A stretch of 63,997 nt of DNA, the filler included, from Folioceros fuciformis (Eukaryota), in assembly GCA_049999805.1 (NCBI GenBank). It is 8 parts of 8 records of this genome, joined end to end, with 100 filler letters (N's around TTAATTAATTAA, not from the genome) between each part and the next. Parts side by side here need not be neighbours in the genome. Positions count along the whole stretch, not along the records: positions 58,264 to 62,795 come from JBNGIO010006350.1; 7 more parts are not named here. One strand, given 5' to 3'. Below the pieces are notes generated by a model, which saw only the letters and a list, made by a program, of their open reading frames with translations, did no database searches and was not told the DNA's origin. The first letter of the stretch is position 1. Every line of letters starts with the position of its first letter. Below are positions 1-63,997 of this stretch, one piece after another. The position numbers and the translations under genes were made by a program.

Positions 1-28
1 CAAGGAGTCAATCTTGAGCACATTATTC

Positions 29-1168
29 CTACCATGTGTCAAAAAGGTCTGAAGTATGAACGGGGGGTCTGAATCCCCAAACAAAACGACCGATCAGCAG
101 TGAGTGGACTTGTGAAACACAAATGCAACATTGAGCCCGCATCCATATATCCACACTAATATTGTCATCCGTCATCCTGATGATGTTTCCACATTGTACT
201 TTGCAAGTCAATGGCAAGATTGTCAATGTCTATACGTGTTAAGAAATCATCTTTAATGTGGACATACTGTGACTCATGCTCCAAGCTTGTTGAAAGCCCA
301 CAACATTTCGCCTGCACCTGCTCTTGGTGTTGTCTAAGAATCTCTAACACAGAAACATTACACAGTAAACCATGTTTCACCCATGCCTTCTTGTAAGCAC
401 TCAAGTGAGGAGCGATGACATCTCTTGGCATGCCTACATACTTTGGGCCATGACACACTCTTCCAGAAACATCCACTTGCATAGTTTCATATTGGAACTG
501 TGTAATGGCAAATGAAGCTTGACAATCGTGTTTGATGCTTTCCCGTTAGCAATCCGAGACCGTCTATGCTTCTTCTCACCCTCCATAGTAATAGTATACG
601 TGGTGGAGGCATGGGAATATTCCGCAAGTCCTCTGGCCCATATCCACACCACTAATTGCAAGCAAAACACTGAAGATGAAATTTTTCATTGATACCAACA
701 AGCAGAAAGTAAACAGATTGAATCCTCAGGGTCCATACATACTGTGTTGTGACAATGGCTGCATCTAGCTTTAGACTGTTGAAGTATTGGTGGCCGGCCC
801 ACTACGAGATGCCTTTTAATAATTTGTAGGAGAATGTAGCAATTCATGCCCTCTATGAAATCCTGCACTTTGGTCCAAGGGATGTAAGCTAGCTTTCGTA
901 GTTTGTCTTGGCCAAGATGAACTGTGGTCCAAGGGATGTAAGCTAGCTGTCGTAGNNNNNNNNNNTTGTCCTGGCCAAGATGAACTGTGGTCCAAGGGAT
1001 GTAAGCTAGCTGCCGTTGTTTGCCTTGGCCAGGACAAGATGGATGCTTGTATGAGGATTGTTGCCATTCCAAGTCATTGAAAGAAAGTTTCCCTCCACCA
1101 GGCCTTTGAACTGCAATAGGACAATGCACTGCAAGCTCATCCATTGCTGGAGCATGATCAGTATACAT
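29..1168 (-). mobile_element. Degenerate Mutator-like (MULE/SWIM zinc-finger family) transposase N-terminal fragment, running off the window start
   Basis: Frameshifted pieces VQRPGGGKLSFNDLEW...LAYIPWTKVQDFIEG, YGPED, VDVSGRVCHGP...APHLS...NVSVLEILRQH...DDFLTRIDIDN and DDNISVDIWM occur in the same order as motifs I recall from plant SWIM-zinc-finger/MULE-derived proteins; multiple stops and frameshifts. Confidence 0.6.
871..1030. repeat. 54-bp tandem repeat (~3 copies, 10-N gap) inside the MULE-like ORF
   Basis: tggtccaagggatgtaagctagct recurs at 871, 925 and ~988; it encodes LRQLAYIPWTTVHLGQD on the minus strand. Confidence 0.85.
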
Positions 1169-1518
1169 GCATCTCCCCAGCCTTTGGTCTTTCTTTCAAC
1201 GATAATCGTGTGCGGTGCTTTGAGCAGAGCGCTCTCTCCGCTCTCGTTCTCAACTGAAACAAATAAAGGGTGAGTAGTATGGCCGCGAGAATTGCCACGA
1301 CAATCAGGGCAACAGGAACTTGAATTAGTTTCCCATCATTCCCGGTAGCTCGGTTGCGGGTTGGCACGGATAAGAGAGAGGAGTAGGGGAGAGGAAGGCC
1401 ATGCTCATGGCATGACATGTCATGTCATGTCATGTCGGTTCACCAGGCCGTACCGTGGCGAATCGATATTTAGGCCTAGCGAGTACTTTTGGCCTCCTGC
1501 CCTCTAAAGATTGGAGTA

Positions 1519-1835
1519 ATGGATCCATCTCTTTTTCTATAATAGAAAATACTTCTTCTCTTAAGATGTCAAATACTTCTTCTCTTAAGATGTCATGATT
1601 GAAGATAGTTAAGTCTTTGTCGAATGGATCCCAAAATAAATGGATCCATCTCTTTTTCTGTAATAGAAAATACTTCTTCTCTTAAGATGTCGTGATTGGA
1701 GATAGTTAAGTCTTTGCTAAACGAATCGTGAAATAGATGGATCCATGTCTTTTTCTATAATAGAAAACACTTCTTCTCTTAAGATGTCATGATTGGAGAT
1801 AGTTAAGTCTTTGTCGAAGGGAACGTGAAATAAGG
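1519..1835. repeat. ~98-bp AT-rich tandem repeat, 3 copies, upstream of DDB1
   Basis: atggatccat(c/g)tctttttct(a/g)taatagaaaa(t/c)acttcttctcttaagatgtc...gatagttaagtctttg at ~1519, ~1640 and ~1737; the first copy has an extra internal ~24-bp duplication. Confidence 0.9.
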
Positions 1836-2169
1836 TGGAAGTTTATAACTATAGAGTCATCAATCATTGGAAGGGCTCAATTAGGAGCTCGGCTATGCGG
1901 CTTGCTTAGCTTACTTTAATTTACTGAAGGTTTAATATTAATTTTTTAAAAAATCCATGTATAATGTCAATCAAAGAGGAAAAAAAAAAAAGCAAACGAT
2001 TAACTTTTTCTGCTGTGTTGTTAGATGCTGTCCGCAAGAAGCTGAGCTGGTCCGGGGTTCCTCTGCGTTCGACTAGGAATCCCGCAAATCTGTTGGCTCT
2101 GAAGCTGCTAGAGCATGTGCGTAGGGTTACCAGGCGCTGAGAATCAGCAGGACCCACAGATTTTCCGCC

Positions 2170-5100
2170 ATGAGTGTGTTCAATTACGTGGTCACTGCGC
2201 ACAAGCCCACAAACGTCACGCACTCGTGCGTTGGCAACTTCACCAGCCCCAACGAGCTCAACCTCATCATTGCGTATCCTGTCCCCTTGTTGTGCTTCTG
2301 TGTCTGGTTTGGTTCTCACTGTAACGTGATGGAAGCCGGGAAGCTAGAACTCGGTGTAGGCAAACAGGAGTAGGTTGAATTCATCTTTGGCTGCAGTGAA
2401 CTGAGGGAGGTGTATGAGACTGGAGGGTCTAGCTGCTGACGACGAGATTAGGGTTTAAGTGTTACCACAGTAGTGTAGTACAGTGGCAAATTCATTGCTT
2501 CCAGGGCTGCTAGCTAGCAGGTTGGTGTAGTCAATTAGGGGTAGGTTGAAGTCGTCTATGGCTGCATTACACTGGGGGAGTCAGGACGGGTCTAGCTGTG
2601 CTGCACGTCATTAGGGTTCGATGGGAACTAAAAAAGGGTTGCAGTTGAGGGTTGTAGAGGTGGTATTTGTTCATAGCTTGAAATGCAGGTTTTGGCAGTC
2701 TGTAAATTGGGTCCACATGGGGCTTCAGCCAGGTCACTTGCATTCTGATTAATTTAGAAGGATGCACCTGGCTAGCGCTGTGTTGAACTATAAGTCAATT
2801 TGTGAGCTGAACGTGGATCTAGGCGATGGTAGCAGTTGTGGATCCTTAACCTTTCTGCTGCAGAAAATGCACTCGTATAGAGATCCATCTCCTTACATCT
2901 CAAGGATTGCAGGTATGTGGGGTTAGGCTCTGAGGCCTCAACTTGTTCTTGTGTGTGCCTTGGTATTGGCAACCTGAGATTTGTTTCGCATGATGTACTG
3001 TCACTTCTTGTTTGAGGTCATTTTTCCTGTGTGCTCGTCTGCAGCCCATGCTTGACGTTCCAATCTATGGGCGGATTGCCACACTTGAACTCTTTCGGCC
3101 TCCGGTTCGTCCAGCACACTTCTGTTGTACTTCAGAACCAAGTTCATGATAGTATTCAGAGGTGCCTGTGTTTCCTTGACTGCTTGGATTGGGAACCTAA
3201 TGTGTGGATGATTTCAGAATGAATTCCAAGATGTTTTGTTCATATCTACAGAACGATACAAGTTCTGTGTTCTCAGCTGGGATTCGGAAAACAGTGAACT
3301 TGTCACCAAGTAATATGGCCCAGAACTCCAGCTGTCCTTAAGTTTCTGGTTTCCACCATTCTTACGTCTTTGCAAAAGGTCGTATGGGAAATTGGATGCA
3401 AGTTGATGTGATGATATTCTTGTTGCAGAGCCATGGGGGATGTTTCTGACAGAATAGGGCGTCCTGCAGACAATGGACCGGTAAATTCGTCGGCATATGG
3501 TACAATGTTTGACAGCGGTTCTCTATGATGTGGCACTGATCTCTGTGGCAGGCGTTGAATGCAGATTGGTATTGTTGATCCAGATTGCAGACTGATTGGG
3601 CTACATCTTTATGACTCGCTGTTTAAGGTCCGATTATGTTCTTGCAATTGGCCTACTGTTTGGACCTCCTTCGTAGAAACTGAGTCTGAAGCTTAGCTAC
3701 AGCGCTAGCTAAACTTAAACCTTGCAATCCTCTGAAAGAAGCATAATTCAGACCATGGCGTAGCAGGAATTCTACCAGTCTTTCTCAAATACTGCTCGTG
3801 TTTTGGTTCTCAGCAGGAGACGTGTCTGAAGGTTGTTTTGATACATGAGCGTGTTGGAATTATGGCAGGTCATCCCAATTGATCCCAAGGGGCACCTGAA
3901 GGAAGCTTTCAACATCAGGTTATTGTTTCACCTCTCTTTCTTGTTCAATGTGTCGCCTAGACGTTGTAGAATGAGCAGGTGTGGAGATCTGCGACCTGAG
4001 GTGATGCATCTTTGGCTAGATTCCCATCAAGATGTCCCATGGCGTTATCAAACTTGGTCAGCAATGTAGGGACATTTTTGCAGAACAATCACGCCTCAAT
4101 TCTCGCTGCAGGCTGGAGGAACTGCAAGTTCTGGACATCAAGTTTCTGTATGGGTGTCCAAAGCCGACAATAGCTGTCTTATACCAGGCATGCCTCTTCT
4201 TTTGTTGCTTTGAGTGCCATCTTGATTGAAATTTTCTTTAAGAAGCCCAGACAAACTGTGACAGTAAGAGGAAAACATTTGCCCAAGAATGCATGCGTAA
4301 GATGCTTGCCTGGGCTTGCAGGATAACAAGGATGCTCGTCATGTGAAAACTTATGAGGTGCTACTGAAGGAGAAGGACTTTGGAGACGGCCCGTGGTCGC
4401 AGACCAACTTAGATAATGGTGCTAGTTTACTGATTCCTGTGCCTCTTCCCCTTGGAGGAGCGATCATCATTGGGGAAGAAACTATTGTTTACTACAATGG
4501 AAAGGTCTTCAAAGCAATCCCAATTCGGCCGGTAATACAATCAGGTTCAAGAGTTCCCACGGGTTGTTTGGTGATTGCTTAAAAGTGTGATTAGGTAGGA
4601 CACTGCAATGTTATGCATGCCCGGCGGACTTTCTTCTCGATTTATGCTGTAAGATTTGCCAGGGTACCCCTCTAAGCCTGTACTTTCGTACTTCAGTCAA
4701 TCACGAAGGCGTATGGGAGAGTTGATTTGGATGGCTCGCGCTACCTTTTAAGCGACTACAATGGCATGCTTCATCTTCTTGTGATAACTCACGAGAATGA
4801 AAAGTAATTAATCAAACAACATTCAGGTTGAGATTGTTGTAACTGGGATTGAGTTGCCAGTCACAGGTTCCGTTTCATCTGCCAGGGTGCAGGGATTGAA
4901 GGTGGAGCCCCTGGGAGAAACGTCTGCTGCCTCAACGTTAGCATACCTTGACAACGGAGTTGTCTATGTGGGTTCCAGTTATGGAGACTCTCAGGTCAGT
5001 GTTCCTCGTGCTTTTGAAATTGTCACTCTCTCTGCATATTGTTGCTGAAATGTTTGATCTGTTTTGACGCTACCTTGTTGTAGCACAAGAGGGGCTGTGA

Positions 5101-8100
5101 TTGATCGGGCACCAGTATGCTGTTGCATAGTGTTATCCGTACCTGTACTTCTCTAATAATATTGCTGTTCTTGCAGCTGATAAGATTGAACTCGCACACA
5201 GACACGAAAGGGTCCTATGTGGAGGTCCTGGAGAGCTTTGTAAATCTTGGACCTATAGTAGACTTGTGTGTAGTAGACCTGGAGCGGCAGGGTCAGGGCC
5301 AAGTGGTCACATGTTCTGGAGCATTTAAGGATGGCTCTCTCCGGATTGTCCGGAATGGCATTGGCATTAATGAGCAGGTGAGAGATCTCGTATCAAGTCA
5401 TGATGGTCATCAGGTTTTGGACTGTGATGTACTTGGCTTCTATCCCAATTGCTGATCTCTCAGCAATACAGGCTTCTGCAGAGTTGCAAGGCATTAAGGG
5501 GATGTGGTCATTGCGTGCATCATCAATGGATGCATATGACAAGTTTCTGGTTGTGAGCTTCATAAGTGAAACACGTGTACTAGCGATGAATGACGATGAT
5601 GAACTGGAGGAGACGGAGATTGAAGGCTTTGAGTCTGACGGGCAAACTTTGTTCTGTCACAATGCAATCAATGACCAGCTGATCCAGGTTTGCTTCAGAC
5701 GTAGCACTTCATTTAGCGTTTTGGACAGGCCTTGTTTACTGTTTTAAAAATAGCAAGTCTGTTGCTTGCTTTATGCAAGTGCGCAATTCGTAGCTCGGTT
5801 CTGATTACCCTATACTCACTGTAGGTTACTGCAAGCTCACTTCGGTTAGTAGATGCATCATCTGGAACACTTTTGACAGAGTGGAAGGCTCCTCCAGGAA
5901 TCTCCATAAATGTCGCTACTGCAAATGCTTCGCAGGTTTGTTTTTAAATTTCATTGGACCATCAACTTTGTGTGAGAGGGAACCACTTACATTTTTTGTT
6001 CATGGCAGGTCCTTTTGGCTACAGGTGGTGGGAATCTGGTATATCTCGAAATAGGGTTAAGGACACTCACTCAGTTGCGCCATGTCCAGCTCGAATATGA
6101 AATTTCTTGTCTTGACATCAATCCAGTTGGAGACGATCCTGACAGGAGCCACTTAGCAGCTGTAGGGATGTGGACAGACATCACGGTTCGAATTTTCTCG
6201 CTTCCAAATTTGGAGTTAATAGCCAAAGAAAGCTTAGGAGGAGAGATCATTCCCCGCTCTGTTTTATTCTGTGCATTCGAAGGGGTAAGCCCACTGGTTC
6301 CAGAAGTTGAAGGAGAAATAAGTAATTATTGGAACGTAGTCGTCAGTTTTTCGTACCATGTTGAAGCTGGACAGGTGCTCACCATCTTTCTTGATGTTTT
6401 GCCAGATACCTTATTTACTATGTGCGCTAGGGGATGGTCATCTCTTCAATTTTGTGCTGGACATCCAGAGTGGTTTTCTAACTGATCGAAAGAAAATTTC
6501 TCTTGGCACTCAGCCAATTACTCTGCGGACTTTCCGGTCGAAGAATGCTACGCATGTGTTTGCGGCCTCAGATCGTCCAACAGTAATTTACAGCAGTAAC
6601 CGCAAACTGCTCTACAGCAATGTCAATCTGAAGGAAGTAAACCATATGTGTCCATTTAACTCCGCTCCTTTTCCAGACAGGTGATTCCTGACACATCCTC
6701 ATGCCTTGCTGCTCACATGGTCTTGAAAATCTTGCGATACTGAACATGCATTGTTGTGCTGTCGTGATGATGTGTGTGTTTCACGGGGCTGCTGCGATTT
6801 CCATTTCTGCAATCCACGCAGCTTGGCGATTGGAAAGGAAGGTGCACTCACAATTGGAACCATTGACGACATACAGAAGCTTCACATTCGAACTGTTCCT
6901 CTTGGAGAGCACCCTCGCAGGATTTGTCATGAGGAGCATTCTCGAACTTTTGGTATTTGCAGCGCAAAATACTCACAAAGTGCTTCTAATGAGGACATGG
7001 AGACACATTACGTCAGGCTAATCGATGACCAGACGTTTGAGATTATTGGCTCGTACACTCTTGACGCCTATGAGAATGGATGCTCGATCATTACCTGCAC
7101 ATTCAGTGATGATCCCAGTGTCTACTACTGTGTGGGCACTGCATATGCCCTCCCCGAAGAAAATGAGCCTAGTAAGGTAAGGGCCGAGGTATAGAATTGA
7201 ACTGGGCTGAAACATGTACGGTGCTCACGTATGAAAACTTCTGCTTTCTGTTACCGTCTTGCAGGGAAGGATTCTTGTGTTTGTGGTAGAAGAGGGGAAG
7301 CTGCAGTTAATTACTGAAAAGGAGACCAAGGGAGCAGTCTACAATCTGAATGCTTTCAATGGGAAGTTGCTAGCTGGTATTAATCAAAAGATTCAGCTGT
7401 ACAAGTGGACTGTAAGGGACGATGGATCACGCGAGCTGCAGGTTGAGTGTGGACATCATGGTCACATATTGGCACTTTTTGTTCAGTCACGGGGAGACTT
7501 TGTGGTAGTTGGTGATCTTATGAAATCCATTTCTCTTCTGATCTACAAGGTGAGATGTTGTCTGCTGGAAGCCGCTCCGGAGCATACCCAATAGTCTTGT
7601 GGTTTCCCGTTTGTTTTGTTGTCTGCTGGTGTCGGTATTGACACAGCGTTGCACTGTTCATAGCCTGAAGAGGGAGCAATAGAGGAGCGCGCTCGAGATT
7701 ATAATGCCAATTGGATGACGGCCACTGAAATTCTTGATGATGACACCTTTCTTGGAGCCGAGAATAGCTTTAACTTGTTCACTGTGAGGAAGAACAGTGA
7801 TGCTGCCACAGATGAAGAACGGGGGAGGCTAGAGGTAGTTGGCGAGTACCATCTTGGGGAGATGGTGAATCGCTTCCGGCATGGATCCTTGGTGATGCGG
7901 TTACCTGACAGTGAGGCAAGCCAGATTCCCACTGTCATCTTTGGAACCGTCAATGGCGTTATTGGTGTAATTGCCTCTCTCCCACAGGAGCAATACCAAT
8001 TTCTGTTCAAGCTGCAACAAAGCCTTGTGAAGGTAATCAAAGGCGTGGGAGGCCTCAGCCATGAACAGTGGCGATCGTTCAGCAATGAGCGGAAGACTGT

Positions 8101-8245
8101 GGAGGCCAGGAACTTCTTAGATGGTGATTTGATTGAATCCTTTCTCGACCTGAATCGTAACAGAATGGAAGAGATAGCAAGCTCGTTGGATGTCTCCGTT
8201 GAGGAGCTATGCAAAAGAGTAGAGGAGCTCACGAGACTGCACTAG
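2170..8245 (+). CDS. DDB1: DNA damage-binding protein 1 (CUL4 E3 ligase adaptor), 19 exons, apparently intact
   Basis: Spliced translation [46 protein letters not shown]...[12 protein letters not shown]...[13 protein letters not shown]...[14 protein letters not shown]...VEELTRLH* matches plant DDB1. Approximate exons: 2170-2273, 2864-2912, 3045-3104, 3218-3309, 3429-3480, 3565-3627, 3869-3918, 4112-4187, 4322-4531, 4697-4803, 4886-4994, 5177-5377, 5472-5687, 5825-5935, 6009-6284, 6407-6680, 6822-7176, 7265-7549, 7664-8245. Confidence 0.97.
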
Positions 8246-8463
8246 GATATTGACAATGAACCCCAAGGCCATCACGTCTGTGTATACTACCTGAGTCTTG
8301 TTTAATCCATGCTTTCTCCTGTTTTCCTCTGCGAAACCTAGAGATGTATGACTGCATCTTTCCACTAGTCCGCAGGCGCAAATTGCAGAGATAGCTTGCC
8401 AACACCGAACAGACAATATAGAAGTCTTCGGATTTGTGCGACCAAGCGGAACCCTGTGCCTGT

Positions 8464-8646
8464 TGGTCCGACCAGGACGGAGACTCGAGGAACCAATGTG
8501 CGCAAATGGTCCGATCAGGAAGAAGGCTCGAGGAACCCATGTGCACAATTGGTCCGACCAGGAAGNNNNNNNNNNGAAGAAGGCTCGAGGAACCCATGTG
8601 CACAATTGGTCCGACCAGGAAGGAGACGTAAGGAACCCATGTGCTG
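8464..8646. repeat. 43-bp minisatellite downstream of DDB1 (4-5 copies, 10-N gap)
   Basis: Unit ggtccgaccaggaagaaggctcgaggaacccatgtgcacaatt at ~8465, 8508, 8551 and 8608. Confidence 0.9.
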
Positions 8647-9429
8647 AATAGGTCCGTGGAGAGTTGGGTGGGTTCGCCGGCTGGTTCGACCCCTTAAAAA
8701 TTGTCCTTTCTTCTTAACCTCTTAAAACTTGTTTCACACATAGCTATTCATTGTTACAACTAGCAAACTGATCTTTTACTAAGAGGCCTTGCAAGATTTG
8801 CCGCCAGGCATATTTCTTTACAAGGCTGCCTTACAAAGATAATCGAGGTTGATGGAAGCAAGGTTATCACAGTGCTCAATATAAGTGTGATGGAGGTTAG
8901 AAAAAAAGTGGCAAATCAAGGATTCATAATGCAATATGCTAATTGGTTGCCCAACTCTTTGTTGCTCCTCTGAAGAATACAACAATCCCAAGACATATGT
9001 TAATGGGATTGGCCATCTCTTTCTAGGATTGAAGGGTTCTTTACAGGGTTTCATTGCCCTATCGAGGGTGTTGGCCAATGCATTGCACAAGAAATTAGTT
9101 GGCCAACGCACTACAAAAGAACTTAATTAGTGTATCACATGCAATTTCTTTGGCAACTATGATTTACACACCTTTTTGTATCCCTTAGCACCAATTTCTT
9201 GAAACAATTTGTAGTTTCATGACATTTGTTGGCAAAGATCAATCCTCCTATCACAATGTCTTTTTTTTCCCAGTGTGGATGCATTCTTTTCCATCTCCTT
9301 TTGGAAGGCAATGGATTCTTTCTCATTTCAAGAGAGCTGTGAGCAATGCAAGGTGAGCAAGTAGAGGGCCCTTAGCGAGTCACAAGGCAAGCGGCATAAG
9401 CATTTAGCAAAAAGAGCAAGGACGCTTTA

Positions 9430-9778
9430 GCAACAAGAGCAGGGACGCAAGCAAGCGATGCGAGTAGTGAGCAAGAAGCGATGCGAGTAGTGAGCAAGAA
9501 GTAGAGAGGCAACTGTAGGCTATGCAAGTAATGAGTGAGAAGTAAGGAGGCAACAAGAGCAGGGACACAAGCAAGCGATGTGAGTAGTGAGCAAGAAGTA
9601 GGGAGGCAATTGTAGGCTATTCAAGTAATGAGTAAGAAGTAGGGAGGCAATTGTAGGCTATGAGCAAGCCAAGCGAGTAGTGAGCAAGAAGTAGGGAAGC
9701 AACTGTAGGCTATGCAAGTAGTGAGTAAGACTATGCAAGTAGTGAGTAAGAAGTAGGGAGGCAATTGTAGGCTATGGG
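9430..9778. repeat. Purine-rich degenerate tandem repeat (~43-bp unit)
   Basis: Recurrent gagtagtgagcaagaagtagggaggcaa(c/t)tgtaggctatgcaa. Confidence 0.8.
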
Positions 9779-10213
9779 CAGGGAGACATTCTACAACCGA
9801 TACGATACCTTTGTAAGGATTTTTCCAAGTTTATCAAGGACTGTGTCAAGCATATCACAATCCTAGGAATAGAATTGGACTCCACCATTCTTGCATTGTT
9901 ACTTTCCTCTTGCACAGTGTTTTATTGCTATGCAAAGCACTTTGACCAAAGTAGGGTTTCATTGCTCTACAAAGCAATTTGACCAAAGTAGGGTTTCACT
10001 GCTCTACAAAGCACTTCAACCAAAGCAGTACATACGATAACATTAAGAATCAAAGAGATGGTATCTTTTAAACAAGTAGCAAGTGAGAATTATTATATTC
10101 TAGACCACATTAAGACCTTATGCGATGGCATTAAGCATCAAAGATATGATATCTTTTACAGAGGTAGTAGGTGTGAAATTATTATATTCTAGACTAGATC
10201 GATACGTTACACG

Positions 10214-13200
10214 TGTAGGGTTATTAAAGCCCACATTAGTCTAATTAGACTAATGTGGTTAGTCTAAGATTAGTGTCTAATTAAGTATCATTAGTTTAGA
10301 TTAGCTTAAGCTAATCTTTAGGAAGCTTCCTGCATAGCTTCCTGTGAGCTTCTTGTGAAGCTTCCTTGGGAGCTTTTCTACAGGGTATAAATACCCTCTT
10401 GAGCTCCCTTTGCAATAGAGCAGTGAGAGACATTGTGAGACCTCTCTTTCTCCTCTCCTCCTCTCTTCCTCTCCTCTCCTCTCCTCTTCTCCTTCATCAT
10501 GTGGCTCCCTTTCCGATCCTTCAATTGGTATTAGAGCGAGGTTGTGGAGCTAGGACTGTGGAGTAGAGGGTGATGGCAAGTGCTGTGGACGACGTGCACC
10601 GAGGCATGAGGAAGGCTCCGAAGTGAAGGCAGAATTCGGTGGCCGTTTGAGGCCACCTGCTGCCCGGAGTGCAGGAGGCTCCAGCCGTGCCTTGCTCAGG
10701 CTGTGGCAGCAATAGCGGCATCGCGAGGCGCCGTGGGTGCCAGGCCGTGGGCGCAGGCGATGTGAGCGCACCGGAGCGCCGTAGCAAGCGCTGGCGCAAG
10801 GCGCTAGACCGCGGGGGCGCCGCCACGGGCATAGTGGGCTCGGACACCGTGGGCACCGCCAGCACCAGTCGTGAACGTGGGTGTCGTGCGCAATAGGTTA
10901 GGACGTGGGCGTGGGCAAATTCAGTCGGGAGCGACCGAATTCCGACCGCAGACGGTCAAGTTAATCTTGCAACGCCAAGAGGGCCAGAATCGGACTTGGG
11001 CCCATCGTGTCGGGCTAAATTGTGGACAGTCGTGAGGGTAACTTTCAGAATCTATATTACATTTTCAATCGTTTTCTAACTAGCCTTTTTACTTGATTTG
11101 TATCGATTTTGAAATATGGCATTCTCAGAAAATGTCATGTTCAACATAGAGAAGTTAGATGGTACTAACTTCTCGTTCTGGAAAGAACAAGTCTACAATG
11201 TTCTAGTGCAAAAGAAGCAGATCAAGCCGATAAAGTTGCTAGGAGTGAAACTCGTTAGCTGGTTCGGTTGCTTAGGGGTAAGAAGGCGTTGCCATGCAAA
11301 TGGGTGTATAAGATGAAGGACATACCCCATTATGGCAAACCCAAGTACAAGGCAAATTGGTTGCTAAGGGTTTTAAGCAACAACAAGGTATTGACTTTGA
11401 TGAGATTTTCTCACCAGTTGTCAAAATGACCACCTTGCGATGTGTTCTTGGTCTGGTTGCGAGGCTCGACATGGAACTTGTTCAGATAGATGTGAAGTCG
11501 GCATTTTTGCATGGTGATCCCCAGGAAGAGGTATACATGCAGCAACCAAAGGGTTTCATTGAGAAGGGCAAAGAGAATCTGGTGTGCAGGTTAAAGAAGA
11601 GCCTTTATGGTTTGAAGCAGGCACCCAAGGAGTGGTATTTCAAGTTCTACTCATTTATGCTTTCTCAAGGCTACAAACAAGCGATGAGGATCATTGCCTC
11701 TATACGAAGCAAGCTAAGGATAGAAGCTTGCTCATTCTGGTCCTCTATGTGGATGATATGCTAATTGCTGGGACTAACAGTGATGAGATTTCAGCGTTGA
11801 AGTCAAAGTTGAATGGTCGCTTTGACATGACAGACTTGGGAGAGGCAAGCCATATTCTTGGCATGCGTATTCGTCAAGACAAACAGAAGCGTTTGTTATA
11901 CTTGTCTCAGACTGAATACATTAACAAGGTGCTTCAACGTTTCAATATGGAGAAGGGGAAGGTCTTAAGTACTCCGTTGCCTCCATATGTGAAACTTTCA
12001 AGCAAGGATTGCCCAAGTTCTACGGAGGATAAAGCTGAAATGGAGAAGGTTCCATACTCATCAACTGTAGGGAGTTTGATGTATGCAATGATTGCTACAC
12101 GTCTTGACATTGCTTTTGCAGTGGGAGTGGTTAGCAGGTTCATGTCAAACCCTGGCAGAAAGCATTGGGAGGCAGTGAAAGGAGTCATGAGGTACTTGAA
12201 TGGTACAAAAGCTTTGTGCATATGTTTCGGTAGTGAAGATTCATCTGTCGTGGGATATACAGATGCTGATTATGCAGGGGATATGGACGAAAGGAGGTCC
12301 ACATCAGGTTATATCTTCATGTGCATAGGAGGGGCAGTCTCATGGCGATCTCGTTTGCAATCATGCATAACGCTATCTACCACAGAGGCCGAGTATGTTT
12401 CAGCGACTGAGGCATGCAAGGAAGCCATGTGACTTGCTCGTCTAGTGGGAGATTTAGGGATCAAGGTTGCGCTGCCAGTGTTGCATTGTGATAGCCAGAG
12501 TGCTATCCAATTGGCTAAGAATCCAATGTTTCATGTGAAGACCAAACATGTGGAAGTGAAGTATTACTTCATTCGAGAGCTGTTGGAAGACAAGAGGGTA
12601 TAGCTTGTCAAAGTTCACACCANNNNNNNNNNNNNNNNNNNNNNNNNNNNNNNNNNNNNNNNNNNNNNNNNNNNNNNNNNNNNNNNNNNNNNNNNNNNNN
12701 NNNNNNNNNNNNNNNNNNNNNNCGCACAAGCTCGAACACTCATGGGCATGAGGTAGACCACTCTTCTATGAAGGTAAATTGGCCTTTAAGTGGGAGGTTG
12801 TAGGGTTATTAAAGCCCAATGTGCTTAGACTAATGTGATTAGTCTACTTAAACTAATGTGATTAGTCTACTTAAACTAATGTGATTAGTCTACTTAAACT
12901 AATGTGATTAGTCTACTTAAACTAATGTGATTAGTCTACTTAAACTAATGTGATTAGTCTAATTAAACTAATCACATTAGTTTAATTAGACTAATGTAAT
13001 TAATCTAAGATTAGTGTTTAATTAAGTATCATTAGTTTAGATTAGCTTAAGCTAATCTTTAGGAAGCTTCCTGTATAGCTTCCTGTAAGCTTCCTTGGGA
13101 GCTTTTCTAGAGGGTATAAATACCTTCTTGAGCTCCCTTTGCAATAGAGCAGTGAGAGACACTGTGAGACCTCTCTGTCTCCTCTCCTCCTCTCTTCCTC

Positions 13201-13239
13201 TCCTCTCCTTCATCATGTGGCTCCCTTTCCGATCCTTCA
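10214..13239 (+). mobile_element. Internally deleted, non-autonomous Ty1/Copia LTR retrotransposon with both LTRs
   Basis: LTRs TGTAGGGTTATTAAAGCCC...CCGATCCTTCA at 10214-10523 and 12799-13239; PBS tggtattagagc (tRNA-iMet-like) at ~10526; PPT aagtgggagg before the 3' LTR; TSD acacg/acatg. The gag start (MAFSENVMFNIEKLDGTNFSFWK) joins directly to RT (FSPVVKMTT, LYVDDMLIA) and RNase H (YTDADYAGD...STTEAEY). Confidence 0.93.
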
Positions 13240-13839
13240 ACATGTAGATTCTACATAGTATTAAAATACATGATTGCGGGGGATAGTTGTTGCAGGAAGT
13301 GCTGTTCATCAAGTCATGAGAGAAAAATGGTCTCCCCTCCATTTCTTTTCTCACTACATTTTCTCATAAATTCTCCATCCATTTAGTTCTTTATATATAT
13401 ATATATATATGGGTATGTATATATACACACACATAAGACTAACACTAGACACTAGGACTTGTGAGTTAATTCTTGGTAAATTGTCCAAGGCTTTAGGATA
13501 TAGAGTTATATAGGATAATGTTAGGATTAGGTCATAAGATTGAATCTCTTATGGCCTAATCCTATCTGGATACATCTATGGCCTTAAGGCATGACAATAT
13601 TTCATGTAGGCATATACAAGACTTGGGACTCACCATTTGATGATTTATAGAATCCTTATACAACATGCTTGGGTACATTATTCAAGGGTCATGTTGTCAA
13701 GATTGTTAGACCATCATACTTAATACGTGCAAGCCATGTGGGAGTAGTTCAGTGCAAAGTTTTCAACCCTATCCAAGGCATCAAGCTCCTCAAGGGGCTT
13801 GAAAACTTGCATCTTTCCAACCTACACAACTCCAATAAT

Positions 13840-15347
13840 ATGGCAATAGGCTTTAGAGTCAATAACATATGTCTTGGGATCTTTGTCATCCTAGTGGTGT
13901 GGTTTGGAAATCTAGGGAATTCAGCCAAACTCCTTGACTTCCTCCGGATGCCCTTGCAACACATAGATACGTTGGACTCTCCTCTACGTCAAGTTTTCAA
14001 CTCCAGAGCAGAGGAGATTCGTCATCTTCTGGAAAGGGATGCCAATAGGATTGGCTTCACAAGTAGTAGAAGAATCCTTTCACAGGGTATTGAGGGAGCT
14101 CGTCTGCAATCTCAACGTTATGGTGATACCAAATTTGTAATTCGAACTGCTGGACCACCGAGCATTCATCTCAACTTGTAGTCACAGCTCATCTCTGGTG
14201 CCTCGTTCAGAACTGGGAGCTACCTCGTAGATTTCCACCTCGGTACACCACCCACAAAGTTGTCTTTGATTTTGGACACTAGGAGTGACCTTATATGGAC
14301 GCAATGCCGGCCATGCATTAGGTGCTACAAGCAGATTGATGCCTTGTTTAAGGCCAAGTTGTCATCATCCTTTGCCAATGTTTCTTGCAATGCACAACAA
14401 TGTTTTCTGGTTGCAACTCCTACAGGTCCCCTAACTTGTGATGATTTGAGTCACGAGCCTTGCCAATATTTATACCAGTACGGAGATGGTTCTTCCACGT
14501 ATGGGATACTTGCCTCAGAGATGGTGACTCTTAAGTCTATGAGTATCGAAGGAGAGCTAAATCAAATGTCAAGATCCCTGGCGTGGTCTTTGGGTGTGGG
14601 AATTCCAATGTAGGAAGCTTTGGGATGGCTTATAGTGTTCTGGGTCTTGGGTAAGGACCTCTTTCTTTCCCACAACAAATTATGGCTTCATACGGGACCA
14701 AGTTCTCATACTGCTTCATGGATTTTAGAGACCCTAACACAATTAAGTCTTTCATCATGTTTGGGGAGCAAAGCGACGAGGTCTTAGAAAACAAGGCATC
14801 TATGAATAAACATGATGCGCAGTACACGACGGTGGTGGAGAATGAGGTGGCACCCACTGAATATTTTGTGGAGATTATGAATGTTTCAGTGGCAGGGAAG
14901 AATGTTCCTATCAACCCTGTAGCATTCGCTACCAATAGCACCAAGGGGTTTGGTGGAACGTTCTTCGACTCTGGTGTTACTGTCACGTACTTTGTGACTG
15001 AGGGCTATAATGCCATAATAAGTACATTTGAGAAAGTTATTGATTATCCTAGGTCTGATCAGACTATTGTGCCTATTTTGACTTTGTGCTTCAAGGCTCA
15101 TGGTGATGTGGGAAGCTTGAACTTGCCCCTTTTGAGCTTGGAGTTTAGGGGTGGTGCAACCTTTGCACCAACCGAGAGTAATTTGTATTTGGAGATTCAA
15201 GATGGAATTAAGTGTTTAGCCATTGCTGATGGAAGTCCATCTAGGACCAACGTCCTCGGCAACCTCATCCAACAAAATTTTCTTATGGTTCATGATACTA
15301 GCAAAAAGAGGATTGGTTTTGCGAAAGCTAATTGTGCAACTTTGTAA
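13840..15347 (+). pseudogene. Intronless nepenthesin-like A1 aspartic protease pseudogene
   Basis: Signal peptide from ATG 13840; GSYLVDFHLGTPP...LDTRSDLIWTQC (DTG changed to DTR); CQYLYQYGDGS; KFSYC; FFDSGVTVTYF; GNLIQQNF...IGFAKANC*. In-frame TAG at 14179, frameshift near 14560, TAA at ~14652. Confidence 0.9.
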
Positions 15348-16022
15348 GCTTACGCTCTCTCTTTGCAAGACTTGATTGTCATACAATAGCTTTGAATTGT
15401 AGCTTGTCTCTCTCATTGCTAAATCTAATTAGGATTTTTCATCTTTGTAGGCTCTCTTTTTTGTGAGAGGCATTTGTGTTCCTTTGTTGGTTCAAAACTC
15501 TCTAATTAATTGCAATAGCTAATAGTACCTTAAAATATTAAACTCCTCGTAACCTTCAAGTTCCATAGCTTTCAAATATAACTCCACCCTATTCTACAAG
15601 TGCCCATGTTCAAACAACCCTTGCCAACTAGCTAAACAAAAGATTTGAGTGCAATATACATGAGGGACAAATTATAGAACCCATAGTCCGTGAAATCCTT
15701 ACAAGGAAATGCCTAATTAATCATCCATATTCTCATTTCCATCCAATTTGAGATTGGCTTTGACCTCTAAAAGCTAACATATGTAGGGAGAAGTCACTTA
15801 TGTAGACCTACAAAGACCTATCACCAAGAATATTGTCTATGGACCTTCTCACCGATGGCATTAATTGCGTCCACTCTAAGAGCTAAGTTAGAAAACTTTT
15901 CCACGGGTAGTAGGACAAACCCGCAGCCCCAATCACCCATTGAGTATGCAAGGTTTTATCTTGCTTATTGGTTCAACCAATCATAACCCCCATGCACCCC
16001 CTATTTGTGTAGGTTTGAATTA

Positions 16023-18887
16023 TGTGGTGCTTGTCGCGCACCCAGAGGCAAAGTCCGCACCATAGGTCACGTCCGTCAGCGAAGAATGGCGAACTGACAG
16101 AAAGCCCAGGCGCTGAACTATGCCAAAGCGATGACTGGACTCATAGAATCCCTTGGGGAGTCTTACCGGGCCGGCGCTCGCGTCGAACCATTCAGTGGAC
16201 TCCGTCTGGAAGGTCGAGGATGATGGAAACGGGGTGAGGCGAGAATGGTAAGCGGAGGTAGAGAGTGCGAGGTGGGAACATGAAGTGGTAGATGCTCAGA
16301 GGGATGCTCTGGTCCAGGTGCTTGCCTCGGAGCATTCCTAACTGGCCGTTGCAGCAAGGCTTACCGAGTTTGTCTCTCGAATGTCGGAGTCATTCCACAA
16401 TCTGTTATAAGTGCTACGAACTCGATCATCGGACGAGAGAGTGTAAACACTTGTGATCCAATGGAGAGCGGGGCCCCCTCGGCGACGCAAGCCTTGAGAC
16501 ACACTCCAGAGATGGTGGGCAAGTGGGGGAAGATGGAGAAGAGAAAAAGAGACTGGACACGAGCTTAGCACAATTTGAGGCCCCTGCTATGATAGCAGGT
16601 CCGTCCTTTATAGCAAAAGTGGGCTCTTAGCTCGAGAGACAACTATAAATGCAAAGTTATCCTAAGACTTGGGCAGGCTAGTCCTGCTAAACAACAGCTG
16701 GCTCATCTTAATGAGTCAACGGTGGAGTGGGCGATGTGGGGCCAGAAGAGGAATTCGCGGGAGATCTTTGTGTCGGTGAGGCGGGTCCCGGAGAAGATTC
16801 TGCCCCTCCAATCGCTATTAGCAGATGGGCAGAGCCAGCTTGAGGAGTTTGGACCAACAGCTGGAGGTCCGGCGAGGAAGGCCCGGCGGCGGGGTGGATT
16901 GCTCGGAGCCGTCCGTCCGCCCGTAGGTGTTGGTCTTGTCAACATCGCCTTCGCCGTTTTGGTAAGGACCTATAGTACCTCCCCATGAAAGAAAGGGTGA
17001 TTATCATCCAATTGTTGGATGTCGTCAAGTACCATCCTTTGGAGGGTCCTGTACTTCGGTCGCTATCGTGCCTTCGGGATTTTAGCGTGTTGAGCCGCGA
17101 CAGTGTTGCCATGTTGACGGAGTTCTTCCAAGGCTACGGAGGTGCCTCTTGCTGATTCTCGAAGATGGAGAGCGGACACAGCTTCGGACTGAGCCTGAAG
17201 TAGGGTGACCTCACGCTGGTCCTCCTGGACCTCGTAGTCAGCCAACTGCGCTTGCAACTCCTCAGCCTTGCTTCGGAAGCTGTTCGCTCGGTCGAGGAGT
17301 TGCTTCTGCTCCTACTCCTAGACTTCTCCATGACTCTGCATGGTCTCGCGAGTTTGGGTGAGCTCCGTCTTCAAAGTGCGAACCTCCTCATGGGCAGCCT
17401 TTTCAGCCACCTGCGAAGTCCGCAATTTGGCTCGCATCTCTTCCACTTGCTGAACGACCTCTGCCAACTTCTTCGACTCGAAGGCCCGGTTGTGCTCCTT
17501 CCGATACTATTCCCTATCGGACGTATGCTGTGTACAGGCAGCCAAGGAGTTTGAGTCCCGTTTCCTCCACGCCTACCGCTCCTCAGCATGGATGGCCTCC
17601 ATCTCGGAGCACGTTCTCTCCAGCTCCCCCTAAGTGACTTCGAGTTGGTTCTCCAGGTCTGTGTGCTGGTTGGCGAGTTGGACCGTAAGGTCCGTTAGTT
17701 CTCGTAGGTAGCCGTCTCGCTCTTCTCAGTACCTGGTTGACTCCTCTAGCAGCTTAGTGCTATGCCTGGTTGCTTTCTCTCTTAAGTCGGATAACTGAGC
17801 AGCTAGCTCAGTTATCCTCTTTCAAAGGGCGATGTTTTTGCCCTCCCGTGCCGCCACCTATCTGAAGGACCATGCAAGTCCTTCTGCCACACTAGCCACA
17901 ATTCCTTGGGCTGCTTGTGTGGCACTGGGAGGTAACTTGGCCCTCCCAAAGGACGTCGAGATTGCCCTCCTCATGGGCTCTAGGTCCATGATGCCTTCGT
18001 CGATCAAACCCTCCAGGACTATTGATCGCGGGAGAGCTCTCCGGTGATCCTCTTCCTCTTGGGCCGGAGTAGGAGCCAATCGAGGAACCAGAGGTAGGAT
18101 CACTTCGGCGGCAAGTGAACTAGGTGAGCGTGGACCCTTCCCCTTCTTTCGGCCTCGTGGCAAGTGAGGCCATTTAACATCGGAGGGTCCGATGCCATGC
18201 TTCTCATTGTAGTCCAACTGGGCCGCCAAGCGGACCAGCTCCATGCGGTCTGCTTCTTCCTGGGTCTTGGGTGTTGGGGCTGGAGTGGACTATAGGAGCT
18301 AGGAAATCCTCTGGCTCCAGCGTTGAGCTTCCAGTGGTTGCCGATCTCCAAGAATTGCCTTGGCGACATGGTGGAAGTCAGGAAGGCGTTGAGGGTGAGG
18401 ACAAAGGTGAAGGTGAAGGTCGTAGGGACACAGTAGGAAGCGGGCGTGGAGATGTCGTGCGAGCGTGGTGAGTCGGAGTGACAAAATGAAAGATGAGTGA
18501 GGGGTGAGAAGCGAGAGGAAGGTCAAGGGAAGTATGGGGCGTATCGGCCGGCGTAAGCAAGAGTAAGGCAAGAGTAAGCACTTACGCTCCAGCACAAGTA
18601 CGCCTACAACCGTCCATGGTGGTTACACCTTGCCATCTACATGATGTCAAAGTACTCGTTCTTGATCGAACTGTCCTGACTGTCAGTTCGGCGGCCGATT
18701 CAGTGGGATAGACTCCGACATGCTGGATACTCTGAAAACTCGACTCCGCTGTAACTTTTCTCTAGTCCGCCTAATTTGGTCGGTCTCCGGAAAATAACTC
18801 CAGTGTATTATCAAAGTAGAGCTCTGATAGGTATTTTGGGGCTGACTGTGCCAAACCACTTTGTGAGTTGCAGAGGGCCATATCACA
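16023..18887 (-). mobile_element. 2.9-kb solo-LTR-like insertion carrying a decayed long coiled-coil ORF
   Basis: GC-rich block in AT-rich flanks with TGTG...CACA termini and flanks aatta/aaata (4/5 TSD); minus-strand TATAAA plus CT-rich tract at ~16610-16520; ORFs at 17858-18244, 17063-17257 and 16703-16945 share one frame. Confidence 0.55.
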
Positions 18888-20609
18888 AAATATGTTCCAC
18901 GTGAAGTTGTTCAAATCTTATTGCAATCTCCTCAAGTCCATCTTAGTGGGCGCCAATGGGGAAAGGATGGTTTGACCATCTTTTTCTCTTTTGATGATCA
19001 TCTTCTCCCCACACATCTTGCGTATCTTCCCAAGAATATGTTCTTGTGAATCTTAGGAACAACATAATGATCCTTGTGATTGTTAGCATCTTGAACAATA
19101 ACCTCATGTTGGTGTGTATTAACACGAATTAGCTCTTGTCCAAGGGTGCATCGAGTGAACATTGGTGCGCACAAGTGCACACCACCAACCCATTGGCATG
19201 CCCAAGTGTGTGTCACGATACCACTGGTGAGTGTAAGTGTAGTGTGGAAGATCACTGGCAAGCGCAAATGTGTGCCATGAGTCCAGTAATGCATGCAACT
19301 ACTGCTAGGAGTCTACTAGCACATGCAAGTACATACCCAAGATCCTTTCAATGTGCACTAATGACCTCAAAGAACCCATTAGCAGAACCCTTGAAACCAA
19401 CAAGTGCATGCAAGCTCACCTTGGAAGTTAGCTTGGAAGTCAGCTGATACGAGAACAACCAAGAATTCTTGTAGCCATTGTCTAGATCAACATGTTTGGT
19501 TCCACCAAGAATATTGTCCTTAACATTGAGATAGTGATTGTAAATTCAGCCGCAAGTAGCTACCAAAGAATTGCAAGCAATATCATATAAAGTTTGATTC
19601 TACATTGACCTTAGGGTGCAGAAAGCAAATGTTAGCCAAGGTTCAAGATTTAAGGGATGGCTGGCATGCTTGGCTTTAGGCTAAGTCTCTTCTTCATGCA
19701 TCAAATTATTATTGTTGCCACATACAAGATAAAGCTAGCATAACTAATGCCTTAAGGATTTTTGCAAGTCTATGGACAAATATGTTCTTATCATTTTGTG
19801 GGCTTGATTTTGTGTTCTCGATGACCATAGAGTAGGGTTTTTCGTGTTTAGGGAGAGCCCTTATACATAATGTCCCTCACCTTTTGAGTAGCACATGGAA
19901 GTAATGGCAAATTCCTAGGTTGTTTCCAACTACTGTAGTAATTGGTAAGAGTTAACCTTGTAGACATGGCTTTTGCTACCACCAACTTCATAGTTGGAGG
20001 AAGATAAGTTATGTATTTTCCCCTAAACCCTCACGTGTTCAGCATCAACCAAAGATCTTTGGTCATCCCACATTCTAAGCCCATCAAACCAATGTGCCAC
20101 TTTCAATGTTTGCTTCAATAGCCCTATTTTGGTTTCTTTAAAATAGGAAGTTTTACTACATGAAGTTCATACAAATATACAATATTTTTTTATTTTTTAT
20201 TTGCTCTACGAAACTTATTTGACAATGAGAAGTACTATTAATGTAAGAAGATGTTTAAATACGTATATATAAATAAAATCTAGATAATTTATATTTCTTA
20301 GATAATTTCAAATCGAATATCCTTGTGTGTTTAAAGAATATATTAATGTATATATATATGTAGAGCATAAAACTTTAATTGTCCTAAAAAAATATTCTTA
20401 ACATGTAGAGCTGCATGATTCTATTACATTTAGTAAAATGAAAACAAACATTTGGGTACATAAGTCATAATCAAACTCAATGTTTCAATATTTTTAGAGA
20501 CTAAAGCTTTATTTCACTTGTATGGAAATCTCAAGGCTTAATAGATACTCGACCACGATTACTTGCTGTTCTCACAATCTCATAGCCAAGCATTGATCAA
20601 GAGATGTTG

Positions 20610-21092
20610 CTAAAATTGATATCCTTCGAATGGAGTTGGAAGGAAAGTAGGAGACCCAAAAGCAATGAAGTTGTAATCCGAGTACTTGATAAAACAACCT
20701 TCTTCCAATATGACAAATCCTCCTACTTGAAAAAGACAAGATGACATTGTTAGACTCACTGCTTTCTGAAAATAAAGAGAACAGTCTTCTGCATGGTTTA
20801 TAGTAGAAGGTTTATCTGAGATGCAGTGAGCTAGAGACCATAATATTGGTTCGATTGAACTGGTGGTCTCTAATGTGATAAGCTTTGTTTCTCTTTGTGG
20901 AAACAACTCAACAGCGCCAGTAATTGATGCTTCAGTGACCCGAAATACCTCGCTGTGGTGACTGAAAACGAAGAGTGGATTGATAATACCATCACAATCT
21001 GGAGTGTTTAGTAAAGGGAATTCTAAAAACCCATAAGCGTTTTGAAAAATACTAGCCATCCAGAAAATTAATTCCAGTATTCTGGATTTCAT
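20610..21092 (-). CDS. Uncharacterised 160-aa ORF or exon, homologous to the ORF at 43993-44412
   Basis: Open ATG-initiated frame in AT-rich DNA; near-gapless hand alignment to 43993-44412 (PxCD, ExxxVT, FP, PxLxSxAxCIxD, SC....GGFxI). Confidence 0.55.
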   Translation of the reverse strand: MKSRILELIFWMASIFQNAYGFLEFPLLNTPDCDGIINPLFVFSHHSEVFRVTEASITGAVELFPQRETKLITLETTSSIEPILWSLAHCISDKPSTINHAEDCSLYFQKAVSLTMSSCLFQVGGFVILEEGCFIKYSDYNFIAFGSPTFLPTPFEGYQF

Positions 21093-21806
21093 ACTTAGGG
21101 ATCGATAATGTGTATCATCCTAAGTACATATATGTATATATACATGTGAAAGTAATATAAAATTCTTCTTTATGACTTGATAAAGTATATCTTGTCCAAA
21201 AGTATATGCAGCGGTATAATCCATATTCTTGTCTCTTAATATCTGCTAGAGTTATTCCAGATTTAAATTAAATAATAATAAAAACTTGCGAAAAAAGAAA
21301 GTAACGTTTCAGAAGAATTTACTAAACGGAAGCTGTAGTAATGACGTTGGGTGCAGTACAGAAGTCCGGAGTTTGACTTGTGCACGCAAGGCCACCTGAT
21401 GAGGATTGGTCGCTATGGTGGAAAGATGATGTGCACCGATTGGTGGATGTTTTTTCATGCTCGCTCTAAAGTCATGGTGTTGTGATCCACGCTGTAAAGT
21501 CACTTGGTGTGGCTTGATCTCCACGTACTGTGTGGGGTAATATGGGTTCCGTTTCTTGCGCCGCACGGGAGATGTCCAGGGTCGAGCATCGATACTTGAA
21601 TCTTCGTTGCCTTGGACTGCTGACCAGTGGTGGCGGTTGACGCATGAAGTGTGGGTGGACTCCGTAAAGCTCCTGGAGGTGATGATGAGCGGACGGATGC
21701 GTGTGAGGCGGTCGAGGAGGAGCAGACCATGAAGCGGAGTTGCGAAGAAAACCGAGGGTTTTCACGATTGACTGTCTGAGATTGAGAGACCAGGGCAGGT
21801 GATCAC

Positions 21807-23684
21807 ATGATGCCGGAGCGCCCGTCGCTCACAGCGCAGCTGCAGCTGGCGTTGCAGCGGGCTTTGAGCAATAGTGGATCCGGGCTTGGGAACGGGAACG
21901 GGAATGGGAATGGCGATGGGAGTGGCGGCAGTAGCAGGAGTGGGAGTGGCCACGGCTCGGAGAGCAGGTTGCATGAGAACGGGGCGAGGAGTGTGGGAGC
22001 GTCTTCCTCGGACGCGGGGTCTCCTTCCCCTTCGCACTCCGGGAGCGCGGAGCCTTTGTGGCTGGAGGATCGGAGCTACGAGCACGAGCAGCGGCGGCAG
22101 AATCTGGCGTACTTGGAGCACATGCTGACGGACGGGGCTGGTTTGAAGGACCCAGATGAGATGGAGGTCACGGGCCTGCTGGCGTACCAGGTAATGCACA
22201 GCGAGTTTGCGGATATGATCGGGGATGTGGCCACACGACTCGGTATTTCTGACAGTGATTCTCCCTCTTCTGTGCGGGCCTCGTCTGGGGACGGGATTGT
22301 GGACGATTGGATCTCGTCCGTGCTCAATGCTTCTTTGCCTCAGACGCCGAATGACTGCGGGCCTGTCCTGCCGTCTCCTTCCTCCCCTCTCCTTCTCCAA
22401 GCTGACCCCTTCCCGATTTCGGTGCCAGAGTACGGCCACCGTGCAGGAGACGGCCAGGATGATGCGGCGCGTGCCGGGACGGTGCCTGATGCCTCTTCTC
22501 AGGATTTAGGGTTTGACGATGTCAAGTTCGTGGTGATGGAGTGTGCCAAGGCTGTGCTTGAGGACGATGTGCCCGTTGCCACCAGGCTGGCGAGTTATGT
22601 GCGGGAGTTTGCAACTCCTCATGGCTCCAGCCTGCAGAGACTAACGCATTACGTCATAGATGCGCTGTTGGCTAAGCTGTATGGCACAGGAGCGGATTTG
22701 TATACTGCCCTGAGCAACGGGCAGCTGGTGGTGCATCCCTCTCCAAAATTTCATGAGCTCATGTCCACCAGACACCCCAAGGCTCGATTGGGGTACCAGT
22801 TTGCTTACAATGTTTTTCTGGATGCGTTTGAAGGAGCAGACAGTGTACATATCATTGACTATGGAATCATGGCCGGGGGCCAGTGGCCTGGCTTGCTGCA
22901 GGCTCTTGCTAAACGTCCTGGAGGACCTCCGAAGGTGCGGATTACGGGTATAGAGTTGCCGCACCCTGGCTTGAACCCTGATGAGAAGGTCAAGGAAACT
23001 GGACGATTCCTCTGTCAGGTTGCAGCCAGTCTCGGGATCAATTTCCAGTTCAAGGGGTTTGCGGATAAGTGGGAGAGTGTGCAGATTTCTTCTCTAGGTA
23101 TCCGGGGGGATGAAGTGCTTGCTGTGTGCTGCATGTATCGGCTGCGGAATCTGCTCGATGAGAGTGTGGTGGCGTCCAATCCCCGGAAGACTGTGCTGGA
23201 AAGGATTTCCAGAATGAAGCCCAAGGTATTCGTGACAGGAATCATGAATGCTCCGTTGAACTCGCCTTTACTGATGGCCAGGATCCCTGAAGTTTTTTCG
23301 CATGGAGCGGCCTACTTTGACTTTCTGGAGACTTCCATGTCTAACCTTCCCGCAGAACGACTGTATTTGGAGCAAGAGCTGTTGGGCCGTTTCGTTCTGA
23401 ATGTTATTGCCTGTGAGGGGTTGGCAAGAATGGAGCGGTGTGAGACGTATTATCAGTGGCACAGGCGACTGGTGAATGCTGGTCTACAATGTGTACCAAT
23501 GAAGCAGAGTTGGTTTGACATGAGCAATGAGATATTGCGAGACTACGATAGGAACTGGACAGTTGGTGAGGATCGTGGGTGGACGCTTCTTGCCTGGAAG
23601 CGCAATGTTATGCAGGCTTATTCTGTCTGGGAACCATTGGCACTACCCACTGCAGGTAAGATAAGTTTCCGGAACTTGAAGTGA
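21807..23684 (+). CDS. GRAS-family transcription factor, LISCL (SCL9/SCL14-like) type, intronless, 625 aa
   Basis: VHIID core SVHIIDYGIMAGGQWPGLLQALAKRPGGPPKVRITGIELP; LRNLLDESVVASNPRKTVL; NVIACEGLARMERCETYYQW; SAW-like YSVW; low-complexity N-terminus. Confidence 0.93.
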   Translation: MMPERPSLTAQLQLALQRALSNSGSGLGNGNGNGNGDGSGGSSRSGSGHGSESRLHENGARSVGASSSDAGSPSPSHSGSAEPLWLEDRSYEHEQRRQNLAYLEHMLTDGAGLKDPDEMEVTGLLAYQVMHSEFADMIGDVATRLGISDSDSPSSVRASSGDGIVDDWISSVLNASLPQTPNDCGPVLPSPSSPLLLQADPFPISVPEYGHRAGDGQDDAARAGTVPDASSQDLGFDDVKFVVMECAKAVLEDDVPVATRLASYVREFATPHGSSLQRLTHYVIDALLAKLYGTGADLYTALSNGQLVVHPSPKFHELMSTRHPKARLGYQFAYNVFLDAFEGADSVHIIDYGIMAGGQWPGLLQALAKRPGGPPKVRITGIELPHPGLNPDEKVKETGRFLCQVAASLGINFQFKGFADKWESVQISSLGIRGDEVLAVCCMYRLRNLLDESVVASNPRKTVLERISRMKPKVFVTGIMNAPLNSPLLMARIPEVFSHGAAYFDFLETSMSNLPAERLYLEQELLGRFVLNVIACEGLARMERCETYYQWHRRLVNAGLQCVPMKQSWFDMSNEILRDYDRNWTVGEDRGWTLLAWKRNVMQAYSVWEPLALPTAGKISFRNLK

Positions 23685-24275
23685 AGGTTCTCTTGACTAA
23701 GATCTTAAGGCATGGAGATCTGGATGGAAAGACAGGCTTAATGGCGAATGCTGCTCCACAATGTGTACCGATGAAGCAGAGTTGGTTTGACATGAGCCGT
23801 GAGCTATTGCGTGACTACGATATGAACTGGACAGTTGGTGAGGATCTTGAGTGGACGCTTCTTGCGTGGAAGCCCACTGTTATGCCGGCTTATTCGGTCT
23901 GGGAAACAGTGGCCCTACCAACTGCAGGTAAGATAAAGTTTCCTGAACTTGAAGTGAAGGGTTCTCTTGACTGAGATCTTAAGGCATGGAGATCTGGATG
24001 GAGAGAAAGGCTTACTGGCGAATGCTGGTCTGCAATGTGCACCAATGAAGCAGATTTGGGTTGACATGAGCAATGAGCTATTGCGTGACTACGATAGGAA
24101 GTGGACAGTTGGTGAGGGTCGTGGGTGGACGCTTCTTGCGTGGAAGCGCACTGTTATGCTGGCTTACCCGGTCTGGAAACCAGTGGCACAACCAACTGCA
24201 GGTAAGAAAAAGTTTCCGGAATTTGAAGTGAAGGTTCTCTTGACTGAGATCTTAAGGAATGGAAATCTGGATAGA
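23475..24275 (+). repeat. Three tandem ~273-bp copies of the GRAS SAW-coding 3' end
   Basis: aatgctg(g/c)tc...caatgtg...atgaagcag begins at 23475, 23747 and 24021; each copy encodes NAGLQCVPMKQSWFDMS...WTVGEDRGWTLLAWK...YSVW. Confidence 0.95.
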
Positions 24276-27200
24276 AAGGAAGGCTTTCTTGTTTTCCTAC
24301 ATGGAAATGCAGATGGAAAAGGCTGTCGTGTTTTCCTGCGTGGAAATAGAGAAGGGATATGGTCAGCAGTAGCATCTGTACATACTTCTTTGCTTTTCAT
24401 GCTGGGTGGCCAATTTTCTGCCTGGGCTCATCACCATCCAGATAGCTCAACTGCTACTACACCTGCTGCTGAATGGATGCACGTCAGCGGCACTGGATCA
24501 CAAAGTTACCTCTCAGGATGACTGGGGGTTTGTGATTGACCTGCAGAGTTGTGGTATGCAGTGTAAGCGGATCCATCTATTGACCGGATGTTGCCGTGGT
24601 TAATTGTGATGTGAGAGCTTGTCGTCGGCGCCCTCAGGCAAATGGTCCTTCATCTTTGACGCCCTCGATTCAATGGCACTAGCTTCTCATTTCGTAAGCG
24701 TTGTTTCGGCGCTCTGGACTTTTGTTGTGGCTTGGACGTGATATTTTGGCATTCGACGTGTACATAGAAGGGTTCACTCCGATTTGTAGGGAACTTGCAT
24801 TTTGCACCTTGTCTACAGAGCCAGTTATAAGATTGTTTGGAGAGTCATCAAAGCCTCCGACGTGGATGCCAAGCTCTAGGCTTCGCCCTCTTGCTGCAGT
24901 CACCGAGAGCTCGAGTATGCCGTCAGTCGCAAAAGAGCACGTCCAAAAGTTGCGACTGACATCACAAGTGTACAAAAAATCACCTATCGTCTGCACACTC
25001 CGTACTGTATTCAGATCGTCACCCAGACTGCTTTGGCCCTTCTTGGATGAGGTGATTGCTGGCCAGTGATGTCCGCGAGAGGGTAGGCATTGGCACATGC
25101 ACGGTGAGCTCTTAATTTGGACCCACAAGGCTCTCTTTCCTCGCTGCCCATAGCAAGTTCCATAGAGACCGCTCCCCGAACATTGCGCCTAGACTTTGGG
25201 GTGCCGAGACGCCGCACATCGTGTCTTTCAATCCTGTGGCCAGTGGGAGAGATCATTTCTATCGACAGAGAGAGTCTGGAACTTTTGAGAGAACTCATCC
25301 GACAAGCCTCAGGTCTGCGACGTGGGCAAAACTTTTCAATTTCAATTACAGGTGAAACCTTCTCATGCTGATCTGAAGCATGTGTTGAGGTGCAAGAGGT
25401 TTATTACCCAAGTCCTAATCTGATGAGGGATAGCGCAAAATGATTGTCAGGATTTGTGGCCATTTCAGGTTAATCTTGCTAACGGGTGAGTTGATCCTTC
25501 AATCGCCCCAAGAACAAGTCCATCATCACACTCATACCCTTAGGCGGATTGCTTGCTTCCAAAGTTCTGGCTCCATGTTTCCAAACACGAGTCGTGTGTT
25601 GGAGACACGATGTCGTGTCACACAACCCCGTGAAACCGAGCAGGTTCACCAGCAGTGCTGACACCCCTGCGCGACTGTCATAGCACTTGCCATAGGATTC
25701 AAAGTTTCACGGTCTTCCATGGTTGCTGCTGTTCACATTCCGTGAAATGCTGTCTGACAGGGTGAGCAGCCTTTTGTTTGTCAGGGGGCCGATCAAAATG
25801 GGTGAAATCAGGAGTGTGTTAGGTTTGGAGCATAATGAACCACCTCCCTCTCAGAACCCGTGGAAAGTGAGGCTTCACATCCACCCCTCACAAACAGAGG
25901 CGGAACGATAAAACGTGCTTTCGAGACACTGGCTTGCGCGTGGATTCCAGTCCCTTGAAGAGCGTCCTTGAGTGCGTGAAGCTCGTTTCCTCACACATAG
26001 ACCACCTTCATCAGATGCGTGCAACTACTTCCAAGTTGCTGAGCACCTGGCTTTACACAAACCCGGCACCCAAATTAAAGTCGACAACCTTTCTCAGCCC
26101 ATGGACTGGATAAACCTAGATTCCATCCCGGGGTGCCGACGGCGGCGGCGTATTCAGTGAACCTAGGATCCAGACCTAGTTAGCTGCCGTCGCAGCCATT
26201 GCTTCTGGACAAGTCAACAAGCTGCGGTCATGGAAGGAGTCCTAGATCACTCTGACGATCACAGTAACAACAGCGAGGAGCTCACATTTTTACTCCAACC
26301 CGACCCCTCGACCTCGGAGCCTGGATCTGACAGTGTCTGCAAGACCAGTCCGAAAATTCATCATTTAGGATACGATTTTCCATCCCTTCGCTGAGGAATG
26401 GGAAGTGAACGTGCCCCACCTCTTGCTCATGGATTCGACATCATCTGCAAGGCCAGCGTGAAACTACTGCAGGCTAGGGTTTTGACGCGTCACTGACTGA
26501 CGAGGTGTGTGTACAAAGATCGTGCCGATGGATTTGAGACCATTTGCAGGGCAAGCAGGAGTTTCACCTCTCCTGAAACAGAAGAATGGCAGGGCAAGCA
26601 GGATTTTCACCCTCTTGAAACAGACATTTCTTCCAACAGCATGTCCTGTGTTGGTCATCGCAAGCAGTTTGTTCATAATATTGTTGGAGGCAGAACGCAT
26701 CGTGTCACGCATACCCCAGGCCACGAGGACGAGCCGACAGGCCACTAATCCGCCGCTCCCACGCATCGGCGGCAGCGCTTCCGCCGCATGATTGTGAAAT
26801 GATGGTATATTCCCGTCCTTCGCTAATGTGTAAACTAAGCTGAGAATTTTGTCATGTTTGGGGAACCTGAGATGGCTGTGAGCAGAAGCAGAGCGCCTGT
26901 CTGCGCGTCTGTGCATTTCATTCGGCGGTGCAACCTGGAGATCTGCACAGTGGAGTGCAGGAGCCATTCCGCAAACAACAAGGCTAGGGCAGCAGAAATG
27001 CGGATTCTGGCTGGTGGCGCACTTGCGCGCGGTGAATGCGGATTCCGTCTTGCCCTCCCACCGCCGTTGCCGACTCTCTCTTCTGTCTACAACACACCAG
27101 CGGCCCTCCAGGGCCGGGCAGGTCCGGTCAGGTCAGGAAAAGGTACGCGAGCCCGAGGAAATGAAAATGCATGTCACCAGCTTGTCTGTTTCTGGTAGCG

Positions 27201-29256
27201 ACTGCCTAGAGATTGGTGGCGACTGGCCGCAGCGAGGTGATGAGAGCTCGAGCAGGCGAGGCCGCTCCCCAAGGTTGGGGGGTTGGGAGGTGTTGTCACT
27301 TCTCGCTCTGGATCTGCGATAGGCAGAAGGGGCCGAAAGGAGAGGGGGAGCCAGAATCTGTGTGCTACAGGGGTATCACGACCTTGGAACTCCACAACCA
27401 TAGGCCTGCATAAACAAGTATCTGGCTCACGTCAGTGGGGCTGGCCCATGCGTGTCTGGAAACTTCCCTCTCCCTCACCTCGTCCGCTCGACTGGGCGGG
27501 ACTCCCTGGAATCAGGCTGTCATAGGGGGAGTATGGTGTGTGCAGCGCTGCCCGATGCGATGTTTTCACCAAGGGCCTGCCCGGCTCACCAATCATGGTC
27601 CTGGGGGCATGGGGCCTGGGGCCTGGAGTCCTGGACCACCCGTCCCTGTGTTTCCCTGTTTCCAGCACAGTCCTGTGACGATGTTTTTTCAGCTACAACA
27701 AAGATGCCATGCCACACGATGCAGCCCGAAAGACATGTACCTACCGCCAGTTTGGCGGTTGCAGTTGCAACCTTTTCAATGCCAGAAGACAGACAGCCAC
27801 AGTGGGAATCGAATGCCGCCATGGCCCAGCAGGCATGCCCTTGCCTTGGCAGTGCTACACTACGCTACGCTACATTTACACCTACATTTACATTTCCAGT
27901 ATGTATGGTGGTGGTGCTTTTACTCTTGTCGCTACTCGGGAGCTCTCCTACATTAGCTGTGGCGTCACAAGCAGCTCCCTGTGGCCCCCTGTACACATGT
28001 ACATGTTGACCGTGGCAAGGACGCAGCCTGCTTTTCTTCACCTAGCTGACAATGACACTGATTCTTAGAGACGTGGGCTTGAAACAAGCAAAGAAAGGTA
28101 TGGTCTCACCTAAAGGCCTTCCCCTTCCCGCATGTGGCTTGTGCCAGTTGGAAGTCACATTTTGCACACCCTCGCGGCCCCTTTCGGGCAGCTATCGTGG
28201 TCAGCATTCTAACCTCCCTTGTCACATTCCCAACCTTGTACTTTTATCACCCACCCACTCCCCCCTTTCATACCTTTCATCCCTCCCCCTCCTTTTACAT
28301 CATCCGTCCCTCGGACCCTCCGCTCCTTCTCTTCAACCCATGCCTCGAGCGGCTCCAGCCCATAACAGCACCACCATCTGCGTCCTCCACAAGGACATGA
28401 GCCACAACCCACAAAGACCCACAAAACACTTTCTTCCATCACCACCCCCCCCCCCCCTCCCCCTCTTTAAGCACAGCCAAATTTCCCTGGCCCTTGCTCT
28501 TGGCCTTCCTGGAATGTGGGAGTAGGTGCGAGTGGGCGTGCTAGCGGGAGGGGGAGGGAGAAGGCGAAGAATATTCCCGTCCCAACTGCCACAGCCTACA
28601 GGCGTGGAGCCATCCACGTTACGTTGGCGATGCCCCGTGTGGGCCACCGGGCCGGAAAGGAAAGGAAAGGCGAGGAGGGAAGGAGAGGCACGGTGCATCA
28701 GTCCCAGCTCCAGCTACAGCTCGTGCTCTCGCTGCGGCACTGCAGCTGATGTCTTCTCCCGGGCCACCGGAGCACCTGTCTCGTCCATGGCAACGGCAGG
28801 GCCTGAAAGCGAGGCGACCCCACGCGTCCCTCTAACCCAACTCCAACTCACCACCGTAATCGCGTCCGTGAAGCGAGAACGACACCTCCCACTTGCCGCC
28901 CACTCCCGGGCTCCAATAAGCAGGCCAGCCAGCCAGCCAGCTATCATTCTCGGCCTGGTCTGCCATGTGACCATCACACTGCCCCGCGCACCCTCAAACG
29001 CCCTTTCCCCTCGTACCATGCACTTGCAAAAGCGTCCTCGAAAATCATATGCTACCCTCCACGAAAAGGCTCCCTCAATAATACACTTTGCCCACTTCCA
29101 AACCACATGAGCTCCAGCACTGCACCTCCCAACAGCAACAGCAGGCTCAGGCTCAGGTCGAGACTCATCACAGACTCTCAGGCCTAGGCTCCCCTCTCTC
29201 CCCGCCCCGCCCNNNNNNNNNNNNNNNNNNNNNNNNNNNNNNNNNNNNNNNNNNNN

Positions 29257-29268
29257 TTAATTAATTAA
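29257..29268. other. Artificial contig-join spacer TTAATTAATTAA within N runs (also at 34489, 40491, 45786, 52822, 58208, 62840)
   Basis: Identical 12-mer giving stops in all six frames, flanked by ~44 Ns each side, occurring 7 times. Confidence 0.97.
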
Positions 29269-30136
29269 NNNNNNNNNNNNNNNNNNNNNNNNNNNNNNNN
29301 NNNNNNNNNNNNGTGCGCCTCCTCGTGCGGGAAGGCGACCTCGAAACAGAGCGCACCATTGCTTGCGAGTTGCAACGTGCAAGCGAGCTCTTTGGGACGG
29401 GCACGCCGTGTCCCCGCCTCCTGGTCGGGAACCCGAGCCAAGTTGGAGTCTCGACCCAGCCGATCTTGCTACAAGCCACGCTGCGCTTCAGCAATCGTAG
29501 TAAACCCCAACGAACAGCGGAAGGGCGCCCTCCGATTCCAACCTTGCTCAACATCGAGGGAACGGGCAAATTGCGGATCGCGGAGTAGGCAGCAATGTTT
29601 TCGAATTTCGAAAACAGTTGTGGCAGGGGTGGAGCTGGAATTGGTCTGTCAAGGGAGAGTCAGATTGCAGCTGTAAGGCTGGGGGATGTCGATCGGCGGA
29701 AACTGCTCTATAGCGGCCTTTCTGGATCCTCCCAGGCTTTTCTTCTGCAACAGAAGACGGAACGACGGCTTTTAGAGATGACGAAACCATCACAAGACAT
29801 GAGGATTAGAGGAGGACAAGGAGTGAGGCTGAAGTGCGCAGAGGGAATTGGAAGAAGGCTCAGAGCGATGCTATGATGTGCATGACGGCTCTTCCTGGCG
29901 TTAAGTCGCAAATCTGCCGTGACGGCGTTGCGTGTTGGCCAGCGCCTTGCTGTATTTGCGGCCTGATCCGCTCGACAGGTCGTTACCTCGCTGGGAAGAA
30001 AGCATGGTTGATTCCTAGTATCATTTCATTTGGGAGGTACTGATCGTGTTTGCCGTGTGGTTTATGTTGAGTGTATTTACCTGTAGGTTTGGATGCAAGG
30101 CATTGATGGAGGCAGTCTGATGAGCTGGGGTGGAGT

Positions 30137-30571
30137 GTGTTCTTGTACCGGTGTTCCTCACGGAGCAAGCGCGGGAACATGTCCCCAGCTAGGAGGCTAA
30201 GGATCATGCCCCAGCGTAGGCTACTGGCCATGCATCGGCTAAGGGTCTCGATCATGCCCCAGCGTAGGCTACTGGCCATGCATCGGCTAAGGGTCTCGTT
30301 CATGCCCCAGCGCAGGATACGGATCAGAGTCGTCCCTACGATTTCTGTTACGATGACGATCCGTCAGCGTAGGCTACGGATCATAATCGTCCGTAGGACT
30401 TCGATTACGACAACGATTCGTCGGCTGCAGCTCAGAATCCCAAGACCTCGGCTTCCAAGTCCCAAGGAGTGGCGTTGCAAGGTTTGCACTGATGTTAATC
30501 CCGGGTCTCAGAATGTCTGTGATTCGTGCTTTAGCGACCGTGAAGATCCTCCACCCAATGTTCGTACGTGA
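30137..30571 (+). pseudogene. RanBP2-type zinc-finger fragment preceded by 48-bp repeats; probably degenerate
   Basis: WRCKVCTDVNPGSQNVCDSC fits W-x-C-x2-C-x3-N-x6-C-x2-C exactly. The upstream 48-bp tandem repeat reads Arg-rich in this frame, or HAPA*ATGHASAKGLD (CAG>TAG stops) in another. Confidence 0.65.
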
Positions 30572-30614
30572 TGGCCCGTTCACGGTGGGGACGCTACTAC
30601 TTCAACAACGAATC

Positions 30615-33242
30615 CTAGCAGAAGTAATATCCATTGTGCTGGGTCTTGATAACACCCATTAGATCATTCAGCAGCGAATTTATCTGGCGCAATTCTGCGT
30701 GCTGATTGTTTTGTGCTTTAAATGTATGTATCATGTTATTCAATTCCATCCAAGTCTTGCCAGGTTCCTTCTTCACGCCGACACCCCGCATTTTCTGCCT
30801 CGTGAACATGCTCTCTGCACAGTTCCCAGCTCCAGCATAGATGTTTGACATCAAAACATATGCGGCAGCCTCTGTTGCATCCAGCTGCAGAATCTGCTCA
30901 AAAGCATGTCTCCCAAGCTCCACATTACCGTGAATTTGGCATGCCCCGAGCAGAGATGTCCAGACTACAATGCCTGCTTCAGAGGGCATGCTCTTGATGA
31001 GGTCCTCTGCTTCATGGAGGTATCCAGCACGACCCAGCAGGTCCACCATGCATGCATAGTGTTCCCTCGCGGGGGTGATGCTGAAGTCTTGAGACATGGA
31101 CCTGAACAGAAGATATCCCTCACCCAACAAACCGCCATGGCTGCATGCGGAAAGTAGGCAGAGGAAGATGAGCGTGTCCGGCTGTACGCCCTCGTGTTGC
31201 ATCTGCTGAAACAGCTCAAGGGCCTTCTGGCCAGCACCACTCTGAGCATAGCCGTGGATGATGGCGTTCCAAGACACCACATCCCTTTCAGGTAACTCGT
31301 CGAACACCTTGTGAGCTTCTCTCAAGCTCCCGCACTTGGCAAACATGTCAACAAGAGCGCTGCCAAGCTGTGTGTCAGAGTCCAGTCGACTTTGCTTGAT
31401 GTGAGCATGAACCACTTGCCCTTGATGCAGAGCTCCAATGTTGGAGCATGCTTTCAGGATGCTCAGCAATGTGACCTTGCTTGGCTGCACCCCTTCCTGT
31501 TGCATCTGCTGGAACAGGTGTAGGGCTTCCTCACCATCATCCAGATGAGCATATCCTGAGATCAGCGCATTCCATGTCACACGATTCTTTGCCACCAACC
31601 TTGCAAAGAGTTGGTGCGCATGCGAAAGAGCCCCACACTTTGCGTACATGTCGACCAACGTATTTCCAATGGAGATATCTGACTCAAAGCCATGGAGCCT
31701 GATGTGGGCATGCACCAGCTTGCCATGCTCTAATGCGGTTCCAGCAGCACACGCCTGAATCGCGCTGACGAGAGTGGCCCGCGTAGGCTGCACTCCCTCC
31801 AGTAGCATACTGTGAAAGAGGTGTAGCGCCATGTCACCTTCTCCCTGTTGGACTTTTCCTGCAATCAAGGCATTCCACACCACCAGGTCTCTTTTCGTCA
31901 GACCATCAAACACGGTCTGTGCCTCTTCCAGGTCTCCACATTTGGCATACATTTCAATGAGGACGCTGCCCACAAAGACATCCGCATTGCAGAACTGAGC
32001 CCCGATGTGCTTGTGAATCAACCTGCCCCGATCCAAGGCTTGCAGATTGGAGCATGACTTGAGCAAGTTGATGATTGTGACCTTGTCCGGCTGGATGCCT
32101 TCATCTTGCATCTGGCGGAAGTATTGAATCACATCTTCATCACTGCCCACTTCAGCATGTGCAGCAAGAATGGCATTCCACAGGGTAACATCTCTCGCTG
32201 GCAATCTGCTGAACACATGCCGGGCATTGCCTAAGTTTCCACATCTGGCATACATGTCAATCAGGGATTCCCCAACAGATACATCCCACTCTAACCCACG
32301 TTCAATGACAAACGCATGAACAACCCTTCCCTGATCAAGAGCTTGAATGCCAGAACAGGCTTTCAGAATGCTCACCAGTGCAACCTTGTTCGCCTGGACG
32401 CCCTCCCTGTGCATGGCTTCATACAGCTCAAGCGCTTCAACCCCGTGGCCTAGCAGAGCGTATCCCGCAAGCATGGTGCTCCAGGTAATACCATCTTTCG
32501 ACAAAAGTCTGTCGAACACCTCACGTGCATCTTCCAAACTTCCAGATTTCACGTACATGTCCACAAGACTGTTACCCACAAGAAGGTCTGACTCCAAACC
32601 GGCTTCAACGATGTACGCATGGATCTCCCTACCATGCTCTTCCACCGAGTCCTTAGCACATGCTTTCAACATGCTGACCAGCATTATCTTGTCCGGTTGC
32701 AATCCCGTGGCCACCATCTGCTGGAACAGCTGCAGACCCCCTGAACCATGACCGTGCTGTGCATACCCAGCTATGATCGAAGTCCAGGACACAAGGTCCC
32801 TCCCTCCCAATCCATCAAAAACCCTACGTGCATCCTCTAAGCTCCCACACTTCACATACATATCGATAAGGGTGTTCCCCACAAATACATGACACTCATA
32901 ACCACTTTCCACGGCATGAGCCTGAATCAACTTGCCAGCGGCAAGAGCTGCCATGCTGCCACAGGCCTTGAGGGCAGCGAACCTGCGGATGAGATGGCTG
33001 CCCAACAAAGAATTGCCCTCCAACCCACTTGCAACAATAAGGGAGTGCACTTCTCTGCCACCTCCCAGGTTCCTCTCTTTCAAGCAGTCCTGCATCCGCC
33101 GGTACAGCACGTCATTCCAAACCGTACCTTGCTCATCCACATGGTCCACTGCCCGCAATGCCACTCTCCTAACTCCAACAGTTTCCAGAAGAACCTTGTA
33201 TGACCTCTTTGCCCAATTCTTCACACCTCCGCCCACGAACAT
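30615..33242 (-). CDS. PLS-class pentatricopeptide repeat protein with E/E+ extension and no DYW domain (organellar RNA-editing factor type), 875 aa
   Basis: Repeated P-L-S motifs (GNTLIDMYVKCGSLEDARRVF...DLVSWTSIIAGY); HYACMVDLLGRAG, WTSLLGACQIHGN, AYVLMSNIYA, KKEPGKTW (PG box); ends at GYYFC* before any DYW deaminase. Confidence 0.93.
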   Translation of the reverse strand: MFVGGGVKNWAKRSYKVLLETVGVRRVALRAVDHVDEQGTVWNDVLYRRMQDCLKERNLGGGREVHSLIVASGLEGNSLLGSHLIRRFAALKACGSMAALAAGKLIQAHAVESGYECHVFVGNTLIDMYVKCGSLEDARRVFDGLGGRDLVSWTSIIAGYAQHGHGSGGLQLFQQMVATGLQPDKIMLVSMLKACAKDSVEEHGREIHAYIVEAGLESDLLVGNSLVDMYVKSGSLEDAREVFDRLLSKDGITWSTMLAGYALLGHGVEALELYEAMHREGVQANKVALVSILKACSGIQALDQGRVVHAFVIERGLEWDVSVGESLIDMYARCGNLGNARHVFSRLPARDVTLWNAILAAHAEVGSDEDVIQYFRQMQDEGIQPDKVTIINLLKSCSNLQALDRGRLIHKHIGAQFCNADVFVGSVLIEMYAKCGDLEEAQTVFDGLTKRDLVVWNALIAGKVQQGEGDMALHLFHSMLLEGVQPTRATLVSAIQACAAGTALEHGKLVHAHIRLHGFESDISIGNTLVDMYAKCGALSHAHQLFARLVAKNRVTWNALISGYAHLDDGEEALHLFQQMQQEGVQPSKVTLLSILKACSNIGALHQGQVVHAHIKQSRLDSDTQLGSALVDMFAKCGSLREAHKVFDELPERDVVSWNAIIHGYAQSGAGQKALELFQQMQHEGVQPDTLIFLCLLSACSHGGLLGEGYLLFRSMSQDFSITPAREHYACMVDLLGRAGYLHEAEDLIKSMPSEAGIVVWTSLLGACQIHGNVELGRHAFEQILQLDATEAAAYVLMSNIYAGAGNCAESMFTRQKMRGVGVKKEPGKTWMELNNMIHTFKAQNNQHAELRQINSLLNDLMGVIKTQHNGYYFC

Positions 33243-33413
33243 CGCAGAAACTCAAAACCGTCATCAGCATTTTCCCGCTTCTGGGTCCCAGAAAGGAACT
33301 ATGCTTATCGTACGGAGTAAAGTACGTCATCAATGGCGATCATGGAAGTCTGCCTCACCAAGCGATGGACACAGTTTTCCTGACAACGGGTTCCAAAAGT
33401 TCCAAATCATAAT

Positions 33414-34330
33414 CTAAAGTTCCAAATCATAATCTAAAGAATACGCAATGCACTCAATTGCGCGGGCTTGCTCGAAGGTCAGAGGCTCCCGTACAATTCT
33501 CCAGGTCTTCGTGAGCCTCTCAAGTCTATTTGCACTGTCAAACTTCCTGCTATGCACATGCCCAGAAAGGGTTGCGTATATTGCAACCATACCACTTGCC
33601 TTTGCTCCTCAGATACCCAGCCCGTGTCCTTCCGTAAACAGTTACTCAATTTAGGGTGGGCCTTGCAGACTGCAGCCCACCAAGCTTTCCTGTTCCCGTC
33701 AGGACGACCAAACTTCAACCCCACAATCGCCTCCAGTTTATCTTGGAAGAACTCAAATACTCCTCTCAGAGTATTGGAGTATTGGAGTTGGACGCCCTCA
33801 ACAGGTCGTACTCTAGACATTGGATTCAGAATTTCGTATTCTCCTCCATCACCTTGATCATCTGCTCCTTGTCTGCAATCCTCTTCTCCTTGTCTGCAAT
33901 CCTCTTCTCCTNNNNNNNNNNTCTGCAATCCTCTTCTCCTTGTCTGCAATCCTCTTCTCCTTGTCTGCGATCCTCTTCTCCTTTTCCAACAACATGTCCT
34001 CAAAGCTCCTCACCATCTTCTCCTTGTCCAACAACTTGTCCTCAATGCTCCTCGCCAACAACTCCAAGAGCTTCTCCCACTTGGAGGAATTCTCTTCTTT
34101 CCTGATAAGATCCAAAGTGATCCAACGTGCATCATGCTTCACTAGTCTTGAACTAGGAGAAATAGATCTGTCTTCATGCCTGATAGACACAACAAACAAT
34201 CTGTCAGTAACAACAGCGCCATCACAAACAAGACTCCATGAAGCGCCATCACAAACAAGACTCCATGAAGAGCAGAAGCGAGAGGAGGCAACCCTGCCCT
34301 GTTCCGAGCGACAGGTGTCTGCTGCATGCT
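33414..34330 (-). pseudogene. Pseudogenised paralog of the orphan coiled-coil/YxxLSxHVH ORF at 60187-61074
   Basis: Reconstructed: ...(KEKRIAD)n KEQMIKVMEENTKF*IQCLEYDLLRASNSNT/LRGVFEFFQDKL...RKAWW...GWVSEEQ/KASGMVAIYATLSGHVHSRKF...LERLTKTWRIVREPLTFEQARAIECIAYSLDYDLEL*. Lesions: TGA at 33826-33828, 8-bp duplication at 33773-33788, 1-nt deletion near 33602. The 5' start is uncertain. Confidence 0.85.
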
Positions 34331-35007
34331 GCATCCTGGCCCAAGCACTTATACACACATTTTGCCCAGCCAGCCAGCCACCACCCGTTCCCCAAAGCAA
34401 AACCCTTGTTCTGTCCTGTCCTGTCTCGAGATCCTGGCCCAAGCNNNNNNNNNNNNNNNNNNNNNNNNNNNNNNNNNNNNNNNNNNNNTTAATTAATTAA
34501 NNNNNNNNNNNNNNNNNNNNNNNNNNNNNNNNNNNNNNNNNNNNTCCTCGAGTCCTGAGAAAAGCAGTGGCCAATCGTGAGTGAGAGTGAAGGTGTGAGC
34601 CATGTGAGAGGAGTGATCACGAAAGGGAGAGGGAGGGCCGAAGCGGGTCCTGCCTGTCAGAAGGCATAAGTCGGAAAAGTAGGTCGTGGGGTGAATGAGG
34701 GAGAGAGAGAGAGTAGAGAGAGAGGGGGTGAAAAGAGAGAGGACCCCACCAGGGTAGCCGACTGGGTGACCGTCGTGGAAGGGGCAACGGAAGTAGCCGA
34801 GTGCCTCGGTAGCCGTAGGGACGACAAAGTAGTTGGGGGACATAGGTACATACCTCGGTGACCGAGTAGGCTGTCGAGTAGCTCAGGGTTAAGGTAGTTG
34901 AGGGGGCAGCGACAGTAGTCGAGTCGTGATGAGGTTGAGGTAGCCGAATAGGTGGTGGGTGAGAGGAAGGCTGATCTAGGTGGTAACTGACTTTTAGAAG
35001 AAACCTG

Positions 35008-38000
35008 TGTTATTTAACACAAATAATTCCCTTAGGATCGAATTCCAGTGCTATAATGACAAAGAGGGTTTGTGTGGACCTCACAGCACCCCCGGGTGCA
35101 ATATTTTCCTCCACATGGAGTTTCAGGGTCATCAATTCCGTTTTCATCTGAGATCAGTTTGATTTCCTTTGATGGGTGTCCCATAAGTAGCACGTATAAC
35201 CTTGTCTTGTAGTTCGTAGGCAACACCACTTATTCCTCCACAGCATCAATAGTTGGCCTTCTTCTCGTGAGCTCGTTTGTTGGATCTTGATTGGGTCTGG
35301 CAACAGTGAGAGCTCTTAAATATCTCCTGGTTGGTGGCGACTTATGATTCTTCAAGGCCACTCGCAGCTGAGCTTCCAGACTTTCTTCTCCTCCAGCTTG
35401 GTTACATATCAGAGTTTTTGTGTGTGTTTGTTCCAGGAAATACAGAAAGTGTTTTAAAGTGTTTTCCTGAAAGGTCGTGACTATTCGCTAAGTGGCTATT
35501 CGCTTAATTATGACATAAACCAAATGGTAACCCTAACAGGGTTTATTTCCAACACGCCCCCATAAGCGAAGTAGCCTGATTAGCGGCAAGTCACGAGAAT
35601 ACAATGGGAGAGACTCTCCTCATTGGCCTGAACTTGTGCGTCCTTGCCATTGCGATTTGCTTCCTGCTCCAGAACCAAGGAAGAAGGGTACGGCCGGTAA
35701 TGACACAGCAACGACTCCAGCGACACAAGGACCTGCACATCTCAGAGAAAACTTGCACAATGGAGCAGAGATGGATGGCAGCAGGATGGGAAATCTAGCT
35801 GCAATGCTCTCTAAAACTGAGGCATAAAAGAAGCAATCCAGCAGCGGAGAAGTCGGCAGAACAACTGCAACTAAAACAGCAGCTGAAACAAGCTGCTGGA
35901 TGTCCGCTGCCGAGCGCACGAAAACGTGCAGCAAAAGACTGAAGACTGCAGAGAAAAATGGCAATTAGATCCGAAAGAGAGCTTCATCCGCCAAAGTCAG
36001 CAGTCGGGCAACTGTCCAGAGATCACCCAGCGGGCGAGAGGAAATCTGTGACTCCCAGAGCTGCCATATGTCGAGCATGTAGGCCAGAAGGCAGAAATTT
36101 TGTCAGGAGGTCAGCAGGATTCTCCTCCGTGGGTGTATACTAAATCTGTACTTCCTTTGCCTGCACAGAGTGACGAATAAAATGGTGATGCACCTCGATG
36201 TGCTTTGTTCTCGCGTGGAAACGCGGATTTGCAGTCATAGCAATCGTGGACATGTTGTCACACCATATCACGGTGGGTTCAGAGGGCAGAAACCCTAATC
36301 CACTGAGAAAACTGCGTTCCCATATGGCCTCCTTGGCTGCTTCAGTAAAGGATTTGTACTCCGCTTCAGTCGACGAGAGGGCAACACTTACTTGTTTCTT
36401 TGCAGCCCATTGCACAGCTAAATCGGAAAGGAGAAAACAGTAGGCAGATATGCTTCGACGAGCATCAGGATCGGTGGCCCAATCGGCATCAGCAAAGCCA
36501 CAAAGAACCTGATCCCGAGATCGCCCTCGGAAGCATAGCCCATGCCGTTGAGTACCTTTCAGGTAACGCAAAATGCATTTTACAGCACCCCAGTGCTCCT
36601 TGCCGGGATTGTCCATGAACTGAGAAACAACGCTAACCGAATACAGAATATCCGAACGAGTCCAGCAACTGATGTAATTGAGACAACCAACTGCGTGGCG
36701 ATAAGGCACTGTAGACATGGCTTGCCGATATGCATCAGTCTGGGGGCATTGAGCATGGGAAAGCTTGACACCAATCATACCAGGAGTGGAGACAGGCTTC
36801 GAAGAATCAAGCTGAAAACGTCAAAGAGTCTCTGAAATATACTTAGCCTGATGGAGGAAAATGGTACAAGAGGCAGGCTCACGAACCAACTGAACCCCCA
36901 ACACAAAAGTAAGTTGACCAAAGTCTTTCATATCGTACTTGCTATGTAGCATCTGCTTCACCCAGGCTAACAATTCAGGGTTGTTGGAAGCCAGAATTGC
37001 GTCATCCACATACAACGCCAGAATCACTAGCCGACCGGCCTTTGAATACAAGTACACACTGGCATCACCAGGATTCTGCATGAAGCCGATCGACTGTAGG
37101 TATTTATCAATGGCCTTATACCACTCCCGTGCTGACTGCTTTAAACCGTAAATGGTTTTCTTCAGCCGACAAACCCAATCTGGGTGTTTCAAGTCCGTGA
37201 ATCCCTCTGGCTGCTGCATATAAATGTCCTCTTCTAACTCTCCATACAAAAATGCTGTACATACGTCCATTTGTTGAAGATCCGAATCATGGGCAGCAGC
37301 GAGAGCAAGGATCATACGTATGGATTGGGTTTTAACAACCGGGCTGAAGGTTTCTGTGAAGTCCACACCAGGGATTTGAGTAAACCCACGAGCAACAAGG
37401 CGAGATTTGTATCTGGCAATTTGGCCCTCAGCATTGAGCTTGTGTTTAAATACCCATTTGGAGCTAACAACCTTTCTGTCTGCTGGAAGGGGACAAAGTT
37501 CCCAAGTGGAATTCTTGATGAGTGAACTGTACTCATCTTGAATAGACGGTTTCCAGTGATGTTTGTCCGGCCCTGTAACAGCCTCGATATATGTACGGGG
37601 TTCAGACTTGGAGAAAGGTTGCTCAGCAGAATCCAACAAGGTAACACCAGCACTTGGACGACGAAAGTCAATTGAGGCATAAGGTGGCTCCACCCACTCA
37701 GATGGAGGAGGACGTGAACGACGAGGATATCTAGGTTCTGTGGTGTCCACAGAGGGTGTATTTGCCACAGGATCAGTAACATGGGGAGACTCCTTGGACG
37801 GTGTGGCAGCGGAAACACCTGGAACAACATCAGATTGCTCACCAGATGTGGAGGGTGAGGTAAATATATCAATCTCGACTTGATCCTCGCCTGCATCCTG
37901 ATCCAACACATGTGGTTGGTGTGAAATACCAACCTCACTAACTTGGGAATCAGCGGGGTCCTGTGGGAACTGAGTGGAGTCCTTATCTGCAAATATATCG

Positions 38001-40446
38001 GGCTCCAAGGGACCAGGCAGAGAAGTGGCAGTGGGGAACAAGAGTGCAGGTGAATCATCTGGAGGATATTCTGAAATGTCTTCACAATCAGAAGCATCGA
38101 GATGTTCAACAGAGGACTGATTATGCGGCAGAGAATCAAAATACTGTTTAGCAGGTACGCTAATTTCCTTGAAGGTTACACTTCGAGCATAGACAGCTTC
38201 CGTGGTAATAGTATTGTACAGCTTATAGGCTTTGACTTCTTCCCCATGTCCAACAAATATGAGAGGCTTGGCTCTGGCCTCCAGCTTCTTCCGTTTTTCT
38301 TGTGGGATGTAGGCATAAGCGGGAGAACTGAAAACACGAAGGTGAAGAAGGCTGGGCCTTCTCTGCCAGACAACCTCAAAGGGTGTTTTATCTACCACTG
38401 CCTTTGTCAGCAAACGATTGAGGATATAAGTTGCGGTAACGACTGCCTCTGCCTAGAAAGCTTTACTTAGTCCTGACCACTCAAGCATACTCCTTGTCAT
38501 TCCAAGCAGTGTTTGATTTCGTCTTTCAGTGACCCCATTCTATTGCTGGGTGTAGGGAATAATCAACTGCCAAAGTATGCCGTGATCAGTAAGAAATTGA
38601 GTAAAGTGAGAGTGTACGAACTCTGTCTCGTTGTCTGATCGAAGGCACTTCAACGAACAGCCAGTTTGCTTCTGGACAATAGGCAGCCAGTCCTTGAAGA
38701 CACTGAAGGTATCTGACTTCAACCGAATTGGGTAAGTCCAGGAATACCTGCTTTAATCATCAGTGAGAGTAAAATAGTACTGGGCTCCTCCCAGACTAGG
38801 AATATGTATCTTGCCAGATATGTCAGCATGCACCAATTCTAACACACGGGATGCGTGATGGGCAACAGTTCTAGGGAAGGGGAGCTCCTTCTGTTTAGCA
38901 ACTACGCATGCATCGCACAAGGGAAGATCCTGGAAACATTTCGGCAGGGGTTCCTTGTAGCAGGTAAGACCAGAAAGCCTGATCAATTTATCACGGTTAG
39001 CATGACCTAATCTGGCATGCCAAAGACTGGCAACTGCAGCTTGAGAAAGGCGAGCAGCGTTCACCAAGTCACGAGGTAAACATGTCAGGTTCATTTGATA
39101 TAGATCATGAACGAGTTTGCCATCAGCAACGATCGCATGCCTGTCTCCCCCTTTCTTCACTAACACGCAGCCAGTGGCAGTGAAGGACAGGTCAAGCTGA
39201 TGCATGGACAGAAGTTGGCTAACGGAAAGCAGATTCTTAGCCATATGTGGAACATGCAACACATGATCCAAATGAAGGACAGAGCCATCAAGGAGACGAA
39301 AACGGCAAGTACCACTCCCCCTGATGGGCAAGCCCGTCCGTGTTATCTCATCACCCAAAAGGACCTTATCACGTGCTGAAGAGGACCGGCAGTGAGTAAA
39401 TAACGATTTGTCATTGCAGATGTGAGACGTTGCACCTGAATCTAGGTACCAAACGTGGGGAAGAGATGGGAGAGAAGAAGCCAAGCAAACCGTCATCACA
39501 ACAGGAGGTTTGTTGGAGGAAGAAGAAGAACGATCTCGGGTTGCAGTCACGTGAGCTTCAGCCGGACGAACAGGCTTCTCAACTCGACGGGGCTCACCAG
39601 ATTTCTTCTTTCTACATTCTCTTTCCCAGTGCCCTTGGATGCCGCACCAGTTGCAGGTACCCACCCCTTTCTGGGAAGCAGGCTTCGAAGTCGAAGCACC
39701 AGGTGAAAATCTGCCTTTGTTGTTTTTGGGCTTGGCATACAGAACCTTGTCAAGTTTTGTGCGTCCCGTATGCGGCATAGAACTAACACGGCTTTGCTCT
39801 TCTTGCAGCAAAGCACCTACCACATCAGTAAAACTGATGCGCGAAGGGAAGCCCAAGGCAACAGCTATGTCAGCTTCACGGAGAGTAGATCCGTAGCTAG
39901 ACACAAACGGCTGATAACTTGGAGGCAAACTAGTGAGCAACTGGGCGACCGCATCCAAGTCTGGAAACGATGAACCCAGATGAATCAATTGAGCACAAAG
40001 CTGATGAAAATGTAGGATGAAAGGTGAAACTTTTTCTCCCTCTTTGAGTCGTAAAGAAAACAGCTCGCCTCTCACTGCACACATTGTGAGGATGTTCTTT
40101 ACCTCATAAGTTTGCAGGAGTTGATTCCAGATGTCCTCCGCTTTGGGAATAAAAGCCACATCTGGAAGGAGAACTTCATCGAGTCCACTAATCAATACCG
40201 CACGAGCGACACTATTCAGGTTCTCCCACTTTCCTTTCTCCTCTGATGTGGAAGTTATTGATGGCTTCGTAATTGTTGCATCCACCACACCCCACACATG
40301 TCTTGCTTGCAGGGCTGCAGTCATACAGACACGCCAGCTTTCGAGCTTAGTACCATTGAAGCGATCATGCTCTTTGAATTCAGCGGCATAAGTAGGCTGT
40401 ACAAAAACAGGAGAAGCAATCTCACTTAGGAAAAATGATCACATGT
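35008..40446 (-). mobile_element. Ty1/Copia retrotransposon (gag-PR-INT-RT-RH) with 3' LTR at 35008-35554; 5' end cut by contig edge; degenerate
   Basis: CNWCGIQGHWEREC zinc knuckle, WYLDSGAT protease, LWHARLGH integrase, LRSDN, LYVDDAIL RT, FADADWA and STEAEY RNase H; PPT atgggggcg then LTR TGTTGG...TAACA; stops at 38753, 38540, 36140 and a frameshift near 36800. Confidence 0.93.
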
Positions 40447-40546
40447 NNNNNNNNNNNNNNNNNNNNNNNNNNNNNNNNNNNNNNNNNNNNTTAATTAATT
40501 AANNNNNNNNNNNNNNNNNNNNNNNNNNNNNNNNNNNNNNNNNNNN

Positions 40547-41345
40547 GGAGTGATGAACAACCATGGATTGGTGCAACACAACAGCCACGGAGTGATGAAC
40601 AACCATGGATTGGTGCAACCCAACATCCATTGAGTGATGAAGGACCTTGGACTGGTGCAAGGGAACAGTCATGGATTGATGGAGGACCTTGGACTGGTGC
40701 AAGGGAACAGTCATGGATTGATGGAGGACCTTGGACTGGTGCAAGAGAACAGTCATGGAGTGATGGAGGACCTTGGACTGGTGTAAGGGAACAGTCACGG
40801 AGTGAAACTAGTGCAAGGGAAGAGATATGGAGTGATGGAGGACCATGGACTAGTGCAGGGGAATAGATATGGAGTGATGGAGGCCCATAGACTAGTGCAA
40901 GGGAACATTATGAATGGAGTGATAAGATTGCAAGGGAACAATCATGGAGTGATGGAGGGCCATGGACTAGTGCAAGGGAACATTATGAATGGAGTGATAA
41001 GAGTGCAAGGGAACAATCATGGAGTGATGGAGGACCATGGACTGGTGCAAGGGAGCAGTAAGAATGGAGTGATACTAGTGCAAGGGAACGGATATGGAGT
41101 GATGGAGGCCCATGGACTAGTGTAAGGGAACGGTCATGGAGTGATACGAGTGCAAGGGACCAACCATGGCATGATAGAGGACCATGGGCTAGTGCAAGGG
41201 AACGGTCATGGAGTGCTATGAGTGCAAGGGAGCAACCATGGAGTGATGGAGGACCGTGGACTGGTGCAAGACAAGAGCCATGGAGTGATGGACAACCATG
41301 GACTACTTCAATTGTACAACAATGGAGTAATGGACAACCATGGTC
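40547..41345 (+). repeat. 39-bp-based minisatellite (also at 45285-45741) encoding WSDGGPWTGAREQ-like 13-mers
   Basis: Recurrent ggagtgatggaggacc(t/a)tggact(g/a)gtgcaagggaacagtcat; 40547-40888 is identical to 45400-45741. Confidence 0.92.
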
Positions 41346-41359
41346 TCGAAGCTATGAGA

Positions 41360-42116
41360 AAACAAGGGATGAGCAAGGCTATTCCATGTTTGAGTCTAAT
41401 ATACAATCTTGTTGGGGAAATTTGCATGATGCAAACCTGAAGGCTTTGAGGATGAACAAGTGGCTCTTAGCCTACATCCATGGGGATGACATCATCAAAT
41501 TTCCACATTTTGGAGAGTGGGAAAAATTGTAGAGACAAGATTTTAAAGGATCTCATGATACAATCTTTCCTTAAGTGGAAAGTCTTACCTGGCACCAAAG
41601 AGATCTTGAAAGTGAAGACCTTTTATAATATAGGCGAAAGCACTTGTTGCATAATTTTGATTAACCCACAANNNNNNNNNNAGACCCTATTTGAAGAGGG
41701 TGACGAAGTGAAACCTTAGGATCTTCTAGGTGGACTTGTAATCAAAGATACACATTACATTGCTAGATATCCTTGCTTTGAAATAGCTAATCTTCCAAAG
41801 GAGCCACAGGGAGGAATCGCATACGATGTGAAGAACAACTTGTTGAATTGTCAAGACTAATAAGATTGTCCAAGAAATAGGATTCAAATAGAAAGATGCA
41901 ATAGCCATTTTGCATTCACCTAGCTAAGAACACTAATTTTCACATAAGCACTAAACGAATTGAAGTAAAAGATACCTTAATTAGCGAGAAAGGTCAATGG
42001 AAAGAAGTAGAAATTCCTTGTTTTCTTACATAGCACATGATTGTTTATATTTTTATGGAAAACTTAACTTCCAAGAAACTTATGAAGTTTAATAAGATGC
42101 TAGGTTTCACAAAGTA
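41360..42116 (+). mobile_element. Highly decayed Copia RT/RNase H remnant
   Basis: LLAYIHGDDII (YVDD-like) and IHLAKNTNFHISTKRIEVKDTLISEK...MIVYIFMENL...MLG* resemble the Copia RNase H C-terminus (NPxFHxRTKHIEVxxHFIREK). Confidence 0.6.
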
Positions 42117-42224
42117 AGATTTCCTTTGTTGTTGTTGTGTTCATTCATTGTGATGTGTGCATAAGAAGCCCATGGAGTTTGTGCAAAGCATATATATATA
42201 TATGCTTAGAGCTGTGTAAGCTAA

Positions 42225-42490
42225 TGTTAGGATTATTAACAGATCTCTATCATTAACGGATCTCTAATATTAATGGATCTCTATGATTAATGGATCTCTA
42301 TGATTAATGGATCTCTATTATTAACGGATCTCTATGATTAATGGATCTCTATGATTAATGGATCTCTATTATTAACGGATCTCTATTATTAACGGATCTC
42401 GATTAAAACATATTCATGCTTAAAGGCTGTATATGTATGCATGGCTTACTACTTTTAATGTAATGAACGAAAACTAATTGTTCTCTAACA
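42225..42490. repeat. LTR-like 266-bp segment with an internal 17-bp tandem array
   Basis: Termini TGTTAG...CTAACA are inverted; ~9-10 copies of ttaa(c/t)ggatctctat(g/t)a; no clear TSD or PBS. Confidence 0.5.
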
Positions 42491-43992
42491 CTTGCAAGTA
42501 TATTGGTCGAATGACAAGGGCTAGGTGTAGATTAAGACTGACGTTGGTTGCAACTACTAACACTTTGACCATGACTAGCACGTCTTTTAGGTTGCTTCTT
42601 CCCCAAAAGCCTTCGCACTTGCTGTTGCCCTATTGTAGGCTTGATCAAGCCCAATACTAGCACCATGGGCACCACGAGAGGAACGAAGCACCCATTGGGT
42701 GCACTGGACAACTTGAGACGAAACAAAGACTAAAAATGATTTCTTGATGTGACACGACTAGTCTCTACATTTGAAAGGAATGTGAACAAAGTGAGAAGGA
42801 TGTTACAATTGGGAAAGGCAGAGGCACTTGAAAAGTTGCAATTAGAAAATGCAAAAGCACGTAAGAAGTTGCAATTAGATAAGGCACAAGCACGTGAGAA
42901 ATTGTGAGTAGAAAAGGCTGCTAGCAGCACTTGAGAAATTGCTATTACATCTAGAGAAGACAAAAAGTGCTTATGGAGAAGGTTGTGGCCTTAGAGAAAT
43001 TGCATTTTGTCGCACCGTATAGCTGCATAGCTATCATGGTAAGCGCACCTCTAGTATGGCCTATTTACGACAATGAGCCTGTTTAAGAGCCACTTGCTAA
43101 TCTCAACCTTAAGGAAAAAGTGCTCTCATTTAGGGCATTTTTGCCCCTCTCCCGGGATCACCGCCTTTGGGACCTTGTCTGGTTGTGCTTTTTGTGCACA
43201 TCAAGTAGTCCAACTTCTATGAGGACTGCCCCTATTTTTATTAGCCGCCCATCGTATCCTGCGAATCCCGTTATCTAACAATGCACCTCGTGATCGTTCA
43301 TTTCGTTAACTATACTCTATTAGGTCTATAGGTGCATGCACATACATCCTCATGTGCATGCCTAGGACACCCTTACTAGTTATTGGCTCTACTTGTACAT
43401 GCCATGACAGCTATCGCGCCATATAATCTACATAGCTATCATGGCAAGCGCACCTTTATTATGGCCTATCTACGACAATTAGCCCGTTCAGGAGCCACTC
43501 GCTAATCTCGACCTTGACCTCCCTACCTAGAGTTGGGCCACGCATAAGAGTTTTGCAAGCACTACTGTGGGCATGACAATGGACACACCAAACACACTAC
43601 TTCACCAATTGGGTGTAAGCATGCTTTGGTGCTAGCGGGAAACGGGTGAAACGCGTGTATTTTGTCCTTTGTAGATTCAAGATAATTTAATTAATTATTT
43701 TTGACTCAAATAAGACTAAATATTTTTATAGCTGATAGGCGATAGGTAGGTAATGGTCCTCTTAAATTAGATTAATCACGAAATGAGTACAATATAGTAA
43801 ATTATAAAAAAGTAATGTTTGGGTGACATGTCCACCGACACATGGCCCCTTTGTTCAGCAATTGACGAAACGACAAACGATCTCTTTCTACGTGTGTGTG
43901 CCAAGTGCGGGGAAAAGCATGTTTGCTGGACGAGAGGAAACTTGAATCGATGGCGATCACTGGTGACCTAGCTGACAGACGATCTCTTTCTT

Positions 43993-44412
43993 TTATATTA
44001 TAGGAAGCATGTGAATGTGACTGAAAGGTGGAGGAAGGGTAACACTAATTTGGTCTAAGGTGAAATCATAACCTAGTTTTGTGATCAAAAAGCCTCCTTT
44101 CCTAATCCCACATGATCTTAGGAGAATACTTTGAGCCCCTTTCAGACAAGCTACACATTGTGCTTTAATGGATATTTGAGAACTCTCATCAACAATACAT
44201 AAAGCCATACTAAATAGCAGTGGCACCGGCTCATCTACGTTTTGAATAGACCACAAATGTATTGGGCTATCAGGGAACCTTGCAACAACTTCTGCTATTG
44301 CAAGATTAGTGACTTTAGTGGCCTCCTGAAATTGTTGTAAGGGGTAAAATGCAAACCCACTATCACAATATGGTACATCCAGTTCCACAGTTGCTTGTAA
44401 CACATAAAGCAC
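43993..44412 (-). CDS. Uncharacterised ~139-aa ORF or exon, homologous to 20610-21092
   Basis: Open frame in AT-rich DNA; shares PxCD, VT, FP, PxLxSxAxCIxD and SC...GGFxI with 20610-21092. Confidence 0.55.
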   Translation of the reverse strand: MLYVLQATVELDVPYCDSGFAFYPLQQFQEATKVTNLAIAEVVARFPDSPIHLWSIQNVDEPVPLLFSMALCIVDESSQISIKAQCVACLKGAQSILLRSCGIRKGGFLITKLGYDFTLDQISVTLPPPFSHIHMLPII

Positions 44413-45841
44413 ATGATAGAAAAGTCCAAATGCATAGTTTAGTTAATGCCATATTAATTTGAGTAAGATGAAAGTTGTACATTGTATCATATGAATATTT
44501 CTATTTAAAATAAATTTTTAGAATGATTGTTGATGTACTACCGAAGATTCTATGTTGGGAAGCAAGGCAGGGAAAGATGGGTGTGGAAAGACTTGGAGCA
44601 CCGAGAGAGAGGGAGAGCAGGGCCCTCAAAAGTTGAAGTCCTAAGGGGAGAGAGGGAGCATATCCTCAAAAGTTCAAGAGAGCGAGCATATCAATTTACT
44701 ATGGATACATAGCCAACACTAGTCTTCTTCTCATCCTAGCTTATACAAAGGGCCTATATAAAATTAAAAAAATGCACTTTTTTTTAGCGAGATTTGCATA
44801 CGTACATTGAGAAAATAAATGAAGTACATACTATATGTGTGTGTTGCACGTTATATTTTTTATCAAAGCAAGTAGAGATTCACATTACTTTGCAAGCTTA
44901 AAACTAAGTATATAATCTTGCTGCCTTTTTAAGATTATATACAAATAGATTGTGAACCTAGCTACCTTTATTGTTACGCTTCAAGAAAATCAAAGAGCAA
45001 CACCTTTCAAAAGGATATTGCTTACCTCTATTCATAATCTTCTAGTCTATGTTTGCAATTGAGCTTCTTTGATTCAAATGGAGAATAACCTTGGGGAGGA
45101 CAAATTGGTGAGTGAAACCAATAACCAAGCCAATGAGGTGAAGTGGAGTGTGACTTACGAAGATGCAAGTCACGAACAACTATGCAACACAATTTATAAG
45201 GAACTCATGAGTGACGAACCATTTAGTGAAATCCATAAACAACATTGGAGGGTAACTCATGAAAAATCGATTGTACCAGATAGACAACTATGGACTAGTG
45301 GAAACAAACAACCACGAAGTGATGAACAACCATGGAGTGGTGCAACACAACACCCATGGAGTGATGAACAACCATGGACTGGTGCAACACAACAGCCACG
45401 GAGTGATGAACAACCATGGATTGGTGCAACACAACAGCCACGGAGTGATGAACAACCATGGATTGGTGCAACCCAACATCCATTGAGTGATGAAGGACCT
45501 TGGACTGGTGCAAGGGAACAGTCATGGATTGATGGAGGACCTTGGACTGGTGCAAGGGAACAGTCATGGATTGATGGAGGACCTTGGACTGGTGCAAGAG
45601 AACAGTCATGGAGTGATGGAGGACCTTGGACTGGTGTAAGGGAACAGTCACGGAGTGAAACTAGTGCAAGGGAAGAGATATGGAGTGATGGAGGACCATG
45701 GACTAGTGCAGGGGAATAGATATGGAGTGATGGAGGCCCATNNNNNNNNNNNNNNNNNNNNNNNNNNNNNNNNNNNNNNNNNNNNTTAATTAATTAANNN
45801 NNNNNNNNNNNNNNNNNNNNNNNNNNNNNNNNNNNNNNNNN

Positions 45842-48800
45842 CTGCCTTTGGAAACAAAATGTGTGTTCCAGGCAAAACCTCCTAAGAAGGATGGAGTTGT
45901 AATGACCACTAGTATTTTGAGATGAGTGGTGTGTATCAATTCCAGCTTTAGCAGAGGCTTAGCTGTGGAGTATAAATAGGCCAGTGTTAGGTTCTTAAGG
46001 ATATATTGTGATACTGGGTTACACTGATACACAGAGAGACAGAGAGAGAGGTAGACAATGAGAAGTCTAGCCTTGAGGCATAGATGTGGAGGGCTTGAGG
46101 AGCAAGCTGATCAGATTGAGTCTAGGGCAATAGCCAATGGGGCTTAGATCGCCAAACTCTTTTGTAAGTATCTTGAATAAAGAGCAACACGTAGAGGAGG
46201 TGGTCTACGAGTCATCAGTGGACGGTAGGCTACTTGGAGCCTAGTGCTGAGTCGTAAGAGAGGGAGTGAGTGATTTGTAAGTGGAGCGCTGCGGAGTGAA
46301 TAGACGAGATTCGAGGCCGTTGCTTCCTTTTACGCTGCATAAGGAAGGGGGCGTTACTTAGTTGGTATCAGAGCATAGTCTATTCCTCCAAGATGGCTAA
46401 GCGCCATAAGATGCAGATACGAGAGGTTTCTCCTAATCCCCCATCTCAACAACTTGAAGAGAATCAAGGCAAGGAGATGCCGCCTACCGACTCAGCAGGA
46501 CCATCCGGAGACAAATCTGAAGATTGGAAGACGCAAATGATGGTCGCTTTACGACAAATTCTTCCCAAAGTATTGCCTGAAGTTCTCCAAGATTTGACAG
46601 CATCTGGGAAAAAGGCAAGGAAGGATCCACAACCTCTAGCTCTACAAAATGAGGAAGCGGAAGACAATCAAGATCCTTTTCATATCTTCGAAGTAGTTCC
46701 GAGGGCAAATTTGAAGTTGGCCGTGCTAGATAAGTATGAGGGAGTAAGGGATCTACAAGTTATTGATTCCTGGATTTACTCTATTGAAAGCTATCTTGCC
46801 TCATCTGGCCTGGAGCCTAAGCATTACTTAGGAACTGTGGGCAACTTTCTCAAAGGGTATGCTTTGGTGTGGTGGCGAAGTTATTGTGCTAATGTAACCC
46901 AGGGAAAATCGAGCACACACCATCACAGACTGGGCATCTTTTAAAGAGGCCTTGAAGAAGCAATTTCAACCTGCGAATGCTTTGCGCTTGAGCCGACAGC
47001 TGCTTGATAATATAATGCAAACAGGTACTGTACGGGAATATGTAAGTGCCTTCAGTGAAGCTGTTATGCATTGTACTTTAATGAGTGAAGTTGACAAACT
47101 ACATCGCTTCATGGTTGGTTTGAAGGACTGGGCTGCTAACAGAATTGAGTTGTATAGTCCAATGACCTTGGCAGAGGCCATAACAGCAGCAGATGCTATC
47201 CCAGATACCTTTCATTCCAACACATCCAACTCCTCACGAAGATTTCGAGGTAATACCCGTGGACGGTATATGCAAACTAGGGTTTCTTCCAACAATGTTG
47301 GTAGAGGGACTCCCAAGGATAATGAAAGAAGTACAGTTGCAAGAGGCAACTCCAGTGGGAGCTTCCGTGGGAGAAATCGAGGAGTGCGCAAGGGGCGCGG
47401 AGCTCAGAGAACAGTGACAATGGGTTCTCGAAAAGGAGTTTGTTTTGCTTGTGGAGAGCCGAGACATTATGCGAATGAATGCCCCAATACTCAACAAACT
47501 TTGAATGTTGTTCAAGACAACCCACAGCCCCAAAGACTTAGGATTACAAAAGTATCCGGATCTGAAAATCCCAAGTGATGGGATTGGCCACATGTTTCAC
47601 AGGCTACATGTGGTGAGTCTGAAGATGCTGAGGACAACATTATTCATAGGGCGGGTGGAGAGCTCATGTATATAGAAGGATGTGTGAATCGTGAAGAAGC
47701 GAAGATGTTGCTCGATCTAGCAACAACACATAATTTCATTTCTCCTGGCAGAGCAAGTAAGCTTGGTTTAACATGGGCTAGTACTTCAGAGCCATGTACA
47801 ATGAAACAAGCAAAAGGAAAGCTGCAGTTCTTAGGACAGCTGGGAAAAGTCCCTTTGCAGACAGGCAATTGGACAGGAGAAGCAAGCTTCACAGTTGTAG
47901 ATATGGATGATCATGAAATCATCTTGGGCTTAGAATGGATGAAGGCCAATAAGGTATGTGTAGACGTGGACTCATGCACCATACATATCTTACGAGATGA
48001 AAAGCACAAAGTGAGTTGTGCAGTTCTTGAGCATCAGCTTGGGCACAAGATTGATGAAGTCATCTCTAAAAAAGAGCTCAAGCGTTGTGTTAAAAATGGA
48101 GAGGAACTCTATTTGTTGGTGTTGCAAGGACTAGAAGATGCTCGGAACTCTATTTGTTGGTGTTGCAAGGACTAGAAGATGCTCTTGAGATGGAATCCCA
48201 GAAGCAACCAAAGATTCCAAAGGAGATATAGGCTATCTTAGATGAGTTTAAAGACTTGATGCCTACTGAGTTACCTCCTTTACCTCAACGGAGAGTTGTA
48301 GATCATGAAATTGATCTAAAGCCAGGAAGTGTACCGCCATCAAGAGTGCCATATAGATTGTCGCTATATGAGCTTCAAGAGTTGAAGAGACAAATGTCTA
48401 ACTTGTTAGCCAAGGGCTATGTTAGAGTCTCAAAATCCCCATTTGGTGCGCCAGTATTGTTTACGCAAAAGAAGAATGGAGGATTAAGGTTATGCTTGGA
48501 TTACAGAGCACTCAACCAGATAACAGTCAAAAATTCCTATCCTTTGCCAAGGATGGATGATATGTTTGACAGGTTGAAAGGTGCTAAGTATTTTACTAGA
48601 CTGGATTTGATGGCTGGTTATTACCAGATTCGCATCGCAGAAGGACATGAATACGAAACTCCTTGTAGGACAAGGTATGGATCTTTTGAATTTCTAGTCA
48701 TGCCATTTGGACTCACTAATGCACCAGCCACATTTCAGACTCTCATGAATAGTATATTCAGAGATCTGTTGGATGAGTGTGTTGTGATCTATTTGGATGA

Positions 48801-51800
48801 CATTTTGATATTCAGTTCTACTTTAGAGGAGCATGTCCAACACTTGAGGAAAGTATTGGAAAGGTTAAGGGCAAATTCTTTGTTCTTAGCTATAACAAAG
48901 TGTGACTTTGTTAAGGAAGAGATAGACTTCCTTGGATTCATTGTCTCTACTGATGGAATAAGGATGGATCCTGATAAGGTAAAAGCCATACAGAGTTTCT
49001 TCTTCTCTTGAAGAAGGCGAAGACTTGGAAGTGGGATGAGGAATGTCAAAGCGCATTCGAGGTTCTCAAGTTGAAACTCAGCACTACCCCAGTATTAGCA
49101 ATCTATGATCCAAAGAAGATATAGAAGTGTATACTGATGCGTCAGATACTGCTATTGGAGGAGTGCTTATGCAAGAAGGCAGGCCAGTGGCTTACGAATC
49201 AAGAAAGTTGCATGAACATGAGAAGAAATACCCCACATATGAGAAGGAGATGACAGCCGTCATCAATTGTCTCAAGATTTGGAGACACTATCTTCTTGGA
49301 AGATCTTTTGTGCTGTACACAAATAATGTAAGTACAAGCTTCTTTTCTAATCAGCTACGATTAAATGGAAGACAAGCTAGATGGCAAGATTTCCTAGCAA
49401 TGTATGATGTGGAGATTAAGTACAAGCCAGGGAAGGAAAATCTCGTGGCAGATGCTCTCTATCGTAAGCAGGAGTTGAGTTTAATGTCTGTTTTTAAGCT
49501 GAAGAATCCTAAGCTAGCTACAACACAAATGGTGATTGAGCCAAGGGACACTCACACGTAGATTAAGGAGGCTTATCTGCGCGATCCACTAGTGCAAGAT
49601 TGGATCAATGATGTGGAGCAACCGGGGTCTAAGTTTAAGCTTAGAAATGGCTTGTTAATGTTCAAGCAAAACAGGATTGTGATTCCTGATTCTCAAGAGT
49701 TGAGAAAAAAGTTGCTTGCAGAATGTCACGATGTGCCAAGCGCTGGTCATCGGGGAATTGACACAACTTTTGAGAAGTTGAAGAAGCTGTTTTACTGGCC
49801 TGGATTGTACAAACATATTGTAGAGTATGTGAAGTCTTGTGTAGACTGTCAATAGGATAAGGTAGAACATACAAATCCACAAGGTTTGTTGCAACCCTTG
49901 CCTATTCCAAGTGGGCCTTGGAAGAGTATATCATTGGATTTTGTTATGCCATTGCCACCCAGTAATGGATACACAACTATCATGACAGTAGGTTCAGCAA
50001 GCAAGCACACTTTATCCCCACGAAGAAGCAAGTGAAGGCTTTAGAAGTTGCTCAATTGTTTAAGAAGCATGTCTATGTGTTACATGGATTGCCTATGCAA
50101 ATTGTGAGTGATAGAGATCCCAGATTCACAGCGGAAATTTGGCAACAGCTTATGAAGAGCTTGGGAGTGCAACTATGTTTAAGCACAACATATCACCCTC
50201 ATACAGATGGATCTACAGAAAGGGTACATAGAATCCAAGAGGAATACTTACGACACTATGTATAGATGGACCAGAGGAACTGGAGTAATCATCTTGAGGA
50301 TGCAGAGTTTTGTTATAACCATACTGTACATAGCTCTACAGGCTATACACCTTTTCAGATGATAGGTAACGAAGCAATGGACGCAGTTTCCATGTTGAAT
50401 GTAGCATGTTTGAGACAGCAGCAAGAGAACCACGTGAATTTATTGAGCAGTTANNNNNNNNNNTGTTTGAGACAGCAGCAAGAGAACCACGTGAATTTAT
50501 TGAGCAGTTAAGGGCCAGGCATGAAATTGCTAAGAGGATTTTGGCCAAAGCTCAAGACAGGCAAAAGAAGTTTGCTGATAGGCATAAGAAAGAGGCAGAA
50601 TTTCAAGTGGGTGATAAGGTTTGGGTGAAGTTGAAGCACTTCCCAGTACCTCAGGGATTGTCCCCAAAGTTAAGGCCTAAGTATGGAGATCCTTTTGTAG
50701 TTCTGAAGCGCATTGGCAATGTGGCTTACAAACTACAACTGCATAATTGCATCTTCTCTCATGATGTGTTTCATGTCTCTTTGCTGAAACCGTTTGTGAT
50801 TTCGAAAGAGAATGAAGACATGAATAGGAAAGACTATGTTATCCTGGTTCAATATAACCATAGTCTGCAGGAGATTGTTAAATTCCTAGCAGAAAGGGAA
50901 GTGCCTTCTGTCCGTGGTAATGTTCTAGAGTATCTAGTAAGGCTTCCTGATTTTGCAGATCTTGTTTGGGTTTCACTTTACGATGTGCAACAAGGATCAT
51001 TGATGATCTCACGTTATACTGCAGGTCATTGAGGACAATGACATCTTCCTAGTGGGAGAGAGAGTAATGACACAAGTGAAACAAGGTAAAAGTTAAAAGT
51101 AGAAAGGTGAAAGCTAAATCTAGAGCTGTCTTGATGAAGAAGCAAGTATGCTTCTTGCTGCCTTTGGAAACAAAATGTGTGTTCCAGGCAAAACCTCCTA
51201 AGAAGGATGGAGTTGTAATGACCACTAGTATTTTGAGATGAGTGGTGTGTATCAATTCCAGCTTTAGCAGAGGCTTAGCTGTGGAGTATAAATAGGCCAG
51301 TGTTAGGTTCTTAAGGATATATTGTGATACTGGGTTACACTGATACACAGAGAGACAGAGAGAGAGGTAGACAATGAGAAGTCTAGCCTTGAGGCATAGA
51401 TGTGGAGGGCTTGAGGAGCAAGCTGATCAGATTGAGTCTAGGGCAATAGCCAATGGGGCTTAGATCGCCAAACTCTTTTGTAAGTATCTTGAATAAAGAG
51501 CAACACGTAGAGGAGGTGGTCTACGAGTCATCAGTGGACGGTAGGCTACTTGGAGCCTAGTGCTGAGTCGTAAGAGAGGGAGTGAGTGATTTGTAAGTGG
51601 AGCGCTGCGGAGTGAATAGACGAGATTCGAGGCCGTTGCTTCCTTTTACGCTGCATAAGGAAGGGGGCGTTACTTAGTTGGTATCAGAGCATAGTCTATT
51701 CCTCCAAGATGGCTAAGCGCCATAAGATGCAGATACGAGAGGTTTCTCCTAATCCCCCATCTCAACAACTTGAAGAGAATCAAGGCAAGGAGATGCCGCC

Positions 51801-52777
51801 TACCGACTCAGCAGGACCATCCGGAGACAAATCTGAAGATTGGAAGACGCAAATGATGGTCGCTTTACGACAAATTCTTCCCAAAGTATTGCCTGAAGTT
51901 CTCCAAGATTTGACAGCATCTGGGAAAAAGGCAAGGAAGGATCCACAACCTCTAGCTCTACAAAATGAGGAAGCGGAAGACAATCAAGATCCTTTTCATA
52001 TCTTCGAAGTAGTTCCGAGGGCAAATTTGAAGTTGGCCGTGCTAGATAAGTATGAGGGAGTAAGGGATCTACAAGTTATTGATTCCTGGATTTACTCTAT
52101 TGAAAGCTATCTTGCCTCATCTGGCCTGGAGCCTAAGCATTACTTAGGAACTGTGGGCAACTTTCTCAAAGGGTATGCTTTGGTGTGGTGGCGAAGTTAT
52201 TGTGCTAATGTAACCCAGGGAAAATCGAGCACACACCATCACAGACTGGGCATCTTTTAAAGAGGCCTTGAAGAAGCAATTTCAACCTGCGAATGCTTTG
52301 CGCTTGAGCCGACAGCTGCTTGATAATATAATGCAAACAGGTACTGTACGGGAATATGTAAGTGCCTTCAGTGAAGCTGTTATGCATTGTACTTTAATGA
52401 GTGAAGTTGACAAACTACATCGCTTCATGGTTGGTTTGAAGGACTGGGCTGCTAACAGAATTGAGTTGTATAGTCCAATGACCTTGGCAGAGGCCATAAC
52501 AGCAGCAGATGCTATCCCAGATACCTTTCATTCCAACACATCCAACTCCTCACGAAGATTTCGAGGTAATACCCGTGGACGGTATATGCAAACTAGGGTT
52601 TCTTCCAACAATGTTGGTAGAGGGACTCCCAAGGATAATGAAAGAAGTACAGTTGCAAGAGGCAACTCCAGTGGGAGCTTCCGTGGGAGAAATCGAGGAG
52701 TGCGCAAGGGGCGCGGAGCTCAGAGAACAGTGACAATGGGTTCTCGAAAAGGAGTTTGTTTTGCTTGTGGAGAGCCG
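45842..52777 (+). mobile_element. Ty3/Gypsy chromovirus-like retrotransposon, degenerate, assembled as partial LTR-internal-LTR-partial internal (5316-bp period)
   Basis: PBS tggtatcagagc at ~46363 and 51679; gag (ALVWWR, CFACGEPRHYANEC); PR LLDLATTHNF; RT YLDDILIFS; RH YTDASD; INT GHRGID, IVSDRDPRF, DVFHVSLLKP; chromodomain-like EYLVR; PPT agtgggagag; LTR 51063-51674; 45842-47461 equals 51158-52777. Confidence 0.95.
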
Positions 52778-53090
52778 NNNNNNNNNNNNNNNNNNNNNNN
52801 NNNNNNNNNNNNNNNNNNNNNTTAATTAATTAANNNNNNNNNNNNNNNNNNNNNNNNNNNNNNNNNNNNNNNNNNNNCGTGACACCTGCACCAACGGTCA
52901 TGCACCCTTACGGTTAGGGTACATCGTTTCATACTTACAAGTTTTTTTTAATGGGCTACTTACCTGTTTTTTTAGTTTGCCGTATAACGTTCGGCATGAC
53001 GTTTCGTGCACCCCTCAAGTAGTCCTTTTTCCGCATGCTCGTTTCAGATTGTTGTTGCCTCAGTCTCAGAATCCTGCAGGCTAGACATAA

Positions 53091-56000
53091 ATGGATACTA
53101 GTCCACCTCCTCCACCACTTCCTCCTGGCGCATACAATCCTATCTTTACGTCTGATCTAAAAGAGAAAGATAGATTCACAGGTCAGAGGTATGAAGTGTG
53201 GAAAGTACGCATGAAATCGACATTGCTAGCTAGAGGAGTTTGGGGCATTGTAGATGGCTCAATACCTGAGCCTGACCCAAACAAAACAAAAGGAGAACAA
53301 GACAAATGGGCACATGCAAACAGCATTTCCATTGCCCTCCTTGTTGGTGGTCTGTCTGAGGATCTCATCCCTCAAATTGAGTTCCTGACAAAAGCCAGTG
53401 AGATCTGGAAGCAGTTGGAGAACCAATACCAGGTCAACAATGTCCTTACACTCTGTACCCTCAGAATAGAATTCTATGGACTAAGAATGCGGGAAGGAGA
53501 CAAGGTGCTTGCTCACACCAGCAAGTTCAGACATCTCCGAGCACAACTTACCTCCATGGGTACTGTAATGGACGAAGTTGATGCTGTAGCCCAACTATTA
53601 GCCAGTCTCCCACCTAGCTATCAATCTTTTGAATCCGCCAACAATGTTCCCATCAGACAAGCAAAGGCTGCTGGTGCTGCTGGGAAATCCTCCTCACTCA
53701 CCTTAGATGAGGTCATTGGTGCACTCTTCCAGGAAGAGCAGAGTAGACACCTGTCAGGGTCTGGACGTTCCAAAGCTGACAGGGTGCTCACTGCTTTCCG
53801 TGGTCGAGGTGGTCAAAGAGGAAAACAGCGGATGCAACAGCCTTTTCAAGGCAGTCGATTTGACGGTCCCCGACATGATGCAGGTTCAACCTCCACAGCC
53901 AAGAAAACAGGAAACTGTAATTGGTGTGGTCACCCTGGTCACTGGGCACGGGACTGTAGAAAGAAGAAAGCTGGCGAGCCACAGAAGGCCTCCCGTTCTG
54001 CTGCAAGTGCCACCATGAAAGAAAAACCTGGTGACACCACAAAGCCAGTGGTTAAAATCCTAACAGTTTGCCTTTCTTCCCTTATAGGTGATAAGGCAGC
54101 ATGGTACTTGGATTCTGGGGCCACAGCACATATATGTAGAGATGAGTCTCTCTTTGAGTCTCTCACCCACTCTTCTAATATAGATAGAGTTTATTTGGGT
54201 GATGAGCAGAATACCACTAGCCTGCAGATACAAGGACAGGGGTCCTGCACATTCAGGCTACATGATGGTTCCCTGCTCACCTTGACAGATGTTCTCTATG
54301 TCCCTAAAATGGCAAAGAACCTCTTGTCCTTAAGCAAACTCCTACAACTCAGACGTTTCAAGCTTACGGCTCATGACGACTTTTGCTGTTTCTCCAGAGT
54401 GACCTCACCTTCGATATGTGTTTTCAAGGCCTTACCAGAACATGATTTGTATCGTCTGGATTTCACCTGCTTGCCATACAGCAGAAACACGGCTTATGCA
54501 ACAAGTGTCGGAAACCTTACGGCACAACAGCAGTCTATTTTATGGCATGCCCGGCTTGGCCATCTTAATCGCAAGACCCTGGCATCCATACATAAAAACG
54601 ACTGTTACAGAGAGCCGTTGCCTACCTGCCTCAAGGAGCTTCCATTATGTGAGACATGTGCTCTCGCAAAGCAGAAGGAGTTGCCGTTCCCTGCTGGCCC
54701 CGCACATAGGTCCACGCAATCCCTTGAACTTGTCCATGGTGATATTTCTGGCCGCCTTCAGGTTTCTTCACTTGGGGGGGCAGACTATTATTTCACCATC
54801 ACTAATGACTATACCAGACTCACATGGACATTCCCCATGAAAAGGAAAAATGAGACCTTCCCCATCTTCCAAGACTGGTTGGTTACAGTTCAGCGCCAGA
54901 CCGGGTGCTTGTTAAAAATCTTTCGATCTGACAATGGCACCGAGTTCGTGAATCAGTCGTTCACAAACCTATTTTCAGAACACGGCATCATTCATCAATT
55001 AATAGTGCCGTATACCCAGCAACAGAATGGCGTTGCAGAACGTAAAAACCAGACTTTAATGGGAATGACAAGAGCAATGTTACTGTGGTCAGGTTTACCA
55101 TCACCTTATTGGGAAGAAGCTGTCGTGACAGCTACTTACATTCTGAACAGACTACCCACAAGTTCTCTTGCTGCCAAGACACCATATGAACTCTTCTGGA
55201 AGAGGAAACCAAGTCTTCTCCATCTCAGGGTTTTTGGCTCTAAGGCCTACGCATATATCCCTGCAGAGAAGAGACGCAAGTTAGATGACAGGTCAAGAAG
55301 GCTCATCTTTGTGGGTTACAGCGAAACTGTGAAGGCTTACAAGTTGATAGACCCCACAACTCTGCAACCTACTCTTGCGAGAAGCGTCACTTTTATGGAA
55401 TCCTTACAGTCTGCCTCACTTACTGCAGAGTCTGTTGAGCAACATGTAGTTCCAGAGGACGTGACCAGCAATGAGGCACCCACAGGCTTACATTCCTTGT
55501 ATCCCATGGATGTGGATGGCACAGTCCCTGCTGTGACAGTTGGTGATGCACAGGCAGATGCTGTTCCTCCCATTGCCGATCTGGATGTCAATCCAAATGG
55601 AACTCCAGCAGTTGCTGATGATGCTGCTAGTGATCACTTAGAAGAGCGTCCAGCACTTACAGCAGACGATGAGTTAGTCCTAGACCCAGATCCAATGGGT
55701 TATCATGCTGCAGGCATGGATCAAGGTAATTTAGAGGAAGATGAATATCCTTTTATCCCGGAAGATGACTTACTTGCAGATGATGACTATCTTATGCCTG
55801 CCGCTATTGAACCAACTTCACCTGTAGCTTTGGCACCTCCAGAAGATGATGGACCACGTAGGTCAACCCGCTACAGGCCTCCACCTTTGGAATGGAATGA
55901 ACCACGTTATCAGTCTGTTGACTTTCGCCACTTTGCAGGAGCTGTAACTTCTCCTCCACCTGTCCCACCAGAACCTGCTAACCTCACTAAAGCTTTCACA

Positions 56001-57560
56001 AGTCCTGACAAGGACAAATGGAAATTCGCCGTGGATGATGAGTACAACAGCCTAATGAAAAATGGGACATGGAAGTTAGTCCCCAGACCAGCTAACAGGA
56101 AGGCCATTATGTGTAAATGGGTCTTCAAGCATAAATTAAATGCAGATGGGAAGATAGCCAGATATAAAGCACCACTTTGTGCTCGAGGATTCACGCAAGT
56201 TGCAGGTCTCGACTATCAGGAGACATTCTCTCCTGTTGTTCGTGCCCAATCTCTTCGGTTACTCTTTGCCTTAGCAGCTGAATACGACCTTGAACTGTAG
56301 CAGATGGATGTATGCACTGCTTTTCTCCATGGCATTCTGGAAGAAGAACTGTATATGGAGGAGCCCGAAGGCTATGTTGATCCTGCACATCCGGAGCATG
56401 TGTGCCTGTTAATAAGATGCCTTTATGGCTTGAAGCAAAGTGCAGAGCGCTGGTACAAGCGCTATGACAAGGCACTAAAAGGACTTGGCTTTTGTCAGTG
56501 TGCAGCAGACTCAAATGTTTATGTGTTACAAAGAGGGGCAACTTACGTGATTCTTGCTCTCTACGTAGACGACGTCATTCTCGCTGCAAATGATACTGTC
56601 CTGCTGGCACAAGTGAAAGGCATGTTACAACAAACTTTTGAAATGACCGACAGTGGGGATCTTCTATTCTGCCTTGGCATACAAGTGTTGAGGGTCCGTT
56701 CAGAGGGACTATTGATAATCCATCAACACAAGTATATAGCAGAAATTCTACACAAGTTTAACATGGGCCAAGCACATTCAGCTACCACACCATGTGCTGT
56801 GGGTGCTAAGCTAACAAGGTATGAATGTGCTACGACTGAAGCTGATCAACAGGACATGCGTGATATTCCATATCGTCATGCTGTTGGAAGCTTAATCTTT
56901 GTTAGTAACTGGACAAGACCTGATATCCAGCACTCTGTAAGCACTGTTTCACAATTCTTAGAACACCCAGGCCGTGCCCACTGGACGGCAGTGAAAAGAA
57001 TATTTCGATACTTGAAAGGGACTCATCATATAGGCCTTTGCTATAGGAGCAGTGGTACTAGACACTTATCTCTTCAAGGATTCACCGACGCAGACTGGGC
57101 TTCAGACAGCGACTCCCAAAAAAGCCTCTCTACATACGCTTTCCTCCTGTCCCAAGCAGCTGTCAACTGGAGCTGCAAGAAGTAGACCAGTATAGCCCTC
57201 TCCAGCACTGAGGCCGAGTATAAGTCTCTTACGGATGCTACGAAAGAAGTGGAATGGGAGCGTACGTTTTTAAAGGATATCGGAGAGACACAGGATGGTC
57301 CCACTAACCTCTTTTGTGACAACCAGTCCGCGATCGCTTTGGTAGCTAACCCCCGCTTCCATGCCCGTACAAAACATATTGAGATCCATCATCACTATGT
57401 TAGGGATGCTGTAGAGAGGGGAATTGTCAAGATCCTCTATGTGCCAACAGATGCTAATACAGCCGACATCCTAACAAAGGCCCTGCCCAAAGACAAGCAT
57501 CAGAAACATATGGAAGGCCTTGGCCTGTTTAACTACAGCCAGTACTTCAAAGCAAAGTGA
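53091..57560 (+). mobile_element. Near-intact Ty1/Copia gag-pol, same family as the 35008-40446 element; LTRs outside the contig
   Basis: CNWCGHPGHWARDC, WYLDSGAT, LWHARLGH, FRSDNGTEF, LYVDDVIL, FTDADWA, NPRFHARTKHIEIHHH; only two in-frame TAG stops (56298, 57183). Confidence 0.95.
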
Positions 57561-58263
57561 GGGAGACTTACGGGTGAGGACCACGTCCTCGGATGTTGTT
57601 GTTAATCCTGTTTGTTCTCCAGTCTCTACCGACACCTGGAGTCAGGGGACAGGGAGGGTTAGACAGTAACACCAAATTCCGGCAGCAGGTGGATGAAGCT
57701 CCACGATTTCTAACTGACCTGGATGTTGGAATATCACCGCTCTCTCTCCCGCCTTTCTTTGAGCAGCTGAAGCAGCTTCTCTGCTTCGTGAAGTGGCTTG
57801 AGCAAGCTGGAGTTCTCTCCTACATCTGCTGGCAAACCGCCTTCCCCTTCCATTTTCACTGGCCTGCTCCAGCACAGCTTCACATCAAGTGCAATCCTCC
57901 AACCACCAAGTGTCACACTCGAGCCCAGGACATGGCGTTCATCCCACTCGTCAGCCTTCGGAGGCATAGGGCGCGGCGGATGTTTCTTCTGCCTCCCTCC
58001 CTCCTTCTTGCTCTGCTCATGCACGGGGCTTGCGGCCTCTTTCCTTCCCGCTTCACGCCCGGGAGCCATGGTGATCAGCAGACTGAGAATATGCACGCAA
58101 GTGTACACGACTGTGATGAAGGCAGCGTAAGCTGTCGCGATATTCATAGCCATCCTGCCAGCTNNNNNNNNNNNNNNNNNNNNNNNNNNNNNNNNNNNNN
58201 NNNNNNNTTAATTAATTAANNNNNNNNNNNNNNNNNNNNNNNNNNNNNNNNNNNNNNNNNNNN

Positions 58264-59762
58264 GATACTGTGAGGCCTGTGGGAAGTAGCAATCGACTCA
58301 GCCAAGAGAGTGCTGGTGCTGTGCACACAAGCAATCCAGAATTTGTCAATTAAGAGAAGAGAGGCAGGATTGTGCATACATCCCCTGCAATTGTGACAAT
58401 GTTCGAGTTGAACTTGTGCAGCATCTCAATAGCCAGAATCACATACAGCAATGCATCTCTGTCCACGTATTGATTGCAGTAGCTGCACAACCAGAGAAAT
58501 GTGAGAAAGAGCGAGGAAGCAGTCTATGTAATTCGACCAACATGGAGCTCCTGCGAGCAATTTCCTGAATGACAGCAGCCTTACTCATTCAAGCCATTTG
58601 TGAACTCTGCAAATCCATTGTGGGTGTAAAACATGGACTGCAGCAAATGGAAGTGGAAACCATCTATTTGATACTCTTCCACCCACCTGCCATGAGAAAG
58701 AAACGTGTGACTTCCAAGCTACCTTGCTCTAGATGCGAACTGCCTGAGAGCAAATTCAAACACAGCATTCAGAAAGATCAGTCACACTCGAGATCATCGA
58801 GGCAGACTAAATCCAATAACCACTTCAACTTTGATAAGGGGTAGCAAAGCACTTCGTATTCACCATAATTGCATATGCGGGTGCCTGTATGTTTGTGACG
58901 CCCTCGCCGTCCTGCAATGCAAGGGTGAACTCAGCTGCTACAGTGAACGGGATGGTGAACAGACTAAAAAACAATCTCAGCATTCTGCACCACTCCTTGC
59001 AAGGCAGAGCACACTAACCATCATGGAAGTAACAATCATTAGCACCATCGAATGAAGAAAGGCCAACCATCTCATCTGCAGCCGCATGTGAGTGGACTAT
59101 GTCCACGATGAAAAACAGGCCCATTCCTGTTTCATCATGAACTCAAAACATGAGAAACGAAACGCTGACTTGATGTAAACTGGGCTTCAGTAGCAGGCTT
59201 GCAAGGAATGCCTAACGAACCATGGGCACTGTCAACCAGATGTTTGAAATCTTCTGGGGTTCCAAAGCGACTACCTACCGCAAGCATATTCGTAACCTGC
59301 CCAGTTGGCAAATTCTGCACATTAAATGGGCGCAAAATAATCTCAACGAACCTTCAAACATGAGGCACATGAAGAGCACAACAGGGTTGTACCTTATAGC
59401 CAGCACTTGCATAGTCTACATGCTCCTGAATACCCATGAGCTGGACAGCGTTGTACCTAGACTTCTTGACATGAGGAAGAGCCCTATTTGTCATAAAACA
59501 TGGTTTCTCAGACTGCAAACTACATACTACAGACATTCTGAGCAGGGCACAAAACAAAGGCAACGAACCACCAGACTCAATCCATACTTGCCTTCGCAGT
59601 AAACTGTTGGAACGTTGTTACACCAAGTTCTTCTCCACTTATTCCGACATGACATTCATAAATTCGTAATGGCTGTGGTCTCTTGGGACTCTTGTGCTGC
59701 CATTGGTGCCGCTGTTGAGGTGGATTCCACGTACAGGCGCTAAATGTATTACTCCCAACATC
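58264..59762 (-). pseudogene. Starch branching enzyme 3 (BE1/SBE3-type, GH13) gene fragment with introns, degenerate
   Basis: Exons TWNPP...PKRPQPLRIYECHVGISGEELGVTTFQQFTAK, ALPHVKKSRYNAVQLMGIQEHVDYASAGYK, VTNMLAVGSRFGTPEDFKHLVDSAHG, then reverse complements of the exons listed for 61140-62470. Confidence 0.85.
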
Positions 59763-60186
59763 TGAATAGATTGGTTAAGATCAACTTAGCATCATCGTCC
59801 ATCCTGCAGAACACATTCACATCCTTTGTCTCCGCAGGTTCAACCTGCCGGATATACAGGTCATTACATCTGCTGCTACGGGCATTAGAAGAATTTTCCT
59901 TACAGCACACACCAATGCCATCAACATTAGAAGAAACCATCAGTCACAGAGTACAGGGTGTGGTTGATATGCTCACGTGGTTGCAGCGCATTCGCTCAAC
60001 GTCGAGAAAGCTGTTGAGAAGGCTACCATGGCCAAAACGAGTATGCACCGCTTGCCGAAGCGGGAAACAAATGTAGGAGAACAAATACAGCAGACATTCT
60101 CTTTGTCCATAGTTCACAAGTTGTGAACATTCTTTGTCCATAGTTCACAGTTCACATCCTAATAGTAAAAACGGTTGCATTGAAAT

Positions 60187-61074
60187 TTATGAGTCATCCG
60201 GATCTATCACTAAGTGATAGCCTAGAGAGTCAGCTATGCAAACTATTGCCGAAGCTTGAGCAAATGTTAGTGGAAACCTGGATATCTTCCATGTTCCATT
60301 CTGCCTTTCAAGTAGCGAAAGGACACGAAATTTATCGTCGTGAACATGGGCAGAAAGAATTTTGTACATATCCACCATGGCTCTAACTTGATCATCAATG
60401 GATTGCCAACCTCCAGAGATCTTGATACACTGAAACAACTTCACATCTGAGGATAGAAAATACCGCCACCAATCAGCTCTGGTTCTTCTATCCTTGGTGT
60501 CTCCATACTTCGCCTTCAAGCGTTCTTCAAAGAACTCGAAAAGGCCTCTCAAGTTGTTGGTGCTTCTTGCCGTTAAGAGATCGAATTCGAGATCCTGAAT
60601 TCTTCCTTGACAGAAAGAAATAGCCAGGTCCTTAGCTTCTTCGGCCCGCTGCCCGGCTTCTATGGCCCGCTGCCCGGCTTCTATGGCCTGCTGCAAGGCT
60701 TGCTCCTTAGCCCTCGAAGCTTCTATGGCCTGCTCAAAGGCTTGCTCCCTAGCCTGCTGCACGGCTTGCTCCCTAGCCCTCGAAGCTTCTATGGCTTGCT
60801 GCAAGGCTTGCTCCCTAGCCTGCTGCAAGGCTTGCTCCCTAGCCCTCGAGACCTGGATGGTTTCTTCATGCAGCATCTTGACTGAATCAATGACCATCTG
60901 TTGCCTCTCGGGGTCCTTGTATGTTCTCAACAGGGTCAACAAAGGGTCCATACAGGAAGCTCTAACACTGAAAGCCTTGACATGCCTATCCCGAGCATAA
61001 TCTCTTCTTGGCATACTCAAGCCCATGAGTGATCCAGAAGCAGAGCCGCTAATCGGCACCAGCAAAGCCGCCAT
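60187..61074 (-). CDS. Uncharacterised intronless 295-aa protein: transit-peptide-like N-terminus, AREQALQQ coiled-coil repeats, conserved C-terminal YxxLSxHVH domain
   Basis: Uninterrupted ORF from ATG 61074 (MAALLVPISGSASGSL...FSVRAS); its C-terminal ~130 aa aligns with the pseudogene at 33414-33830. Confidence 0.8.
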   Translation of the reverse strand: MAALLVPISGSASGSLMGLSMPRRDYARDRHVKAFSVRASCMDPLLTLLRTYKDPERQQMVIDSVKMLHEETIQVSRAREQALQQAREQALQQAIEASRAREQAVQQAREQAFEQAIEASRAKEQALQQAIEAGQRAIEAGQRAEEAKDLAISFCQGRIQDLEFDLLTARSTNNLRGLFEFFEERLKAKYGDTKDRRTRADWWRYFLSSDVKLFQCIKISGGWQSIDDQVRAMVDMYKILSAHVHDDKFRVLSLLERQNGTWKISRFPLTFAQASAIVCIADSLGYHLVIDPDDS

Positions 61075-61139
61075 AGATAGAGACGCCCGCAAACCTTAAC
61101 CGGCAAAGGCTTTCCGATTCTCCCACTACCTCTCACCCC

Positions 61140-62470
61140 GCACCCATTTTATGTCCAGAATTTTGCCAACTGAGCAGGTTACGAATATGTTCGCGGTAAG
61201 TAGTCGCTTTGGAACCCTAGAAGATTTCAAACATCTGGTTGACAGTGCCTATGGTTCGTTAGGCATTCCTTGCAAGCCCGCTACTGAAGCCCAGTTTACA
61301 TCAATTCAGCGTTTCGTTTCTCATGTTTTGAGTTCATGATGAAACAGGAATGGGCCTGTTTGTCATCATGGACATAGTCCACTCACATTCGGCGGCTGCA
61401 GACGAGATAGTTGGCCTTCCTTCATTCGATCGTGCTAATGATTGTTACTTCCATGATGGTTAGTGTGCACTGCCTTGCAAGGATTGGTGCAGAATGCTGA
61501 GATTGTTTTTTCGTCCGTTCACCATCCCGTTCACTGTAGCAGCTGAGTTTACCCTTGCATTGCAGGACGGCGAGGGCGTCCCAAACATACAGGCAACCGC
61601 ATATTCAACTATGGTGAATACGAAGTGCTTCGCTACCTCTTATCAAAGTTGAAGTGGTGAGTGGATTTAGTCCGCCTCGATGATCTCTAGTGTGACTGAT
61701 CTTTCTGATTGCTGTGTTTGAATTTGCTCTCTCAGGCAGTTGAATATGAATACGAAGTGCTTCGCTACCTCTTATCAAAGTTGAAGTGGTGAGTGGATTT
61801 AGTCCGCCTCGATGATCTCTAGTGTGACTGATCTTTCTGAATGCTGTGTTTGAATTGCTCTCTCAGGCAGTTCGCATCTAGAGCAAGGTAGCTTGGAAGT
61901 CACACTTTTCTTTCTCATGGCAGGTGGGTGGAAGAGTATCAAGTAGATGGTTTCCACTTCCATTTGCTGCAGTCCATGTTTTACACCCACAATGGATTTG
62001 CAGAGTTCACAAATGGCTTGAATGAGTAAGGCTGCTGTCATTCAGGAAATTGCTCGCAGGAGCTCCATTTTGGTCGAATTACATAGACTGCTTCCTCGCT
62101 CTTTCTCACATTTCTCTGGTTGTGCAGCTACTGCAATCAATACGTGGACAGAGATGCATTGCTGTATGTGATTCTGGCTAATGAGATGCTGCACAAGCTC
62201 AACTCCGAACATTGTCACAATTGCAGGGGATGTATGCACAATCCTGCCGCTCTTCTCTTAATTGACAAATTCTGGATTGCTTGTGTGCACAGCACCAGCA
62301 CTCTTGACTGAGTCGATTGCTACTTCCCACAGGCCTCACAGTATCCATGGTTGACTGAACCCATCAGTAAGGGTGGGTTGGGCTTTGACTACTTTGCCAG
62401 CGTCTCACCCTCTAAGATGTGGTCGTATCTCATTGGAAATGTTCCAGACAGTGAATGGAGTATGAGTCAG
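61140..62470 (+). pseudogene. Second, inverted SBE3-type gene fragment
   Basis: Exons VTNMFAVSSRFGTLEDFKHLVDSAY, GLFVIMDIVHSHSAAADEIVGL...NDCYFHD, RIFNYGEYEVLRYLLSKLKW, WVEEYQVDGFHF, YCNQYVDRDALLYVILANEMLH, ASQYPWLTEPISKGGLGFDYF...SEWSMSQ; internal ~130-bp tandem duplication at 61616-61871. Confidence 0.85.
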
Positions 62471-62560
62471 GTGAGATTTGAGAGACCTGTACTGGAATTC
62501 TTCGTGCGTGTGGTTCACGTTTTGTGAACTAACAAACGGCATGTGGTACGGCGATTTCAG

Positions 62561-62668
62561 ATTTCAAGAAGTTGTTCAATTTGGACGGCCCATTCCTGAC
62601 AGACAGGGATGCATGGGCTGGGACCTTTGAAAATATCTTTCGTAAAACGGCAAGGATCGATTGTCCAG
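62561..62668 (+). pseudogene. Isolated exon of a non-specific phospholipase C (phosphoesterase family)
   Basis: ag|...[35 protein letters not shown]|gt matches the plant NPC motif KKLFNL...[13 protein letters not shown]...RxDCP. Confidence 0.75.
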
Positions 62669-62895
62669 GTTTGTGATACGACCTTCATAGTTCTTATGGT
62701 CTGAACGAAGTTGGCACTCACCTGGTATTTGGTTGTGCCCAGTGGGAAGAACGAGGTTCCTGGTTCTAATCTGGCTTTTGGTTGTGCTGTGCAGCNNNNN
62801 NNNNNNNNNNNNNNNNNNNNNNNNNNNNNNNNNNNNNNNTTAATTAATTAANNNNNNNNNNNNNNNNNNNNNNNNNNNNNNNNNNNNNNNNNNNN

Positions 62896-63635
62896 GTACA
62901 CAGCACTTGCTACTGCAGGCAATGCTGAAGATCTCCACAAGCTCGGTGTTCTCGACGTTCAATACAAACGGTATGTGTGCAAGGGTCTTTTTCGGAAGTT
63001 AGCTTGTGTGCATGATCGTTGCACGTGCATGACACTCGGATGACTATGAACTAGTTGACTTGTTTAAATTGTTAAAATGTTGCGGTGAATTTGTTTAACT
63101 TACAAGCCCATATGCATGCACATGATACTGTATATGAATAGGGTGCCTTGCACGTACGGTGGTGACATCGCGTTCGAGGTCGACAAGGGATCCAACCCAT
63201 TTTACTTGGCTTTCTTCGTCAAATATGTGGGAGGCCCAGGAGATCTCTCAGCAGTGAGCATTCAACAAGTAAGCAGTTAGTTACTGGTGGATAAGGTTTT
63301 AATAAATGGGTTTACGGTGCTTACGATCGTTTTCATGGATTCGTTCATGGTTGAATACCACCTCGCTAAATCGGTTAGCTAGAATTATAACATGATTACC
63401 ATATATACTTATGTTCATCTCATCCTCTATGCAGAGTGGAACAAGCACTTGGGTTCCAGCGGTTCACACCTGGGGTGCAAATTGGCACGTCCAATCAACC
63501 TCTCCCATTCAAGGGCCCATTAGCATTCAACTAACGACCAACTTGGAACGTGAGATAATCATTGCCTCCAATGTCATACCTGCTGGCTGGCAACCTGGAG
63601 GGACGTACACTTCAACGGTGCAATTTCAAAACTAG
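62896..63635 (+). CDS. Beta-expansin (EXPB-like), last three exons; 5' part outside the contig
   Basis: Exons ~62896-62970 (GVLDVQYKR), 63142-63268 (VPCTYGGDIAFEVDKGSNPFYLAFFVKYVGGPGDL) and 63435-63635 (WGANW...GPISIQLT...NVIPAGWQPGGTYTS*). Confidence 0.85.
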
Positions 63636-63997
63636 GTTGAAAACGAAGTGCTACATACTATCCTGAAAAGTGAACGGAACAATGTAGGTGTGAGATATGG
63701 TGCGGCCAATTAATTTGTTGTGTTTAAAACACATTGACGTTGCACCCAATTCCACATTGGGGTTCATTCATATTTTGACAATATCGTATTCATGGCATGC
63801 ATTGCTTCATTTAAATTGCAATCATTGCACAAATGTATGATGTCCAAAATGGTTGCAAATTATTGTTTTTCCTCTTCCTTCTACCACCAAGTCCTTAGTG
63901 AAGGCAATGGCAGGTAGCGAGTTAGGACAAAAGAGCAACTGTAATAGTGAATGTCAAGAACTACTAGTATCAAGATGTGAGCACCACTACATAAGTT

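Follow-up and report, generated by a model that had tools for sequence, protein, structure and literature searches.

The open reading frame and its three modules

The stretch of DNA analysed here (the window, 63,997 nt from Folioceros fuciformis) consists of eight short contigs joined by spacers of 44 N, 12 nt and another 44 N, and the order and distances of the contigs carry no meaning. On the minus strand of the contig at 58264-62795 we found an uninterrupted open reading frame (ORF) of 295 codons (60190-61074), which starts with an ATG at 61074 and ends with a TAA stop at 60189-60187, the complete feature occupying 60187-61074. An in-frame TAA (61098-61096) is located 22 nt upstream of the ATG. 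The run of 300 stop-free codons, the existence of homologues at E 1.7e-13 and a confidently predicted fold together place the ORF beyond chance. In other contigs of the window we observed polyprotein ORFs of Ty1/copia type (gag, integrase, RVT_2), in part interrupted by stops, and an RVT_1 reverse transcriptase fragment (53091-57185, 36821-40324, 11584-12432 and 48256-49011), as well as a GRAS-family gene at 21807-23684. The Ty1/copia elements and the GRAS gene, together with a PLS-type PPR gene that has an E motif, identify the DNA of the window as nuclear and as derived from a land plant. Within this nuclear plant DNA, the ORF represents a genuine protein-coding gene, which belongs to a small unnamed eukaryotic family.

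The initial annotation of this locus described an intact intronless ORF built of three modules. The frame is unbroken and its coding part is intronless, but the 3′ UTR is spliced in RNA-type contigs. The three modules, i.e., a disordered N-terminus, a repeat helix and a folded C-terminal domain, were all recovered in AlphaFold2 models; the full-length model, calculated with an alignment of 14 family members as input, had a mean pLDDT of 80.9.

Residues 1-42 (60949-61074) form a Ser/Ala/Arg-rich, presequence-like N-terminus ending in ..FSVRAS, which is predicted to be disordered (pLDDT <50). Its first 40 residues include 7 Ser, 6 Arg/Lys and 2 Asp, the first acidic residue being at position 25, and ..SVRA/S has the form of a V-x-A-type cleavage site. 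The sequence features of a chloroplast transit peptide (unstructured, Ser-rich, acid-poor, with a V-x-A-type site) are thus present, which permits targeting and does not prove it. Judged from sequence and model, organelle import is possible for the Folioceros member. It is not a trait of the family, because an acid-free N-terminus of at least 19 residues occurs in only 3-4 of 16 relatives.

Residues 55-169 (60568-60912) were modelled as a single long helix, hereafter the stalk, with pLDDT values of 85-97. The helix is rich in Ala, Gln, Glu and Arg and has a hydrophobic period of ~3.6-3.65 residues. The expanded helical repeat reported previously is present, and it is tandem also at the DNA level, where the repeats that build the stalk extend over 60635-60849. 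They form one array with a period of 66 nt, corresponding to a 22-aa unit (2.5 copies, 93% matches, 60686-60849), and another with a period of 21 nt, corresponding to the 7-aa unit IEAGQRA (3.2 copies, 60635-60701). The number of repeats varies among contigs of the sequencing runs, which show skips of 75, 41 and 141 nt.

Residues 170-295 (60190-60567) constitute the conserved C-terminal domain, hereafter the head, which the model and the alignment delimit as five helices and a small sheet. Modelling of the C-terminal 140 residues alone gave a pLDDT of 85.0 and a pTM of 0.82, and revealed five helices and a three-stranded sheet, with a beta-hairpin between helices 4 and 5.

A spliced transcript within an inverted duplication

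The ORF occupies part of a unique 1.8-kb segment at the centre of an inverted duplication of more than 1 kb, which the initial annotation had missed. The left arm (58264-59333, minus strand) contains branching-enzyme-like exons and introns and is cut by the contig start. The right arm (61140-62345, plus strand) is an inverted copy of 58264-59333 with 93.5-96.8% identity, and it runs on to 62527 at least, taking in another branching-enzyme-like exon. The right arm has a 132-nt internal tandem duplication (61615-61872), and in the right copy a 1-nt insertion shifts the ..LHK.NS.. exon. The two branching-enzyme copies stand head to head, the left one with two extra exons in the centre. The first of these, on the minus strand at 59803-59591, is starch-branching-enzyme-like (..LRIYECHVGISGEELGVTTFQQFTAK), and its LRIYECHVG frame is interrupted by two stops close to the 5′ end. 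The next exon (59481-59393, minus strand; ..LPHVKKSRYNAVQLMGIQEHVDYASAGYK) was recognised in a phmmer comparison with solved branching enzymes at E 1.9e-4.

The exon containing GFHFHLLQSM matches solved 1,4-alpha-glucan branching enzymes with E 1.1e-3. Branching enzymes have their catalytic Asp in the GFRFDG motif and their catalytic Glu in AEDV. Both arms have GFHFHLLQSM where the solved enzymes have GFRFDGVTSM, and the left copy has IAGDV in the place of AEDV, so that the catalytic Asp and Glu are both missing from the fragment. Because of the lost catalytic residues and the two stops, the fragment is not a working enzyme gene. It is also 5′-truncated here, since the preceding branching-enzyme exon, which shows up as a loose end of RNA contigs at 59805, is missing from the window. 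By their sequence, the arms of the inverted repeat are host branching-enzyme gene sequence and not element termini.

Part of the stretch was found in nine sequencing runs, and four of these were compared contig by contig. The run kinds ('RNA?' and 'DNA?') are guesses made by the index, and none of the runs is on record as RNA. Run X3, from the same organism and marked 'RNA?', has no cover over 59816-59939, a segment that is covered in X1 ('DNA?'). Record 11 of X3 covers the sequence from 60339 to 59976, stop included, without interruption, and there it is joined to 59802. The 173 nt left out in between read GT..AG on the ORF strand (CT..AC on the plus strand). This spliced GT-AG joint indicates that X3 contains RNA and that the transcript of the ORF has an intron in its 3′ UTR (59804-59976, minus strand), which is removed in the RNA-type contigs of X3. 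The 3′ UTR up to the splice donor CCAC/GTGAGC corresponds to 59977-60186 (minus strand), and splicing joins the ORF transcript to the branching-enzyme-like exon at 59803-59591. With an intronless ORF, carry-over of DNA is possible, and it is the 3′ UTR splice alone that argues for RNA. RNA sequencing had been named earlier as a check on the ORF, and contigs of both probable RNA runs, X3 and X8, do cover it. By these runs, the ORF is apparently transcribed in Folioceros fuciformis and in one related species.

In a target of nonsense-mediated decay, one expects to see a spliced exon downstream of the stop codon. As the exon junction lies downstream of the stop, the chimeric transcript of the ORF and the branching-enzyme fragment may be unproductive. 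X3 has a further loose end at 59391, which represents the right-arm or a parent variant of the next exon, and RNA contigs over the branching-enzyme exons are therefore unassignable to this locus. The contig depth at the chimeric junction was 610 vs. 25.6 at the ordinary upstream branching-enzyme junction, depths that cannot rank expression.

Contigs of X8, from a related organism, are 90-95% identical to the window over 60121-61141 only, and their flanks differ. The coding indels listed for X8 (+6, -2/-1 and -75 nt) are each in frame in net, and the stop is kept, as TAG in place of TAA. Twenty CDS substitutions between the window and X8 were listed, 16 of which change the residue when taken singly and four of which are synonymous; none affects an invariant residue. 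With 691 non-synonymous and 194 synonymous sites in the ORF, ~3.6:1 would be expected under neutrality, so the ratio per site is near 1 in what is a partial sample (20 substitutions listed, 47 differences not included). Variant contigs of ~90% identity were detected in both X1 and X3, and close paralogues or alleles therefore exist. The contigs with at least 99% identity had depths of 500-790 vs. 9-17 for the ~90% variants in X1, values from which no copy number is derivable.

Relatives, conserved residues and a decayed second copy

An exhaustive phmmer search of 1,835,955,588 cluster representatives identified 11 proteins at E<=1e-3, two of them at E<=1e-10. The closest relative was found at E 1.7e-13 with 34% identity, and a search with a profile of the domain added four further members. 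In the word-indexed protein search, the domain profile gave one match among longer proteins and six among proteins of near lengths; the full protein gave zero matches. No usable match was obtained from the ESM Atlas with residues 155-295 or with residues 78-216 of the relative P0006, and scans of metagenome and viral contigs, run with a single protein and with a narrower five-sequence alignment, did not find relatives. Ten relative clusters were looked up, one of which has a name, as a hypothetical protein from the zoosporic fungus Gonapodya sp. JEL0774; the others are ENA or Logan records on contigs of 0.9 kb to 2.9 Mb.

The protein had been described as not assignable to any known family, and the Pfam results agree. 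For the ORF product, Pfam gave nothing beyond a match of E 0.015 in the stalk, and any family matched by the 14 members was common to at most two of them. A literature search for HEPN, coiled coil and chloroplast gave nothing relevant by title or by the start of the abstract, and we do not claim that the family is absent from print. We regard it as a new, sparsely distributed eukaryotic family, which, if related to HEPN-like bundles at all, is a far variant of them.

The members share a common build, namely an N-terminus of variable length, a tandem-repeat helix and a conserved C-terminal domain of ~125 residues. The repeat units of their stalks are unrelated (KSKDEVL, AREAAAT, AAAQRES, ARREGAE and an 11-residue EVK..AEKR), and the Folioceros ORF product has a 22-residue unit. 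The proposal that the stalk has been rebuilt independently is borne out by these unrelated units across lineages, which are followed by one conserved C-terminal domain. In the head, G177, W203, L213, Y237 and H245 are invariant in alignments of 14 and of 16 sequences, and in the alignment of 16 E183 and L240 reach at least 90% conservation. H245 is part of a conserved stretch, Y..LS.H.H..K, in the 16-member alignment. C216, C278 and H243 are jointly lost in two members (P0007 and P0010). H243, the first His of HxH, is lost alone in one clade of five and is missing in 7 of the 16 members. The aligned sequences thus show a C-terminal domain of old age, with constraint at a few positions, and a stalk that each lineage has built anew.

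A tblastn search of the window with the protein retrieved the domain a second time at 33423-33778 (32/57 and 21/56 identities, ~47%, joint E 1e-18), on the contig at 29313-34444. The identity had been estimated at ~45% by hand, close to the value obtained here. A three-frame reading extends this second family copy over 33423-34330 (minus strand) and confirms that its stalk has the unrelated repeat unit KEKRIAD. The two segments matched by tblastn are in different frames, and an in-frame TGA stands between ..ENTKF and IQCLEYDLL... Furthermore, an 8-nt tandem duplication shifts the frame directly before ..TLRGVFEFF.., the frame changes again near 33600, and a 10-N assembly gap is present inside the KEKRIAD repeat. 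The second copy is a pseudogene. It had been taken as evidence that the domain is constrained; being a pseudogene, it does not serve this purpose, and the constraint is shown by the distant homologues instead. Together with the ~90% identical contigs in runs of the same organism, the pseudogene does substantiate the view of the gene as multicopy. No flanking DNA is common to the two copies in the window. The same strand carries, ~180 nt downstream of the pseudogene, an intact PLS-type PPR gene of 875 aa (30615-33242), which has an E motif.

Fold of the head and interpretation of the locus

HEPN domains are recognised by the signature Rx4-6H, with which their last core helix begins. In none of the 16 aligned members is H243 or H245 preceded by an Arg at a distance of 4-6 residues. 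No HEPN Pfam model was listed for the ORF product at E<=10 or for the 14 members at E<=0.1, HMMER filters hiding most Pfam matches above E 0.1. PADLOC models gave only coiled-coil noise in the stalk, and the sole CARF_HEPN match, in one of 16 members, is also in the stalk. The assignment to HEPN, which had been based on the YxxLSxHVH motif, is thus not supported, given the missing Rx4-6H and the lack of a domain match to the HEPN models of Pfam and PADLOC. In a structural comparison, suggested earlier as a way to recognise a HEPN fold, Foldseek searches with the full model and with the domain against PDB, and against BFVD, gave nothing at E<=1e-3.

A wide structural search gave weak matches. 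Three of the best 50 are titled HEPN (8xdj, 7ae2 and 2hsb); HI0074 (1jog), titled 'substrate binding domain of a nucleotidyltransferase', is also listed, as are the GlnE C-terminal helical domain, several Cas13 C-terminal regions, AbiA and Csm6, all of which we take to be of HEPN type. These models make a helical bundle of HEPN-like topology possible for the head, and we do not read this as membership. The best PDB sequence-profile match, a TNFAIP8-like protein (E 0.78), is a chance match, and no such chain appears among the matches of the wide structural search. A prediction of a two-copy complex of residues 43-295, run without controls, scored 0.00 and has no bearing for or against a dimer.

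The known domains closest to the predicted fold of the head, though weakly so, are the HEPN/nucleotidyltransferase-substrate-binding (KNTase_C-type) domains, exemplified by HI0074 (1jog), the HEPN-MNT toxins (8xdj, 7ae2 and 5yep) and the GlnE C-terminal helical domain (3k7d). In contrast to these, the family has no Rx4-6H and no sequence-profile match, Foldseek is silent, and the domain follows on a long stalk of repeats and includes a beta-hairpin that separates helix 4 from helix 5. Unlike the HEPN-MNT systems, the family is eukaryotic and has no MNT partner. HEPN domains of the Sacsin type, which are eukaryotic, bind nucleotides and do not cut RNA. By analogy only, they illustrate how a HEPN-like head in a eukaryote could act as a dimeric binder; the searches run gave no match to them in sequence or structure.

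We give about an even chance (probability roughly 0.5) to the explanation as a whole, in which a real and apparently expressed gene, with a stalk rebuilt in each lineage and a working head, is spliced onto the branching-enzyme fragment whose inverted duplication encloses it. In such a protein, the stalk would be a spacer of variable length that probably oligomerises. Replication slippage could renew its sequence freely, and the C-terminal head that it presents would be the working part. Because the head lacks Rx4-6H, we regard a binding role as likelier than that of a canonical HEPN RNase, and its ligand could be a nucleotide, a nucleic acid or a protein. Alternatively, the head may be a non-canonical His-dependent or metal-holding module around H245, together with H243, C216 and C278. 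The joint loss of residues in P0007 and P0010 is what prompts the idea of a zinc site formed by C216, H243, H245 and C278. What speaks against this explanation as a whole is that the listed substitutions are near-neutral, that one of the two copies in the window is dead and that H243 is missing in 7 of 16 members.

If the head does work, the family would represent a domain without a Pfam entry in a plant, a zoosporic fungus and several other eukaryote assemblies, and a compact case of spacer-length evolution around a fixed functional head. A HEPN-like fold that lacks the canonical motif and is possibly sent to an organelle would, if true, widen the range of eukaryotic HEPN relatives. The combination of a new gene and a dead branching-enzyme fragment in one spliced transcript within a palindrome bears on gene birth and on the reuse of fragments in large plant genomes. 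At present this is a well-documented orphan family and no more, and the evidence for any striking mechanism is thin.

An origin from a mobile element or a virus, with the ORF as a still-mobile passenger or a domesticated relic, appears unlikely on balance. It would account for the missing introns, the copies (including a dead one), the patchy spread and the position in a rearranged fragment. Two copies, one of them decayed, occur in 64 kb of short contigs, variant contigs of ~90% identity come from the same organism, homology to X8 stops where the ORF unit does (60121 and 61141), the one named relative is from a zoosporic fungus, and the locus itself is a palindrome of a truncated host gene. 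Yet these borders show neither terminal inverted repeats nor target-site duplications, and the arms of the palindrome are host branching-enzyme sequence instead of element termini. Pfam gave no transposon or viral family, BFVD no structural match and the viral and metagenome contig scans no relative, and the two copies in the window lack common flanking DNA. An element protein of comparable build is ORF1p of LINE-1, in which a fast-evolving coiled coil precedes a conserved C-terminal domain. A fast-changing coiled-coil stalk before a small conserved domain is likewise present here, and the gene is multicopy and intronless. In contrast to ORF1p, the ORF product has no Transposase_22 or RRM match, there is no adjoining RT ORF, and no poly-A or TSD hallmarks were found at the ORF unit.

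It is likewise doubtful that the protein is a purely structural coiled coil, such as an organelle tether or a nucleoid or membrane scaffold, with the head as a non-catalytic docking module. The long Ala/Gln/Glu/Arg-rich helix with its hydrophobic period of ~3.6, the freely varying length of the stalk and the lack of any recognised catalytic motif are in keeping with this, and one member weakly matches the Apolipoprotein repeat model. However, the invariant His and the co-varying Cys residues of this small domain point to chemistry or to the binding of a metal, and the sparse distribution of the family does not fit a core structural role. Exchangeable apolipoproteins are built of amphipathic repeats of 11/22 residues, and the 22-residue unit of the ORF, with its period of ~3.6-3.65 and its Ala/Gln/Glu-rich composition, is similar. 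The match to PF01442 is restricted to one of 14 members (E 2.3e-4), and other members use 7-residue units. Moreover, as opposed to the apolipoproteins, the conserved part of the ORF family is the head and not the repeats.

An organelle-targeted RNase of HEPN type, a toxin or a selfish effector had been the function first envisaged and is distinctly unlikely; the stalk would then dimerise the heads into a composite His site. HEPN-type bundles do dominate the weak structural matches, H245 is invariant in Y..LS.H.H..K, the N-terminus is presequence-like, and the family is multicopy with a pseudogene. It is improbable that the family is a new eukaryotic HEPN-like clade in which Rx4-6H was swapped for a His/metal site in Y..LS.H.H..K. 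Such proteins would form dimers on a self-renewing stalk, would be imported into organelles in some lineages, and would either cleave or bind the RNA of the organelle, in the role of a fast-evolving factor of conflict or a selfish one, having spread by horizontal transfer or been repeatedly lost.

Very improbable, finally, is a non-working gene, i.e., a young or decaying frame transcribed only through the local rearrangement, as could be thought from the near-neutral listed substitutions (16 non-synonymous to 4 synonymous), the pseudogene sister copy and the spliced exon junction downstream of the stop, since the frame is intact over 295 codons, the related species has in-frame indels and a kept stop, the domain is recognisable from plant to fungus with its invariant residues, and the fold is confident (pTM 0.82).

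At five positions (60172, 60201, 60314, 60566 and 60921) the window differs from every covering contig of the same and the related organism. The window therefore has private changes at these sites or comes from another individual or copy. The 3′ UTR contains an exact 19-nt direct repeat (TCTTTGTCCATAGTTCACA) within 60100-60149, its two copies being 31 nt apart, and this repeat sits where the similarity to X8 ends (60121).
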